Shown: piece by piece, positions 1-64,000 of the stretch
Layout: the number at the start of each line of letters is the position of its first letter
Numbering within the stretch: the first letter of the stretch is position 1
DNA from: Lingula anatina
Taxonomy: Eukaryota > Animalia > Brachiopoda
DNA: 64,000 nt
Assembly (NCBI GenBank): GCA_051362555.1
Contig: JBPQGU010000016.1
Location: 2,046,001-2,110,000, forward strand
Reading direction: 5' to 3'
Notes under the pieces: model-generated
What the model was told of the DNA's origin: nothing
The model's input: the letters and a program-made list of their open reading frames with translations, nothing else
Databases searched by the model: none
Translations under genes and position numbers: made by a program

Positions 1-1468
1 TATCATTTTGAACCTTTAGCAGGGCTGTTTCAGTACTATGACCCGTTCTGTAGGCTGATTGGAATTTACCATACAGAGAATGTGCTGTTAAGTAGTTGTT
101 CAGTTGCGAGAATGCCATTTTTTCCAGAAATTTACTAATGAAAGAGCAGTTGGAAATTGGTCTATAGTTTTTCAGCTCGTTTCTTTCAAGACTGCTCTTC
201 TTTAAGAGAGGCTTAACAACAGCAGTTTTACAGAGATCAGGAAAAATTCCAGACTCAAAAGATGTATTTGTTATTTTCATGAGTGCTGGAGATACTGCTT
301 CTATGCAATCCTTTACTAAGTATGTTGGTATTGGGTCCAGTGAGTAGGATTTTGCTGGCATGGCTTTCATCATGGCAACTACTTGTTCGATACTCACTTG
401 GGTGAATTTTGTCAGTACTGTTTGAGAAGAAACTGGTGACTCTATGAGCTTTGGATCATGTTTATCTAGGGTACATCTTATGTCCTGTATCTTTTTAGTA
501 AAGAATTGTGCAAAAACTTGAGGTAGTAAGTTTTTCTCTAAATCAGGCAGTACTCTAAGTTGGGTGGATGAAGAGTTAGAGATGTTATCAACAATTCTGA
601 ATAGGGCTTTCTGATCGGCAGAATCAATACAATTTCGGTGGTATTCTGCTTTGCATGTGTTAAGACGAAAATTATACTTGGATCTGGCATCTGTGAAAAT
701 CTGTTTATGTATTTCAAGTCTAGTGCCAAGCCATTTTCTTTCCAGCTTACGGATTTCCTTACGCTCTTCTAACAACTCTGGTGTGATCCATGTAGCCTTT
801 GGCTTTACTGTCACTCTCTTTTCCTGTAGTGGAGCCTGGTTATCAATGGCCTTTGATAACGAATTATTGTAGTGAGTAACTTGTAAATTTATGTCAGATA
901 TGCTGACCATCTGACTTAAAGCATTTGAAAGATCCCTGTTTAAGATGTCACTGTCAATTCTGGAAAGTAGCCGGCTCTGTTTGACTACTTTAGTTGGCGC
1001 TGGGCGGTTGGCATTGGCTACGAAATGAACTGCTGCATGATCAGAGGGCAAAGTGTGATCTACGAAGAAGTTACTGAGACATGAGTTTTTTCTTGTCAAA
1101 ACAAGATCTAAAACATAACCTTTCGAATGAGTAAAACTTTCAACATGCTGTTCAAGTCCCACTGAGGATAACAGATCATTGAATTTTTCCACGTCACTAC
1201 ATTCGTTGTCATCCACATGGATGTTGAAGTCCCCTGCAATTACTAAGTGACCAGATGAAACAATAGCTGTCTCCAAAAGTACAGAAAATTCATCAATGAA
1301 ATAAGGAATTGTATACTTGTGTTTTGCTGAGTACGGTGGCCTATATATTACAAATAGACGCAACAGTTTCTTTCTAATTTGCACCGTTAGGTCCATTATC
1401 TCAAACGAATTGAATGAATGATTTATGTTTTTTGCAACTTTCATGTTATTTCGCACAACTACAGCAAT
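1..1468 (-). mobile_element. L2/CR1-clade LINE ORF2 fragment (APE endonuclease plus start of RT), degenerate
   Basis: Minus-strand motifs IYRPP, GDFNIH, THSKGYVLDLVLT, SDHAAV, KTAVVKPLLKK, NYRPIS and HSTETAL. Confidence 0.85.
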
Positions 1469-2016
1469 TATTATATTTTGTAAATTTTCTGAATTTATGA
1501 AAGCAAAGTATACCGACATTTAAATACAAGAAAACAGGTGAAAAATAATTTTCAGAGTCAGTCAAAATTGTTACGTTTTCATTAAAAATTTGGAAAAAAA
1601 GAATTATCACAGAAATTAAAGCATTCTATGAAAGAGGACATTGACGTGAAATAGTTTGGCTATGTTACCGCGAAATGTGAGCAGTTGACACATCCAGTAA
1701 AAGGACATATTTTAAATAACATTGATAAATTCTTACATAAATAACGTACTCTAACTTAAAAGAAAATGCTCCTAATTCTTTTTTAAATCTGGTGCTCTGA
1801 ATTAATGTTTACCACAAAATATCAATGACAGCAAACAAGATCTAGACATAACGTGTATGTAACCTTTTGTAACAAATCTGCCTCCAAAGATTAAATAAAT
1901 ATGCACACTAAAAACTATTCACTTATATAATCTATATTATGACGAGGCTTCTTGTCCGACTTCATAACATGAAAATATATAATAAAAAGTGAATTCATTT
2001 CCAAGGTAGCTAGTGT

Positions 2017-2052
<36 letters not shown>

Positions 2053-2624
2053 TCTTGTGCACGCATTCTAACCGAGGACACACACCCGCCCGAAACCCAC
2101 TAACCGAGGACACACCTCCAACCGAGGACGTCCTCGGTTGACATAAGCAGTGGAATGCATAAAGGGGCCCATTTCAAGTTATGTGGTGAAATTTGACGCT
2201 ATTCTGAGCCAGTCCTCGGTAATGCTGTATAGCGCGGGCCAAATTCCCGCCACGAGTGTATCAGAAATACTGTCCAACTTTTTGTCTGAAATCGGGCTAT
2301 ACACACGCGTCCTCGGTTGTGCTGTAAAGGGCGGACCAAATTCCGCGTCCTCGGTTGTGCTGTAAAGGGCAGACTAAACTGAAACTAATGTTATATCTCA
2401 GATGTCTATATATTCAGTAAGTTCATATTTTTAAACTAAAGGTCTTTTTTATCTCTCCTAGGCCGTTACGTAACTACATAACTATCATCGCACTGTACAT
2501 ATTACGGCACGCTTCTTTATTAGTACAACTGACTTGGAGTGGTTTAAATAAAGAAGAACTGTCTGAATTTGTGGCTCACTCGGTAGATCTTAGGACCGAC
2601 AATCTTTTGAGGGTGCAAGAATTA

Positions 2625-3627
2625 CTCTGAAGTATCAAATAAACGTACCGGTACGTTAATTAATTTTCCAAATTTCTTCCCGCCGGTACGCTCCATTTTC
2701 ACCCAGTACGCTTATTAATTTTTCAAAAATCTTCCACCCGGTATGTTTATTAAATACATATTGTACCGGTGGGAAATTACACAAGTACAAGTCACGCTTT
2801 TTATTTTCTTAAATTGAAGTATAATGAGAAGAAAATTGAGATCTCAACTCATTACCGACTGTTCTACCAACAGCACTGGAAAGTAGGTCAAGCGGAAGTC
2901 GCTCTCTGAACACAACAGTACATGCGTCACCTGATTTCAGTTCCTATAAATGGACGTGCTTTCCCTTCAACAGTGACAACTACTCATGTACATCGATCGA
3001 ATGATGCAATGTCGCAAGGTGATAGGATCATATTTATAGCTAAGGAGGTCATTTCAAGTGCAGCAAAGAAGTTGTGCCTGTTTTCAAACGTCAATTATTT
3101 CATGCCGATTTATGATTTAAACGATGTTAAATCACATTTCTATGTAAGATAAACCCTTAGGAGTTTACAGGTATGCAAAACGAACCTTATATCTGAGAAT
3201 AAATTTACTATGAATAACGTCTCCGTATGGCTCTCGGATGCGGCTTAGGTGCGACATACCTGGGTCTTCGGCCCCTGACGATTATGAAATTTAACTCATG
3301 GCAAATATATATATATATATATATATATTTTTAAATAAATTAGATATCCCGTTTTTAAGATAAATTATAATACTGAGTGAATTTTACCTGGTGAATTTTT
3401 TTTTTTTTTTTACAATGATCAATAGCTAGCTTTTTTCTTTCTCTTCTTCTTCTTCTTTACTTTTATTTATTTATTTCATTTTTTTTTTTTGGGGGGGGGG
3501 GGGGGGGAGTGGTGCAAAGGTTTTTTCCACCCAGTACTTTTATTCCATCCAGTACTTTTATTAAATTTCGAGATTTTTTCCACCCAGTACTTTTATTCCA
3601 TCAGTTCTTTTATTCGATACTTCAGAG
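2625..3627. mobile_element. Tc1/mariner-pogo-type MITE
   Basis: ta|ctctgaagtatcaaataaa ... tttattcgatacttcagag|ta, with TA target-site duplication. Confidence 0.7.
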
Positions 3628-3658
3628 TAAATGAAAAGGGTAAATGGATCGTCCGTAA

Positions 3659-3870
3659 ACCCCCTTTACACTGGGGCGGCGTCCTTTGTGCGACCAAGAA
3701 ACTGGCATCACTGTGGTCGTAGAAAGGAGGTACAAGCATTGCTTTGGTTGAAAAAAATAAATATTTGGTGATTGGCCAGTTGTCAGAAAGTTAAGTATTA
3801 TAATTTTGTACTCTCAAATGGATCCGTACTACAGGACGCAGAAAGGACGCCGTCCAGTGTAAAGGGCCCC
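3659..3870. mobile_element. Small MITE (Harbinger-like)
   Basis: Inverted ends ccctttacactggggcggcgtcctt and aaggacgccgtccagtgtaaaggg. Confidence 0.6.
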
Positions 3871-4329
3871 TTAGCTAACTATGAATTAATCTACCCCTGA
3901 CAGTTTGAAGAAGGCTATGACATTATGAAACATTTATTATTACATAATGGCTCTGCGAACTACAGTCACTTCTTTTCACCTGTAGATCTGACCTGTTTGT
4001 TATACACCTGGCTGCTAGAATAAATACTAAATCTAACAACTGAAGTGAAATTATATTTTGAATGGGCCCCTGTCGGTCCATGTCGCTAACACAGAGCACA
4101 CATATTCATAAACACCGCATTTGCAAGAACCGCTTTGTGAAATAAAAAAAGAAAAAAAAAGACGCCCCGACAATTACGCGGCCTGATATATAGGCCTACA
4201 GTTCGGATATGCACACGGCAAAAACGATTAAGGGACCGTTCCCAGATCCTATCGTACTAACTATGGATCGATCTCTCCCAGAAGGAATGCTATATAAATT
4301 GCAATCAACGTAATCAGTGTGATCTGGCC

Positions 4330-6114
4330 AATTTTACAAAGTTGCTGTTTTTCCCTTTTCTCAGCATAATATTATATGCGATGCAACATTTTAAAGAGAA
4401 CCGATAGGTCTATTTTCATGAAACTCACAGAACTGATGAATATTAGTTAAACGCAGGTCAAGTTTGAAAATTTTCATAATGAGCTGCTTTTTTTTTCAGA
4501 AAATTTGCTGTTGTTTTTGCTTTTTTCAGCATACATGCAACACTGTAAACACAGTTCAAGGAGAAGCAATCGGTCTATTGTCATGAAACTCACAGAACTG
4601 ATGATTATTAGTAAAAGGGTTGTCAAGATCAAAAATCGGCATATCCGGGCCATTTTTTGTCAAAAGTTATGCTGTTTTTTTTCTGCCATTTTCAGCATAT
4701 AAGTAACACTGTAAGCACATTTCAGGGAGAACCGATAGGCCTGTTGTCATTAAACTCACAGGAGTGATCAATGTTACCAATATACAAATCAAGTTTGAAA
4801 ATAGGATTGATTGGTTGAGTTTTGTGGAAGTTGTGCCTTGTTTTGATATATATAAGTGGTTTTCCTCAGATTTGATTGTCAGGCATGTTGACAGTTTCGT
4901 TATTGAACTAACTAGATATGTAAATATGTTAGTGTTTGTCTGAAATTTTCTGCATCTTTACAACATTGCTAGTTGATTATATAAAAATGACGGTAAACAT
5001 GTTATCATGTACTGTGTAATACAGTGTCTCTAAATGGAGGAAATGGGGTGATTATTTTCAAAAGTTTTGCATTTTTTTTCTCCTTTTTTCAGTGTACATG
5101 CAACACTGTAAACACACTTCAAGGAGAACCAATAGGCCTGTTTTCATGAAACTCAGAGAACTGATGATTATTAGTAAATTAAAAAGAATGATCAAGATTG
5201 AAAATCAGCATGACCAGGCCCTTTTCTTTCAAATGTTATGCTGTTTTTTTTTTCAGCATATATGTAACACTGTAAGCACATTTCAAGGAGAACCAATAAG
5301 CCTGTTTTCATGAAACTCACAGAACTGATGATTATTAGTAAAAGAATGGTCAAGATTGAAAATCAGCATGACCAGGCCCTTTTCTTTCAAGTGTTATGCT
5401 GTTTTTTTTTAAGCATATAAGTAACACTGTAAACACATTTCAAGGAGAACCAATAGGCCTCTTTTCATAAAACTCACAGGAGTAATCAATGTTATCTATA
5501 TACAAATCAAGTTTAAAAATAAGATTGATTGGTTGAGTTTTGAGGGACTTCAGCTTTTATTTGTATATAAGTGGTTTTCCTCAGATTTGATTGTCAGGCA
5601 TGTTGACAGTTTCGTTATTGAACTAACTAGATATGTAAATATGTTAGTGTTTGTCTGAAATTTTCTGCATCTTTACAACATTGCTAGTTGATTATATAAA
5701 TATGACGGTAAACATGTTATCATGTACTGTGTAATACAGTGTCTCAAAATGGAGGAAATGGGGTGATTATTTTCAAAAGTTTTGCATTTTTTTTCTCCTT
5801 TTTTCAGTGTACATGCAACACTGTAAACACACTTCAAGGAGAACCAATAGGCCTGTTTTCATGAAACTCAGAGAACTGATGATTATTAGTAAATTAAAAA
5901 GAATGATCAAGATTGAAAATCAGCATGACCAGGCCCTTTTCTTTGAAATGTTATGCTGGTTTTTTTTCAGCATATATGTAACACTGTAAGCACATTTCAA
6001 GGAGAACCAATAAGCCTGTTTTCATGAAACTCACAGAACTGATGATTATTAGTAAAAGAATGGTCAAGATTGAAAATCAGCAAGACCAGGCCCTTTTCTT
6101 TCAAATGTTATGCT

Positions 6115-6155
<41 letters not shown>

Positions 6156-6600
6156 TTTTTCTTGTTTTTTTTTTTCAGCATATATGTAACACTGTAAGCA
6201 CATTTCAGGGAGAACCAATAACTTAAAGCCTGTTTTCATGAAACTCACAGAACTGATGATTATTAGTAGAAGCATATTAGTAACACTGTAAGCACATTTC
6301 AGGGAGAACCGATAGGCCTGTTGTCATTAAACTCACAAGAGTGATCAATGTTATCTATATACAAATCAAATTTAAAAATAAGATTGATTGGTTGAGTTTT
6401 GAGGGACTTCAGCTTTTATTTGTATATAAGTGGTTTTCCTCAGATTTGATTGTCAGGCATGTAAACAGTCTCATTATTGAATTTACTAGATATGTAAAAT
6501 GGGTTGTTTGACAATTTCTGCGTCTTGACAATATTGCTAGTTGATTATATAAAAATGGTGGTAAACCTGTTATCTTGTATTGTGTAAAAAAAAGTGCCAA
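4330..6600. repeat. Tandem array of ~160-bp monomers organised into a ~715-bp higher-order repeat
   Basis: The motif ttca(a/g)ggagaacc recurs at about 4556, 4721, 5118, 5282, 5439, 5833, 5996, 6203 and 6298. Near-identical ORFs start at 5092 and 5807 (715 bp apart). Confidence 0.9.
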
Positions 6601-9600
6601 AATGGAAATGAACTCGTATCATTGTAGTTTGTCAGATTCAATCATTCACAATGTTCGGAATGGAGGAAATTGGACATTTAAACTTGTTATAGTGATATTT
6701 TTGCCATCTCAACAATTTTCTTAGTTGATCATGTGAAATGGCAGTAAACTGTATTATTTTATGTAAAAAAGTTAAAAATGGAAAGAAACCCATTTCAGTA
6801 CAGTGCTCTCTTGTATACATTTAGCATTTTCAAAGTAAGACTTTGGAGTTCCATGAACCGGAAAACCTTTGCTAGTCACATTTTCTGAATATTCATGATA
6901 CTAATATTTTATTATAAAAAATTGATGATCATTATGCTGTTAAGCATTATATAATATTGCATCAAATTGGAAGAAAGCACAATTTGGGGTGCTGCTGGCA
7001 TGATGTCCTCAATTGTAAAATTGTGTACTGTGCAAGTCTGTATCCAATGGACGACATTTTGTGTTATCAAAATATAAAATTCATGATAATAAAAGAGTGC
7101 TAAATAGAAAATAAGCATTATGAAAATAAAATGTTTGAAAACGAATTTCTTTGGTCTTTTATTTTATTTCATCAGTATCCTTTCTTTTCCTAAATTAATT
7201 GATGTTTTATCTCATAATCTTCAATTCTAAAAAAGTGGCAAAGCCCAGCATTAAATATTGTATAACTGTTCATTTAATCATCACATCTGGTGTTATTTTG
7301 GAATTTACCTTAAATATGAAAGAATTTCATAAAAATGTGAATTGCTGCAAAGTAACGCTATATAAAATTTGCTTTGCATTAAAAGTACAATCATTATTAC
7401 ATGTAGATGCATGCAAGTCCTCGGTTGTAATGTGTAGTGTCTGTCCGTGTGTGTGTCCGTGTGTGTCCTCGGTTAGAATGTAAAATTCTTGTCAGCGAAA
7501 AATTAGTTTTTATAAAAAATTAATTTATAACATTCATACTCGAATAGATTTTACCCTAAATTGAATGTTTTTATTTTGATTTAACCAAGGAATAAGATGT
7601 CCTCGGTTGTATGGTGTTGTGCTGATGTCCTCGGTTGGTACACATAGACAAGTATGTGTGTGAGTGTTCGCGGGCGATTGTGCGTATGTGTGTGTGCTTG
7701 CATAAAACGTATAAAACGTATCCGGAACCGCGCAAATCTGGTAAAGAATAAAACTTCCAAACAGGCTTAAAATGTTTACACCGTTTAAAAATTTGGGTGT
7801 ACATCATTCAACGTATGATATATGTGGTTATACATGATATAGATTTCGTGTCTTTGCAGTTTGATATACAAAAACAAATATTTCTTTCTTTGATATACAT
7901 TTAGAATACAACAGGTTGTGGTAGGATTGTTTGGCAATACATGTCAACATACCAGTGTTCCTCGTTACAGTATAAGTAGGGAGGGGTGATATTTCACTTT
8001 TTTTGAAAAGGCAAGGTCTACCCCCCCCCCCCCCCCCCCCCCACTGAATTTATGTAATGGGACATAAAAAGTGTAAAAAAATATTTTACCCCCATTACCC
8101 TCACTATTCTATCCCCCCTGTACATACCCCCTGAAGTTAATGATCTTCACCGATCTGGCGGTTTTGGACGCTTGGTAAAATGTGTCATATTGAGAGTAAT
8201 TAAAATGCTCACAAAGGATAATATATTATGTTTGCAGTATGAAGCATATGTTTCCAATACGTACATCCCACAGAATTCCTCTTATTTGTTCTTGGAAGTT
8301 GAAAGATATGAAAAACTCACATTTGAGCGACTTTTACAATATTCCATGCATATCCTTACATGCATTTACTTGCAACTGCCTATGTATTCACCAATGAAAC
8401 CCAGTATCTTGTATGGCCGTAGTTAACTATTTCCATTTTATTATTAAAAAACTTTATTAAAAACATTTCATTTAGAACTTCAGGATGACTACCTGTTTCA
8501 GGAGAAACTAGAACAATTTTATGTTTTTTTTTGTTTTTGTTTTTGTTTTTTTTTTTTTTTGTTTCATGCATCTGTCCAGCTGTTTACGTGTGAACTGATA
8601 TACAACATTGGTCAAAAAGGTTGTCTCACCCCCATTTCCATGAAATTTTGCTTACAAATGATCACCTCACAGCTGTAAATTGTTAGTTGTTGTTTCTTTA
8701 AGTTGTCTGAATGAACTCCTCTGTAGGTCTAGGGTTTTAGAAGTAGATACATACATGATACATTTTTTTGTGATTATCAACACTTGCCTTTTGTTGTAAA
8801 TAATAGGAAATGGGAAAAAATATATTTGGTAAAACCCTAGAGGAATACGTATTTTAAAGGCAAAATGGGTCAGAAAGTCTATTCTAATGAGCATTATTTA
8901 GATCAATAAAAACCACCATGTTTGGATAACATACAAATTGTGTGTACTAAATGTAGAAATAAGCTTTATGCATATACCCCAGTGCCTGTATTGAATATGG
9001 TTGGTTGAATCGCCTAATTTGTATTAACAATTATTTGCTTTGGCAAAAATTGATGCTTAACAGATGGGAAAACTGTTTTTTTTTTTTTTTTTTTTCCACA
9101 GCAACCATGCTGGCTGGTTAAAATCACAATTTTCAAAATTGCTGACAAAACGCCCTAACGAATGTTTATGATATAATTAAGTTACATATTTAGCAGTTTT
9201 CTTTGTCATATTGGGGTAATGTATTAAAGACATTGTACTCATGATGTTGCTGAGATCATAAATATTCTTTGTCAAGTTTATATTGAACTCCTTCAACTTC
9301 ATATATCATCATATATGATCAGCCACATTTAATTCTTGCACTTCACAGACTTGTACTGCTTTATTTGTTCCCTGGATATATAAATGTCTAACATCATTCT
9401 GTTGGGCATCTCTTTTCAAAAATAGAAAAAATATTCTGAATAAATTTTGACAAAACATCATTTCACACTCACTTGCATGTACTCCAAGGCAACAAAAACA
9501 AGCAAGGGGTTGGCAGATGTCTTAAAATTGCTATTTTACCAAGTATCTGCAGCCCTGTGCAATATTTTGAACAGTTGTGTGCAATTATTAAACGTAAATG

Positions 9601-11266
9601 TAATTGAAATATATAGTTTTATTATTAGAACATAGTTTCTTGGGTTGATTTATCTTTCAAAAGAGATATTGAACACCCCTCCCCAAGTCACATAAGACAA
9701 GCAACCGACTGTATAGCATGATAAAGGGTGTAGGGGTAAATTCTGATGAGTAGGTGACAACCCTGAGACCAAGGTGACCATTGTTTTATACCAAAAGAAA
9801 GGCCAATCATCAAGAATTATTTTGATGTATCAAACATACTATTCAGATATAGCATAGTGTGAAATAAAATATGGGACTGCCCTAAATGCTTATGAGCAAA
9901 AGTGGTCTGTTTTTTCATTATTTTTTAGCTCTTTTAAAGTTCGATTGCCGCATAAAGTGAAGACGGCAGAGCACAATCACACATTATGTAATTGTATTTG
10001 ATTATGCTGCCAATCAAGATTTTGCTATAATTAATAGGAATACCACGATTTTAAATACTAATTTCTGAAGCGTTTGGCGCCAATAAAGTCCTAACTAATC
10101 CCATACGGGAAGCACAATTGTTTTTATCGACCGATACAATAACTGATACTTTGATTAGCCTTGTTCAATATCACAAAAACACAAACAGAGGAATGTCGAG
10201 GTGTGACCGAATGTTTTGTTTCTGCTTTTTAATTTGTGAAGAAAATGATACGTTTAACGTTAAGTAGATACTGGACATACGCTTTGTATATAGGGCATAG
10301 GGCATTCATACAGAACATGCCTCTCCGCCCGCACTGATACCCCGCAAACACAGTCTCTTATCTCTAGTGATGCACCCACCGCCCAGTTTCTATACCCAGG
10401 TTGTGTGACCAAGTGCGGAGAGGTGTGAAATTTTTAAAAAAGGATAACAACTGTTCATTTTGGCCAAAAAATGAATTTTCCTGGGGTAACCAACAAACTT
10501 CCCATACTTACCAATGGTTAGTGAATCCATTTCTACATTCAAAGAATCTTTTTATTATTATTATTAACTTCTTAATCTTGTTTTATATTTAAAGGCTTTT
10601 GTATTAATATTTAAACAGAGGTTCTATACGAAAATGAAAGGGTTATCTATAAGCCCCCTCTTCTGAGAAATAAGCTTTGATAATTGCGCCCTTTGGGTTG
10701 CCCTTACACGGAATCTTAACATCGGCAAACCTGCCTCAATTAAACAAATCAAGTAAGGGCAGGTGCTCCGTACTCCCAGTAGAGTTTTGACAGCCATCGT
10801 ATATACGTATATACACCCACCGCCCAGTTTCTATATGGTACATTTCTTAAACATTTGCCAAGCCAACATTTACGGCTGTACAGGTATAAGATCGGCGGTA
10901 AAAATTCCATTTCAAATACTTTTTTCACTTAAAAAGGAAAATCCACAATTCTGCTTGCGAATGCAACACATTTTCACCCATGTCATCTCTTGTCTACAAC
11001 GGTTATCTAGCACACTTTCGGGACTACCCAATTACCAGACGCGGCACGGAAGGATCCAAAATTCACCGTAGACCGGAGTACGCTACTAGTTTTCAAGGTG
11101 TGTATCAGTAATCTCTTCGAAGTATCAGACGCGGTATGCGCACCAGGCAAGAGGGTGTCCATCTAATACGATTCAGTTATAAACATCAAAATTCTTATTG
11201 GAGCTTTATTGCCCACCTCTCTGTTAATGACCAGTTGAAGACTGATTAACTTTCATCCCGGAAATT

Positions 11267-11269
11267 TAC

Positions 11270-11362
<93 letters not shown>
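11267..11362. repeat. poly-A + (TA)n microsatellite
   Basis: Seen directly in the sequence. Confidence 0.95.
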
Positions 11363-11365
<3 letters not shown>

Positions 11366-13592
11366 ATAAAATAAATAAAACAACATGGATACCCATTTCT
11401 TAATGACATTTTGTCTACACGTTGCAAGGAGGATCCTATCCCCCATTTTTTTTTTTTTTTTTTGTGAGTGGTGATTCTATAAAAATAACCTAGTTTACAT
11501 CAATTTTTTTATCTCTCATCTCTAACTAACCTGTATTAAAATATACAAATATACAGGAGACAGCTTGTAGGAAAACTCTGCCCTATTCCATCACATGTCA
11601 TATATTGTTGCGGCGCCTAGAATCATTCGCATATTCTTGAAAGTACCTGGCAGTTAAGCCTCCCACCATTAGCCCTCCAAACCCTAAAGTTTTCAACTTA
11701 AAAATATGTATAGCATCCTCCGAGTAAAGTTTGCCGCAAGTCTTTTTTCTATCAGAAGTACCGAGTGACTCATCTTTTATCAACTTTTTAGTTTTGTAAT
11801 ATGGTATAATGACTAGCAACCAACACGTGCCACCATGTTTAGTTACAAAAATATACAATAAAATGACAAAATTTGCATACGCAAATTAATTGCGATGGTA
11901 TTTACTCGTCGCAAAATACAGGCTCAAAACAAGGGGTCCGGTAGCAAAATACTACGCCTTCTGCAAATTTGCAGCGAATTTGCATCAATTTTACTGCAAT
12001 ATTGCAAAAAACTACACTTTGCAGCAAATATTTCTGAAAAACCACGTACAGTGTCAGAATGAAGTCAAAATGAGGTCCTTTATATTCTGCACCGCACGTC
12101 AACAAGTTTAGGATGAGGAAGTAGAGGATACCACCTTTGACACGCACGGTACATCGTATTTCACATATAAAGGTTTATAAAGGTCTTGTTCCTTAAATTA
12201 AGTGAATAATTAAGTGAACACCATTGTAAAAACCATAAAATACATTAAAGGTCGTGTTTTTATGTTTTGATGATCTTTAATCAGCAAAGCCGGGATTAAA
12301 AGAAGCATAATGTTTCTTTCACCATTAGATTCCATGACTGTTTTGATACATGTATTTCCTGGAAATAATGTAAGGAGTGGGTTTATATGATATTGAATTT
12401 ACAGTTTATGGCTTTATTAGATAAATCTTGTCAGAATAATTTGAACCATGTAAAAATAGGGAAGTCAAGTCCAAACTGATATTATATTATATAGGAATTC
12501 ATGAGCTTTCCAAAGCATTTATTTGTTTTTTTTTTCTTTTTCTTTGAAAATCAAAACAAAAAAGTCTCACATATATATGCAAACATATGTAATAGTTACA
12601 GCCAAAAGTGTCACCAAATTGCCCAACCAATTGAACAAAATAGGCATAACTTATTAATGAAGAAACATATTCATTTGACATTTTCAAACCAGTTACACTA
12701 TGCCAAGAGGAATCAATCCGTATAAAATTCCCTGGAATTTATCCATTATTTTCAAGGAAACCGCCGCTAAATGTCAGTAGCGATCAATACTGTGATTTGA
12801 TTTTTCAACTGTAATGCTTCAAATTCATTGCCCAAAGGCTACATTTGGATAAACATGATGCCAACATTGCAATAACGCTAAAAAACAAAAAATAAGGACC
12901 TTTAATATATCTGTTGCAATGGTAATTGTCATTTTGATAGCTGTTGCTATGGTAACAATCTGAATTATTTTTTATTCATCTTCATGAAATGTTAAACTGA
13001 AAATGAGGTGGGAGACACTCCCTAGGTAATCAATATATGAATGTAAGTTGAATAGTATACAAATAAAATGTCACTGTTGCCATGGGAATCAATGTTACAA
13101 TGGCTATTGCATTTAAGTTTTTTTTTAATCTTAAAATATTAAACTTATATAAAATGCCAGAAAACACAATTAAAATGAAAAATATCCGATCTCTGTAAGT
13201 CATCATTTCGCCAAAAAACAACATGATACCAGCTAGGATATTCGGAACCATGAGGTTTTTTGGAGAGACTGTCATAACATAATGAAAGTTTCAGGGATTT
13301 TCCATTATTTTGTTAAGAGAGAAAAATAAAAGATAAATAAAAATAATACTTTTGTTCACTTCTGATTGATTGTCAGTAACCATTCTATTTCAATTTAATT
13401 AAAATTCCCCTCCTCATGTTCACTAACGAGTTCAATGGTGAGAAGAGCATTAGGTACATCGATATCGTATACGATATCATACTCTGTTTGAACAATAAAA
13501 TGAACCCTATACTCTTGAATTGCAGAATTGTGCATTAATGCCTTTGTGTTTCGTGCAATTCTCAGATTTTCCTATTCACCCCCTCCCCTCCC

Positions 13593-13624
<32 letters not shown>

Positions 13625-14737
13625 GGGGGGGGGTCTGAAAAGTGCATCAGGCCAATATCCACCTATTGTAATTAGAATTTATACTAACTGATTAATAGTT
13701 CTAAACCATATCAAAACACCAAAACTCTTTCACCCCTTAGAAATAATCCAGTATCCGCCCTGTTGATCCACTTTGTTGCTGAAAGTGCTGCTTCTATTTC
13801 ATCGTGGTGCGACCGCCATTTTGTTTGCGGTAAGATCAAAGGCACTAATTTTCCAACGGCTCTTACGGATACGTCTTACAATAAAATGATTAATAAATAA
13901 GTCATTTGAACCAATGATTAGTTAAAGTATCACGGAAGAGGTTGCAGATTTTTATTAACTTCGTTACTCTTACACTTTGACACGAAAAATAATCACAAGC
14001 TTGGTCAGGTCAGGTTCTGTTAAACACATTCTGCAACATATCAGTCAAAAGTTTGCTTTATTCTCTGCTGAGAATCTCTGGATATGAGGCCAAATAGGAG
14101 GAAATAACATCCGTTGAGCAAAATTCTTAAATAGTGGGAACCAAACAAGGCAGTGAAATCACCGAAGATTTCTCACGGCATTTTCGTGTCTGGAGGTTTA
14201 CAACTTAGAAATGATAAATTGTAACGGATATTTTAGAAAGTCCATGTAATGTACTTTTTTAAATATATTTTCATATTTACCGCAGAACTAAAATCTTGGA
14301 AGTTACGCATGAAAGCAAACAGCGAGGTTAGATTTCTTTACCGTGTCGGACCGTGTGAAGGGCTTGACCTTACCCCCCTTATATTAAAAGCTGGCATTTT
14401 TTGTCATCAGAAAAAGTATTAGATAATAATAGGTTTCTACATATATGGAAACCATAGCAAAGGAACACAAAGGCAAAGGAACACAAAGGAACTTTTTTAC
14501 CTGTATAAAGAAAAACAAGCCAAACTTTATGGTGGCTAAACATGTGACCAAGGTGGATCAAACCATGAAACAAGGGTGGTCAGGCAGTCGAAGCAGAGAG
14601 CCGAGACCCGTCATTCAAATTTGGCAGCACGTTATTTATTTTGACACTGTAATCTAAAATATTTCTTTAAGTAAGTATATAAAAAGGTTTAATTTGACAC
14701 TGGGTTTTGACATGTCCAAAACAAGCTATGAGCAGCT

Positions 14738-14992
14738 TTAAAAACTTACATAATTATTTTCTTTGAAGCATGGATACTTTTTTAATGTCGTTTTAATACC
14801 AAGCCCCATATCAGCCTCACTCAGGAGTGCCACTTGATGTGGTCGTGTGCTCCTCAGCAACGCCTTTACATGCTTCCAATTTTTCTTAGTCCAAGCAGTC
14901 TGCAGTTCCTGCACTTGATGCTCTACATCCTTAGGACTTTCTACATGTTGCTCAACTACTGGTTCGTTCATGTATGTCTTCATCTTTTTCAA
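14738..14992 (-). pseudogene. Degenerate exon resembling an accessory ORF of animal EnSpm/CACTA elements
   Basis: Protein-like stretch HVKALLRSTRPHQ...LKKYPCF ending at a gtaagt donor. Family assignment is by recalled resemblance only. Confidence 0.3.
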
Positions 14993-15084
14993 TGCTGATG
15001 TGGTAGGTAGTATTTGCTGAAATGAGTGTAATATTGACTAATAAATCAACGACCAACGACCAACCTTTCGTTAAAATAAGTCAT

Positions 15085-15086
<2 letters not shown>

Positions 15087-15126
<40 letters not shown>

Positions 15127-15660
15127 TTCTTTTATGGCGCCTTACATTCTATCTCAAGGCGCCTTACAATAATGGCTAATATACTAAAATCATTAAAATG
15201 ACTACAATATTTTAATCATAAACTCTCATTGGAAACCATTTAAAATTTACACTACTAAAAATCAATCTTATTAAAAAAATAAAACATATATATATTAAAA
15301 TAAAATCTAAGAAATATAGACAGAATTAAAAATGTGGGTCTTTAAAAGAGATTTAAAATTGTCAAAGTCTTCTGTTTTCCTAATAAAATTTGGTAGACCA
15401 TTCCACACTTTTGGGGCGTAGATTATAAAAGCACGATCTCCATAACTTTTTAGGCACCCCTTCTCTAAAACAGAATGTTCTAAAATAAAATCATTCTCAG
15501 TATTAAAACGTGTGGACCGCCGTGGTAAGTTAAAACAGATAAGATCAGATAAATATAATGGTCCTTGTGAATGGATCGCCTTAAAAATAATACAGAGTAC
15601 TTTAAAATCAATCCTCTGCTTCACAGGCAGCCAGTGTAATTCTTTCAGAATGGGAATAGT
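15087..15660 (-). mobile_element. L2 LINE 3' fragment with (TTA)n tail
   Basis: IPILKELHWLPVKQRIDFKVL...YGDRAFIIYAPKVWNGLP...FKSLLKTHIF, followed by a 3' aggcgcctt...aaggcgcc stem-loop and a microsatellite tail. Confidence 0.85.
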
Positions 15661-16839
15661 ATCTTAATCTTTTGAGCTCCACGATTGTTGTCTAATTTTC
15701 ATTAAAAAAAAGTTTCACTGTTAGGCACCTCGAGAGACTGTGGTACAAAGAGACTTTTCAGTTATTATGAAGACATTGAAGATTTGCATTCATTGCAACT
15801 TGTATTCCTGAAGGCCCACCTCCAAAACATTATCAGTTTATTTTGTTCAAAGCGGATAAAAAAAACTTACCCATGGCTTTGGTCTTTTCAATGCAACCAC
15901 AGGATAGCGTTGGTACATTTTCTGCTCAATCGCAAGATAGTGAGCCTGGTCCCCAATTATTGGCAATATGTCGTACCAAAAGGAGGTCACTTCTGTGATC
16001 ATAAAGACCACATCCTTGCAGGGGTCCCATTGACACCGAGGTGGACTTGACCAAATCACTGAATGGAGAAAGTGGTGACATAACACTTTCTTCAGAGATT
16101 TTATCTGAAGCTAATTAAATTAACGAATAAAAAAGTAACTGCATGAAACATTAGTACTGTAGTGGAAAATGACAGAAATAAAATGACTGATATATGTCCA
16201 AAGAGATGCATGGACTTTTAATGAAATGTACAGAATTTACCACCACAGATCAATTGAGTCATCATTACATACAGGAAAACAATGCTTTTGACATTTTAAA
16301 TAGAAACCAAAATTTTATTCGTCATTATTTTTAAAAATAATTTCCAGCCAAAATGTAGTATGGCATTCTTGTGTGGAAAAAAGCAGACTTTCGAGAACTG
16401 AAGGAAGTTTTACTGTATTATGTAAGCATATATACCTTTGTCCACATTCAGCAAAATAGTCTCATCAGTCTTGAAAGGCTCATGGGATGTAGGGCCAGGC
16501 TGAAGGACTACAACAAGTCATATCCTGCTCCAGGGCTAAGCTTATGCCTTGAGAATTGATGAAGCATTTCGTGATGTTTCCTCCTTACATGCACTTAATA
16601 AGATTGCAAATTATTTTGTGGTGTAGGCCCATGCACCAATACAACAAGCCACTGCAAAGTTTTAGTCATGTTGATGGTTTCGAATAAAATGTTTGCTAAA
16701 AGGTTGATAACTGTGATTGGCAATTGCACTTAGACCACTGTGGAAGTGAAGAACCAAAAACTCAGACGTGGTGTAACTCGCATAGCCGCACGTCTCGCAT
16801 GAATGCGTTATAACCCGTTCATGGACCGTGGTCTAAATA

Positions 16840-16916
16840 AGATAGAGCCCTCGTCAGCGGGGGTTATGTGACATCCACATAAACCATATAACCCTCGCTG
16901 ACTCGGGGTCTATCTA
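16840..16916. mobile_element. Tiny fold-back element
   Basis: Imperfect palindrome agatagagccctcgtcagcgggggttat ... ataaccctcgctgactcggggtctatct. Confidence 0.5.
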
Positions 16917-18472
16917 TTACATATATTGCACTTGAAATTACCTGACATGGTGAAAAGGAGTGGAATATGGATTGCATTCATTACTGTAAACCCTAACACT
17001 ACAAATCCTTGCAATGTCCAGAAAAAAAATACACCCAAACAGTAATCATTTCGTTCAGAAAGTTTTACAAAAAGACGAATTGGTGGATAGTATATCCTAA
17101 AATTTAGTACCGAGATAAATACACCACAGCTCGTGACCAAAGCCTTTCGTTTTTTTTTTTTTTTTTTTTTTTTTTTCAATATAATTTATAACAATACTTT
17201 TGAAGTCCATAAATACTTAAAGATCAGTAGACTTTACATTGTTGAAATGTTAACATATTAGAAAAAAAACATAAAACTGCAGCCGATACATTTAGTTAAA
17301 TAATACATATTATTGATAAATTTGTACATATAAGAACTTACACTTACTTTTGAAAGGAATATCCCGAGCTCTTTTTTTAATCATCCTTTGACTCTATGCA
17401 GCATAAAATGAATTAGAGTATGTTCAATTCGTATGAAATCTTTTGTAGCTAACCCCCCCCCCTCCAAAGTTAAATAAATATTAACAATAAATACAATCGT
17501 ATAATCTAAATACAGACAGAGCTTAATATATGATAAGAAAGTATATTTATTTCCAAGTTGACTAGTGTCGGTTTGTGTTGGTGTTTATGAGTGTCTGTGT
17601 GCGTCTGAGTGTGCGCGTTAGTGTGTCTCTGTGTGTGCATAAAACTTATCCGGACCAGAGCAAATTTGATAAAGAATGAAAAAAAAACTGGCACAAAATG
17701 CGGACACACATATTAAGGGTGGAAAGGGCGTTAATACTACTTTCCAGATTCGTGCTAATAGCCTTTCCACCTAAATTGGTCTGAGGAAATCCAACGCAGA
17801 CATCATTAACCAGTTTCACTCATTTAATGTTGACTTCCTCAAGTACATTTTGACGATCCTTGGGGGTAAACACACTTTTTAACCTAAGTTTTTTAAAAAC
17901 TTTACTTCTTAATCAGATCATTTAACATCTTGAGACATTACACAACGTATTATGATTGCTCGCAAACATTAAATAAATGTATAACAAGAAGTAATGAAAG
18001 TACTTGTTAATTGTTTATTGCGTGTGTGTTTGTGTGTGTGCGCGCGTACGTGTTTGTGAGAGGGTCATGATCGTGAGTTTGAAAATTTCCTAACAGTGGC
18101 TATATATTTTATCATCACTGCACAAGAGTCATACATATAGTAGCCTATTTCATCGTATCATATATCTGTTTATACATAATATAAATTCCATAATATAAAT
18201 CTCCTTGAAGCTTGATATGCAGAACAAACTTATTTTCCTTCTTTGATATTGTTCCTATACGTATACCTACACAATACAACAGGTACATTGTAGTAGAGTT
18301 GTTTGGCAATGTATGCGCAACATACCAGCCTTTGTTTCAGTATAAAGTTGTTTTTTTTTTCCTTTGTGAATGCTCTCTCGCAATTCAATAAAATGGAAGT
18401 CGGAGGCGCTGCAAACATCTAGAGGTACATTTAGTGACAACAAATACATCAGTGTATACACATATTCGTGCA

Positions 18473-18593
<121 letters not shown>

Positions 18594-19657
18594 GTTTTGT
18601 TGTTTGTTTTTCTGATGTGACCATGCATTACACCTTTGAAGCCCTGGATTTTATATATCTTAATACAGGTATAATGATAACAGAACTTGAAATACTTAAC
18701 TTAAAAAGCAGAGCTATTTATGTAGAAATGGTAGGTTTTCAAAATATTTAAAAGCCAAGCAATTCAGACCCTTAAAGCGTCTCCACTCCAAAGTACCCAG
18801 GGAACGGTAAATGTCGTTTCAAAATTCCAATTTTAAATAATTATAATAATAATAATAAAGTATCATGAATGTCAAAATAAGAACGTGATATTTAACCATC
18901 ACCTTACGGCGTATTAAACTCATCGAGGAGATCAAAAGCTTCTTGGTGAGTATAATATGACGTTGAATGATAGTGACAGTCACTTAGCGTTACAGTGGAA
19001 GGCATGTGACTGTCACGTGACTACCATGGAAGTACAGCAGTTTATTAATTGGCCTTATTTAGAAGGTGCCATGCATCCTAGCGTCAAAGAAAATGTTGCT
19101 ATTCTGTATGCATCAGTTCAGTTGCATTGGACCAGGACGTGAACTATTGGCAACAGCAACAGTTACAGCATTTTTCACACCGATCCACCTAAAATAGGAA
19201 TATTTACAATTATGCCCATATTTCACACAGACCACGAATCACCAGGAATTGACAAATTTCAGGATTCGTGGTTGAATCGTAATCAGTTCGTGAAGTTCTT
19301 AACATATTCGTATATATTCGTAGTCGGTTCTTGCAATTCTTGATCAATCGGGTATTTGTGGCAAAAACTTTGATGCCCCTATTTCACACAGACCACGAAT
19401 CCCACGAATTACCAGGAATTGACAAATTTCAGGATACGTGGTTGAATCGTAATCTGTTCGTGAAGTTCTTAACAGATTCGTATAATCATAGTCAGTTCTT
19501 GCAATTCTTGATCAATCGGGAATTCGTGGCAACAAATTTGAGCTGTTCAAAATTTTGGCCACGAACTCCAAAAAAATCGAAGTGAATTTCTGGACAATAT
19601 TCGTGCGATTCCAGCCGAACCACACAAATATTTGTAACACTATCGCACCTGTATCGC

Positions 19658-19770
19658 TGTTGTGAGTTCTGCATTATTACGTTCAAGATTCCCTCGCCAA
19701 GTCACATGGTACCAGGTGTCATGCGACACCTGGCGTGACGCGTAAACAATACATAGACCAATACACTAGA
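19658..19770 (-). repeat. Gypsy 3' LTR
   Basis: Direct repeat of 29158-29270 with 10 mismatches in 113 bp (counted by eye); preceded on the minus strand by purine-rich ggtaaggaa. Confidence 0.9.
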
Positions 19771-20959
19771 TTCCTTACCATCGTTTTTTCAAAGCATGCT
19801 TATATATTAACCACTGATAATTGAAATTAAGTCTGAATCAATTACAATCGTTGAAATAACTTTAACAGACATACGGATTACACTTTATCAACAGCATCTT
19901 AGTCAACCGTTACTTTAAATGACAATGTTACATGTGTAATATGCATAACATCAGCACAGTTAATGATGATGAGATCTATTTTTGTGCATAGTTAATAATA
20001 ATTGTGCAAATACATTACATATTAACGGCACAAATAAATACATTATTTCCTTATAGCTAAGGCAACATGTTGTGTTAAACAGTGCATACTTTCAAGTCCC
20101 ATATTTTTTTTAATAAATGTACATGCATTACTGCATAAACGGCACATATGAACTTTACTATTTATGCTAAATCTGCATTATCAACATGGCACATATGCAC
20201 TTTAGTCATAAAATTCTACTGTGCATCTAAACAGCTTCAAATATATTTACAACTTACGAATGCCTTGATAAAGTGAACGACATAATTGTGTCACTTGTTT
20301 AAATGCAAAATTGAATGCTAATACAGGATCAGTATAATGTAACCTGGAATACCACCAGAAAATAATAATATATGTAAATAAGCTGTATTATTGCTGCAAC
20401 ACAAACAGTTTTACAATTGCTTAATATCGTTATATTTAGATATATATTATTTGAAAACACAATTATAATTGAACATGACATTTCATCACCAATGTCCAAT
20501 GTGTGTATGTAAAGCATGGTCAATGCTTGGCTCAAAGTCAATAGAGTTCACAGAAAATATCCCATTATTTCAGTAGATTGTCCTTGGCATAACGTATTGT
20601 AGTGGATATCGCTGTCACATCTGTTAATAATAACCTCATTAGTTCTGAGTCTTCCTCTCAACAATAACGTATTGGAGCTATAACTGTTCTGCCACTTCTC
20701 GTAACAACAGTGTCATTGACAGTTCTATCACTTTGTGGTTGGTCATCACCCATGTAAGTAGGAGTCACACATTTAGCTTTTGAGGGTTTAAGGGCCCCCT
20801 TCCCTTACAGGACTTTAAGTGATCATGGTGCACCACCACAACTTTTCTTTTTGCTTTCATCTTATACAAAATTGGAGAAAGCACCTCAATAATTTTGAAG
20901 GGACCGAGCCATACAGGCTGTAATATCTTTGAACGACCGGGTTTCGACGTGTTATTATA

Positions 20960-22613
20960 CAGACTTGACAATTAATATGGAATTTTTCCCCAAATAATTT
21001 TTCATTAGTTTTTTTCCTATTTTGCTGACTGATAAATGAGAATAAGGATTGAAATCGTGTTTTAATAACTTTTGATTATCTCTTTGATGTCATTGTGACA
21101 GCAGTTCATTAATGGAATTCGCCAGAGAAGCAAACAAAAACACATTGCCTTTTCTATGTCATATGACAACCATTAGAAGATTTATTTTGGATCTACATAT
21201 TTTCCAAATTATTGTTAGTAAAAGAGTTACACGCTCCACAAAGGACCCAGTGTCTAGTCATAGTAACGAGCGCTGTTAGGCCTGACCTCTTCTGGCTGCT
21301 ACCAGCGCTCTCAAGTGACAAGGCATTCCTTGGGATAGGTTTTTAGAGTTCAATCTGGAATAACATTCTAGGCATCGGTCAAAATCTGTCAAATTTGGTC
21401 CAGTTTTGTTGTAGGACATGTAGGCCATTGATTCGGCGAGCAATGCCCTACCCACATATTGTCTTTGTGGTTCAAATATGGCGATTTTGATGACCAAGGT
21501 AGCTGCTCATTCCCTTGGATCGGTAAGCAATCTGCTATTAAAAGTACTCTGTGTGAACCGGCAATCTCACCGTGCATAGTAAAATTGTTCCTAAGTTGCC
21601 CCGTATCAAATGATAGTCAAGTGGTTGCCAGAATATCCCTTTATTTGATCTGTTTCAGGTATTCGTCGATTACTTCCATTGGTGTTTTGGCACCAATGTG
21701 GTATCCACCCCAAATACTGACGCTGTTAATGACCTTAGTCACTTTAGACGCTGCGCCCGCCTCGTAATTGGCCTCATCTGGATGTCTGTGAACTCTGTTT
21801 TGACAAGTTGAGCACTACAGGTGAAATCTGACCTCAATAAAGAATGCAACGAGGTTTCAGTGTTCAAGCCAGAAACGGTCAAGGTCCCCAGTTTATTAGA
21901 GAAACATACAACGATGTTTTTTTCTGTTTACAGTGGGTTCCTCAGAGGTCGACTGGTATTCTAACCTGCTAAAACCAGTTTGGTGTTTGCTAAAGGCCTT
22001 GAAAATGCATTTTGGTGGCAATTTACCCATCATTCTGAAGGTACTGGGTGGTTTTTGTTTAGTTGCAACAGCATGTCCAGAAAGACAGTGGGTCCTTACC
22101 CTGGTGGTAAGATTTCAATACATTGGGTGTGGCCTCTGTGTAGGTACATCAGTCTGGGTATTACTCTTTAAAACTGTGCGGACCGTTCCGTTTGGAGCAA
22201 TTATCTGTCTGGCAATGTCTGTCTTTTTCTCGCCATTCTGCCACAGATTAACACATTTGTAAAGCACTGCATAGTTCATTTTACACACTGCAAAACCGAC
22301 CACTTGTATGCAAAATTTCAAATTATTCTATGCAGTAGTTGCCGACATATGGATACTTTTTTGACAGAACCATGCTTTGCCAAAGCCAAGCTTTGACCTG
22401 CCCAAAGGAGCACTACCCAATTAAAACACTGCATATTGCATAATGCAGCAGCGCAACAAACCCGGTATACCGTTAATTGGTAGCGACAGACCTGACTACA
22501 CACTTCTCCATTCACATATCTTATAAGAGATCGGAGTTTTTATTAAAAAAGAACGCATTTTTACCTAGGCATACCTTCGAAACTGAAATATTCCATATTA
22601 AATGTCAAGTTTG
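20960..22613 (-). mobile_element. Tc1/mariner transposon (degenerate) inserted in the Gypsy integrase
   Basis: ta|cagacttgacaattaatatggaat ... attccatattaaatgtcaagtttg|ta, with remnants such as LPWSSKSPYLN. Removing it brings the integrase GDLVY and NNTSKPGRSK segments together. Confidence 0.85.
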
Positions 22614-23154
22614 TACCTATATACACTAGGTCGCCCTTACAATATTGTGTCTGCCTCGCGTTTGCGTCATAATATGCTTTTTGTGTCTTTAAATTCTCGC
22701 TGAGACATTTTCTTGCCAACTCGTGAACGCTCTCTAGCTTTTCCTTTAATTGCATGGCATAGCTATTTGGTTAGATTGTAAACCAAACGTAAAATCAATG
22801 AACTGTCTAGTTTCCCTTCCAAACATCAACATGTTTGGGGTCAGATCTGTTTGTCTGTAAGGGACCGCCCTGATTGCGCTTGTAATAAAAGATAAATGCT
22901 CATCCCAACTGTTGTCCTGTCCTTCCAAATAACACCGTATACACTGCATGATAGTCCTATTCTGACGCTTCACAGCGCCATTTGAACACCACCTGTACGG
23001 ACTAGTTTGGGTTGTGTTAATAGACAGTAAACTGAAAACGTTATTCACTTGTTAAATTGGCACCCATGTCGGAATGTATGATGGTTGGACAACTAAACCT
23101 AGCAATGAAATTGTTCACCAATGTTTTTCTAACTGTATCTGCATTTTGATCCGG

Positions 23155-24474
23155 TGTAACATGAAAATCTGACTCCCATGAAAATCTGACTCCCCCCCCC
23201 CCATGAAAATTTGACTCCCCCTCCACAAAACTTCATAAATCTTTTTTTATTTGAGTATATGACTGTGATCTTGTAGTATGTAAAATGGAGGATACATTGG
23301 CACTTTTTTTAGTTTGCAGGGGAACATTTTCATGAAAAATAAGAAAATTTTAAATGTGCATTTTATCACCCAGTGACTCCCCTGTGAAAAAGCTATCTAT
23401 TTAATATTTGATGATCATTTCAAAATCTTTCCTTTACTTTTACTTTATGAAGATTATATTGAAAATATTTGAAAGTTTGATGGTAAAATATTGGGTGAAA
23501 ATACAAAAAGAAAAAAAAACATGAAAATAAGAAAATTAAAAATGTGCATTTTATCACCCAATAACTCCCCTCTAAAAAAGCTATCTATTTAATATTTGAT
23601 GATCATTTCAACACCTTTCCTTAAGTTTTACTTTATGAAGATTATATTGGAAATAAATGAAAGACTAGGGAAGTCAAAATCCTACGGGTACAAGAATGCA
23701 ATTTAATTTTATTATCCTTTTAAAATCACCAATCCCCATTTTTCATTCAGCCTTGGGAAAAATGGGAAAAACAACAGCAAATATAATGGGAGTCCATAGG
23801 AGTCCAAATCCCATGCATATGAAAATGAAGAATTTCATAAATTATTTTCATTTATTTTTACCCAGTATTTTACCATTCAAACTTTCATATATTTTCAATA
23901 TATTCTTCATGAAGTATCCTAAAAGAAAAGATGTCAGAATGATCATCAAATATCAAATAAATAGCTTTTTATAGGGGAGTCATTGGGTGTTAGAATACAC
24001 ATCCTTAATTTTTCTTATTTTTCATGTTTTTTTTCACCCAATTTTTTACCATCAAACTTTCAAATACTTTCAATGTATTCTTCATAAAGTATCCTCAAAG
24101 AAAAGATGTCAGAATGATAATCAAATATCAAATAAATAGCTTTTTCATATAGGAGTCCTTGGGTGGTAAAATATAAATCTTTAATTTTTTTTTTTTTATT
24201 TTTTCATGAAAATTTTCACCTGCAAATTAACAAATAGTGCCAACGTGTCCTCCATTATGCATACTACAAAATCATAGTCATTTACTCAAATTAATTGAGA
24301 TTTATGGATGTTTTTTGTTTGTTTGTTTGTTTGTTTGTTTGTTTGTTTGTTTGTTTGTTTGTTTTTTTTTTTTTTTGGGGGGGGGAGTCAAAATTTCATA
24401 GGGGGAGTCAGATTTTCATGATGAAAATCTGACTGGGGAGTCATATTTTAGGGGAGTCAGATTTTCATGGTACA
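23155..24474. mobile_element. Ginger1-like non-autonomous element
   Basis: ccgg|tgtaacatgaaaatctgactccc ... gggagtcagattttcatggtaca|ccgg. TGT..ACA termini with a CCGG duplication are characteristic of Ginger1. Removing it restores integrase KWVEVYPLPDQNA. Confidence 0.8.
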
Positions 24475-24575
24475 CCGGTAATGGATACACTTCCACCCAT
24501 TTAGTGAACTGACACACGACAACTAAAATGTACTCATTCCCTGCTTTACTGGGAGTAAGTTTCCTAAAATATCTA

Positions 24576-26236
24576 CAGGGTAACCACTTAGTATGGAATA
24601 TTATTTTTTGGCGAATAAATTTTCTACAAAATATTTAATTTCTCTCTAACTACTTTAAATCCAAAGCTGAGGTGTCACTCCATGTGTAGCCAGGTGTGTT
24701 ACCTAATAACCACACAACTCTCAAAACAATTGATGCATGCAGTTGCATGTTCTGTGGTCAGAAATGTGAGGGGTGGTCTTTTCGGCAATGTCTGCCCTTG
24801 TATAAAAACGCATGGGTTTGGTCAATCTTTGGAGCGTGTTTAGAGAAGCAACAAAGGGATCGCTCTGAAACTTGGCAGGTACCTTAGTGAAGATAGGGTT
24901 CGACAGCAAAGCAACGCAGCTTACTATGGGATTCTTGCTCTCAGAGAAAATGACCAGAAACGGACAGCCATTGCCAGGTAATTCAACATTTATCAGGAAC
25001 CGTTTGTGAAGTCCTCCAAAGAAATTCTGCAACAGGGGCAGCTACTCCAATACCTCGACCATGGTGTCCGCGTATCACATCAAGAAGACAGGATCGCCTT
25101 CTCCTTAGAGAATGCCGTGCTGGTCGTACAAAGACAACCAGTGTCCTCAGAAAAGAGAGGCAGAATGTCATTCAAACGCCCGTTTCAAGGTCCCACGTGA
25201 ACAAGAGATTTCTGCAAGCCGGTTATTTTGCACGAAGGCCAGTAGGGAAACCACTGGTAAAAGCAGGTCATATACAGCGACTTCTGCAAAAGGCTGTGGA
25301 CCACGTGCCTTTGCAGCCAAAACACTGGAATCACGTTGTTTTCAGTGATAAGGCCAGATAAGGATTTTTTAGGGTTGATCGTCGAATCCGTGTCCACCGA
25401 CGTGTACGAGGGGCATAAAACAATGATTGTGTACTGTCTAGGGTGCAAACAGGGGATGGTAACGTCTCTGTTTGGGGAGCATTTCATGTCGGTGCCCAGA
25501 ACCAGTTGTTTTTTCTAGGAGGCAACCTCATCCAGGATTCCTACAGATACATTCAAACAATGCTTCGATTGGTAAGATTCATCTTCAAGAACAACTTTGT
25601 GTACCAAGTCGACTGCGCAACCCCACATCGAGGCCGCAGAATCATTGTTTTTCTTCAAAACCAATGGGTTCAGCAACTGCCCTGGCCTGCAAACTCCCCG
25701 GTAATCAACCCAATTGAAAATCTGTGGGCGGAAGTAACTCAGAATTAATAGCTATGGTCCTCGGCCGGTAAATAGTGATAAACTGCGACAGGCAAATATC
25801 ACTGCGTGGAATGATATCCCCACCCAAACTCTAAAAAACGTGTCACAGGGTATGCCATGTAGGATGTGGGCTCTGCAAGCGGCTGCTGGAGGTCATACCC
25901 ACAATTACTGACTTTTCATGATTTACTGTAGTGAGTTCTTTGACTGTGTAACATATCACTGTCCAGAGGCTATCATTTTCTTTAATATCTTATCTAAAAT
26001 TTTATACTGACATCAAACTGTTGATATGGTTGATATGGTTTTCTGGGGGTGTTCCTTTCTTTTGAATGGCATCTTATGTCAGATTTAATATTATTGACCA
26101 AAATATCTCACAACAGAAGACTGGATGTTATTATCACTCAGTGACATACATTTTTAATGACTCAAGCCAAAAAATATTTAATCAGCACACAAAAATAACA
26201 GTGATAAAAAATGTTCCATATTAAGTAGCAACCCTG
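24576..26236 (+). mobile_element. Second Tc1 transposon (degenerate transposase) inserted in the Gypsy integrase
   Basis: ta|cagggtaaccacttagtatggaa ... ttccatattaagtagcaaccctg|ta; motifs VSVWGAF, YQVDCATPH and WPANSPVINPIENLW. Removing it restores ERVHIDILG. Confidence 0.88.
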
Positions 26237-26304
26237 TATGTGAACCCTCTCTAAAGGTGCACCGGTGTGGAAATTTTGCAATTCAGCTCTGAATTTCCTG
26301 CTTG

Positions 26305-26359
<55 letters not shown>

Positions 26360-26777
26360 GAGCTACACATGAATTGACATACAGTGTGCAGTCGGTAGTC
26401 ATTCCATACTAATTTTTTATTTTTTAGGTCATGCCAAAAGAGGGTTAAAAGAGCCTTTATCAAACCTGTTGTAATATAAAACACCATCTTTCATGGACAG
26501 CAAATTGAAGTTTGTCCATACAAATTTCACAGCTGTCGAGCATAGATGCAACCCCTCTTGAGAAGGACTTACATTTTCCTCAATCCAACCTATCACCTTT
26601 AATAAGTGAGGATCTTTTAATTGCGCTTCTCTGAGTTGACTTACTGTATACTTGGCAAACAATTCAACATTCCCAGTATTTTCCTTGTGTGGGTTTACGA
26701 CAGATGTAACAGTTTTCACGCTTCTTAGAGACAGGTGCCCTGTGTAATCGACATCTTTGTTAAATCTGTCCCACTCT

Positions 26778-28394
26778 TCATGAAGCCTGGTACAGTGGTG
26801 GCAGCCTCCACAAGGTAATTGTCACACCACAACCAGCTTCATAGTAATAACAGTCCTTGTGCTGAAGAGGAATGCCTGACAACGAATCAGCATTACTGTG
26901 TTTTTTACTCGATCTGTGCTGAATTTCTAAATCACACTGGGCCAATTCCTCCATCCACCTTGCTAAAACACCATTTAGCAATTTAAAACGCATGATCCAG
27001 TACTGTACTGCCGTACTGCCGAGTAAATCGGACTACTGCTAAAAGCTCCTTTTTAGTCGTGCAATAACGTTGACTAGGAGTGAGAGCAAAACTACCATAA
27101 CTAATGACCTTTTCAGCGTCATTTTGCATCTGTATGAGCTCAGCGCCAATACAAGTATCACTGGCGTCCGTGTCTAAAATAATTAAACAATCACTGTCTG
27201 GAAAACATAGCACGGGACTATGGACCAAAGCCTGTTTCAAGTCATTGAATGCAACTTCGTGTTCATGAGTCCAATTAAAAACACGTTTGTTTTTGGTCAA
27301 ATCATTAAGTATATCAGCAAAACATTTTATGTGACTTCTATGGTAATTAACTAGACCAAGGAATCTTTCCACGTCTTTCTTACATTTCGGACGTGGCCAA
27401 CGTTGAACTGCTTTCACACTGTCAGGGTTCGGAGCTATGCCACTCTCATCTACCAATTTACCCAAATAGAGAACACTCCTTTTGAGTAATGAACACTTGG
27501 ATGGTTTTAATTTCAATCGATTTTCTTTGAATCTATCCAACACCAGTGCAATATTGGCTATAGAATCATCAAAACTGTTCCCAAGCACAACAGCATCGTC
27601 CAAGTAAGCGATCACTTGTCTCCACGTCAAACCACGCAGAACGGAATTGACTGCTCGCATGAAAGTAGAAGGGATGTTAGTCAAACCAAACGGTAGTCGT
27701 TTAAACTCAAACAAACCGTACTTGGTCATAAAAGCGGTTTTAGGCCGGGAGCTTTCCTCAACTCCAACCTGATAATAAGCACAGATGATATCAAGAGTGC
27801 TGAAATACTGAGTGCCCGCTAAAACATCTAAGGATTCGTCTATCTGTGTAGTGGATACACATCCTTGACGGCCACTTTATTCAAAGCATGAAAATCTATG
27901 CAAAATCTCAAAGTGCCGTATTTCTTTCTCACTAAAACAGGAAGGGATGGCCATTCAAAACGAGAGGGTTGCACAATATCAGCGGCTAACATTTTATCTA
28001 ATGTAGCCTTTTCCTCTTGTTCAAAACCCAGAGGTGTACGTCTCAGTCTTTGTTTAATAGGCTTTGCTTCGTTGATATCAGTTATATGTTTAATCTTGGT
28101 AAAATGACTGATATCAAATTCAGATTTCAAAAAAACATTGGTATATTTTATCAAACGATTGCCTAATTTGAGAGACTGCTCAGTGAACAGATTCTCACTA
28201 GATCGTTTCCACAAATCAATCACGTGTTCAGGAATATTATTATCCACATCGTTAGAGTTCACATCAAGAGTGTTCACATCGATTTTTCCGAAACATTTCA
28301 TAAGGGTATCTACAACACTGTACAGGTGCATCCTTTCGTTAGGTGATAGTTTTACAAACTCGTCAAGGGCTTTACCTTCTAGTGAATTGATCAT
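26778..28394 (-). pseudogene. Gypsy gag remnant plus pol RT/RNase H, frameshifted
   Basis: PIKQRLRR, LRFCIDF, LPFGLTN, YLDD, LDTDAS, YCTTKKELLAVV and HSNADSLS. No protease motif is visible; gag joins directly to the pre-RT linker. Confidence 0.88.
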
Positions 28395-29141
28395 AATTTC
28401 GTAGATTTCTTTGACTCCCCATCCCTTGCTCTCGGCAATGCAACATAATTTTAAGTAATATGAATGAAGTTAGTGCTTCCATCATAGGATTGGAAAAGGG
28501 TGGACGGCTGGGGGCAGAAAATGTGTGACTCATTATAAATGGGGGATGACCTACCTGTTGGAGGTGGTTGCCGGTTTTTCGTCACTATACAGGGGAGTGT
28601 CCACTGGCCTTGACCTTTGCGTGGGGGTGAATCTGGGTACATCCTCAGAGAATTGTCGATGTGGCCCGCTCGGATCAGAATTCTGACACCCATAACGGTA
28701 CGCTGTCACGTTTGGGTCAGTGACAACTGGCTGCCCAGGTCTGGTACAAAATCAGGACTTGAACTTATTCGCTCAGTTAAACCATAAGATGAAGACTCCG
28801 TTGAAGTATCAGAGACAGGATGAGCATCGGCATCATGAGGATAATTTATCTCAATGTGTCCTTGCTGAGCATGAGTCAAGGGTGAAGCTAAATCTTCCAA
28901 ATAGGGATGGATTGTCACGTCTCATATATGAGATAAATTCTGTTTGAAATTTCTGCAATCCTTCTGTCATTTTATTAACATTTTCACACAGTCCTTCAAA
29001 TGTTGAGTTCAAGTGTCCAATTTCGTTTTCCATTCGTGTAATCCGTGTTTCCTCACAACTACTGTCAATTTCTTTTGAGCATAAAGGCTCCACCTTGTTG
29101 AAAATCGTAAAATAATAATTATTCAACGTGATAAAATGTGA

Positions 29142-29156
29142 CCATCCTTGTCGCCA
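29142..29156 (-). promoter_or_regulatory. Primer-binding site complementary to the tRNA-Ser(GCU) 3' end
   Basis: TGGCGACAAGGATGG versus the expected TGGCGACGAGGATGG (14/15), 1 nt from the LTR end. Confidence 0.75.
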
Positions 29157-29157
29157 T

Positions 29158-29270
29158 TGTTGTGAGTTCTGCTTCATTACGTTCAAGATTCCCGCACCAA
29201 GTCACATGGTACCCGGTGTCATGCGACACCTGGCGTGACGAATAAACAATACATAGACTGATACACTACA
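29158..29270 (-). repeat. Gypsy 5' LTR
   Basis: TG...CA termini, directly followed by the primer-binding site. Confidence 0.9.
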
Positions 29271-30586
29271 TCGCAACGGAATCGTAGAGCGTGTCGAATT
29301 AAATCAGAAAATTGGCAAAAGTTCACGAATCCTCGTGAATCCTAAAATTTGTCAATTCCTGGCGATTCGCGGGATTCGTGGTCTGTGTGAAATAGGGGCA
29401 TTAGATAAAAAAGAAGAGACGTTTCTTAAGATTATTCATAGTATATGACCACTTCATATGATAAGCATTACTACCTAATGACAGAAGGCGACTTCATTGA
29501 TTAAATACATTGTTCTTCTACCACTTATACACCATTAACCTTGTCTAGGACAGGCCTACCCAACTACCAGACTCGGCACATAAGGATCCTGAATTAACCG
29601 GTATAACGGACCACACTACCCGTTTTCAAGGCGTGTGTCAGATCGCATTTCGGAGTATCTAACCCCAGAACAAATTTTGTAGGACGACCGCGGGCTCATC
29701 CACGCTCGGCTGTCACCTTGATTGGATAGTAAACGATTGTCGTAAAATCGCTATATGATTTTAAAACCGGTTGCATAAATTTGAAAACCACGTAGAACAA
29801 CCTTAGACTTTACTCTAACTTTAGAGTCCTCTATTTCTCTATGGGGGTATGTGGGGACTTTACGACATTCGGTTTGAATGCTTTAACCACTTTTGATAGG
29901 GCTTTTTTGCATTGTATTAGATTAATGTGGCAGTCTAAGGTTGTTCTAGGTGGTTTTCAAGGTGTGACAAAACTGAAACCGAAACTCTTTCATTACGGAA
30001 ATGCAAAGAGCATAGTGACAGAAGTATACTCATGATACCATCTGGACAGAATACAGACCATGAAAAACTTGACTGGCTGTTAAGTCAGAAAAGTGAAATA
30101 TGCCTAACACCCATTGTTATTATTATAGTGTGCTCTGCATTGAGGGTCGCATTGCGTATTTTCGTATCCCGTGAAAGTAATTTTTATTTCTCGATTTGCC
30201 CAAAACGTTCACATATGTATTATTTAACGTCATCTATGAAGCACCCTATTCTGGTGACTTGTAAATTGGCCTTGGAGAGGGGGGTTCGGGGCATAATGAA
30301 GGGCAGCGAAAAAAAATAGTATTTTAGGGGCCATTAAGAATAGATGCTTCGAGGGGAGGCAGGGAGGTCATCGGGAATCACTTTTGAAATGGGGTTGGCC
30401 ATGTTTAGTGGGCGGCTTAGTTAGTCATCGGATCAGCTATTCTGAACGGCCCCTTAAAGGAAGAACGGTGCCATTTGGAACTTTGATTCAGCCAGTCAAT
30501 ATTCTAATTTCAAGAAAGGCTCATTGGTGTGATTTTTTTTTCATAAATCAAAGGGAGGGTCGCCCCCACTTGTCCCCCCCCCTCCA

Positions 30587-30870
30587 CCCGCACGAAAATG
30601 CAGTAGTATCGAAGTAGCAAAGAAGCATTAACGCAGTAGTGGTGTGGAGCATATTTGCAGTAGGAATGCAGCATAGCCTACTGCAATTCTACTTCAAAAA
30701 TTACATAAGGTTGTACAGAGGAGGAGCATTAATGCAGTAGATTAGCAGCATGATAGAAGCATGTTTCAAATATGCTAATTAGCTCCCACATCGAAGCAGA
30801 TTTGAAGCATGTTTGCAGTATGATTGCAGTAGTCTACTGCGCTGGAGTATCTACTTCGTTTTCGTGCGTG
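30587..30870. mobile_element. MITE
   Basis: Inverted ends cgcacgaaaatg and cgttttcgtgcg, with internal gcagta repeats. Confidence 0.55.
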
Positions 30871-31059
30871 CAACCCAAATCCGCCACTGCATATACTGTG
30901 TGTGTGTGTGTGTGCGTGTGTGTGTGTGTGTGTGTGGCGGGGGAGTAACATTAGTCACTCCCACTCTCGTTCGAGTATATTAAAGCTAGGTGAATAGAAA
31001 CGGTCAGCTGACCAGATGTAGGGAGATCTAATTGGGATGCTAAACATCAAGTAACGGTC

Positions 31060-33425
31060 CAGGGTACGAAATAAGGACCGTCCGGCAGCCCGGGACGGCT
31101 CAATTATCACCCGGGCGGTCTCTTTCCAAAAGTTGTCAGTCCGTTTGTCTGGCTATTTTCTGGCCTTTAAAATAATTGTATGTCAGTATGCACGTTCATA
31201 TTAAGCAGATTAGGTTGAAATAAAACGAAAACAATGAAGCTCACCCTTCAAGAAATCGACACTCGAAACAAATGAACGAAAACCGAAAGTAGGTCATACA
31301 TGCTTGTTTCACCTTTTTCTCCGTCATGCCTTGCGCAAAGACCCTTCACCGTGTTATGAAACGTCTGATACAAAGTATCAAACGCGGCATAAATATGCTT
31401 GTTTACGAGACAAATAACGAACGACGTGTGGTCATTCAAGTTCAGAACAACACGATCTCGTCTAATTACGCAGTTTAAGTTTTGATTCTTCTTTAATCTG
31501 TAATTGTAATTGTACGATGTCTTTCTCATAAAAAAATTAAGTCACGACGCGCGTGGACTATACAAGATTCCGCAGTCAGGATTACCCCTGTCGCACTTTA
31601 CCCTCTATAAGTATTTTAATAATGAATGTGATGCCCCAGCACGTAAGAAAAAGTTATCAGACAGTCAAATAAAGTGCATGATGACACCAAAGCAGGGCTC
31701 CACAGGTAAAAATTAAGTTCGGAAAAGTGAATTTGCAGGGTGGGCTGTCAGACAGACAGGTTATGTTTTATTAGAACTTAACAACAAAAATCTTGAAAAA
31801 GAATTTTTTGTTGCATACTAACGTCTTCTCGTCTCTTCCTGGATGGCATTAAATAGAGTGACCTACATTGGTACAAAACACGTGGTCCCAAAACGAAGTC
31901 TAAGCAAACTTACCGCTAAATTATGAAAGTGAACACCTTCCAGAACTTCACAAGACAAAATTTATTTACATAACAGGCTGACTACTTAATATTCATTTGT
32001 TTTAAAATCTTCGTGCTCTAGTAATAAAGACCGTTCTTAAAATAGAAACTACACAAGTACTGGGTACAACAGCCAGATTGGACTGGATGAACTGGATGTA
32101 TCTAGTTTGTTGTCAAGGCAACATACTGCCTGTCAATCAAATGTGTTGCACACTATCCCCTCACAACCATTTGAAGTTGGAACGTTGGGACTGAAGATCT
32201 TGTTGAAATGTTGTTTACTTGCATAACCTGAAATTTTGTAAGATGTTTTATTTAATGACTCTAGCACCACCTGTGTTATTTACAGTTCAAAATTTAGTGC
32301 TGGTATTTGATAATCAGCAATGCTGTCAAAATTGTGATATTGATGTAAGGAAGAAAATTGATAAAAATATGAGAATTTAAATGAAAAATGGGAATTTTTG
32401 ACTGATTTTATTTAATTCATAAATTAAAAAAAAAACAAACACATGTTACCCCTAAAGAAAGCAAATTGTTAATATTAATATCAATTTAAAAACTTTAATA
32501 TTAGTGATATTTATATAAGTAAACTATTATACAATGAATATTCTTCAATTTTTGACGACATTTATTTAAATATAATAAATTTTGAATATTTTAATAAAAT
32601 AATATAACACTGCTCCCCCCCCCCCCCCCACCCACCTCCCGCTCATAGTTTTTTTTTAGGACTTAGTTTATCTTCATGTGAATCTGTTATCAAATTTCAG
32701 ATTTACAATAAGTGGACCCTGTACCCCAAACCCTGGGAAAAGCCCCGATCAAAACCATGTTAAATCAGACTTCTATGCAAGATTAAATATTCAGGAGTTC
32801 ACAAGTATAAAAAAACGACTTTATCTGTAAATAAATCCACTGCATTTTCCAGGCTCATTTGACTGAATATCTTGGTAATAAATACATTACATGTATGACT
32901 ACACATATTTATGTTTACAAAGTTCACCGAGAGGTATGAATGGAAAAAATTTGGTTTTGTTCGACAGATTGGATTCAAAATAGGACACGTCAAATTTATC
33001 CACCTGTCCAAAGGACAGGTGCTCATTAAAGTTAGTGTCTGGCCCTGCAAAAGGAAAAGATCAGTTGTGCCATCATGGAAAACTGAATTTTCCTGGTTAA
33101 TTTGTGATGAGACTGATAGCAAAAACGTCATTTGTAACAAGTGGGTTATGCAACTAGACTCTGATTATGACAGTCGCATGTAGTGAATCAGACTTCTGAT
33201 TTGGGTTCAGAGCTTAACGTTTCAGATGCTGACAGCAAATAATCTACTTGAATAAATTGACTTTGAGACTAAGAGTCCTTGTTTCAATATCGTTCTTGCC
33301 TACAATTGGTTTAATCGGGTAATTTTTTTTAAATCAAGACTGGCTACTTTTGGTCAGGGCTGGCTACATTTCAAAGTTGCCAGCCCTGCTGTCCGGCTTC
33401 AAATTTATACGAGTTTCATACCCTG
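31060..33425. mobile_element. hAT-type non-autonomous element
   Basis: cagggtacgaaa ... tttcataccctg with a degraded agtaac-containing duplication. Its flanks are contiguous in the paralogous copy at 52010-52070. Confidence 0.65.
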
Positions 33426-36243
33426 AGTAACCTCCCTCCCCAACGTCATATTTGCAGGTTTCCAAAAGCAGGCAACACCGCAGAAAATGTTTGGGCCAAA
33501 AAAGAGCCAGCCAAGGGCACATTTCAGGAACACGTTTGATTACCGTCTACCATGGTAGAAATTAAAGAAAAAAAAATTAAAAAAAGCAAAACAAAAGAAA
33601 AATAAACATATGGAAGCTATTAAATCTGCCAGCGCAGATGACATTGCACCCGCCCAGAAGGGAGCTACTGCAGGAGAATCCTAAGTTATTTTCAATCTGA
33701 AGAAACAAGCTATTCAAAAGGGGCCAAAAAAACAGCGATTAAAATCAGAGCAGTTAATCGCCTTGATTGATGTCAAGGACCTTGGCTTGGGCCTGTTATT
33801 AACAGTTAAGTTGCAGTGTCTGAGTAGTTATGCAAACAATTACCAGCGATGCAATCAGCTTTAAGATTTCATCACAGGATTACAGAGAATGAAATGACTG
33901 TCTATTTATCAAAATACATATCTGTGAATAGCTTGTGAGAAATCCATCTGTCACCCTGGTAGAGGGTAACGTTTAACATGTCATGGTAATCATTCACAGG
34001 TGAAGTACCAGAAGAGATGGAGCCTCTCCAAAATAATTTGACCGAATTTGATCTGAGAAAAATACAGCCGTAACAGTCCAGCAATTTGATGAAATTGTGT
34101 CTTTTACATACAAGCATCAAATTTGGCAAATTGTAGAAAATGAAATTTTAAGCAAATTTGGATATATGGGCATATACGAAAATACCATAATGGTCGTCAA
34201 ATCCAATATGACCACCACAAATACACTTTCAAATTAAAACTTCAACTATGTAGCTCTTGAATGGCTAAATGCATCATTGAATGGTTGGAAATAAGAAAAC
34301 AACATGGTAAGAATACCATATCAACACCTGCTTCTAAGATGTATAGTGAGTGGTAGTAATAATTATGCTTCCGTCTTACACCGGTTTACACGTTTGAAAT
34401 GTTTTAATCACTATCCTGTGAGTAGAAGGGGGCGGCAAAAAATGGAGAACCGTATAAACCCCTCCAAAATTCAAACGCAAAATCACAGTAGCTTAGGTGG
34501 AATAACACAATACTTTAGACGAGTGAGCCCCATGACGCCGGTTTTTGTGAGCCAGCACGAGCGCTGCAATCAACTGTAAGTAGGTGTAATCAACAGCAAG
34601 ATACATCAGCCAGAAGGTCACCATTGTTTGTTGTGGCGGTAGGATTATAGCTTTAAGAGGCTGGAACCCATGCTACCGCGTGCCACTAAACCGTCTCCCG
34701 TAGCAAACTGTCCGCTTGAACAAAAGAATGGTTCGCTACCGGAGACCGTTTGTTTACATAAGTACCCTACCCAGGCGTGCCTACCCAGTGGATAAGGCTA
34801 GTCACTATGTGCCGTCAACAATCGTCTAGCGACCGTATCATTATCCCACTCCCTCTATTGTATGTCCCATAGCTATAATCAACGTGTAATCTTCAAATGA
34901 TATACGGGGTAAATATACACAGACTTAATACTAAGACTGTATTTAGCAGAATAGTGAATTCATCACGCACTTTGGAAGTATACGCATGTTTGAAAAATTC
35001 CAACATGGCCTCCAAATCCAATATGGCCGCCACGAATACCATTTCAAGAGAACCCTTTTTTGTTAGAAAACACTATGATATAAGTGAAATGTAAATATAT
35101 GCTTCTTCAAGTGTATAGAAATCTTAAATGACCTACAAAAGTAAAATGTAGCCCATTCACTCAAAACATGCAGCAGTATGGTGATTTCATTATGCACTTA
35201 AAACTTGACTACAAGCATGAAGACTTGCGCATTTGCAGAGAACAGGATTTTAGGCGATTTTATATAGAAGGGCATGCCTAAAAATTCCAATATTACCACA
35301 AAAAAACACCTTTTTAAAATCAAAATCCTGCTTCATAATTTATAATAACCTGATATGTTTTTGTATAAATAATATAAATGAATTTTTAAAAGCTTCTCCT
35401 TTAGTTACATTGAAATCCAACATTAACTGGATGTAGCGATTCTATATTTGCCAAGGAAAAATGAAAAATGTCCACTAATTTTTTAACCAATGATATTTTT
35501 GTAAAGTAGGTACTGCACATTACGGAAATATATGGTTGATTAACCTATTGCATTAAAAATTGATAATTTTACAAGAGAGGATAACAGCTAGCAAGACCAA
35601 TTTCTTCTCATTTATTTGTTTCCATTTTAATTAACAAGTGACTGGAATGCCACGCAATTACTTATTTCTTTAGATAATTCTCATTCATTTAAATTTGCAT
35701 AGTTTTACTTTTGCTTCCCTCAGCTTTCTCAGAATTTGTGGAAAGCTATGCGCACTACATGTAATCCACTTCCCCCAAAAATACCAACAGAGGTTGGTCA
35801 AGTTTCAGGCCAAAAAGCATCAGTTTACATGAATGAATAACAACAGGATAATAGTGTGGTAGTGCATAGATGAAGGTTATAAATGTGAACCCACACAGAT
35901 CCCGTCTTCTTAAGCTTCGCAACTTATCAAACTGCCGAGTACGCAAATGAAAACCAAAATTTGGTGCCTACTTCCTCTTGAGTGCACGACGTCTGAAGCC
36001 TACTATTCAGCCTTTGAAAAGAGCATGCATCAACAGTTGGCCTGTTTTTGGAATGTTCTTTTCACTGTATTTATAATCACCATTTCTCACCAACTTTTAA
36101 TTCAATAAACTAAGCGTAAAAAAATTATTAGAAGACCTTGTTTACCTGACCCATTATCTTCAAATATTAGGCGCAGATATTGTAATGGTCCAGGGTTTGG
36201 ATCCCCCTTTTCAACGCTGACCATAACTTCCCATAAAAGCACC

Positions 36244-36283
<40 letters not shown>

Positions 36284-36988
36284 CAATTTAACCTGTATAT
36301 GCCCGATTTTTTTAAACATACACCCAATAGTACTTAAGTTGCAACAGAAATCCTATTCAGTCATACAAGTTTGTTAATATCATTAAAACGTACAGTTTAC
36401 CTATGTTGGATAATATTTAGAGTACACATTATTCAAAACGTAGGACCAACACTTTTTTACCATTATCGCACTAAGTCACAGGCCTTATCTTCTGTGGAGA
36501 TGAAGTCGCATTTTTTTCTATCAGGTCGAATTGTCAGTTAAATCAGGGCCATGAAGCGGTTATATACTATGAAGTATATTAGCAAACGTATGTGTGGAAT
36601 GTAGCAAAATCAAGTTACGTTACTGGAAGCCGGTCGAAGACATGGAGAAACTACCATAGAAAAAGGCGAATATTCCCTGATATTTTGCAAATTACCTCAT
36701 TTATAGCAAAACATACATGACATGAGTTCGTTGAAAAAAACAAGCTGGGAAAGATACGCATCCAGTCCTGTTATACGTCTCTTTTTCAGGAATGATGATA
36801 TACAGCAGTTCGCACGTTATCACCGCCTTATCCAATGGTAATTTTTGCTTAAAATCAATACTGAATACAATGCAAGATATATACGATATATTTTGTGTCT
36901 TATTTTGGCTAATATTATATGTCCCCCTTTAATTAATGCATATGTCTTTTTTACGAACACTTAAACAACTTCTAAAAAGGTAATCAAG

Positions 36989-37054
<66 letters not shown>

Positions 37055-37056
<2 letters not shown>

Positions 37057-37227
37057 CAAGCGTGAGTGTGGAACAGAGTAACAAACACGGCGTGCGACGT
37101 AAGCGTCGTCACGCCGTGTACGTAAAACGGCTATTAAAAGCATTTTCAAATAAACATCCTGACGATCGGCATACCCAGAAGGTATGCCCGTGAAACTCGG
37201 AGTCGGGGTTATTGCATATCTCTTGTT
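37055..37227. mobile_element. Short hairpin-rich element embedded in (TA)n
   Basis: aacaag...cttgtt ends, flanked on both sides by long (TA)n, with two internal GC-rich hairpins. Confidence 0.5.
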
Positions 37228-37255
37228 TATTTATTAATTTTAATTATATATATAG

Positions 37256-37336
<81 letters not shown>

Positions 37337-37355
37337 CGGAATAGGGGAACATTAC

Positions 37356-37944
37356 CGTTTCAGCATCGGGAACTTTATACGGCACCGTTTCAACAGATTT
37401 TATCAGCTCTATCAACTCTTCTTGTTTCGTATCTCGGTCTTCCCGGTCACTGTTTTCTACACACCATATTCGTTCGCCACATTCGTAATAAAGATTCAGA
37501 AATGGTTCTGGCGAATCGGTGATATATTCTCCGATGGAAGTGTATTCATGTTTTATGACATCAGCAAATGTAAACACAATGATACTTTTCTTAGGGAAAT
37601 TGTCTCCGAAAATCCCCCGTAACTGGTTTACTGCTTCTATTTGAGTATTTTTAATTCGGCCCATTTTAAACACAATCAATATAGAGTCCACTTGCTTCAG
37701 AGATCCAGCTTCCTTGTATATTCTGCGCAATATCTTATTGTCACTTTTGGACAGCGAGCCTAAACCAGGTGTGTCCATAAGATGGACAGTGCAAGAGCAA
37801 GGTTCGTTGAGCCTGAATTTCGTGTGTGCAATTTTGCCATCTTTTCCATTATACTCACGGTCATCGGATAGTTTCTGTACAGTTGCAGATTTCCCTTGCC
37901 CCTTATAGCCAACGACTATTACGTTGTAGGTTTTAGTGGTCGCC
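37356..37944 (-). CDS. GIMAP/AIG1-family GTPase, main coding exon
   Basis: Extending ORF 37227..37778 upstream gives YNVIVVGYKGQGKSAT (G1), HLMDTPG (G3), VDSILIVFKMGR (conserved box with Arg), SIIVFTFAD (G4) and ECGERIWCVEN. Acceptor tttttcag| at 37945 and donor acg|gtaatg at 37355. The IYIY tail in the ORF track is an intronic (TA)n repeat. Confidence 0.9.
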
Positions 37945-38035
37945 CTGAAAAATGATTACACCATGAATTATGAAAAACTGAACTATAAAAAAGCAGTAAA
38001 GAAAGTCAGAAAAATAAAATGAAAACCTTACTTAC

Positions 38036-38046
38036 AGCAGAGACAT
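38036..38046 (-). CDS. Start-codon segment (MSL+L) of the minus-strand GIMAP
   Basis: Minus strand reads ATG TCT CTG CT|gtaagt. The phase-2 donor matches the phase of the acceptor at 37945 across a 91-bp intron, giving MSLLATTKTYNVIVVG. Confidence 0.7.
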
Positions 38047-38187
38047 GCTTTTATTGGCAGAGATAAAGAAAATGATAAACAAGTCTGCTAGAAAGAGTTT
38101 GTCTGGTTTCAAATTAGGCTTTTTTATGATTTTCTCTCCGTCTCCTCCACGATTTTATGCTTTGTCTTCGTGACAATGAATATTTCA

Positions 38188-38232
<45 letters not shown>

Positions 38233-41200
38233 GCAATATATATAATCAAGAATTCTAAAACACACCACATTAATGATATTTAGACTAATGGTAAGGTATA
38301 AAGTATAGATGCAGTAATGACTATAGCCTTTTCTTGATAAATCGGCTTTAACGCTTTATTAATTTAACAGTTAAACTGAAACTATATTTATCCGTTTCTT
38401 TAGCCTCAAACAGAGTCTCCGTGCAACTTACTGTTTAATACCTACGTTTCATAAATGATTCACCATTACACGTGAATATTTACTTACATTGCTGTTCCTA
38501 TTCGGAGAGAACGGATGATCTAGCGAATGGCTATAAAAATCAAACTGCGCATGCACTGATAATTCGCGGGACCTTCACAAAGGCGCATAATTTGACAATT
38601 GCAAGGGGAAATTGTAAACATGCATTATTTCATTATTTTGTTAATTACTTGCTGCTGGCACCTTCTTTTGATCTTCTTCTCTTTATATTGTATAGTTGCT
38701 ATGTCCAAGTTGTTACTCGTACATGTATATGTATAAAACACGATGACTTCATTCAAGTTCAAACTGACATGAAACAAGGGGCAAACAGAGCGCTTCTTTT
38801 TCCCTTTTGCTTTAGGCAGCAAAATATTATAGTTGCAATGAGACGCTCCATGAGCTTTTGACCTCATAACAGCGTCACTGAGCTCCTGACCTCATATATA
38901 CGCCCACATAAGCGTGCACAGCACAGCCTCAAATGCTGCCAGGAAGGAAGTCTGCGTTACGTGTACCGAACACATACTGAGCTCATTAACTATGTTCTGA
39001 TAGTTCAAACAAGGTAAAGATTTAATATGCTCAAGTGAAATAGTTACATTACACTCATCAGGGTTAATTTGTTATCAACAGATTTTGGAAGAAAGGGTAG
39101 GTGAGCTTGAATCCGAGCCACCCACACTGGATCAAATGCCACGCTGACTTGCAAATCGGAGATGGATACAGCGTTAATAACGTAAAAAAAACACATAATT
39201 GAAGGCACAGAAGAAAATAATTTGGATTTTTCTAGACATCACCTCGCCATTTAGCCGGACACTTAACCGGTCGCGATTCTCAGTCCAGCGGCAGCGAGGG
39301 TTTTTTGAGGCTCAAGGCAAATTTTAATATACCTGGCAAATACGTAAGAAACAAGGCGGAGGCAAGAGCAAATGCTAGTTGAAAAGGAAATAGGGTGAAC
39401 ACAACAGAAGGTGACGTCACTACACTGCGCCCGTCTATTCGTCTGCAAACCGTGAGTTTTTATTTTCCTTTTATTTAATTAATTGGATGATATGTTTGTC
39501 TACTCGCCCCTTTATTTATTTTTATTAATTGACTGGTTAACTGATATAATTTTTATGCCAGAAAATACCAGCTCTGAAAAGGATAACCATCAAGGCTTTG
39601 TTAGCTGCATGCGTGCCTTCAACTTATGCTCGATGTACCCTGTCTGCTCCCATACCCTCTCCCAAAGTTATAACCTAGCTGACAGAATAAACTAAATATC
39701 CATCTTTATGACCTTGTGATACAGTTACATTTTGTTTATGTACTTTCTTAATATGTGTTACCATTGTGCCAACCAAAACCCAACACCTAGTACATCCAGT
39801 GTTTAAATTTTGTCCAATTGTATTGATGACTAAGTTGTCAGTGCTTTACAAAAGAACCAATGATTTTTGACAAAATATAATTTCGTAAACATTATTTTTT
39901 TTTTATGTAAGTTGCCTACTTCACTTCAATTTTTCTCGCCAGCTCAAAGATTTCTCTGATATTTGAGCGGATTTAAAAGAAATGTAGTGTTTTATGTCCC
40001 CGTGAATTACACAGCGCCTGCACGGGGGAACCGATATGGCAAGAGGAGGGCGAGCCAAAGACGTCCATTCGTGTCCCTTTCGACCGACAAGCATCGCGTT
40101 TAAGTGTTCAACGTTACTTGAAAATTAATTAAAACGCAAATTAATCTAGACTTCAGATTTAGTAAGACAAAGAAATATATTATTAGAACTTAATTAAATC
40201 CCATTTAAGATGTGCGTAAAATCTGAGTAATTGCAGTTGGTATTTTCAACTTATACTATAAAAGCCGCTAAATGCCATTTATTGTATTTTATTGTCAAGT
40301 TATTGTTTAAATATATATATTTTAGATATATTATGTAAGACGCTATGAGAGTCCAATGGAGTGTACATGTACCTGAAGAAGAGGGGGAGGAAAAGAGAGG
40401 GAAAATTAAAATAAATAGCAAGTTACAGCTAGCGAGAAGATGGCAGGGAGGAAAATTTGAAAAAAATTCAAATCCATTAACTCCCTCCATAAGCACACAC
40501 ACTGAACTTTTATTCGTGTACATAATCTCTTAAGAATGGTTAAATCGCATTATTCATCTCTGATCATTTATATGCCATTAGCTGAAACGAATATAAATTT
40601 CTGGCCCAGGCTTTTCCCAGTGAATCATAGCTCACAATGCATGCAGGTACTGGACACCTGACAAAATTTGTTGAGAAAACACAGAGGAAAACGCCGCAAT
40701 TTTTATTTTCAATTCTGTTACATGAATTTTTTTTTTTTTTTTTTTGAAGTATTAATAAAAAAGAAAATATAGTAATTGGACAGTGCATATTACTAGAATC
40801 GTTAATGCAGAAACGTGAAAGTGATACAAAGCAGATAAATACTGAAATTTATTGAAAGATCCATAGATTAAAGGCACTTCCATCTCATAAGGATTACAGA
40901 AAGCCAGTCTTCTTGTTTATCAAAGACACTGTTTATCAAAGACATTACTTACTATACTATATATAGTATTAATTATTCTCTGGACCTACTAGTAAGTAAT
41001 AAGCCAGTTGTAAAAAATAAAGAAGTATTGGCTTTTCTTTTTTGGAAAACACTAAATAATTACCTTCTGCATGCATTGTAAAACTGGTAAATATTCAAGA
41101 CATTTAGTCCATTTTTGCTATAGTTTCAACAGGGCTAGGTATGTTGCAAACATTTACAAAAACTGAAACAGCACCATTGAGCATTGGTCGGTAACGTCCC

Positions 41201-41819
41201 TATACTTCCCCGCACCGATACACTGTAAAAACACTGTTTAGCTCCTAAACACATTTCTAAGCGTCTCATTTTTTTTTTTTTTTTTGCAACGCGCTTAGCT
41301 CCTTAGTACGTTTAGTTCCGAAACATGTTACACGCTTTTAGCCTGAGTGTATTTAGTAGTACGACGCATGTAACAAGTTCAGATGTCCACCTTTTAGGTG
41401 TTAGCTGACCTTGCAAGGTAGTTTATAATAATGTATTTCTGAAAAACAAGTTTGGAAAATTCAATAGTTCACTTAAGACACGAAATAACTATCACTGCTT
41501 CTTAAAAACACCTTTTCCATATTTTGATAAAGTTTGTTAGGGTATTGATGTCTATTTTTCTATTTTATCTTTTCCGGAAATAATGAACAATAAAACATCT
41601 AGAGATGGTGGATTATTCATTATAAAAATAAATAATATTAATAATTTATGAACACAGAGATGATTTCAAAGGTTCTCTAACTACTATATATATTGGAAAA
41701 TAATAATAATATTAAATAAATTGAAAAAAGAATCGCACATATTTGATGTTATACAATATACATTCTAAGTGGAATGGATGAAAACCTTAGCGTATTTCTA
41801 ATTAATTGCGTTTTTTTAA

Positions 41820-42110
41820 ATCGCCTCCAACAAGGAGGTTATGTTTTCACCCCTGTTTGTTTGTTTGTTTGTTTGTTTGTCATCAACATAACTCAAAAAG
41901 TAACGGAAAAAATTCGATGGAATTTTCAAGGTAGGTCAGAACTTAGAAGAGATTAGTTTTTGGTGGTGATCTGGATCAATAATCAGTCAATAATCAATAA
42001 TAAAAAACTAAGTTATGGACCGATTTTGATGAAATTTTATGTAACTACCAGAAGTGGGCTAAGGAACAGGGGTGATCCGGTTCAATAATCAATCAATAAT
42101 AAAAAATCAA
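41820..42110 (+). mobile_element. Helentron-associated (HINE/DINE-like) short element, partial
   Basis: cctccaacaaggaggttatgttttcaccc + (gttt)n + aacataactcaaaaagt; a related copy lies at 48733-49236. Confidence 0.5.
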
Positions 42111-42393
42111 AAATGTCAAAGCTCAAAGCTTCACTGGTTCTAATTTCGGATAAATCATAATATTCTTACCACTAATTCACTGCTTGTCAAATATCAAATG
42201 GTCGACAACAGTATATGTTCCCTTTGAAAAGGAACTGAAGAAACAACAGAGTATTTATTCTGGTATTGTGCGGTTACCCAAAAATTACTGACCAATTTGG
42301 TAGAATATATATTATTTAATACCCAATTTACTCTACATGTCTCAAAAAGGAATTATTAATCTCATTATGTTGCAATTAAGATTTTATATTTAT

Positions 42394-42453
<60 letters not shown>

Positions 42454-43613
42454 TGTATTTATTTGGAACTTAAAAAGTTGGATTTTATAATAAAAACAAA
42501 TAGTGGTGAGATGCAAAAATGTACTTGTAAGTGTTTAAATGATTCGATACACATTAAAAGTTCATAGAAACCTCAGTTCTTAAAATTGATAAAGCCCATC
42601 GGATAAAGGTTTTTGACGATCGTACAGTCCCCAATTTTGACACAGTGTACTTATAAACCACCGCGGTGTCATGTACCAGAAGGTCCCACATGACAGAAAG
42701 TACTAGGACCCCTGGTTTCTAAAATAACGGGTCTCGGACTCTGTACCATGGTAATTGGGTATAATATACAGGGTCCCCCGAACCCGGCATTTTACCGGAC
42801 CCTACGTTGTTATGACAACTATCACGAAACACCGAGTCCACCCGTCATACAGAAAAACTGTATATCGCACAGGGTCTGAAATCTAGGGTCCTACTGTAGA
42901 ACAGTAGATATTTAGTAAAAGCGCTTTATATTCACAATCTGGGCATAAAAGTATTATAATAAAGCAAACCTTTGATGCAAGTAAATATAATATAACAAAC
43001 GGCGGTGGTTTGCACAGCGGCCTGGTGGTGTATTGGAGAGGGACACGGACGAAGAGCTTACTATTGAATGAAAATGACAGCCTACCAGACATTGGTTCGA
43101 GTCACACAATGGATTTGAATTTCGTGTACCTCCCATTTCTCATTCTTATTTTTCACTTATAATTAACTTAAAAGTAAAATATTTAACTTATCGTAAACTC
43201 ATTGTGTGCCAAGCCGCAGCAAAATGTTTAAGACACACTGTTCATTACATTTCATTTTTTATTGGAGGTTTTTTTACAGATATTCCATTGCCTTGTGATC
43301 GTTTGGACTAGGCCCACCTATACGCGTGACTTACAGTGCAGTGCATCAGTGTTAAGCTGTGCAAAATATGTTTTCTTTAAACGGACGGAATTCATTTATT
43401 ATTAAAGTGTCATTGAATATATACTCATTTAATTTTGTTTTACAGTTTAAATAACTTATGTATAAATAAAGTAAATGACCTGTATATAAATGAATCAACC
43501 CAAAAGGAATGTGTTTCATGGTTCTCAAGGTATAAAATGGCTAGCTGCTCGCGATGCCCTACACCGTCACCATAGATTTTCAAGCAATACGGCTTTATAA
43601 ACAACATGGCGGG

Positions 43614-44120
43614 TGTACCATGAAAATTTGACTCTCCTAAGAGGTGATTCCCCATAATGAAAATCTGACTCCCCAGTCAGTTTCATGATGAAAATCAGAC
43701 TACCCCAAGATAAATTTTGACCCCACCCCCACAAAACTCAAAAATTGTTATTTTATTTGAGTATAAGACTTTCATTTTGAAGTATGCATAATGGAGGGTA
43801 TATTGACACTTTGTTAGTTTGCAGGTGCAATTTTTCATGAAAACAAAATTTAAAATATGTATTTTACCACCCAATGACTCCCCTATGAAAAAGCTATTCA
43901 TTTGATATTTGGTGATCATTTCAACATATTTCCTTTAAGTATAGTTTATGAATGATATATTGGAAATATTTGAAAGTTTGATGTTGAAATATTTGGATGG
44001 AAAGAATCAGGAGAAATATTCATTTTCATTCGAAACCAAGGGGAGTCAAAATCCCACGGGCACAAGAATGCAAAGTTATTACCCTTTTTTCATTAAATTA
44101 TCCCCACTTTTCATTTAGTT
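43614..44120. mobile_element. Truncated second copy of the Ginger1-like element
   Basis: Begins tgtaccatgaaaatttgactc and is homologous to 23155-24474. Confidence 0.7.
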
Positions 44121-44249
44121 TTTAGGGTTCTAGGACTTTCCGTACTAAAATAGAGTGTCTAGGGGAACTCTACATTACAGAACATAGAGTCCGGGACCCG
44201 TTATTTCGAGACAGGGTGTCCGCCGGACTCTCAGATTTGAAAACACCGC

Positions 44250-44690
44250 CGGACCCTAGAATGGTAGGACTCTGTGTTGCTTGACACCGGAGTTAGAGAT
44301 ATGGGTCTAATGTCTGTCTCTATGGTCTTTGGAGGAATACACTTAGGTTGTGGTGACACATATGCATGTTTCCAGCGTGGTGGGACATATCTTTCACGAA
44401 CTGAAGAGTTGAATATATCACATACAGGGGCAGCTAGGTACCCTGCTAGGTCATGTAGGATCCAGTTGGGAATTTCGTCGGGACCTGTGGACTGTGTACA
44501 TTTACTTGGAGCAAGGTCTTTCGACATCTTGTTTTGTGATGATATATGTGGCTGGTACAGGATCTGCTGCTTCCACATGTTTCGGTTCAAGGGGCACAAA
44601 GTAATTTTGACAGATTGTAATAAAGCGTTTATTTTCTGGGCTAATAAGCTGAAATCAACATATTGCACTCACTGACGTTTCAAATTTAAG
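44250..44690 (-). mobile_element. LINE RT N-terminal fragment (L2/CR1 group)
   Basis: STGPDEIPNWILH...IFNSS...VPPRWKHAYVSP.PK...DIRPISLTP. Confidence 0.8.
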
Positions 44691-44999
44691 ATGGTGTTCA
44701 CAGAGTAAACCAACATTAGAAGGCTTGACCTCATCGCTTAGAAATCTGGTGAAAACAGATAAGTCACTCTGTCAGTACACTTCAAATATAATAAAGTTAT
44801 TTTCAATTTGAATATTTAGCATGCGACGATGTAATTAATTGAAAAAGTGTCATAGTACAACAACTCTTATGTGTGAGTGTGTGAGCGAGTGATTTTCCCT
44901 TGTTTGTTTTTGTATTGTCATGTATTCGTGATGTATTGTGTCAATTAAAAAAAAATCATTATAAAACGAAAAATTAGGGGTGAAACGGCATTGGATGGA

Positions 45000-45266
45000 G
45001 ACTTTGCTGCCTTGTTTTACTTACATAAATTCCTATTGCAGTTGGATTTAAATTTATGTCAAGCCTTCTCTGTTAGATCCTGCAATTTTACCTCTGGTAT
45101 GCGTTCAAACAGTATTTTTCTTTCAATTTCGTGGCGAGCGCATGCCAGGTAAAAATAATTTCATCTTCCACCTTGTCACAGTGGGGGCATTTTCGGTCAG
45201 AAATTTGTGTTTTTGATTTTGTATGTCGCCCTTTTTCAATTTCTGGATGGTGGTCACTTATAATAG
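45000..45266 (-). mobile_element. LINE ORF2 C-terminal fragment (RTE-X-like)
   Basis: ISDHHPEIEKGRHTK...RKCPHCDKVEDEI. Confidence 0.6.
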
Positions 45267-45268
45267 TA

Positions 45269-46109
45269 CAGACTTGACATTTAATAAGGAATATTTCAGT
45301 TTCGAAAGTAGGCTTAGGTAAAAATGCTTTCTTTTTTCAACAAATTCGGATTTCATATAAGATATGTGAATGGAAAAGTGTGTAGTCAGGTGTGTCGCTA
45401 CCAATTAACTGAATACCAAGTTTGTTGCGCTGCTGCATTATGTAATATGCAGTGATTTAATTGGTCAGTGCTCCTTTGAGCAGGTTAAAGCTTGGCTTTG
45501 GCAAAGCATGGTAATGCCAAAAAAGTATCCATATGTCGGCAACTACTGCATAGAATAACTTGATATTTTGCATGCAAGAGGTCGGTTTTGCAGTGTGTAA
45601 AATGAACTATGTACATCGTAGTGCTTTACAAATGTGTTAATCTGTGGCAGAATGGCGCGAAAAAGACAGGCATTGTGAGACAGATAATTGCGCCAAACGA
45701 AACGGTCCGCACAGTTTTATAGAGTAATGCCCAGACTGATGTACCTACACAGACGCCACACCCAATGTATTGAAATCTTACCACCAGAGTATAAGACCCA
45801 CTGTCTTTCGGGATATGCTGTTGCAACCAAACAAAAAGCACCCAGTCCGTTCAGAATAGGGGTAAATTGCCACCAAAACGAGATACAAAATATATCTTTT
45901 AATGGTTGTCGTACGACATAGAATAGGCAATGTATTTTTGTTTGCTTCTCTGGCGAATTCAATTAATGAACTGATGTCACGATCAAAGAGATAATTAAAA
46001 GTTATTAAAACACGATTTTAATCCTCATTTCCATTAATCAGTCAGCAAAATAGGAAAAAAATGATGAAAACTGATTTGGAAAAATATTCCATATTAAATA
46101 TCAAGTTTG
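45269..46109 (+). mobile_element. Internally deleted copy of the Tc1 family at 20960-22613
   Basis: Same TIRs and TA duplication, in opposite orientation; shared sequence is visible in the ORF track (LVVRFQYIGCG...FCHRLTHL in both). Confidence 0.85.
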
Positions 46110-48240
46110 TATTTTTAGGCTTTCATCGTATGCTGGTTATTTTGGTAACAATAGTCCGAATATTTAACAATTCGCACCGCTCTAATTGCTGACTAACCCC
46201 CAAGCCCAATAGGAGTTAACCGCTAAATGTAGTTCAAACAGCGTAGGTAGTGTTTTGGTTATTTATAAGAAGGGTTTTCTAAACATTATATCATGTTTTT
46301 CCAGAATGTTATAAAACGCTGATAAAACTCCACAAAATAACGTTATCATAAAGTTTTGTAGATACTGTCTTCGAATCTTTCTACAAAACGTTCTGATGTT
46401 ACTATAATGTTTTTTGTTAGCTGTGACAACACTTTGCATAGAGTGAAAAGCCAAGTGCTTAGCCAAGTTGCTTAGCCTTGTGATAGACTTATAACAGAAT
46501 CATATACCGGGGAAGCTAAGCACATAGCTAAACGTTTAACACTGTCAAACGTGTCTAGCATTTTCTTTTGTGAGCAGCTTGAAAAGCTATACGTGTTTAG
46601 CTTTAACACATATTTCTAAATGCGTTTAGGTGCTAAACGTGCGTTTTATGTGTTTAAATACTAAACACTGTTTATACAGTGTAAGTGAGTCGGTCATATA
46701 TTTAGTTTGCGGATCTGTTTGTCCGCGGATCAACTTGTTCTGAATGCGCTCAAAGTCTCTTTTTCAGCGGAATTTTTTTTTATATTGGTTAAATTGATGT
46801 AGTCTGTTAAATTAGGTGTACAAATAATTGAATAAAGAATGACCGAAAAGAAAAAAGGCCAGGAATAAAAATGATAAACAAGGCAGCATGAAAGAAAGAG
46901 TTAATACGGGTAGATATTACTACTACTACTACTACTAAGAATAATAATAACAATGATAATAATGAAAACGATAATAATTATATAAGTAATAATAATCAGA
47001 AGAAGAATTCGTGTAGTATATTTCTATAATTATTATTTATTTTATTATTCAAAATTATATAATAAAAAGATTCTAAAACATACCAATTAAAATGAAAAGT
47101 GAACGATGGTGATTTATTCAGAGAATTGCCAAGACAGACAATGCGGTAATGAACATAGCCAGTATTAGTTATAGAATGCCATAATCTTGATAACCATTGT
47201 CTGAAATCGAGCGCAGTTAACATTAACGTTTTCCTTGAACGGCTGAATCGAAACTACTTATCCTTTTCTTTCGCCTAACACTGACTCCACGCACGTAAGT
47301 ATTTGTAATTACATAGCTATTCCCGTTTGTGAGAGTACCGATGCTCTATCGAAGCCTTCCAACTGGTGATCTGTGCTTTGAAGGGTTGGGGGGGGGCAAA
47401 TGAATGTACAAGCAAGTAACGAACTGGGCATGCTACAGGGGCCTTCAATAGACACATCATTTGACGATTGCAAAAGGAAATCATTATCAGTAACGTTCAG
47501 AACGGCTTGTGCATCTAGCTTTGAAAAGCTTAATTAAACTATTTGATTTAATTAAATTATTAAAATAGAAGACATAAAAAACGATAGTTTAATTTCAGTT
47601 ATTTTATTTCTTATATTTTATTATTTTATTATTTTTCCGCTTTCATTCCCTTCTTTAGACCTTCTAGTCGTTACAGTTGTATTGTCTAAACTGGTTTTAC
47701 TGTATTATATAAACAGATGACAGCATATAGTTTTAAGATAATTTCACATATATTTCATAATCTGTTCACTTTATTGATGGTATATGACTTACGTTTATAC
47801 AGCGTTAGAGAATAGAATCAAGGGGTCCGCTGTCACTTTGCTACATCTCTCATAAGTACAACCTTTCTTCTTTAATTTTGTTTTAGCCAACAAAAAGGCA
47901 TTGTTGCTATGAGACGCTCCCTTAATCCTTGACCTTCCCTGCGTTACGTATAGGAATTTGCTTATCAACAGCACGAAGTAGCACGAGTGCATATACTTGC
48001 ACAGCGTACAACCAGTTCTGCTGTCAGGGTGGAGGTCTTCGTCACCAAATACATATTAAGCTCATAAACTGCACTCTTATAGCCTAAACAAGGTAAACGA
48101 TTTAATTTCTGCAATAAGATCTGTAACTAAGCTCATCAGGGTGTTATCAAAATACATTGGAAGGAAGGACAGAGTAGCATTTTAATCTGTCTGTTTACTA
48201 CAACTCTATCCCCTGGAGATTTTTATTGAAGACAGTATAT

Positions 48241-49469
48241 GGCCGGTATTCCAAGATGTTCCTTAAAATAGGGCTAAGGTCAAATTTTATAAAGGCTTCC
48301 TTTGATGAGGTGTTCCTTGGTAAAGGAAGGCCTAACAAAATGGTATTCTAAGACCAAACTTTAGCCTCTCCTTTGATAAGGAATTACTTTGACAAAAGTC
48401 AGCCTTTAGGTAAGGGACACTGACATAAAGGAGCTCCTCATTAGTTAGAGTTGGCCTTTGTGACACTCTCCTCGTTAAAATGCCTAGGTAATGTTGTATA
48501 ATTGGGGTCAACTGATAGCTTCAGTCATGCAACAGCGCATATGGACATTATCACTGCATGTGGATGTTTTGATCTAAGCCAAATTTAGTGAATAAAGTAA
48601 GTATGGAAAGAAGAGAAAAGAATGGTTTGGAGGATGAGAAAACCACAGTCGTAGACCCTTTTCTGATATTGAGAAAGCAGCTACTGATGCAACTAGTCAA
48701 CAGAGAAAAGCCTATCCTCGATCAAATGTATTACTTCCGCCAAGGAGGTTGTTTTCACCCCCGTTTGTTTGTCTGTCTTTTTACGACCTCCACCAAGGAG
48801 GTTATGTTTTCATCCCTGTTTAATTGTCTGTCTGACTGTCCGTCTGTCTGTCTGTCTGTGTGTTTGTTTGTTTGTTTGTCATCAACATAACTCAAAAAGT
48901 TACAGGACGAATTTGATGAAATTTTCAGGGTAGGTCAGAAATGGGTTATACTATATAAGTGATTAATTTTTGGTGGTGATCAAGATCAATAATAAATCAA
49001 TTATCATTAATAAAAAACCCAAAACTTTATGGACCGTTTTTTATGAAACCAAGTTCAATAATAAATCAATAAACAATAATCACAAATAACTCAAAAAGTA
49101 ATGTGTCGATTGTGATGAAATTTTTAATTGATTATTGATCCGGATCAAGTATCAATTAATAATCAAAAATCAAAAAACTATATCATTATAGAATGAAAAT
49201 TGGGTGGAGACTTTGCCCTCAGAGTGCTTTTCTAGTTGAATTCAATGATTTTGAATTTAGGTAGGCTTACATTTTAAGGAATCCTCAGCCAAAAATAAAG
49301 GAAATCTTTAAGCAAAGGCAGATTCTACAAATGACCGATTCCTTTGCTAAGGATGATTGTTAAGTGATTCCTTTCAAGTGAGATAAAGAAATGTCTTGGA
49401 ATACAAATGTTGTATAAGGTCGACTTTAAGTCTCCCTTAACACTAAAGGGAGATTCTGGAATATGGGCC
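48241..49469. mobile_element. Harbinger-like MITE containing a nested HINE-like element (48733-49236)
   Basis: Inverted ends ggccggtattccaaga and tctggaatatgggcc. Confidence 0.55.
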
Positions 49470-50083
49470 AATAATTTGCCTCAATTTCACATTGTTTATT
49501 ATCAGTATGAAATCCATTCTATGTGTACTCTGCCTTTAACTGTATATATTTTTGAATGAAGGCAGACAAAGTGTATCAATGTCACATCGCTTATTCTCAG
49601 TATGGTTTTCATTTCAGATGTCAAGGCAGGAGGATAACAAGGTAAATACTTTCGTCCTCCATAGCATCTCATTCTTTCTCTTACACACACACACACTCAA
49701 GCACATCGGTAAAGTCAGGTAAATATTATTCCCCTGAGCACAATACCACCTGACTACCCCCAAGGAAAAAAAAACTCTACCTCAGGTAAGAAAACATACT
49801 GTATTCGAAATATCTATTTGTGAATTTTATAAATTACTTGGAAATTTTGCGAAATATCAGATAGAGGGCAGTTGAGATATAAGAAATGGTTATTTTAATA
49901 TAAATTATAACTATAAATATTATAAGATATAATTAAGATTATAAAAATCAGAAAAATCAAATATCAATTTGCAAATTTGACATTGCAGGACGCTTTTGAT
50001 CAAGCAAATACTAAGTTCTAATTGGGATGTGGTCTTGGCCACTTAGGAAGTGGACTAGATTAGTACTGGGCCTGTGACATATA

Positions 50084-50851
50084 CACTAATGCTCATAAGT
50101 TAAGCAACACCCCGATTTTTTCAAAAATTTCTTCTATCATGATCATTATTTTATTTGTTATTGGGATTATGCATTTTTCTTTCATACTTTATAAATAGCT
50201 TCTTCAATTTGAATATTTCTGTTAAAGAAATAAACCACATAGCTCATTGTAACAATTAAATTAATTAAATTACCCAAATGGTACCAAAATATGCTAAACC
50301 ATATGTCTAAAAAGTATGCTCACACAGCAAAAAGTACGTGCTGTATAAACAGTTTATCATGAACAAAAATGGAGTTTTATCATCTAAGAATTAGTTTTAA
50401 TAAAAAAAGAATTTAGATAATAGACGATTGATCGTCTATTATGCAATAAATATCGGCACTAAATTCTGTCAATTTTGCTTTGGGAGCCGGTTCAATTCCT
50501 CAATTATTGCCTGCTGGAGCTCTTATGTTTCCGACTGGAGGTTGTCTCTCATTTACTGCTATGTCATTCATATCCTAAGCATGTTCGATTACATTGAGAA
50601 TTGGTAAATATGCAGGCCAATCCAAATGTGGGATACCTTGCTGTTGCAACGCGTCTTGCACGGACCGTGCTTTATGGATGGGCGAATTATCCTGCACCAA
50701 AATGATTTTTCCTGGATTTGCTTGAATGCCTGACTGTAAGCGCCCCAATGGTGTTTCATCTCTGTATCATTGACCAGTGTACACCACTGGAATGAAGTAA
50801 AGTGGCAATTTTTCAACATATGAGAAACCGCACCATACCATGACGGATGTG
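50084..50851 (-). mobile_element. Tc1 3' half (degenerate transposase)
   Basis: SVMVWCGFSY, LVQDNSPIHKAR and LDWPAYLPILNVIEH; probable end ta|cactaatgctcataagttaagcaacac. Confidence 0.75.
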
Positions 50852-51217
50852 AAGCCTCTCTTTTGGTCCTCAAATCAAATTCGGTCCCTTAGTTCTAAAC
50901 TGTTTACAAGAAGCTCTGTTCTGGTCCTACACCTGTAAATGTCCATTATGACGTCTTCAAACGTGTTCCCCAAACGTGTCCTTGGCTGACTCTGTTATTT
51001 CTCCAATTTTTTTTTAGGTTTAAAACTTTTAGAGGCTACCAAAAAACGTATGTAAACTAAATGTTAGAAAGAAATACATTACAATTATTTAAATTCGTAT
51101 TGTATTTGCTATAATATATTCTCACATTTTTAAAGAACACAAAAGTTCTGCTGCCTGACTTCCTCTGCATCAAGTGTTCAAGAAATTATAATTATTATAT
51201 CGTGGGTGATTGTAAGG

Positions 51218-51248
<31 letters not shown>

Positions 51249-52890
51249 GGCTTACTCACTGGCATGATGGTGCGTCTCAAACCTGTTAACTTCCCGACCC
51301 TTTAAAACACCGCTACATATGTAGACACCCGTATTTCACACGTATTTCAAGATATATACCCCCCTGCCCACACTTATTTCAACCTGAAAGATTGGTAAGT
51401 CGGTAGTCTGGCTTAGGCATTAAAATCTCACTATCTCCACATCTGGTTTCTATCAAGCTCGTTCAAGAGCTTAGGACAAGCATATAGCTCCTCGTGCCAG
51501 GAAATCAGGAGATGAGGAGTAGAGTGGAACATGTCTTCTTAATATGGAAATCTATATATTTTTGGTAATGTCCATTCAAACATAAACAAACACTGTAAAA
51601 TACTCTTTCTCGAATTAATATCATGTTCACACATTTATGTAAATGTCCCGAACTAGAGGTGAGTGCTATGAACTAACGGGCCCGTAGCCAGCAAAGTCAA
51701 AATGGGGGTTCTTTTTCTGAAAAAAATGGACCTTTTATAATGAAACCTTTGTGTACTTAAATGTACCAAATTGTACCCAGAATGGACCTTTTTCTAACAA
51801 AAAGGGTGGTTCTTTCGAGCCCCTCGAATCCATAACTGGTCCATACTCGTCCCATGTAATACATTGTTGCCTCTTTTTGATAAAGCGATTCGCAATTATT
51901 ATAAACAGTATCCTTGGGACACAAGGTTACTCTGCAATTTATGTCTTTCAATTTATTCTTTGAAATATCACCCAACTTGCCTGTTGATTTCGCGAATCAA
52001 GCAAATGAGTGCTAATTGGGTTACTAAACTGCAAGTAATTAACCCCCTCCCCTCCCCCGAACATCATACTGGCAGGTTAGCAAATGAAGACTATACCACA
52101 GAAAAAGTTTGGGGCCCAAAAGAGAGCCAGCTAAAGACACGTCTGGGGAACACGTTTATACACGTCATGATGTTAAGCCTCTCTTCTGGCCCTCAACTCA
52201 AATTCGGTCCCTTGGTTCTAAACTGTTTACAACTGTTTACAACAGCTATATGCTATATGCTTGTCCTAAGCTCTTGAACGAGCTTGATAGAAACCGGATG
52301 TGGAGATAGTGAGATTTTATTGCCTAAGCCAGACTACCGACTTACCAATCTTTCAGGTTGAAATAAGTGTGGGCAGGGGGGTATATATCTTCTGAACCGA
52401 CCAAGCTAGAAAATCACGAAACATGATAAAGTATATCAGAAGAAAGGTCCAGTGAGTATAAGCCCCCCCCCCCCCCCACACACACACACCCTTACAATCA
52501 CCCACGATATAATAATTATAATTTCTTGAACACTTGATGCAGAGCACGCCATATAAATACTGTAGTATAAGCATCCTAAAGGAAGTCAGGCAGCAGAACT
52601 TTTGTGTTCTTTAAAAATGTGAGAATATATTATAGCAAATACAATACGAATTTAAATAATTGTAATGTATTTCTTTCTAACATTCAGTTAACATACGTTT
52701 TTTGGTAGCCTCTAAAAGTTTTAAACCTAAAAAATTGGAGAACATAACAGAGTCAGCCAAGGACACGTTTGGGGAACACGTTTGAAGACGTCATAATGGA
52801 CATTTACAGGTGTAGGACCAGAACAGAGCTTCTTGTAAACAGTTTAGAACTAAGGGACCGAATTTGATTTGAGGACCAAAAGAGAGGCTT
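50852..52890. repeat. Inverted duplication, arms 50852-51488 and 52252-52890
   Basis: The arms are near-identical reverse complements apart from one swapped block and one ~36-bp indel. Confidence 0.9.
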
Positions 52891-53042
52891 AACAGACGTT
52901 CAGCTTCTAAAAAATGCCGGTTGACTGTTTGCCTACTGATTCTAGCTCTTCCTAACCTAGTACAGTACTGTACAAATTTGCCTTAATAAAAAAAACTGGT
53001 TTGCTGAGAAATTTGAAAAAATTGATAGTGTTATCCGTATCA

Positions 53043-53044
<2 letters not shown>

Positions 53045-53115
<71 letters not shown>
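53045..53115. repeat. (TA)n microsatellite
   Basis: Seen directly in the sequence. Confidence 0.95.
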
Positions 53116-53123
<8 letters not shown>

Positions 53124-56100
53124 TTGGGTCAAAGTAAATAGCGTTCTAAGAAAATGCCACATTCTCTCAGTAAATTGTTCTTGCTATAACGTATTGGAGA
53201 ACATATCGGTGAGTTCTCAAATAATATCAAGTTTATCAATTATGTGTTAGCCTCTCAAAAAATAAGGTATTGGAGGTATAATTGCTAGACCATTTCTCGT
53301 AAAAACAATGTATTGTCAGTTCTACCACCTATGCGGTTGGTCATAATTAACCCACTTTAGAGAACGTTCAACTTTAGACCACCTCCTTCCCTTACCGGGA
53401 TTTAAGTGGCCATAATGTACCACCGCTGCTTTTCCTTTTGTTTTTATCTTATATAGAATCGGAGAAATCAGCTCAATAACTTTGAACGGCGGGTTTTTGG
53501 AATGATATTATGCATTAACAATAGGTAACCCTTTGTGTCTTAGTACAGTAGTAATAATAATTATGTTTCCGTTGTACGACGTTTTAAAAACGTCAGAAAT
53601 GTTTTAATCCCTATCCTGTGAATAGAAGGGGGCGGACAAACAATGGAAAGCCGTCTAATCCCTTCAAAATTCGAACACAAGAACACAATAGTTTAGGCGT
53701 AATAACGCACAATACCTTAGGCGAGTGAACCCCATGACGCCTGTTTCTGTGGTCCAGCGCGAGCGCGACAATCCGCTGTGACTAGGTGTAATTAACAGCA
53801 GGATACATCAGCCAGAAGGTGCCCATTGTTTGTTGCGGCGATAGGATTATAGCTTTAAGATGCTAGAACCCATGCTAACGCGCGCCACTCCCGTGGCCAC
53901 CTATCCTTTTGTTCACTAGCTTGGCACGCGCAGCTGATCATGTTTTAAGTGTTGCAAGAAAACTGCTAGTTTAATTTAGTATCAGTTATTTAATTCAATA
54001 TGAAGTGTTCTGTGGTCAAAAATTGAATTTGATAGACATGCATCAGCATCGTACTTCAGCATGATCAACAAATCAACCCGTCTCAAAAAGTTTAAAGATG
54101 CTCCGTACACAAATTTCCATCATCGCTACCTGTGTAAAAATAGATTACTGTTTAGAAATAACAAAGAAAGAAACATTATTAAAACAATTTATTCACATTA
54201 CAAGCTGACGTGTTGCTTCAATTACTACATTAAGTTACATTTTATATAAAATAATAGAGCGAATCCGTAAATATATAAATAAATAAACAGGCCCGCAGCC
54301 AGGGGGAGTTCGGGAGGTTCGAAAGACCCCCCCCCCCTTTTGCTGAAAAAAAGGTCCACTCTGGGTAAAATTTGACATAAGAACATGGGGATTTTTCGAT
54401 AAAAGGTCCACTTTTTCAGAAAAAGACCCCCCCCCCCTTTGAAATTGCTGGCCACGAGCTTGATAAATAAAAAAATAAAAAAATAAATTATTTAAAGAAT
54501 AAAGTAAATAATTAGATGACATTAAGAATCAAATAAAAAAATAGGTACAAATTAGATGGTATAAATCATTAAATAAAAGATAAATTATTTCAAATAATTT
54601 CATAAATAAATTATGATTTAATAATTAAATGAATAAATCGCTGTGGAGAAATAATCATTGTCGCCGCTAACGCGGTGAGTTTATATACCCATTATCAAGG
54701 CCACAGATAGACTCACTAGTTACCAGTATAGACAGATATGTATCTGTTTATTTGATGGGACTTTTTTTGCACGCGCGTTAGGGGAACGAGCATATAAACT
54801 AACTTCTTTTAAGATTAAAGTGAGTGTCCTATCATTTGAAAGTCAACAAAATATTTCATTCCACATTAGATAAATTAGCCTCATAATTACATTTGTAATT
54901 TTATAGCCGGGTGTATGTAACTCTTCGCTGTTCAGTAACAGTTATAAAGGAAAGTTAGATTTTGCTTGTATAAAACAAACTTTTTTTATTTTGATAAAAA
55001 TCGACTGCGCACGAAGCATAATGATATTAGGCTTTCGATGATGATTGTGCATGAAACGTCAAGTCATTTTTCCTTTTCATAATAGTGCTGGGCACCCAGG
55101 TGTTGAATCTTTTACTCGACGTGCATCTCCTAATATTGTATAGGCATGATTTCAGGTTGTTCGGGAGCGATGACGATTTCGTTCAAAATGGGTTGTTTGC
55201 AGCACAAGGCCCTTATGCTTTATGATATATGTGAATAAACCTAGCTTACTAAACTACTATTACCAAAGTAAAGCAGGGCTTTAGGTTTAACAGTCTAAGA
55301 TTAATTCAATATGGGCAGTTAACTTGGACCAGTCTTGTTTCATTAACTTTGCGAATGAAAGTCTCCGTCGTCAACGTAAATTTCCAATATGATTTTACAT
55401 CACTTATCTGATTTAACAATCTTATTGTTTAGGTTTTGTTTAAGGTTGTATGAGAAAAGATAATGATCACGTTTAACAATCGATTGAGGGCTACAGTAAG
55501 TCCCTCCTCTTTGAGCGATGTCGAAGACTGTTGATTCAACGTACTTTCATAAACATATAGTGTGACCACACTGTCAGCCATCCCCCTTGTTGCACGTTGC
55601 AAGCGATTTGTCTCATAACTATGACAAGGCGTTCTTTTTTCTCGTTATTGTTTAAAAACGGACCACTTTGTCAAGGCTAATTGCTTAGCTCTTTGCGCGT
55701 CATATGTAAACGCTAAGATATGAATGTTATACCCGCGCCGGTAGTTGATTGTTTTGCCCGGTCGCCGCACTTATGCTTTCTTACTAGAGCGATCTAGAAC
55801 AATTTTAATTAACTTAAAAGTCGCTAGTTTTCCCTGTTTGTAACTGTAGCAAGATATGTTCGACATGCCGTTTCTGCACGACAGCCGGAGACACAGTAAT
55901 TGTATAAGGCATGGTTTAAGCTTGTTCGAGAGATAATAACAGTCGCGTTTAACAAAAGATAGTAAGACCCCCTCCTATTTAACTGATGTCTTACACTGTT
56001 AATATTGACCGCACTATTATATATTATGTAATACACTGTCAGACTTTCCCCTGTTGCACGTTGGCGTTGGATTGTACTTGTGCCTTTGTCAATGCACCTC

Positions 56101-58402
56101 ATTTAGTTTAAATATTTTTACCGCATAAACCTTTGTGGTTTAGAGTTATTAGTTTAGTAGTAGGAATAGGATGCTTGGACAAAAAGCTTCTAGTCAACTC
56201 GTTTAGACCTAGGGTGTGATGCTGTTATCATCCGAGGAAACACCTACACTGAATCCTCAACCTGAAGTCCCCCTAGCTGAAACAAAAAATGCCCCTTGAA
56301 CCGGTCCATTTTTAAAGCGTCGAATCATTTTTGATATCATTGAGCGTCTTTAAACGAAAGCTTTTAAGTGACAAAAAACAGAACCGTGTGGTGATTATTT
56401 ATTAAAGCGTAGGTTTATTCATCATGATCTATTTTGTAAACAATACTTGCCTAGATTTTACTTGGATTGATCATCGTCACTGTTTGGCTACTCGCCTATA
56501 ATGCGTGCTGAACGACAGACAACTTATAAATATTATCTGTGTTACTTTGTATATGACCACGTTAAGTTAAAATAGAACGGTGTCGGTGATTTAATCCATC
56601 CAACATATTTATATTTCTTCTTTTAAAAACAGTGTTAGGTTAACATCAAGTCAAAGCAAGCCTTGCAGATTGATTTTGTTTAAATTTTCGTAAATTAAGT
56701 AAAGCTAAGTAAAGCCTGTTTCTAGTTCATCCACGCTATAAAACTGCATGAAGGATAACAACTCTCTATAGCCAATTAACTTTCACAATGCCCTGTGCTT
56801 TAGAGTACTATGTTATACAATAAAAATGAGTATGGCCTGAGAGAAATATAAATATGAGGCCGTGTATGAAGATGTTTCAAATAATAAAAATCAAGAATTT
56901 AAACAAGTTCGGTACATGCACATCACTTAGTAAGTCATTTCACAAAAATGGCATCTAATATTTCAGATAAACCTCCACTTTTATCGATCTCAACGCCTTG
57001 TCTGATGTTTACATGTTGGCGGTATACTCCAATATTAATTGCGAACAATATCAACAGCGACTCTAGATCGTTGCCTGTCTTTCACACTTTTACACGAACT
57101 CATGAAGCGTTAATAAAAGGATTCGCGTTGCGACATCTATCTCTTTCTTTCGGACAAGCAAATTAAGGGCTGACCCGAAGTAAGCTTTCATAACTAATTT
57201 CTCTTTGAGGGGTTCAGGGGTTTATTGTAATTACTCCACTTGGTCGCCTCCATTGTCTTGTAACAGTGACAAAGAATGTGTTTTCACACGCTAGTTTACA
57301 TAACTCCTTTACCTTGTGTCTTTATCAAGGTTATAATCAGTTTGAATAGGTTGTCTTGCCTGACTTAAAAAGGGAGTTGTTCTTCACACTGGTTGTTGCC
57401 TAACTTATGCTAACCTACTTTGTACAAATATGGTCTTAATAAATCGCCAAAATTATGACACTAGTGAACATTGTGTATCAAACGTTTTGATACGATTAAA
57501 TAAATGTGCAAGAAGGATTACGGAATGAGTTACTATTTACCTCCCCCCCCCCACGCGCCCCCCAAAAAATGCTCTTTTGATTTCGAAATGAATTTGGTTT
57601 TAACGCAAAGAAGTCCAAAACCCCTTTCACGACTCAGTCATTGTACAGCATGTTGTAATCGATATTTAAAAAAGTTAATTTTGTACCCCGCCTTTCAGTG
57701 TTTATTGTGGTGCTTGCTTTCATCGAGGACACTGCCTGTTGAGGTTACAATTACGTCGCTAGCCTATCTCCATAGGTTACTGGAATATATCTAAGTACAC
57801 GTAAAGCTTTGTAAAGTCTCTTTTGTCACACATCATAGTTATTGAATTTTGTCTTGAATGAAAAAATACCCTCAAATTATCGTTTTGTTCTTAAACATTT
57901 CATAACTTGGACCGAAGTTTGATATACAGTGTGCTGTAGCTACAATGGCATTCCTCAAGTTGGGTCTGCTGGGGGAGGGGGGCATTTAAATGATAAACGA
58001 AGAAGTCCACCTGTAAACAGCAGGGGTTTAAATGATCGCTATCTCGGTTCCTTTTTCTTTGACAGCATCATAGAAAATGTTAAGGGAGAAAGTCACACAT
58101 ACCCCCGGCGTTGTTTTGTCTTCAGCATTTCCTCCTTCTTGCTTACTGTAATTATTATCGTCAATTAATGAAACCGAGAAAGCAATTAAATGATAGCACA
58201 TTGAATATAATCACTAGGTGCATTTCGCTGAGTGTTAACAAGAGCTAGCGAAACATTTTATTTCAAAATAAATTTATATGTGATTTTACCTCTGTCGTTT
58301 GTGTTATTTCAAACAAAACGATTTCCTGAAAGACCAACTTTAAAATGTATGTCTATTCAGCAAAATAATGTAATTTAATACAACTATGAGTAATGTATTT
58401 AA

Positions 58403-61400
58403 GTGTGTGTCCACGAGAAAACCAGACCAAATGTAGAAAATGCGGCAAGGCGGGGGTGAACGGATTTACACCATATTTGGTGTGTTTGAACTTTTATATG
58501 AACAATATCTGAGGCTGCAATATTTCCTGAAAAAAATCCCTACCTACAGAGATATGGGCAGTCACAATTTGGGGGGTTAATCAACCAAAAATTCATTTGA
58601 AAAACAGGGTTATATTGATTGGCCTTACAGTTTATACAGGTGTCACTTAATGATTTAGTTTGGTGATATGTTATAACCTAAAGATAGGGGATTAAAATGA
58701 TATACACTTTTTTCACCCTCTTTGTTTCCATGGTAACAAACTAAACGTTTTTCTCAGGGCTACGAACCACATGCTTTGAACACCCCCCTTCTATTTTTGA
58801 CAATATCTTCATCTTCACAGGTCTTTGGGGTAAAGCGTGTTCAGGACTAACAGATAACTCATTAATCTATTTATACATGAAATCAAAACTTACTGCTGTT
58901 CTACAACTTGTCCGTTGTAAGAGATAGAACATGACCTAATTTCTTCATTTTTCGTAAATATATCTGGACACATATATCGGTGCACTCAACTTCAGCTATC
59001 TCTTTCAAGTCAACAAATGGTTTAAAACACTGTCAGTTGAGCTTTATATCTTCATTTTACCTATTCTAATTTTTTTCTGGTTAAAACAAGCATCTAACAC
59101 ATTTTAAAATCATGTGAAACTAATGTACTAACGACAGAACAACACAGCGTGATTATCCAACATGGCGGAAAGCGCAGACTGTTTCTTTGCAAATCTTCCT
59201 CACCGAAGTCGTATATCATGTGGTTTATACTGTGTCTACAGATATGAAAAAACATGTAGTGTATTGAAAAACTGCAACAGAGACATTAACAGTCGTCTTT
59301 GTCGCGTTTACGTGAAGCAAAACAGCGTGAGTTACGAAAGCAAACTGATTCTTGTCAGGTGTGGACTCTTTTGTCTCCGATGACCGCATTTTCAAGTATC
59401 TTTGGGAGAATGAATGGGTTACACCATGTGACCAGCATAGGGATATGGGCTTGGTTTGTGCTGGAAACCATCCACACCGGGAAAAACGAGCCTATAACGA
59501 AATATGTCATGGGATTAACTTGCAGATGTCAGTGTAGACAAAAAGCCATTTGAATATACTGGTGCCACTTGGTTCAGGTAAAATACGGGTTTGTTTGTAT
59601 TTTAATACAGGCTAAAAGCCAGAAAAAAGGTCACTCAGAAAAATGATCTAGGTGCAATTTTTTAATGGTAAACGGTCCATTTTTTTCTTTTTTCTTTTTT
59701 TTTTTTTTTAAAGAAAAATGCCCCCTTTCAAATAATGAAATTTCATGCAGCCTAAGGACCTGTGATAATCCTATCTTTTAAGATTTGTGTAGGTATTTAG
59801 GTTGGTTTAAGGGTATTTGGGTAAAATAAATTTAAGGGTAACAATTGGAATTAGATTGAAGCTAGGGCTGGTCTTGGCAAAATTGCTAGTCTCATCATAA
59901 TTTATATTCGAAACCATGTCTTACTTATAAAACATTGACACATGGGATAATAATTTATTTTTCATCAACGTATCAATTAACTTTGAGATAAGTGTTTTCA
60001 TGTGTCTATAGTAAGCTATATTTATATTTCAGGCACATTTGAGAGGTGTTATTTGACACACAGTGATCTTATGGTCAGCAAAAGAGTCCAAAGCCTTGCA
60101 GAAACTGAAACTAGTGTGGAAATGATGGATGTTGTAGAAAGGCATGTATGTAAATGAAAGCCACAATATAACAAATGCTGAGGAGATGCATGAGTCCTTA
60201 GTTTCTGCAGATGGAGTGGAGGGGTGCTCTTTTGCTGCCATTTTCTACATCCAGCTAGACAGACATTTTCCAAACCTGCGTGGACCGGAGTGTCCAATTA
60301 CAACAATTTGGCTTTCTTGATTCCTACAACATGAGAAAAGGTGTCTCTCTTCCTTGAGCAGTTTTAATATGAGTGATACTGATGTTAAAGTTAATTTGGG
60401 TTTTTCTGTGGCAAATGTACCAACTGGGACTATACCTAGAGAACTCCACCCTCTTGAATATCTCACTGAGTTACACAATGGATGAGCTTTAAAGTCATAT
60501 AAACCTTTGAAACTATATTCAAATAAAGTAAAGGAGTTTTTACTGAAGGAGTTTAGAAGGGCACAAGAAACAGGCCAGCAGAACCTAGCATTTGTGAGCA
60601 TGAAGATGAGATTGAAATGTCAGTAAGGAGGGTTACAGACTATTCAGGAAGAAAAAATCGGCAGTTATTTTTGAATGTATTATAAACTTTGATGTTATGA
60701 GCTGTAATGTTTGATATAAAACTGTTAAGATGTTTCATAACACCAGGATATATTTTGCAGTTGTGTTAGTTTTGCTTTTTGAATAGAAAATTATCTTGTT
60801 TTGCTAGACCTTACATAATGATATAGGTTGTAATGATCACAACTAATGTTGCACTGCTTTGCATGTATTGCTGTATTATAATTTTGTGATTTTTTATTAT
60901 TTGTAATTATTCATCTGAGACAAAAATAAACTAATTTAAATATTTTTTAGTTACTGTTTGCTCATAAAGAGTCACCAAAGAGTGGTGTGGATGATTAAAA
61001 AAAACTTTTGAAAATTAAAAAAAGATTTGTTCTGGCTTCGATCTCATAAATACTATAAGGCATATCCGGATCTCTAAATGATAAATATTGCACCAAAAAG
61101 AAATCTTCACTAAACTAAGATTTTAATTTGTATTCACCAAATTGATGATATATATATAATCATGTAAATTATCAAGTTAATTGCCAGTGCTTATCCAAAG
61201 TAATAGAATCTAAGATTTATTTCCTCTTAACTTTTTGTCCATACAAATGAAAAAGTCCATATATGACAATTTACAAAAATGAAACCCAATGACCTTGACC
61301 TATGACCCACTGACCTGATATTCATTAGAACACATCCACTTTCCATGCTCACCAGCCCTATTAATTTAGTAACAACATTGTAGAGCAAAATGTTTTAATA

Positions 61401-62002
61401 AATTAATCAAACCCATTGTCTACATAGACTTGAATGAATCCACCACGATTTTTTGCCTTAAAAATGGCCAACTTTGGGGGTATTTTTCAGTACCTATTTT
61501 AATACAGCAGTAACTTTTGAAACTTGATTTGGAGTGATCCATATCTGCCTAAAATATTCATGCAGTTTTATAGCTGTAAACCCTGTGAAGATGGAGATAT
61601 ATGCAATTAAAGATGGTAGTGTCAAAATTGGACTTTGGGGGGAGGGGTGTTATAAATGGGTGTGGCTCGCCCAAGCAGGGTCTTATCTGAATTCTACATA
61701 TATCTGTGGCAAGCCAAATGATTGTTTTCAATGTTTGTAAGGTCTAATATTTTTTAGTTTTCTCCATTTTTGTTTAATTTACACAAAATTTATCATAATT
61801 TTTCCAAGGTAAAAATGGAGTCTCAAAGAGGCCACATAAGCCATGACTTATAATAGGCTATAATTCTCTGAAGAAAAGATATTTTTGGGATTCCTTCCTA
61901 ACTCATGAATAACTTCCTAATATGCCTCCATACAACAAATTTGGTTGAAATCCGCTGACCCCCACCTTGCCACCCTGGGCTGGTTCTCTCGTGGACAAGC
62001 TC
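58403..62002 (+). mobile_element. Sola3-like DNA transposon, degenerate
   Basis: ttaa|gtgtgtgtccacgagaaaaccag ... ctggttctctcgtggacaagctc|ttaa: TTAA duplication, CTC 3' end and ~100-bp imperfect TIRs. Decayed protein remnants at 60100-60680 (G*ALKS...KVKEFLLKEF...ETGQ). The superfamily call is tentative. Confidence 0.55.
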
Positions 62003-62019
62003 TTAAACTGCAGCCGTAT

Positions 62020-62085
62020 ATGCGATGGCCATGTTGGATTATAATTGCATACCTTGATGCAAAACAGTCTATCGTTTCTTACACC
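62020..62085 (+). CDS. Candidate upstream coding exon of the GIMAP-Hint gene (MRWPCWIIIAYLDAKQSIVSYT)
   Basis: ATG at 62020, open frame to a phase-0 donor acc|gtgagt that is compatible with the phase-0 acceptor at 62788. No homology support, so it could be chance. Confidence 0.3.
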
Positions 62086-62787
62086 GTGAGTCCCTTTAAT
62101 TAATGTATGATATTACTCTTTACCCTTTTTATTTGACACTGTCTGTTTCTCTCCCCTTTTCCTTTCTCTTGTAAGAAGGAGGGCAAATAATTAAGCATTC
62201 AAAATATGCATCACCAATCTTCAGAAAAGAATGAGTGAATGAACCATTGGGCTGGCCCACAACGTCCGACACAGAAGAATAAATTAAATAACAGCTTTCA
62301 CAGATTTAAAACTGCAGTTAGCTGTATAGCGTCACTATATACATACTATATACAACAGCTGTTGAACAAACGGATAGTTCTCTATGGAAGACCTTTTGTT
62401 TACATAAGTACTCTAAGGGGGCTAACCAGGCGACAAGAGGATTAGGCTAGTCACTATATTCCGTCAAATTCGTTTAGCGACCCTATCATTATCACACTCC
62501 CTCTATTGTATTTTCTGACGTTATAATTGTATCTAATCTTCTTACGTTAGATGGAATAAATGCACACGTAATACATAATCTTATGACTGTACTTGTTTGT
62601 AGCTTTAAATTCTTGCTAGGACATTATCTGCATTTTCATATTGAAAAAAAAATATTATTTTAATCATCAGTAAGATTATGTCGGTTATGTCCTGACATTA
62701 GTGAGGACAGTAGTTCCAGACACTGTGTTTTTCCTTGGGTATTAACGAATTGTGAGAGATAAGTAATATTATGGGTATCTACTACAG

Positions 62788-64000
62788 GGCAAAGATGTTT
62801 ACGAAGAAATACCGCCAGCTTATGCAAAGGGGGAGCACACCAACATATTTGTCGTTGGGCAAACAGGAACTGGAAAGAGCTCTACGTGTAATATGATGGT
62901 GGACAAAGAAGGAGCTTTCAAAACAGGATTTTGCCTTAAAGGTGTTACGGACGACGTGTCATCTCACTGTGCCAACTTGGGTGGACGCAAGCTTCGCCTG
63001 ATTGATACTCCCGGTCTTTTAGAAGCAGTTTCGTATAGCCAGTTTGGATTTCTGAAGAAGATCATGACGAAAAACATTAGTTTGCTCGGCGGCGAGGAAG
63101 GTATCGACGCGTTCTTGTTTGTCATTAACTGCAACGATACGCCATCTCAAAATGAATTGAGCGTCTTAGTTAAGTTAATTTCGATGTTTTCGGAAGACAT
63201 TTTTGAATATATGGTTGTTGTGGCTACTCACAAGGACGAACTTGAGATGAGCGAAAGGACAACAGAAAGTTTCAAAAGCAGTCTTCCCGGCAAAATGAAG
63301 ACGATCCTTCAGAAGGCTGGTGGAAGGATAGTGTTTATCAACAGTGTCACCAAAGACGGGAGAGAGCGTAGACACTACGTTAATTCTATCATCCGCCGTG
63401 TTGATGAGATTGCAAGAGCTCATCTAGGTAAGAAATTTTCCAATGAAGCCATCGAAAAAGCACGCAAGAAAAGACAAGAACTAGAAAAAAAATACCCTTA
63501 CCTGAGTGAGACCGGTATACAAGAAGAATTAGAAAAGGTGATCGAGCCATATTTAACATCACAATACTGGTGTTTTGATGGCTCTTCCACTGTGCGTCTT
63601 AGCGATGGGTCAATCACACCAATGGCCAAACTAACATCCGGTGACAGGGTGCTTTGTGTTAGGGATGATGGCTCCGTTGGCTTCGAGGACATCTTCTGCT
63701 TCAGCCATGCAGATGAAAATTGTCAAACTATATATGTCCACCTGCAGACCGCAACCGGGAAACACCTTCTCCTCTCTCACGGTCATTATATCCACGCTCT
63801 CTCAAATTCTACATCATTCCCATTTTCCATTAAAGCTGCCCGTGATATCCGCGTTGGAGATGTGGTGTTCACTTATCACCCTGCCGCCAACGCCATATTT
63901 ATGGATGAAATTGCGGCAACAGGCAGTAAGAAGGTCACCGGTGCCTTTTGTCCTCACACCATGAGCGGCACCATCATCGTCAATGATATTTTGGCGTCCT
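62788..64000 (+). CDS. GIMAP/AIG1-family GTPase fused to a Hedgehog-type Hint domain (partial: 5' exon uncertain, 3' end beyond the window)
   Basis: Frame 1 is open from 62767 to the window end; likely acceptor ctacag|ggc at 62787/62788. Manual translation: NIFVVGQTGTGKSSTCN (G1), KGVT (G2), RLIDTPG (G3), GIDAFLFVI (conserved box), VVVATHKD (G4), GGRIVFINS, FSNEAIEKARKKRQELE (charged helix). Then YW-CFDGSSTVRLSDGSITPMAKLTSGDRVLCV...GKHLLLSHGHYI...AARDIRVGDVV...GAFCPHTMSGTIIVNDILAS, matching the Hint N- and C-terminal blocks of Hedgehog. Confidence 0.93.

Follow-up and report, generated by a model that had tools for sequence, protein, structure and literature searches.

The question raised by this locus is whether a GTPase of the AIG1/GIMAP family and a Hedgehog-type Hint domain, found in one reading frame at the very end of the window (the whole 64,000-nucleotide stretch of Lingula anatina DNA that was analysed), belong to a single gene and, if so, what its product would do. 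Our preferred reading, to which we give roughly even chances, is that of a GIMAP-Hog gene of the GmGIN1 type which contains introns, which would yield a cytosolic, self-cleaving product with possible transfer to a lipid, and which would have lost a MACPF exon. The fusion itself consists of the following features:

62788..64000, + strand: main coding exon, encoding an AIG1/GIMAP GTPase, two linker helices and a Hint domain (Pfam, structural model and contigs); open at the window end
62842..63489, + strand: AIG1 G-domain, residues 19-234 (Pfam, motifs)
63571..63999, + strand: Hedgehog-type Hint domain, with Cys262 (Cys1), His307 at the position of Hedgehog Asp46, Ser330-x-x-His333 (block B) and the Ala-Ser of motif J

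Both domains lie in the same frame of one open exon. This frame is free of stops from 62767 to 63999, where it runs off the window, and the translation of 62788-63999 comprises 404 residues (P0001). An AG acceptor is present at 62786-62787 and is used in contigs of three sequencing runs (X1, X2 and X5); as the first in-frame Met after this acceptor is located past the P-loop, the start codon must lie further upstream. The earlier note had described a single uninterrupted frame of about 404 codons, and was right about the frame and its domains, but it missed that 62788-64000 is a downstream exon with its start in upstream exons.

A Pfam search identifies AIG1 (PF04548) at residues 19-234 (E 1.6e-38, model positions 2-210 of 212, 132.6 bits against a cut-off of 27) and Hint at residues 259-404 (E 1e-26, model positions 10-158 of 213), the two families that had been expected from a profile search. 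The GTPase motifs are G1 (GQTGTGKS at 62857), G2 (Thr54), G3 (DTPG at 63004), G4 (ATHKD at 63223) and a G5-like FIN at 63334. The codon of the Hint Cys1, TGT, occupies 63571-63573, exactly where the earlier note had placed it, and the charged helix seen between the domains turns out to be two charged helices (residues 220-235 and 241-256). The maximum hydropathy of any 19-residue window is 1.34, and by this measure the 404 residues contain neither a transmembrane helix nor a signal-like stretch, which agrees with the cytosolic setting proposed earlier. The window terminates with Ala-Ser followed by a T. Contig ends beyond 63998 from X1, X2 and X5 give Cys-Tyr-Thr, the loose ends of the near-identical contigs reading Cys-Tyr-Thr-Asp-Ala-Val, and the related proteins P0005 and P0163 continue as ASCYT at the same position; the conserved Cys anticipated after ILAS is thus supported.

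The best solved relatives of the product are human GIMAP7, 1, 4 and 2, along with Drosophila and human Hedgehog. An AlphaFold2 model of the 404 residues (15-row alignment, mean pLDDT 84.3) matches GIMAP7 (E 2.3e-15) as well as GIMAP2, and its Hint domain matches that of Hedgehog in 6tyy (target TM 0.93, rmsd 1.4) and in 1at0 (TM 0.93). Motifs G1 to G4 and, in the model, a GIMAP fold with C-terminal helices point to membership in the AIG1/GIMAP family. Similarly, the features of a Hog domain are present (the Hint fold, Cys262, Ser330-x-x-His333 of block B and the Ser-Cys-Tyr of motif J), as are those of a GmGIN1-type protein (AIG1 and Hog in one chain, with no transmembrane helix by hydropathy). 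The Hedgehog general base Asp46 (Drosophila D303) is not present, its place being taken by His307, aligned to the engineered His in 6tyy, a D46H structure. This substitution lowers the identity to Hedgehog and not the working likeness, since the engineered D46H swap is active according to the accessible text of PMC9163320.

Upstream of the main exon, two further exons can be proposed:

49618..49641, + strand: 24-nt micro-exon with an ATG first, encoding MSRQEDNK, the likely start codon (AG..GT borders, contig loose ends)
47887..48092, + strand: candidate 5' untranslated exon (8 letters of one X1 contig, homology to 38816-39096)

Contigs of X1 and X5 (study P1) and of X2 (study P2) have nearly identical loose ends at 62786, which match the window at one place only, 49615-49638 (none of 100 shuffles gave a match). 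The micro-exon, encoding a charged octapeptide, is in phase with the 62788 exon across an intron of 13,146 nt, and its ATG is likely to be the start codon. The three runs carry the label 'DNA?' by guess, yet their contigs are joined at both canonical borders, as a spliced mRNA would give, so that this is a gene with evidence of splicing; the joined contigs may also derive from a processed copy elsewhere. Between 62604 and 62737, X6 has cover and X1, X2 and X5 have none, but as this gap by itself proves nothing the splicing claim rests on the loose ends. One X1 contig continues with eight letters that match 48085-48092, which is followed by GT in the window, a kind of match also given by 10 of 200 shuffles; they suggest that 47887-48092 is a 5' untranslated exon. 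A stop in frame lies 11 codons ahead of its donor, which would leave the ATG of the micro-exon as the start. Another possible donor, at 39013, differs from the same eight letters at one position and was ranked below 48092.

The AIG1-Hint junction (63571) is bridged by contigs of all three runs (X1 record 7 with 0 differences, X2 record 12 with 2 and X5 record 23 with 5), in none of which a joint is listed. Transcripts that always splice out before 63571, and a stop or frameshift in the reads, were outcomes the earlier note had asked about; contigs run through the junction, and the 13 listed in-frame differences, in which alleles and paralogs are mixed, comprise 10 missense, 3 silent and 0 stop changes. 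The remaining contigs differ at about 10% of positions, and therefore close paralogs or divergent alleles exist. An assembly chimera is ruled out by the bridging contigs and by relatives with the same fusion. Raw RNA runs X8, X11, X14 and X15 (4 of 9 runs, 6-26% of each read) gave a mean depth over the exon of 0-0.25x, at which the lack of any joint into the 62788 exon in these runs is uninformative. All four contain a GT..AG joint at 59572-60028 (+), within the 13-kb intron, which probably represents a transcribed repeat from other copies, as the reads differ at many sites. Locus words are nearly lacking in runs X17-X19; this is no proof of absence, and presence/absence variation is accordingly not claimed.

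To place the gene among its relatives, proteins were collected in a HMMER scan (5330 at E up to 0.001) and the best 150 were examined with local profiles. AIG1 is present in every one of these 150, and Hint in 31 of them. When 24 proteins with matches reaching Hint were submitted to Pfam, both domains were found in every one, and CARD in 5. The CARD + AIG1 + Hint proteins are P0025 (from a sea cucumber), P0042 (which also has a DED), P0070, P0091 and P0116. Named AIG1+Hint members (10 looked up) come from Lingula, Potamilus, Apostichopus, Bradybaena, Tegillarca and Haliotis. The closest among the matches listed are two Lingula anatina proteins, LOC106179620 (P0163, 71% identity) and LOC106154465 (P0005, 65%), over 403 residues; the Hint domains of these and of the window protein form one clade with full support (100/100). 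Identity to P0163 is higher in Hint (123/143 or 86%) than in AIG1 (136/217 or 63%), and the window protein sits on a short Hint branch (0.018). The top Atlas cluster is AIG1+Hint, with Mucoromycota as its commonest taxon (score 0.92). A word-indexed search at near length, in which the best-sharing candidates were scored, returned only 3 fish GIMAPs among 7994 candidates, and one at longer lengths, scored in the same way, returned no model of this locus.

The combination of AIG1 and Hint has been in print since 2002, so the novelty considered in the earlier note does not hold: it is known from fungi, corals, snails and lancelets. In the fungus-derived GmGIN1, the C-terminal domain reportedly self-processes in vitro. 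In its accessible text, PMC2362128 describes GmGIN1 of Glomus mosseae as lacking a signal peptide and as having a bona fide Hog domain behind an AIG1/IAN-like GTPase, all of which it has in common with the window protein; the window gene differs in being from an animal, in having introns and a micro-exon start, and in its MACPF-bearing closest relatives. The accessible parts of the remaining sources report an expansion of AIG1+Hint (MEROPS C46) in Glomeromycotina (PMC8778642, PMC6956056), AIG1-Hint in Acropora millepora (4 sequences, PMC3723955) and Biomphalaria glabrata (PMC7053062), and a lancelet CARD+AIG1+HINT (PMC12373286); PMC8857920 does not mention Hint. The coral, snail and lancelet proteins have the same two domains in the same order and appear in those parts as domain listings. 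The accessible text of the lancelet paper holds CARD and HINT architectures to be unique to amphioxus among animals (PMC12373286), but the sea cucumber protein P0025 has the same combination.

What sets the closest relatives of the window protein apart is their N-terminus. P0005 and P0163 have 370-390 extra residues there, made up of a MACPF_SNTX-like domain and a helical region, and this architecture recurs in other members of the family:

P0005 (residues 1-372), P0084 (residues 1-305), P0035, P0034, P0052, P0055: MACPF_SNTX-like + AIG1 + Hint
P0071, P0109, P0154, P0155, P0163: further proteins with MACPF_SNTX-like + AIG1 + Hint

Pfam makes no significant call on the N-terminal region of P0005 or P0163, and a sequence search of P0005 1-370 against the PDB gave nothing significant. 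The Atlas places P0005 1-372 with MACPF_SNTX clusters (features 0.96; structure TM 0.70-0.72 across some 350 residues), the corresponding part of P0084 matches stonustoxin alpha (E 7.7e-6) and beta (E 4.9e-4), and a family profile of the region matches Aeg-L, a fungal MACPF protein. Pfam MACPF matches for P0084 and P0035 fall below the curated cut-off. The AlphaFold model of P0005 is of low confidence over most of the N-terminus, with a Foldseek list that contains no MACPF; because this model is weak, the MACPF call is based on the Atlas clusters, stonustoxin, Aeg-L and the Pfam evidence. The N-terminal profile matches 9 of the 31 AIG1+Hint proteins (among the best 150 of 5330), a count that is partly circular, the profile having been built from the same proteins, and no protein among these 150 has the region without Hint. 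Named members with all three domains come from a brachiopod, an abalone and a land snail, and the MACPF label requires two changes on the Hint tree. No description of the MACPF+AIG1+Hint architecture was found in the literature covered, which leaves aside subscription journals and supplements; architecture tables in the supplements of PMC3723955, PMC7053062 and PMC12373286, outside that scope, might list MACPF fusions. The MACPF-bearing relatives and the invariant His base described below are testable leads that we did not find in print.

The window does contain the remains of such a domain:

38816..39451, + strand: start of a paralogous gene, with a 5' exon (38816-39013), a 68-nt intron and a broken exon (39082-39451) (tblastn, splice sites)

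By tblastn, the broken exon matches P0005 1-113 (48%, E 2.5e-23) and, at 39107-39451, P0163 1-123 (53%, E 4.8e-28). The MACPF exon at 39082-39451 has stops in all three frames (5-8 per frame), and as this broken first exon is all that was found, an intact MACPF_SNTX-like domain is absent from the window; residues 114-370 of P0005 have no tblastn or profile match between 39.5 and 62.8 kb. At 47.4-48.2 kb there is a second copy of the region 38.6-39.1 kb. The acceptor of the MACPF exon is still present in the copy at 38.6-39.1 kb; the one at 47.4-48.2 kb has no AG there and diverges after that point. The two copies of the candidate 5' exon share a 7-codon upstream ORF in equivalent positions (38838-38861 and 47909-47932, + strand), which may tune translation. 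Given the broken exon and the duplicated 5' region without an acceptor, this locus seems to have lost the MACPF domain, which is apparently missing from its spliced form while P0163 and P0005 (both uncharacterised) have it beside the same AIG1 and Hint. The simplest reading would be a tandem duplication of a MACPF-AIG1-Hog gene, after which one start decayed and the MACPF exon was skipped in the other.

As regards chemistry, the positions on which Hint autoprocessing depends are well conserved in the 33 aligned AIG1+Hint proteins: Cys1 is present in 31 (2 gaps), the Thr69 position of block B is Ser in 26 and Thr in 7, His72 is present in 33/33, and the motif-J Cys in 29 of 32. At the Hedgehog Asp46 position, all 33 have His. 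Compared with Hedgehog Hog, the window protein has the same Hint fold, Cys1, block B His and motif J Ser-Cys, but His in place of Asp46, Ser in place of Thr69, and Trp261 rather than Gly at position -1, a residue that varies across the family; its N-domain is a cytosolic GTPase and not a secreted ligand. A tail of 48-76 residues is kept in all 31 AIG1+Hint proteins (of the best 150 of 5330). The His-Pro-Arg of the sterol-recognition region (SRR) is complete in 22 of 32 aligned family members, and the SRR of the window copy lies beyond 64000. In P0005 and P0163 the SRR motifs are degraded: the His is replaced by Arg or Glu and the Arg by Trp, leaving only the Pro, and the HWY hinge is absent. 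The accessible texts of PMC9163320 and PMC8529194 report that Hedgehog with the engineered D303H (D46H) change retains its structure and activity and accepts more sterols (coprostanol, epicoprostanol), and that of PMC7906309 that in human SHH the HPR residues are important for cholesterolysis. As all Hint catalytic positions are filled, self-cleavage between Trp261 and Cys262, which the earlier note had inferred, is to be judged probable. A lipid adduct on the GTPase is a more tentative proposition, with chances somewhat below even: it is favoured by the SRR-like tail in the family and by the His at the general-base site, and weakened by P0005 and P0163, which have lost the SRR His and Arg. 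If cleavage does take place, we would give a lipid or sterol adduct about even chances, and plain hydrolysis or thiolysis slightly lower ones. A sterol-like lipid is our best single guess for the nucleophile of the family, and a less sure one for the window's clade. Protein splicing, inferred for the coral proteins in the accessible text of PMC3723955, was rejected here: motif J is of the Hedgehog type (Ser-Cys, not His-Asn), which speaks against that proposal, and no extein-like domain follows Hint.

Under the preferred reading, a cytosolic protein of about 475 residues would be made, in which Cys262 would attack the preceding carbonyl, aided by Ser330 and His333, to form a thioester. An SRR-like helix pair encoded past the window end would dock on the membrane and His307 would activate the incoming hydroxyl, most likely that of a sterol, so that the freed GTPase of about 270 residues would bear an adduct where its last helix ends; this adduct would stand in for the transmembrane anchor found in vertebrate GIMAPs. 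The gene would have arisen by duplication of a MACPF-AIG1-Hog gene and, through loss of the MACPF exon acceptor, would now encode a GTPase without a pore-forming domain.

Cleavage could also be put to another use, with Hint acting as a self-removing membrane tether or inhibitor and with water, glutathione or a protein nucleophile resolving the thioester to give a soluble GTPase. A thioester in the cytosol would face millimolar thiols, and the lost HPR His and Arg and the missing HWY hinge of P0005 and P0163 point the same way. Set against this are the invariance of the general-base His and the retention of the SRR-like tail in all 31 AIG1+Hint proteins noted above; in Hedgehog, the position held by this His coordinates the two catalytic steps and serves to activate the sterol (accessible text of PMC9163320); we regard cleavage with no lipid as possible but rather unlikely. 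A more pessimistic interpretation would have the locus transcribed at a low level after the loss of its MACPF exon and drifting toward a pseudogene. The broken exon at 39082-39451, the near-zero depth in four raw RNA runs and the predominance of missense changes (10/13) would fit such decay, but the 404-codon frame is intact and keeps all its GTPase and Hint motifs next to a MACPF exon riddled with stops, the Hint branch is short, and the same splice occurs in three runs of two studies, which makes decay improbable in our judgement. Least probable of all, and hardly to be expected, is an mRNA that keeps the N-terminal effector through further exons and, like that of P0163, encodes a complete MACPF-AIG1-Hog protein. 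The domain is present in both closest relatives, and the X1 contig has a loose end of at least 255 letters, 30 of which were read; however, P0005 114-370 remains unmatched at 39.5-62.8 kb, and the upstream exon that does match has the in-frame stop before its donor.

If Hint does transfer the GTPase to a sterol, a cytosolic enzyme would be undergoing lipidation of the Hedgehog type, with a natural version of a base swap that the accessible sources describe as an engineered variant. To judge from the MACPF-GIMAP-Hog architecture of the relatives, brachiopods and molluscs may possess an intracellular pore-former that anchors itself. The short MACPF-less copy offers a compact construct to test the chemistry without the pore domain. 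A bolder generalization, which we consider unlikely though worth stating, is that an effector (stonustoxin-type MACPF or CARD), a GIMAP GTPase and Hog together define a widespread class of invertebrate intracellular immune proteins, in which Hedgehog chemistry with a natural His would, in the cytosol, link a pore-former gated by GTP, or a death-fold scaffold, covalently to membrane sterol; the window gene would then be a MACPF-less sister, and possibly a regulator or decoy of its pore-forming paralogs.

The remainder of the window includes a second AIG1 GTPase exon without Hint at 37230-37955 (-) (Pfam E 4.5e-26), which follows an AG acceptor, has a frame that enters a TA microsatellite and stands head to head with the start of the broken MACPF gene; the region thus holds a small cluster of GIMAP genes. 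Nested tandem repeats of several hundred bases occupy 4312-6606. The segments 2-1519 (-), 15310-15663 (-), 24954-25745 (+), 26432-28469 (-) and 44234-44668 (-) are what we take, by eye, to be LINE reverse transcriptase, Tc1-like transposase relic and Gypsy-like pol relic sequences.

What the first reader, a model, noticed from the sequence alone, without database searches (positions are those of the whole stretch)
63565..63790. Non-canonical catalytic signature in the Hint domain
Seen: the scissile bond is Trp|Cys-Phe (Gly|Cys-Phe in Hedgehog), block B is S-H-G-H (T-x-x-H in Hedgehog), and FEDIFCFSHAD places His where Hedgehog has the Asp that activates the sterol hydroxyl (alignment by eye). 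Established: Cys1 and the block-B Thr/His drive the acyl shift, while that Asp is needed for cholesterol transfer. Inference: thioester formation is probably retained but the attacking nucleophile may differ (water, amine, another lipid or a protein), which could allow covalent tagging of targets by the GTPase.
Basis: partly seen in the sequence, partly recalled or inferred. Interest (0 to 1): 0.7.

Follow-up and report, generated by a model that had tools for sequence, protein, structure and literature searches.

The report
Ordinary GTPase–Hedgehog-type self-cleaving fusion
This is an expressed animal gene for an immunity-type GTPase fused to a Hedgehog-type self-cleaving domain; its 'unusual' catalytic residues are the normal ones for this already published family, and it likely cuts itself free and may attach a sterol-like lipid, so the finding is ordinary.

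Summary
The residues are real: Trp|Cys1-Phe, His46 where Hedgehog has Asp46, and Ser69-x-x-His72. The model superposes on Drosophila Hint (TM 0.94), and Asp48 cannot take the catalytic position. They are not non-canonical. His46 occurs in 137 of 150 nearest homologues and in 23 of 23 AIG1–Hint fusions, where Ser69 is 21 of 23 and Gly(-1) only 2 of 23. A 2008 published alignment shows His46 in most non-Hedgehog Hog domains, in fungal GmGIN1 and in several true Hedgehogs. Engineered D46H Hedgehog keeps cholesterolysis (review). So His46 does not point to another nucleophile. AIG1–Hint fusions are published from fungus, coral, snail and lancelet, and this scan noted one before in a diatom. The gene is spliced, lacks a signal peptide and runs off the window; contigs continue with Cys143-Tyr. 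Best reading: a probably cytosolic precursor that self-cleaves at Trp269|Cys270 and is likely capped by a sterol or lipid alcohol (about 0.45); hydrolysis about 0.3; protein tagging under 0.1. The adduct of non-Hedgehog Hog domains remains untested here, and this lineage's pocket is more polar than Hedgehog's.

The parts
49618..49641 (+). First coding exon (24 nt, MSRQEDNK), AG before, GT after. The exon upstream ends at 48092 and has an in-frame TAA 9 codons before the ATG, so this ATG is the likely start.
   Evidence: Spliced loose ends at 62786 in X1, X2, X3 and X14; exact match found once in the window; splice sites and upstream stop. The donor at 48092 was found by an 8-letter match to the contig letters plus GT.
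62788..64000 (+). Large coding exon (AIG1 GTPase, helical linker, Hint); open at the window end
   Evidence: Open frame 62767-63999; CAG acceptor ends at 62787; contig depth begins here
62842..63489 (+). AIG1/GIMAP GTPase domain with G1 GQTGTGKS (62857), G3 DTPG (63004), G4 THKD (63226)
   Evidence: Pfam PF04548 E 1.6e-38, aa 26-241 of P0001; motif places
63568..63573 (+). Predicted scissile bond Trp269|Cys270 (Hint -1|1)
63571..63999 (+). Hedgehog-type Hint fold, 143 residues inside the window
   Evidence: PF01079 E 1.1e-26; model and fold match
63706..63708 (+). His46, at the general-base position (Asp46/Asp303 in Drosophila Hedgehog)
63775..63786 (+). Block B Ser69-His-Gly-His72
64000..64000 (+). 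First base of the codon equivalent to Hedgehog Cys143; the rest of it and the sterol/adduct-recognition tail lie beyond the window
   Evidence: The last base is T. Contigs and reads of a near-identical copy and of paralogues go on as Ser-Cys-Tyr-Thr-Asp. Closest relative P0016 has a 66-residue tail.

Best explanation
The gene encodes an AIG1/GIMAP GTPase fused to a Hedgehog-type Hint domain that carries its family's usual catalytic set, and it is predicted to cut itself at Trp269|Cys270 and likely to cap the freed GTPase with a sterol or similar lipid alcohol. Steps: (1) Cys1 attacks the Trp269 carbonyl, helped by Ser69 and His72 (N-to-S shift; residues shown, activity inferred from Hedgehog). 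(2) The acyl group likely passes to the Cys143 equivalent (seen in contigs; role known from Hedgehog). (3) His46 acts as general base for a hydroxyl nucleophile presented by the C-terminal amphipathic tail (inferred from D46H Hedgehog and the family-wide helix-1 H-x4-P-x-R motif). (4) The roughly 30 kDa GTPase would gain a C-terminal lipid anchor on a cytosolic membrane face, standing in for the C-terminal membrane anchors of GIMAP1/2/3/5 (inferred). That the signature is family-typical is about 0.95 certain; self-cleavage about 0.8; the full mechanism with lipid capture about 0.45.
For: His46 in 137 of 150 best hits, Ser69 in 88, Gly(-1) in only 37, Trp(-1) in 8. Among the 23 AIG1-Hint fusions (23 of 83 hits scanned): Cys1 23, His46 23, Ser69 21, His72 23, Cys143 20, Gly(-1) 2; 19 of 23 have all three 'non-Hedgehog' features. 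All 23 keep a tail of 48-72 residues with an amphipathic first helix like Hedgehog's; helix-1 His 20, Pro 22, Arg 18 of 23. Published alignment, counted by eye: His in 34 of 37 non-Hedgehog Hog rows, including GmGIN1, and in 6 of 22 Hedgehog rows; the Trichinella and Xiphinema Hedgehog rows also have non-Gly(-1) and Ser69. Urechis hedgehog has His46. D303H keeps structure, pKa and catalytic efficiency and accepts more sterols; D46H SHH still autoprocesses in cells. In an intein, bulky -1 residues promote the acyl shift. No signal peptide or membrane helix in the 412 residues seen.
Against: No biochemistry was done, and I found no assay of a natural His46 Hog domain in the papers held. This lineage's predicted sterol pocket is more polar than Hedgehog's: Ser at SHH L242 and His at L348 in the window; Ala at I367, Arg at H374 and Trp at R381 in P0016 (sites from PMC7906309). 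Across the AIG1 fusions L242 is mostly Ser or Gly (16 of 23) and the HWY hinge is replaced, mostly by a G-M/I-P-type motif. Hedgehog works in the ER lumen, whereas this protein appears cytosolic. The effect of T69S or of Trp(-1) on a Hog domain was not found in the papers read; T326A strongly reduces activity. The window's own tail was not seen beyond a few codons. The homologue census is biased towards the query, and the Hedgehog set is mostly fish Ihh.
Confidence: 0.45

Rival explanations
1. Self-cleavage by water: the thioester forms and His46 activates water, releasing an unmodified soluble GTPase. The tail only places the precursor on a membrane.
For: Polar substitutions at Hedgehog's sterol-contact sites and loss of HWY; P0016 lacks the helix-1 His and Arg. 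Hedgehog domains show background hydrolysis, and Asp46 is thought to restrain it.
Against: The helix-1 motif and a 48-72 residue amphipathic tail are kept across the 23 fusions. D46H Hedgehog still uses sterols.
Confidence: 0.3
2. The Hint domain of this copy is inactive or very slow, and the protein works uncut.
For: Trp(-1) is rare (8 of 150) and its effect in Hog domains is untested. This lineage is divergent: 28-38% Hint identity to the other 22 AIG1 fusions. It also lacks the Arg of the R-F/M-T box that most relatives have.
Against: Cys1, His46, Ser69, His72 and Cys143 are all kept here and in P0016, while a quarter of the Hint residues differ between them (76% identity). The fold is intact.
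Confidence: 0.17
3. One reading: the thioester is resolved by a protein or amine nucleophile, so the GTPase is covalently attached to a target.
For: Cytosolic location and an immune-type GTPase; polar pocket in this lineage. Thioesters react with amines and thiols in vitro (established chemistry).
Against: The residues cited are shared with secreted Hog proteins of algae, nematodes and true Hedgehogs, so they mark no special chemistry. The window protein has no C-terminal His-Asn splicing motif at the end of the Hint fold; it has the Hedgehog-type S-C-Y.
Confidence: 0.07

Closest known systems
AIG1/GIMAP-Hint fusions of animals (Acropora PMC3723955; Biomphalaria PMC7053062; lancelet PMC12373286); closest sequence Lingula anatina XP_013384271 (P0016)
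   Same: AIG1 followed by a C-terminal Hint. P0016 is 64% identical over the exon and 76% in Hint, with FW|CF, FGH46, S69EGH and SCY.
   Different: P0016 is annotated with about 370 extra N-terminal residues; the window transcript starts 8 codons before the large exon. The catalytic residues of these fusions were not discussed in the passages I read.
GmGIN1 of Glomus mosseae (AIG1-like GTPase + Hog, no signal peptide; Burglin 2008, PMC2362128)
   Same: Same architecture, no signal peptide, His at position 46, Cys143
   Different: GmGIN1 has Gly(-1) and Thr69; it is fungal. A common origin of the two fusions was not tested.
Hedgehog Hog domain (1AT0) and its D46H mutant (6TYY)
   Same: Fold (TM 0.94, Z 25), Cys1, His72, Cys143; His46 as in 6TYY
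   Different: No Hedge domain or signal peptide; Trp(-1), Ser69, a more polar sterol pocket; no HWY hinge in relatives

Membership tests
AIG1/GIMAP-Hint (Hog) fusion | AIG1 GTPase domain with intact G1, G3 and G4 | tested here: met
AIG1/GIMAP-Hint (Hog) fusion | Hedgehog-type Hint domain in the same reading frame and exon, C-terminal to AIG1 | tested here: met
   contigs span both domains
Hog domain (Hint + SRR/ARR) | Hint fold closer to Hedgehog than to inteins | tested here: met
   Z 25.1 (rmsd 1.4, 142 aligned) against 21.1 (rmsd 1.6, 133 aligned) for the best intein
Hog domain (Hint + SRR/ARR) | Cys1, T/S-x-x-H, general base (Asp or His) at 46 | tested here: met
Hog domain (Hint + SRR/ARR) | Motif J with Cys143 (S-C-Y) | tested here: met
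   Beyond the window; read from loose ends of contigs, including one with 5 differences in 1062 bases. The exact-match contig's overhang was not printed.
Hog domain (Hint + SRR/ARR) | C-terminal sterol/adduct-recognition helices | tested here: inconclusive
   Beyond the window; present but divergent in P0016
Hog domain (Hint + SRR/ARR) | Autoprocessing with adduct transfer | not testable with these tools
   needs biochemistry
Hedgehog proper | Signal peptide and Hedge signalling domain | tested here: not met
   The N-terminal domain is AIG1; no hydrophobic leader
Hedgehog proper | Gly(-1), Thr69, usually Asp46 | tested here: not met
   natural exceptions exist among Hedgehogs
Protein-splicing intein | C-terminal His-Asn followed by a Cys/Ser/Thr extein | tested here: not met
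   The Hint fold ends in the Hedgehog-type I-L-A-S-C-Y

The most novel reading that the evidence does not exclude
In this lineage the adduct pocket has turned polar (Ser at L242, His at L348; Arg and Trp in place of the helix-1 His and Arg in the closest relative), and the Hint domain ligates the immune GTPase to a non-sterol acceptor such as a membrane lipid head group or a protein of the host or an invader: a self-catalysed conjugation system in animal immunity. His46 itself is no evidence for this.
Probability: 0.07. Interest if true: 0.75.

Novelty: new member of a known kind. Interest (0 to 1): 0.15.

Why it matters
As flagged, it matters little: the residues are the family norm and the fusion is in print. 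The question that remains belongs to the whole family. What do the His46 Hog domains attach? C. elegans Hog tails were named 'adduct recognition regions' because this was unknown. If AIG1-Hog proteins attach a sterol to themselves in the cytosol, that would be a self-made lipid anchor for immune GTPases and would show the likely older, His-based form of Hedgehog chemistry. A family member with an intact helix-1 motif would be a better test case than this divergent copy.

Tried and rejected
Asp48 as the catalytic base: rejected. Sequencing error or pseudogene: rejected; the frame is open, the gene is spliced, and a second study's contigs match. Single-sequence fold was useless (pLDDT 42) and was replaced by the alignment-based model. 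Word-index searches missed the family: 13 AIG1-only hits with the whole protein and 1 hit with the Hint region; the full HMMER scan found 2364. No whole genome is held, so the tail past 64000 could not be read directly. The Atlas search gave no answer. No RNA holder was listed by the index. RNA runs X8 and X11 had almost no reads on the exon (about 6% of each read); most X14 reads there are under 95% alike, so probably paralogues. Tree: the maximum-likelihood run did not finish. The FastTree run (154 rows, 146 columns) is poorly resolved: the window and P0016 pair (100) inside a group (97) with 19 of 24 AIG1 rows, 5 AIG1 rows lie elsewhere, and Asp46 rows cluster mostly with Hedgehog. It is unrooted, so 'His is ancestral' remains an inference. 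Literature searches for an assay of an AIG1-Hint or other natural His46 Hog protein listed none; the original GmGIN1, Hoglet, Xie 2016 and Zhao 2019 papers are not held, so such data may exist there.

Full report
Observation. The window ends inside an open frame, 62767-63999 on the + strand, that holds an AIG1 GTPase (Pfam E 1.6e-38) and a Hedgehog-type Hint domain (E 1.1e-26). Residues 1-79 align without gaps to Drosophila Hint, putting His46 on Asp46 of 1AT0 and on the engineered His of 6TYY. A model built with 133 sequences (pLDDT 96) matches 6TYY and 1AT0 at TM 0.94, and 142 of 143 residues align to chain 258-399 (Z 25.1, rmsd 1.4 A). Asp48 therefore cannot be the catalytic residue; this is inferred from the ranges, as no residue-level superposition was printed.

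The gene. Contigs of runs X1-X3 (labelled 'DNA?', but spliced; X1 may be the source of the window) and reads of RNA run X14 join 62788 to an upstream piece. That piece lies at 49618-49641 between AG and GT. The exon before it ends at 48092 and has an in-frame stop, so the ATG at 49618 is the likely start. The protein has no hydrophobic leader or membrane helix in the 412 residues seen. X2 and X3, from a second study, match the exon with 2 differences in 854 bases and 5 in 1062. Loose ends past 63998 read Ser-Cys-Tyr-Thr-Asp, so the Cys143 motif is kept; more distant contigs (about 85-90% alike) show at least one expressed paralogue. The rest of the tail was not seen. The closest named protein is from Lingula anatina (P0016); the window's organism was not determined.

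Is the signature unusual? Against Hedgehog, yes. Of 63 full-length Hedgehogs fetched, 62 were aligned (one lacked the junction pattern): Gly(-1) 62, Thr69 62, Asp46 61, His46 1 (Urechis). Against its own family, no. In the best 150 of 2364 hits, His46 is 137, Asp 6; Ser69 88, Thr 57; Gly(-1) 37, Trp 8, gap 7; His72 150. Seventy of 150 combine all three non-Hedgehog features, 7 of them with Trp. I scanned 83 of the 150 (mostly the longer ones) with Pfam and 23 carry AIG1; named ones come from a brachiopod, lancelets, a snail, a bivalve and a sea cucumber (10 looked up). In those 23: His46 23, Ser69 21, Gly(-1) 2, Cys143 20. This census is biased towards the query, so I checked an independent source, the alignment in supplement S15 of Burglin 2008 (part 1 of 4, counted by eye, 10 Vint/intein rows left out): His in 34 of 37 non-Hedgehog Hog rows (WRT-1, QUA-1, Hoglet, GmGIN1, red algae, moss) and in 6 of 22 Hedgehog rows (two sea urchins, Capitella, Nematostella, Trichinella, Xiphinema). 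The two nematode Hedgehog rows also have non-Gly(-1) and Ser69.

Does His46 change the chemistry? A review reports that Drosophila D303H (D46H) has the same fold, pKa and catalytic efficiency as wild type and accepts coprostanol and epicoprostanol far better. D46H Sonic Hedgehog autoprocesses in 293T cells. Ala at this position loses cholesterolysis but keeps thiolysis. His is thus a working general base for sterols. In an intein, bulky -1 residues promote the acyl shift; this is an analogy, not a Hog test, and Trp was not mentioned in that paper's main text.

Mechanism. Most likely the precursor forms a Trp269-Cys270 thioester, passes it to Cys143 (required in Hedgehog), and His46 activates a hydroxyl nucleophile. 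All 23 fusions keep a 48-72 residue tail with an amphipathic first helix and mostly the His-Pro-Arg motif that Hedgehog needs, which favours a lipid alcohol. A C-terminal lipid would parallel the membrane anchors of GIMAP1, 2, 3 and 5. Against this, sites that matter for cholesterolysis in SHH are polar or altered here (Ser at L242, His at L348; Ala, Arg, Trp at I367, H374, R381 in P0016), and HWY is replaced across the family. I give lipid capture 0.45, hydrolysis 0.3, inactivity 0.17, protein or amine tagging 0.07. None of these steps was tested at the bench.

Prior knowledge. AIG1-Hint fusions are reported in Acropora (supplement S4), Biomphalaria, lancelets and Glomus GmGIN1. My searches listed no assay of such a protein.

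What I saw of each paper. PMC3723955: one passage and supplement S4. PMC7053062, PMC12373286, PMC12054796, PMC7906309, PMC13738340, PMC8201404: passages. PMC3417536 and PMC9695228: passages, no bearing. PMC9163320: passages and section 9. PMC2362128: passages, section 9, supplement passages and part 1 of S15; eight of its 17 supplements were not searched and may comment on this position. PMC6333167: abstract and passages. Zhao 2019, Xie 2016, Snell 2006 and Requena 2002: nothing but their reference entries.

Verdict. Observation confirmed; its reading as a non-canonical signature is not supported. A new member of a known kind, interest 0.15.

Noticed in passing
window 37227-37955 (-): A second AIG1 GTPase frame (Pfam E 4.5e-26), distant from the fusion (23% to P0016); the frame ends in a TA repeat and no Hint was detected in it.
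   Followed up: partly
window 39107-39451 (+): Degenerate piece with stops and frame shifts, 48% identical to residues 1-113 of P0016. P0016's N-terminal 370 residues have no Pfam hit; the RefSeq model may join a neighbouring gene, or this copy lost the extension.
   Followed up: partly
window 63118-63156 (+): The AIG1 box after G3 lacks the Arg of the R-F/M-T motif found in most fusions; the window and P0016 have D/E-T-P-S instead. That this Arg is the GIMAP arginine finger is recalled, not checked.
   Followed up: partly
P0186 (Urechis hedgehog) and fragments P0036, P0045, P0054, P0107, P0129: Hedgehog-like Hog domains with natural His46 (10 of 14 HWY-type rows): natural counterparts of the engineered D46H mutant.
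   Followed up: partly
P0015, P0018, P0019, P0022, P0026 and relatives: A family of about 20 proteins, probably bacterial by their look (not checked), with an N-terminal leader, a Cys-rich stretch, a His46 Hog-type domain ending S-A-H-S-D-W and a C-terminal membrane helix. Only Hint is found by Pfam.
   Followed up: no
window 59572-60028 and 60438-60662: Reads show a GT..AG joint and transcription inside the long intron of the fusion gene, at 90-99% likeness, probably a repeat or a related locus.
   Followed up: no
window 2-1519 (-), 26429-28469 (-), 44231-44668 (-): Frames that look by eye like non-LTR and LTR retroelement remnants; not scanned.
   Followed up: no
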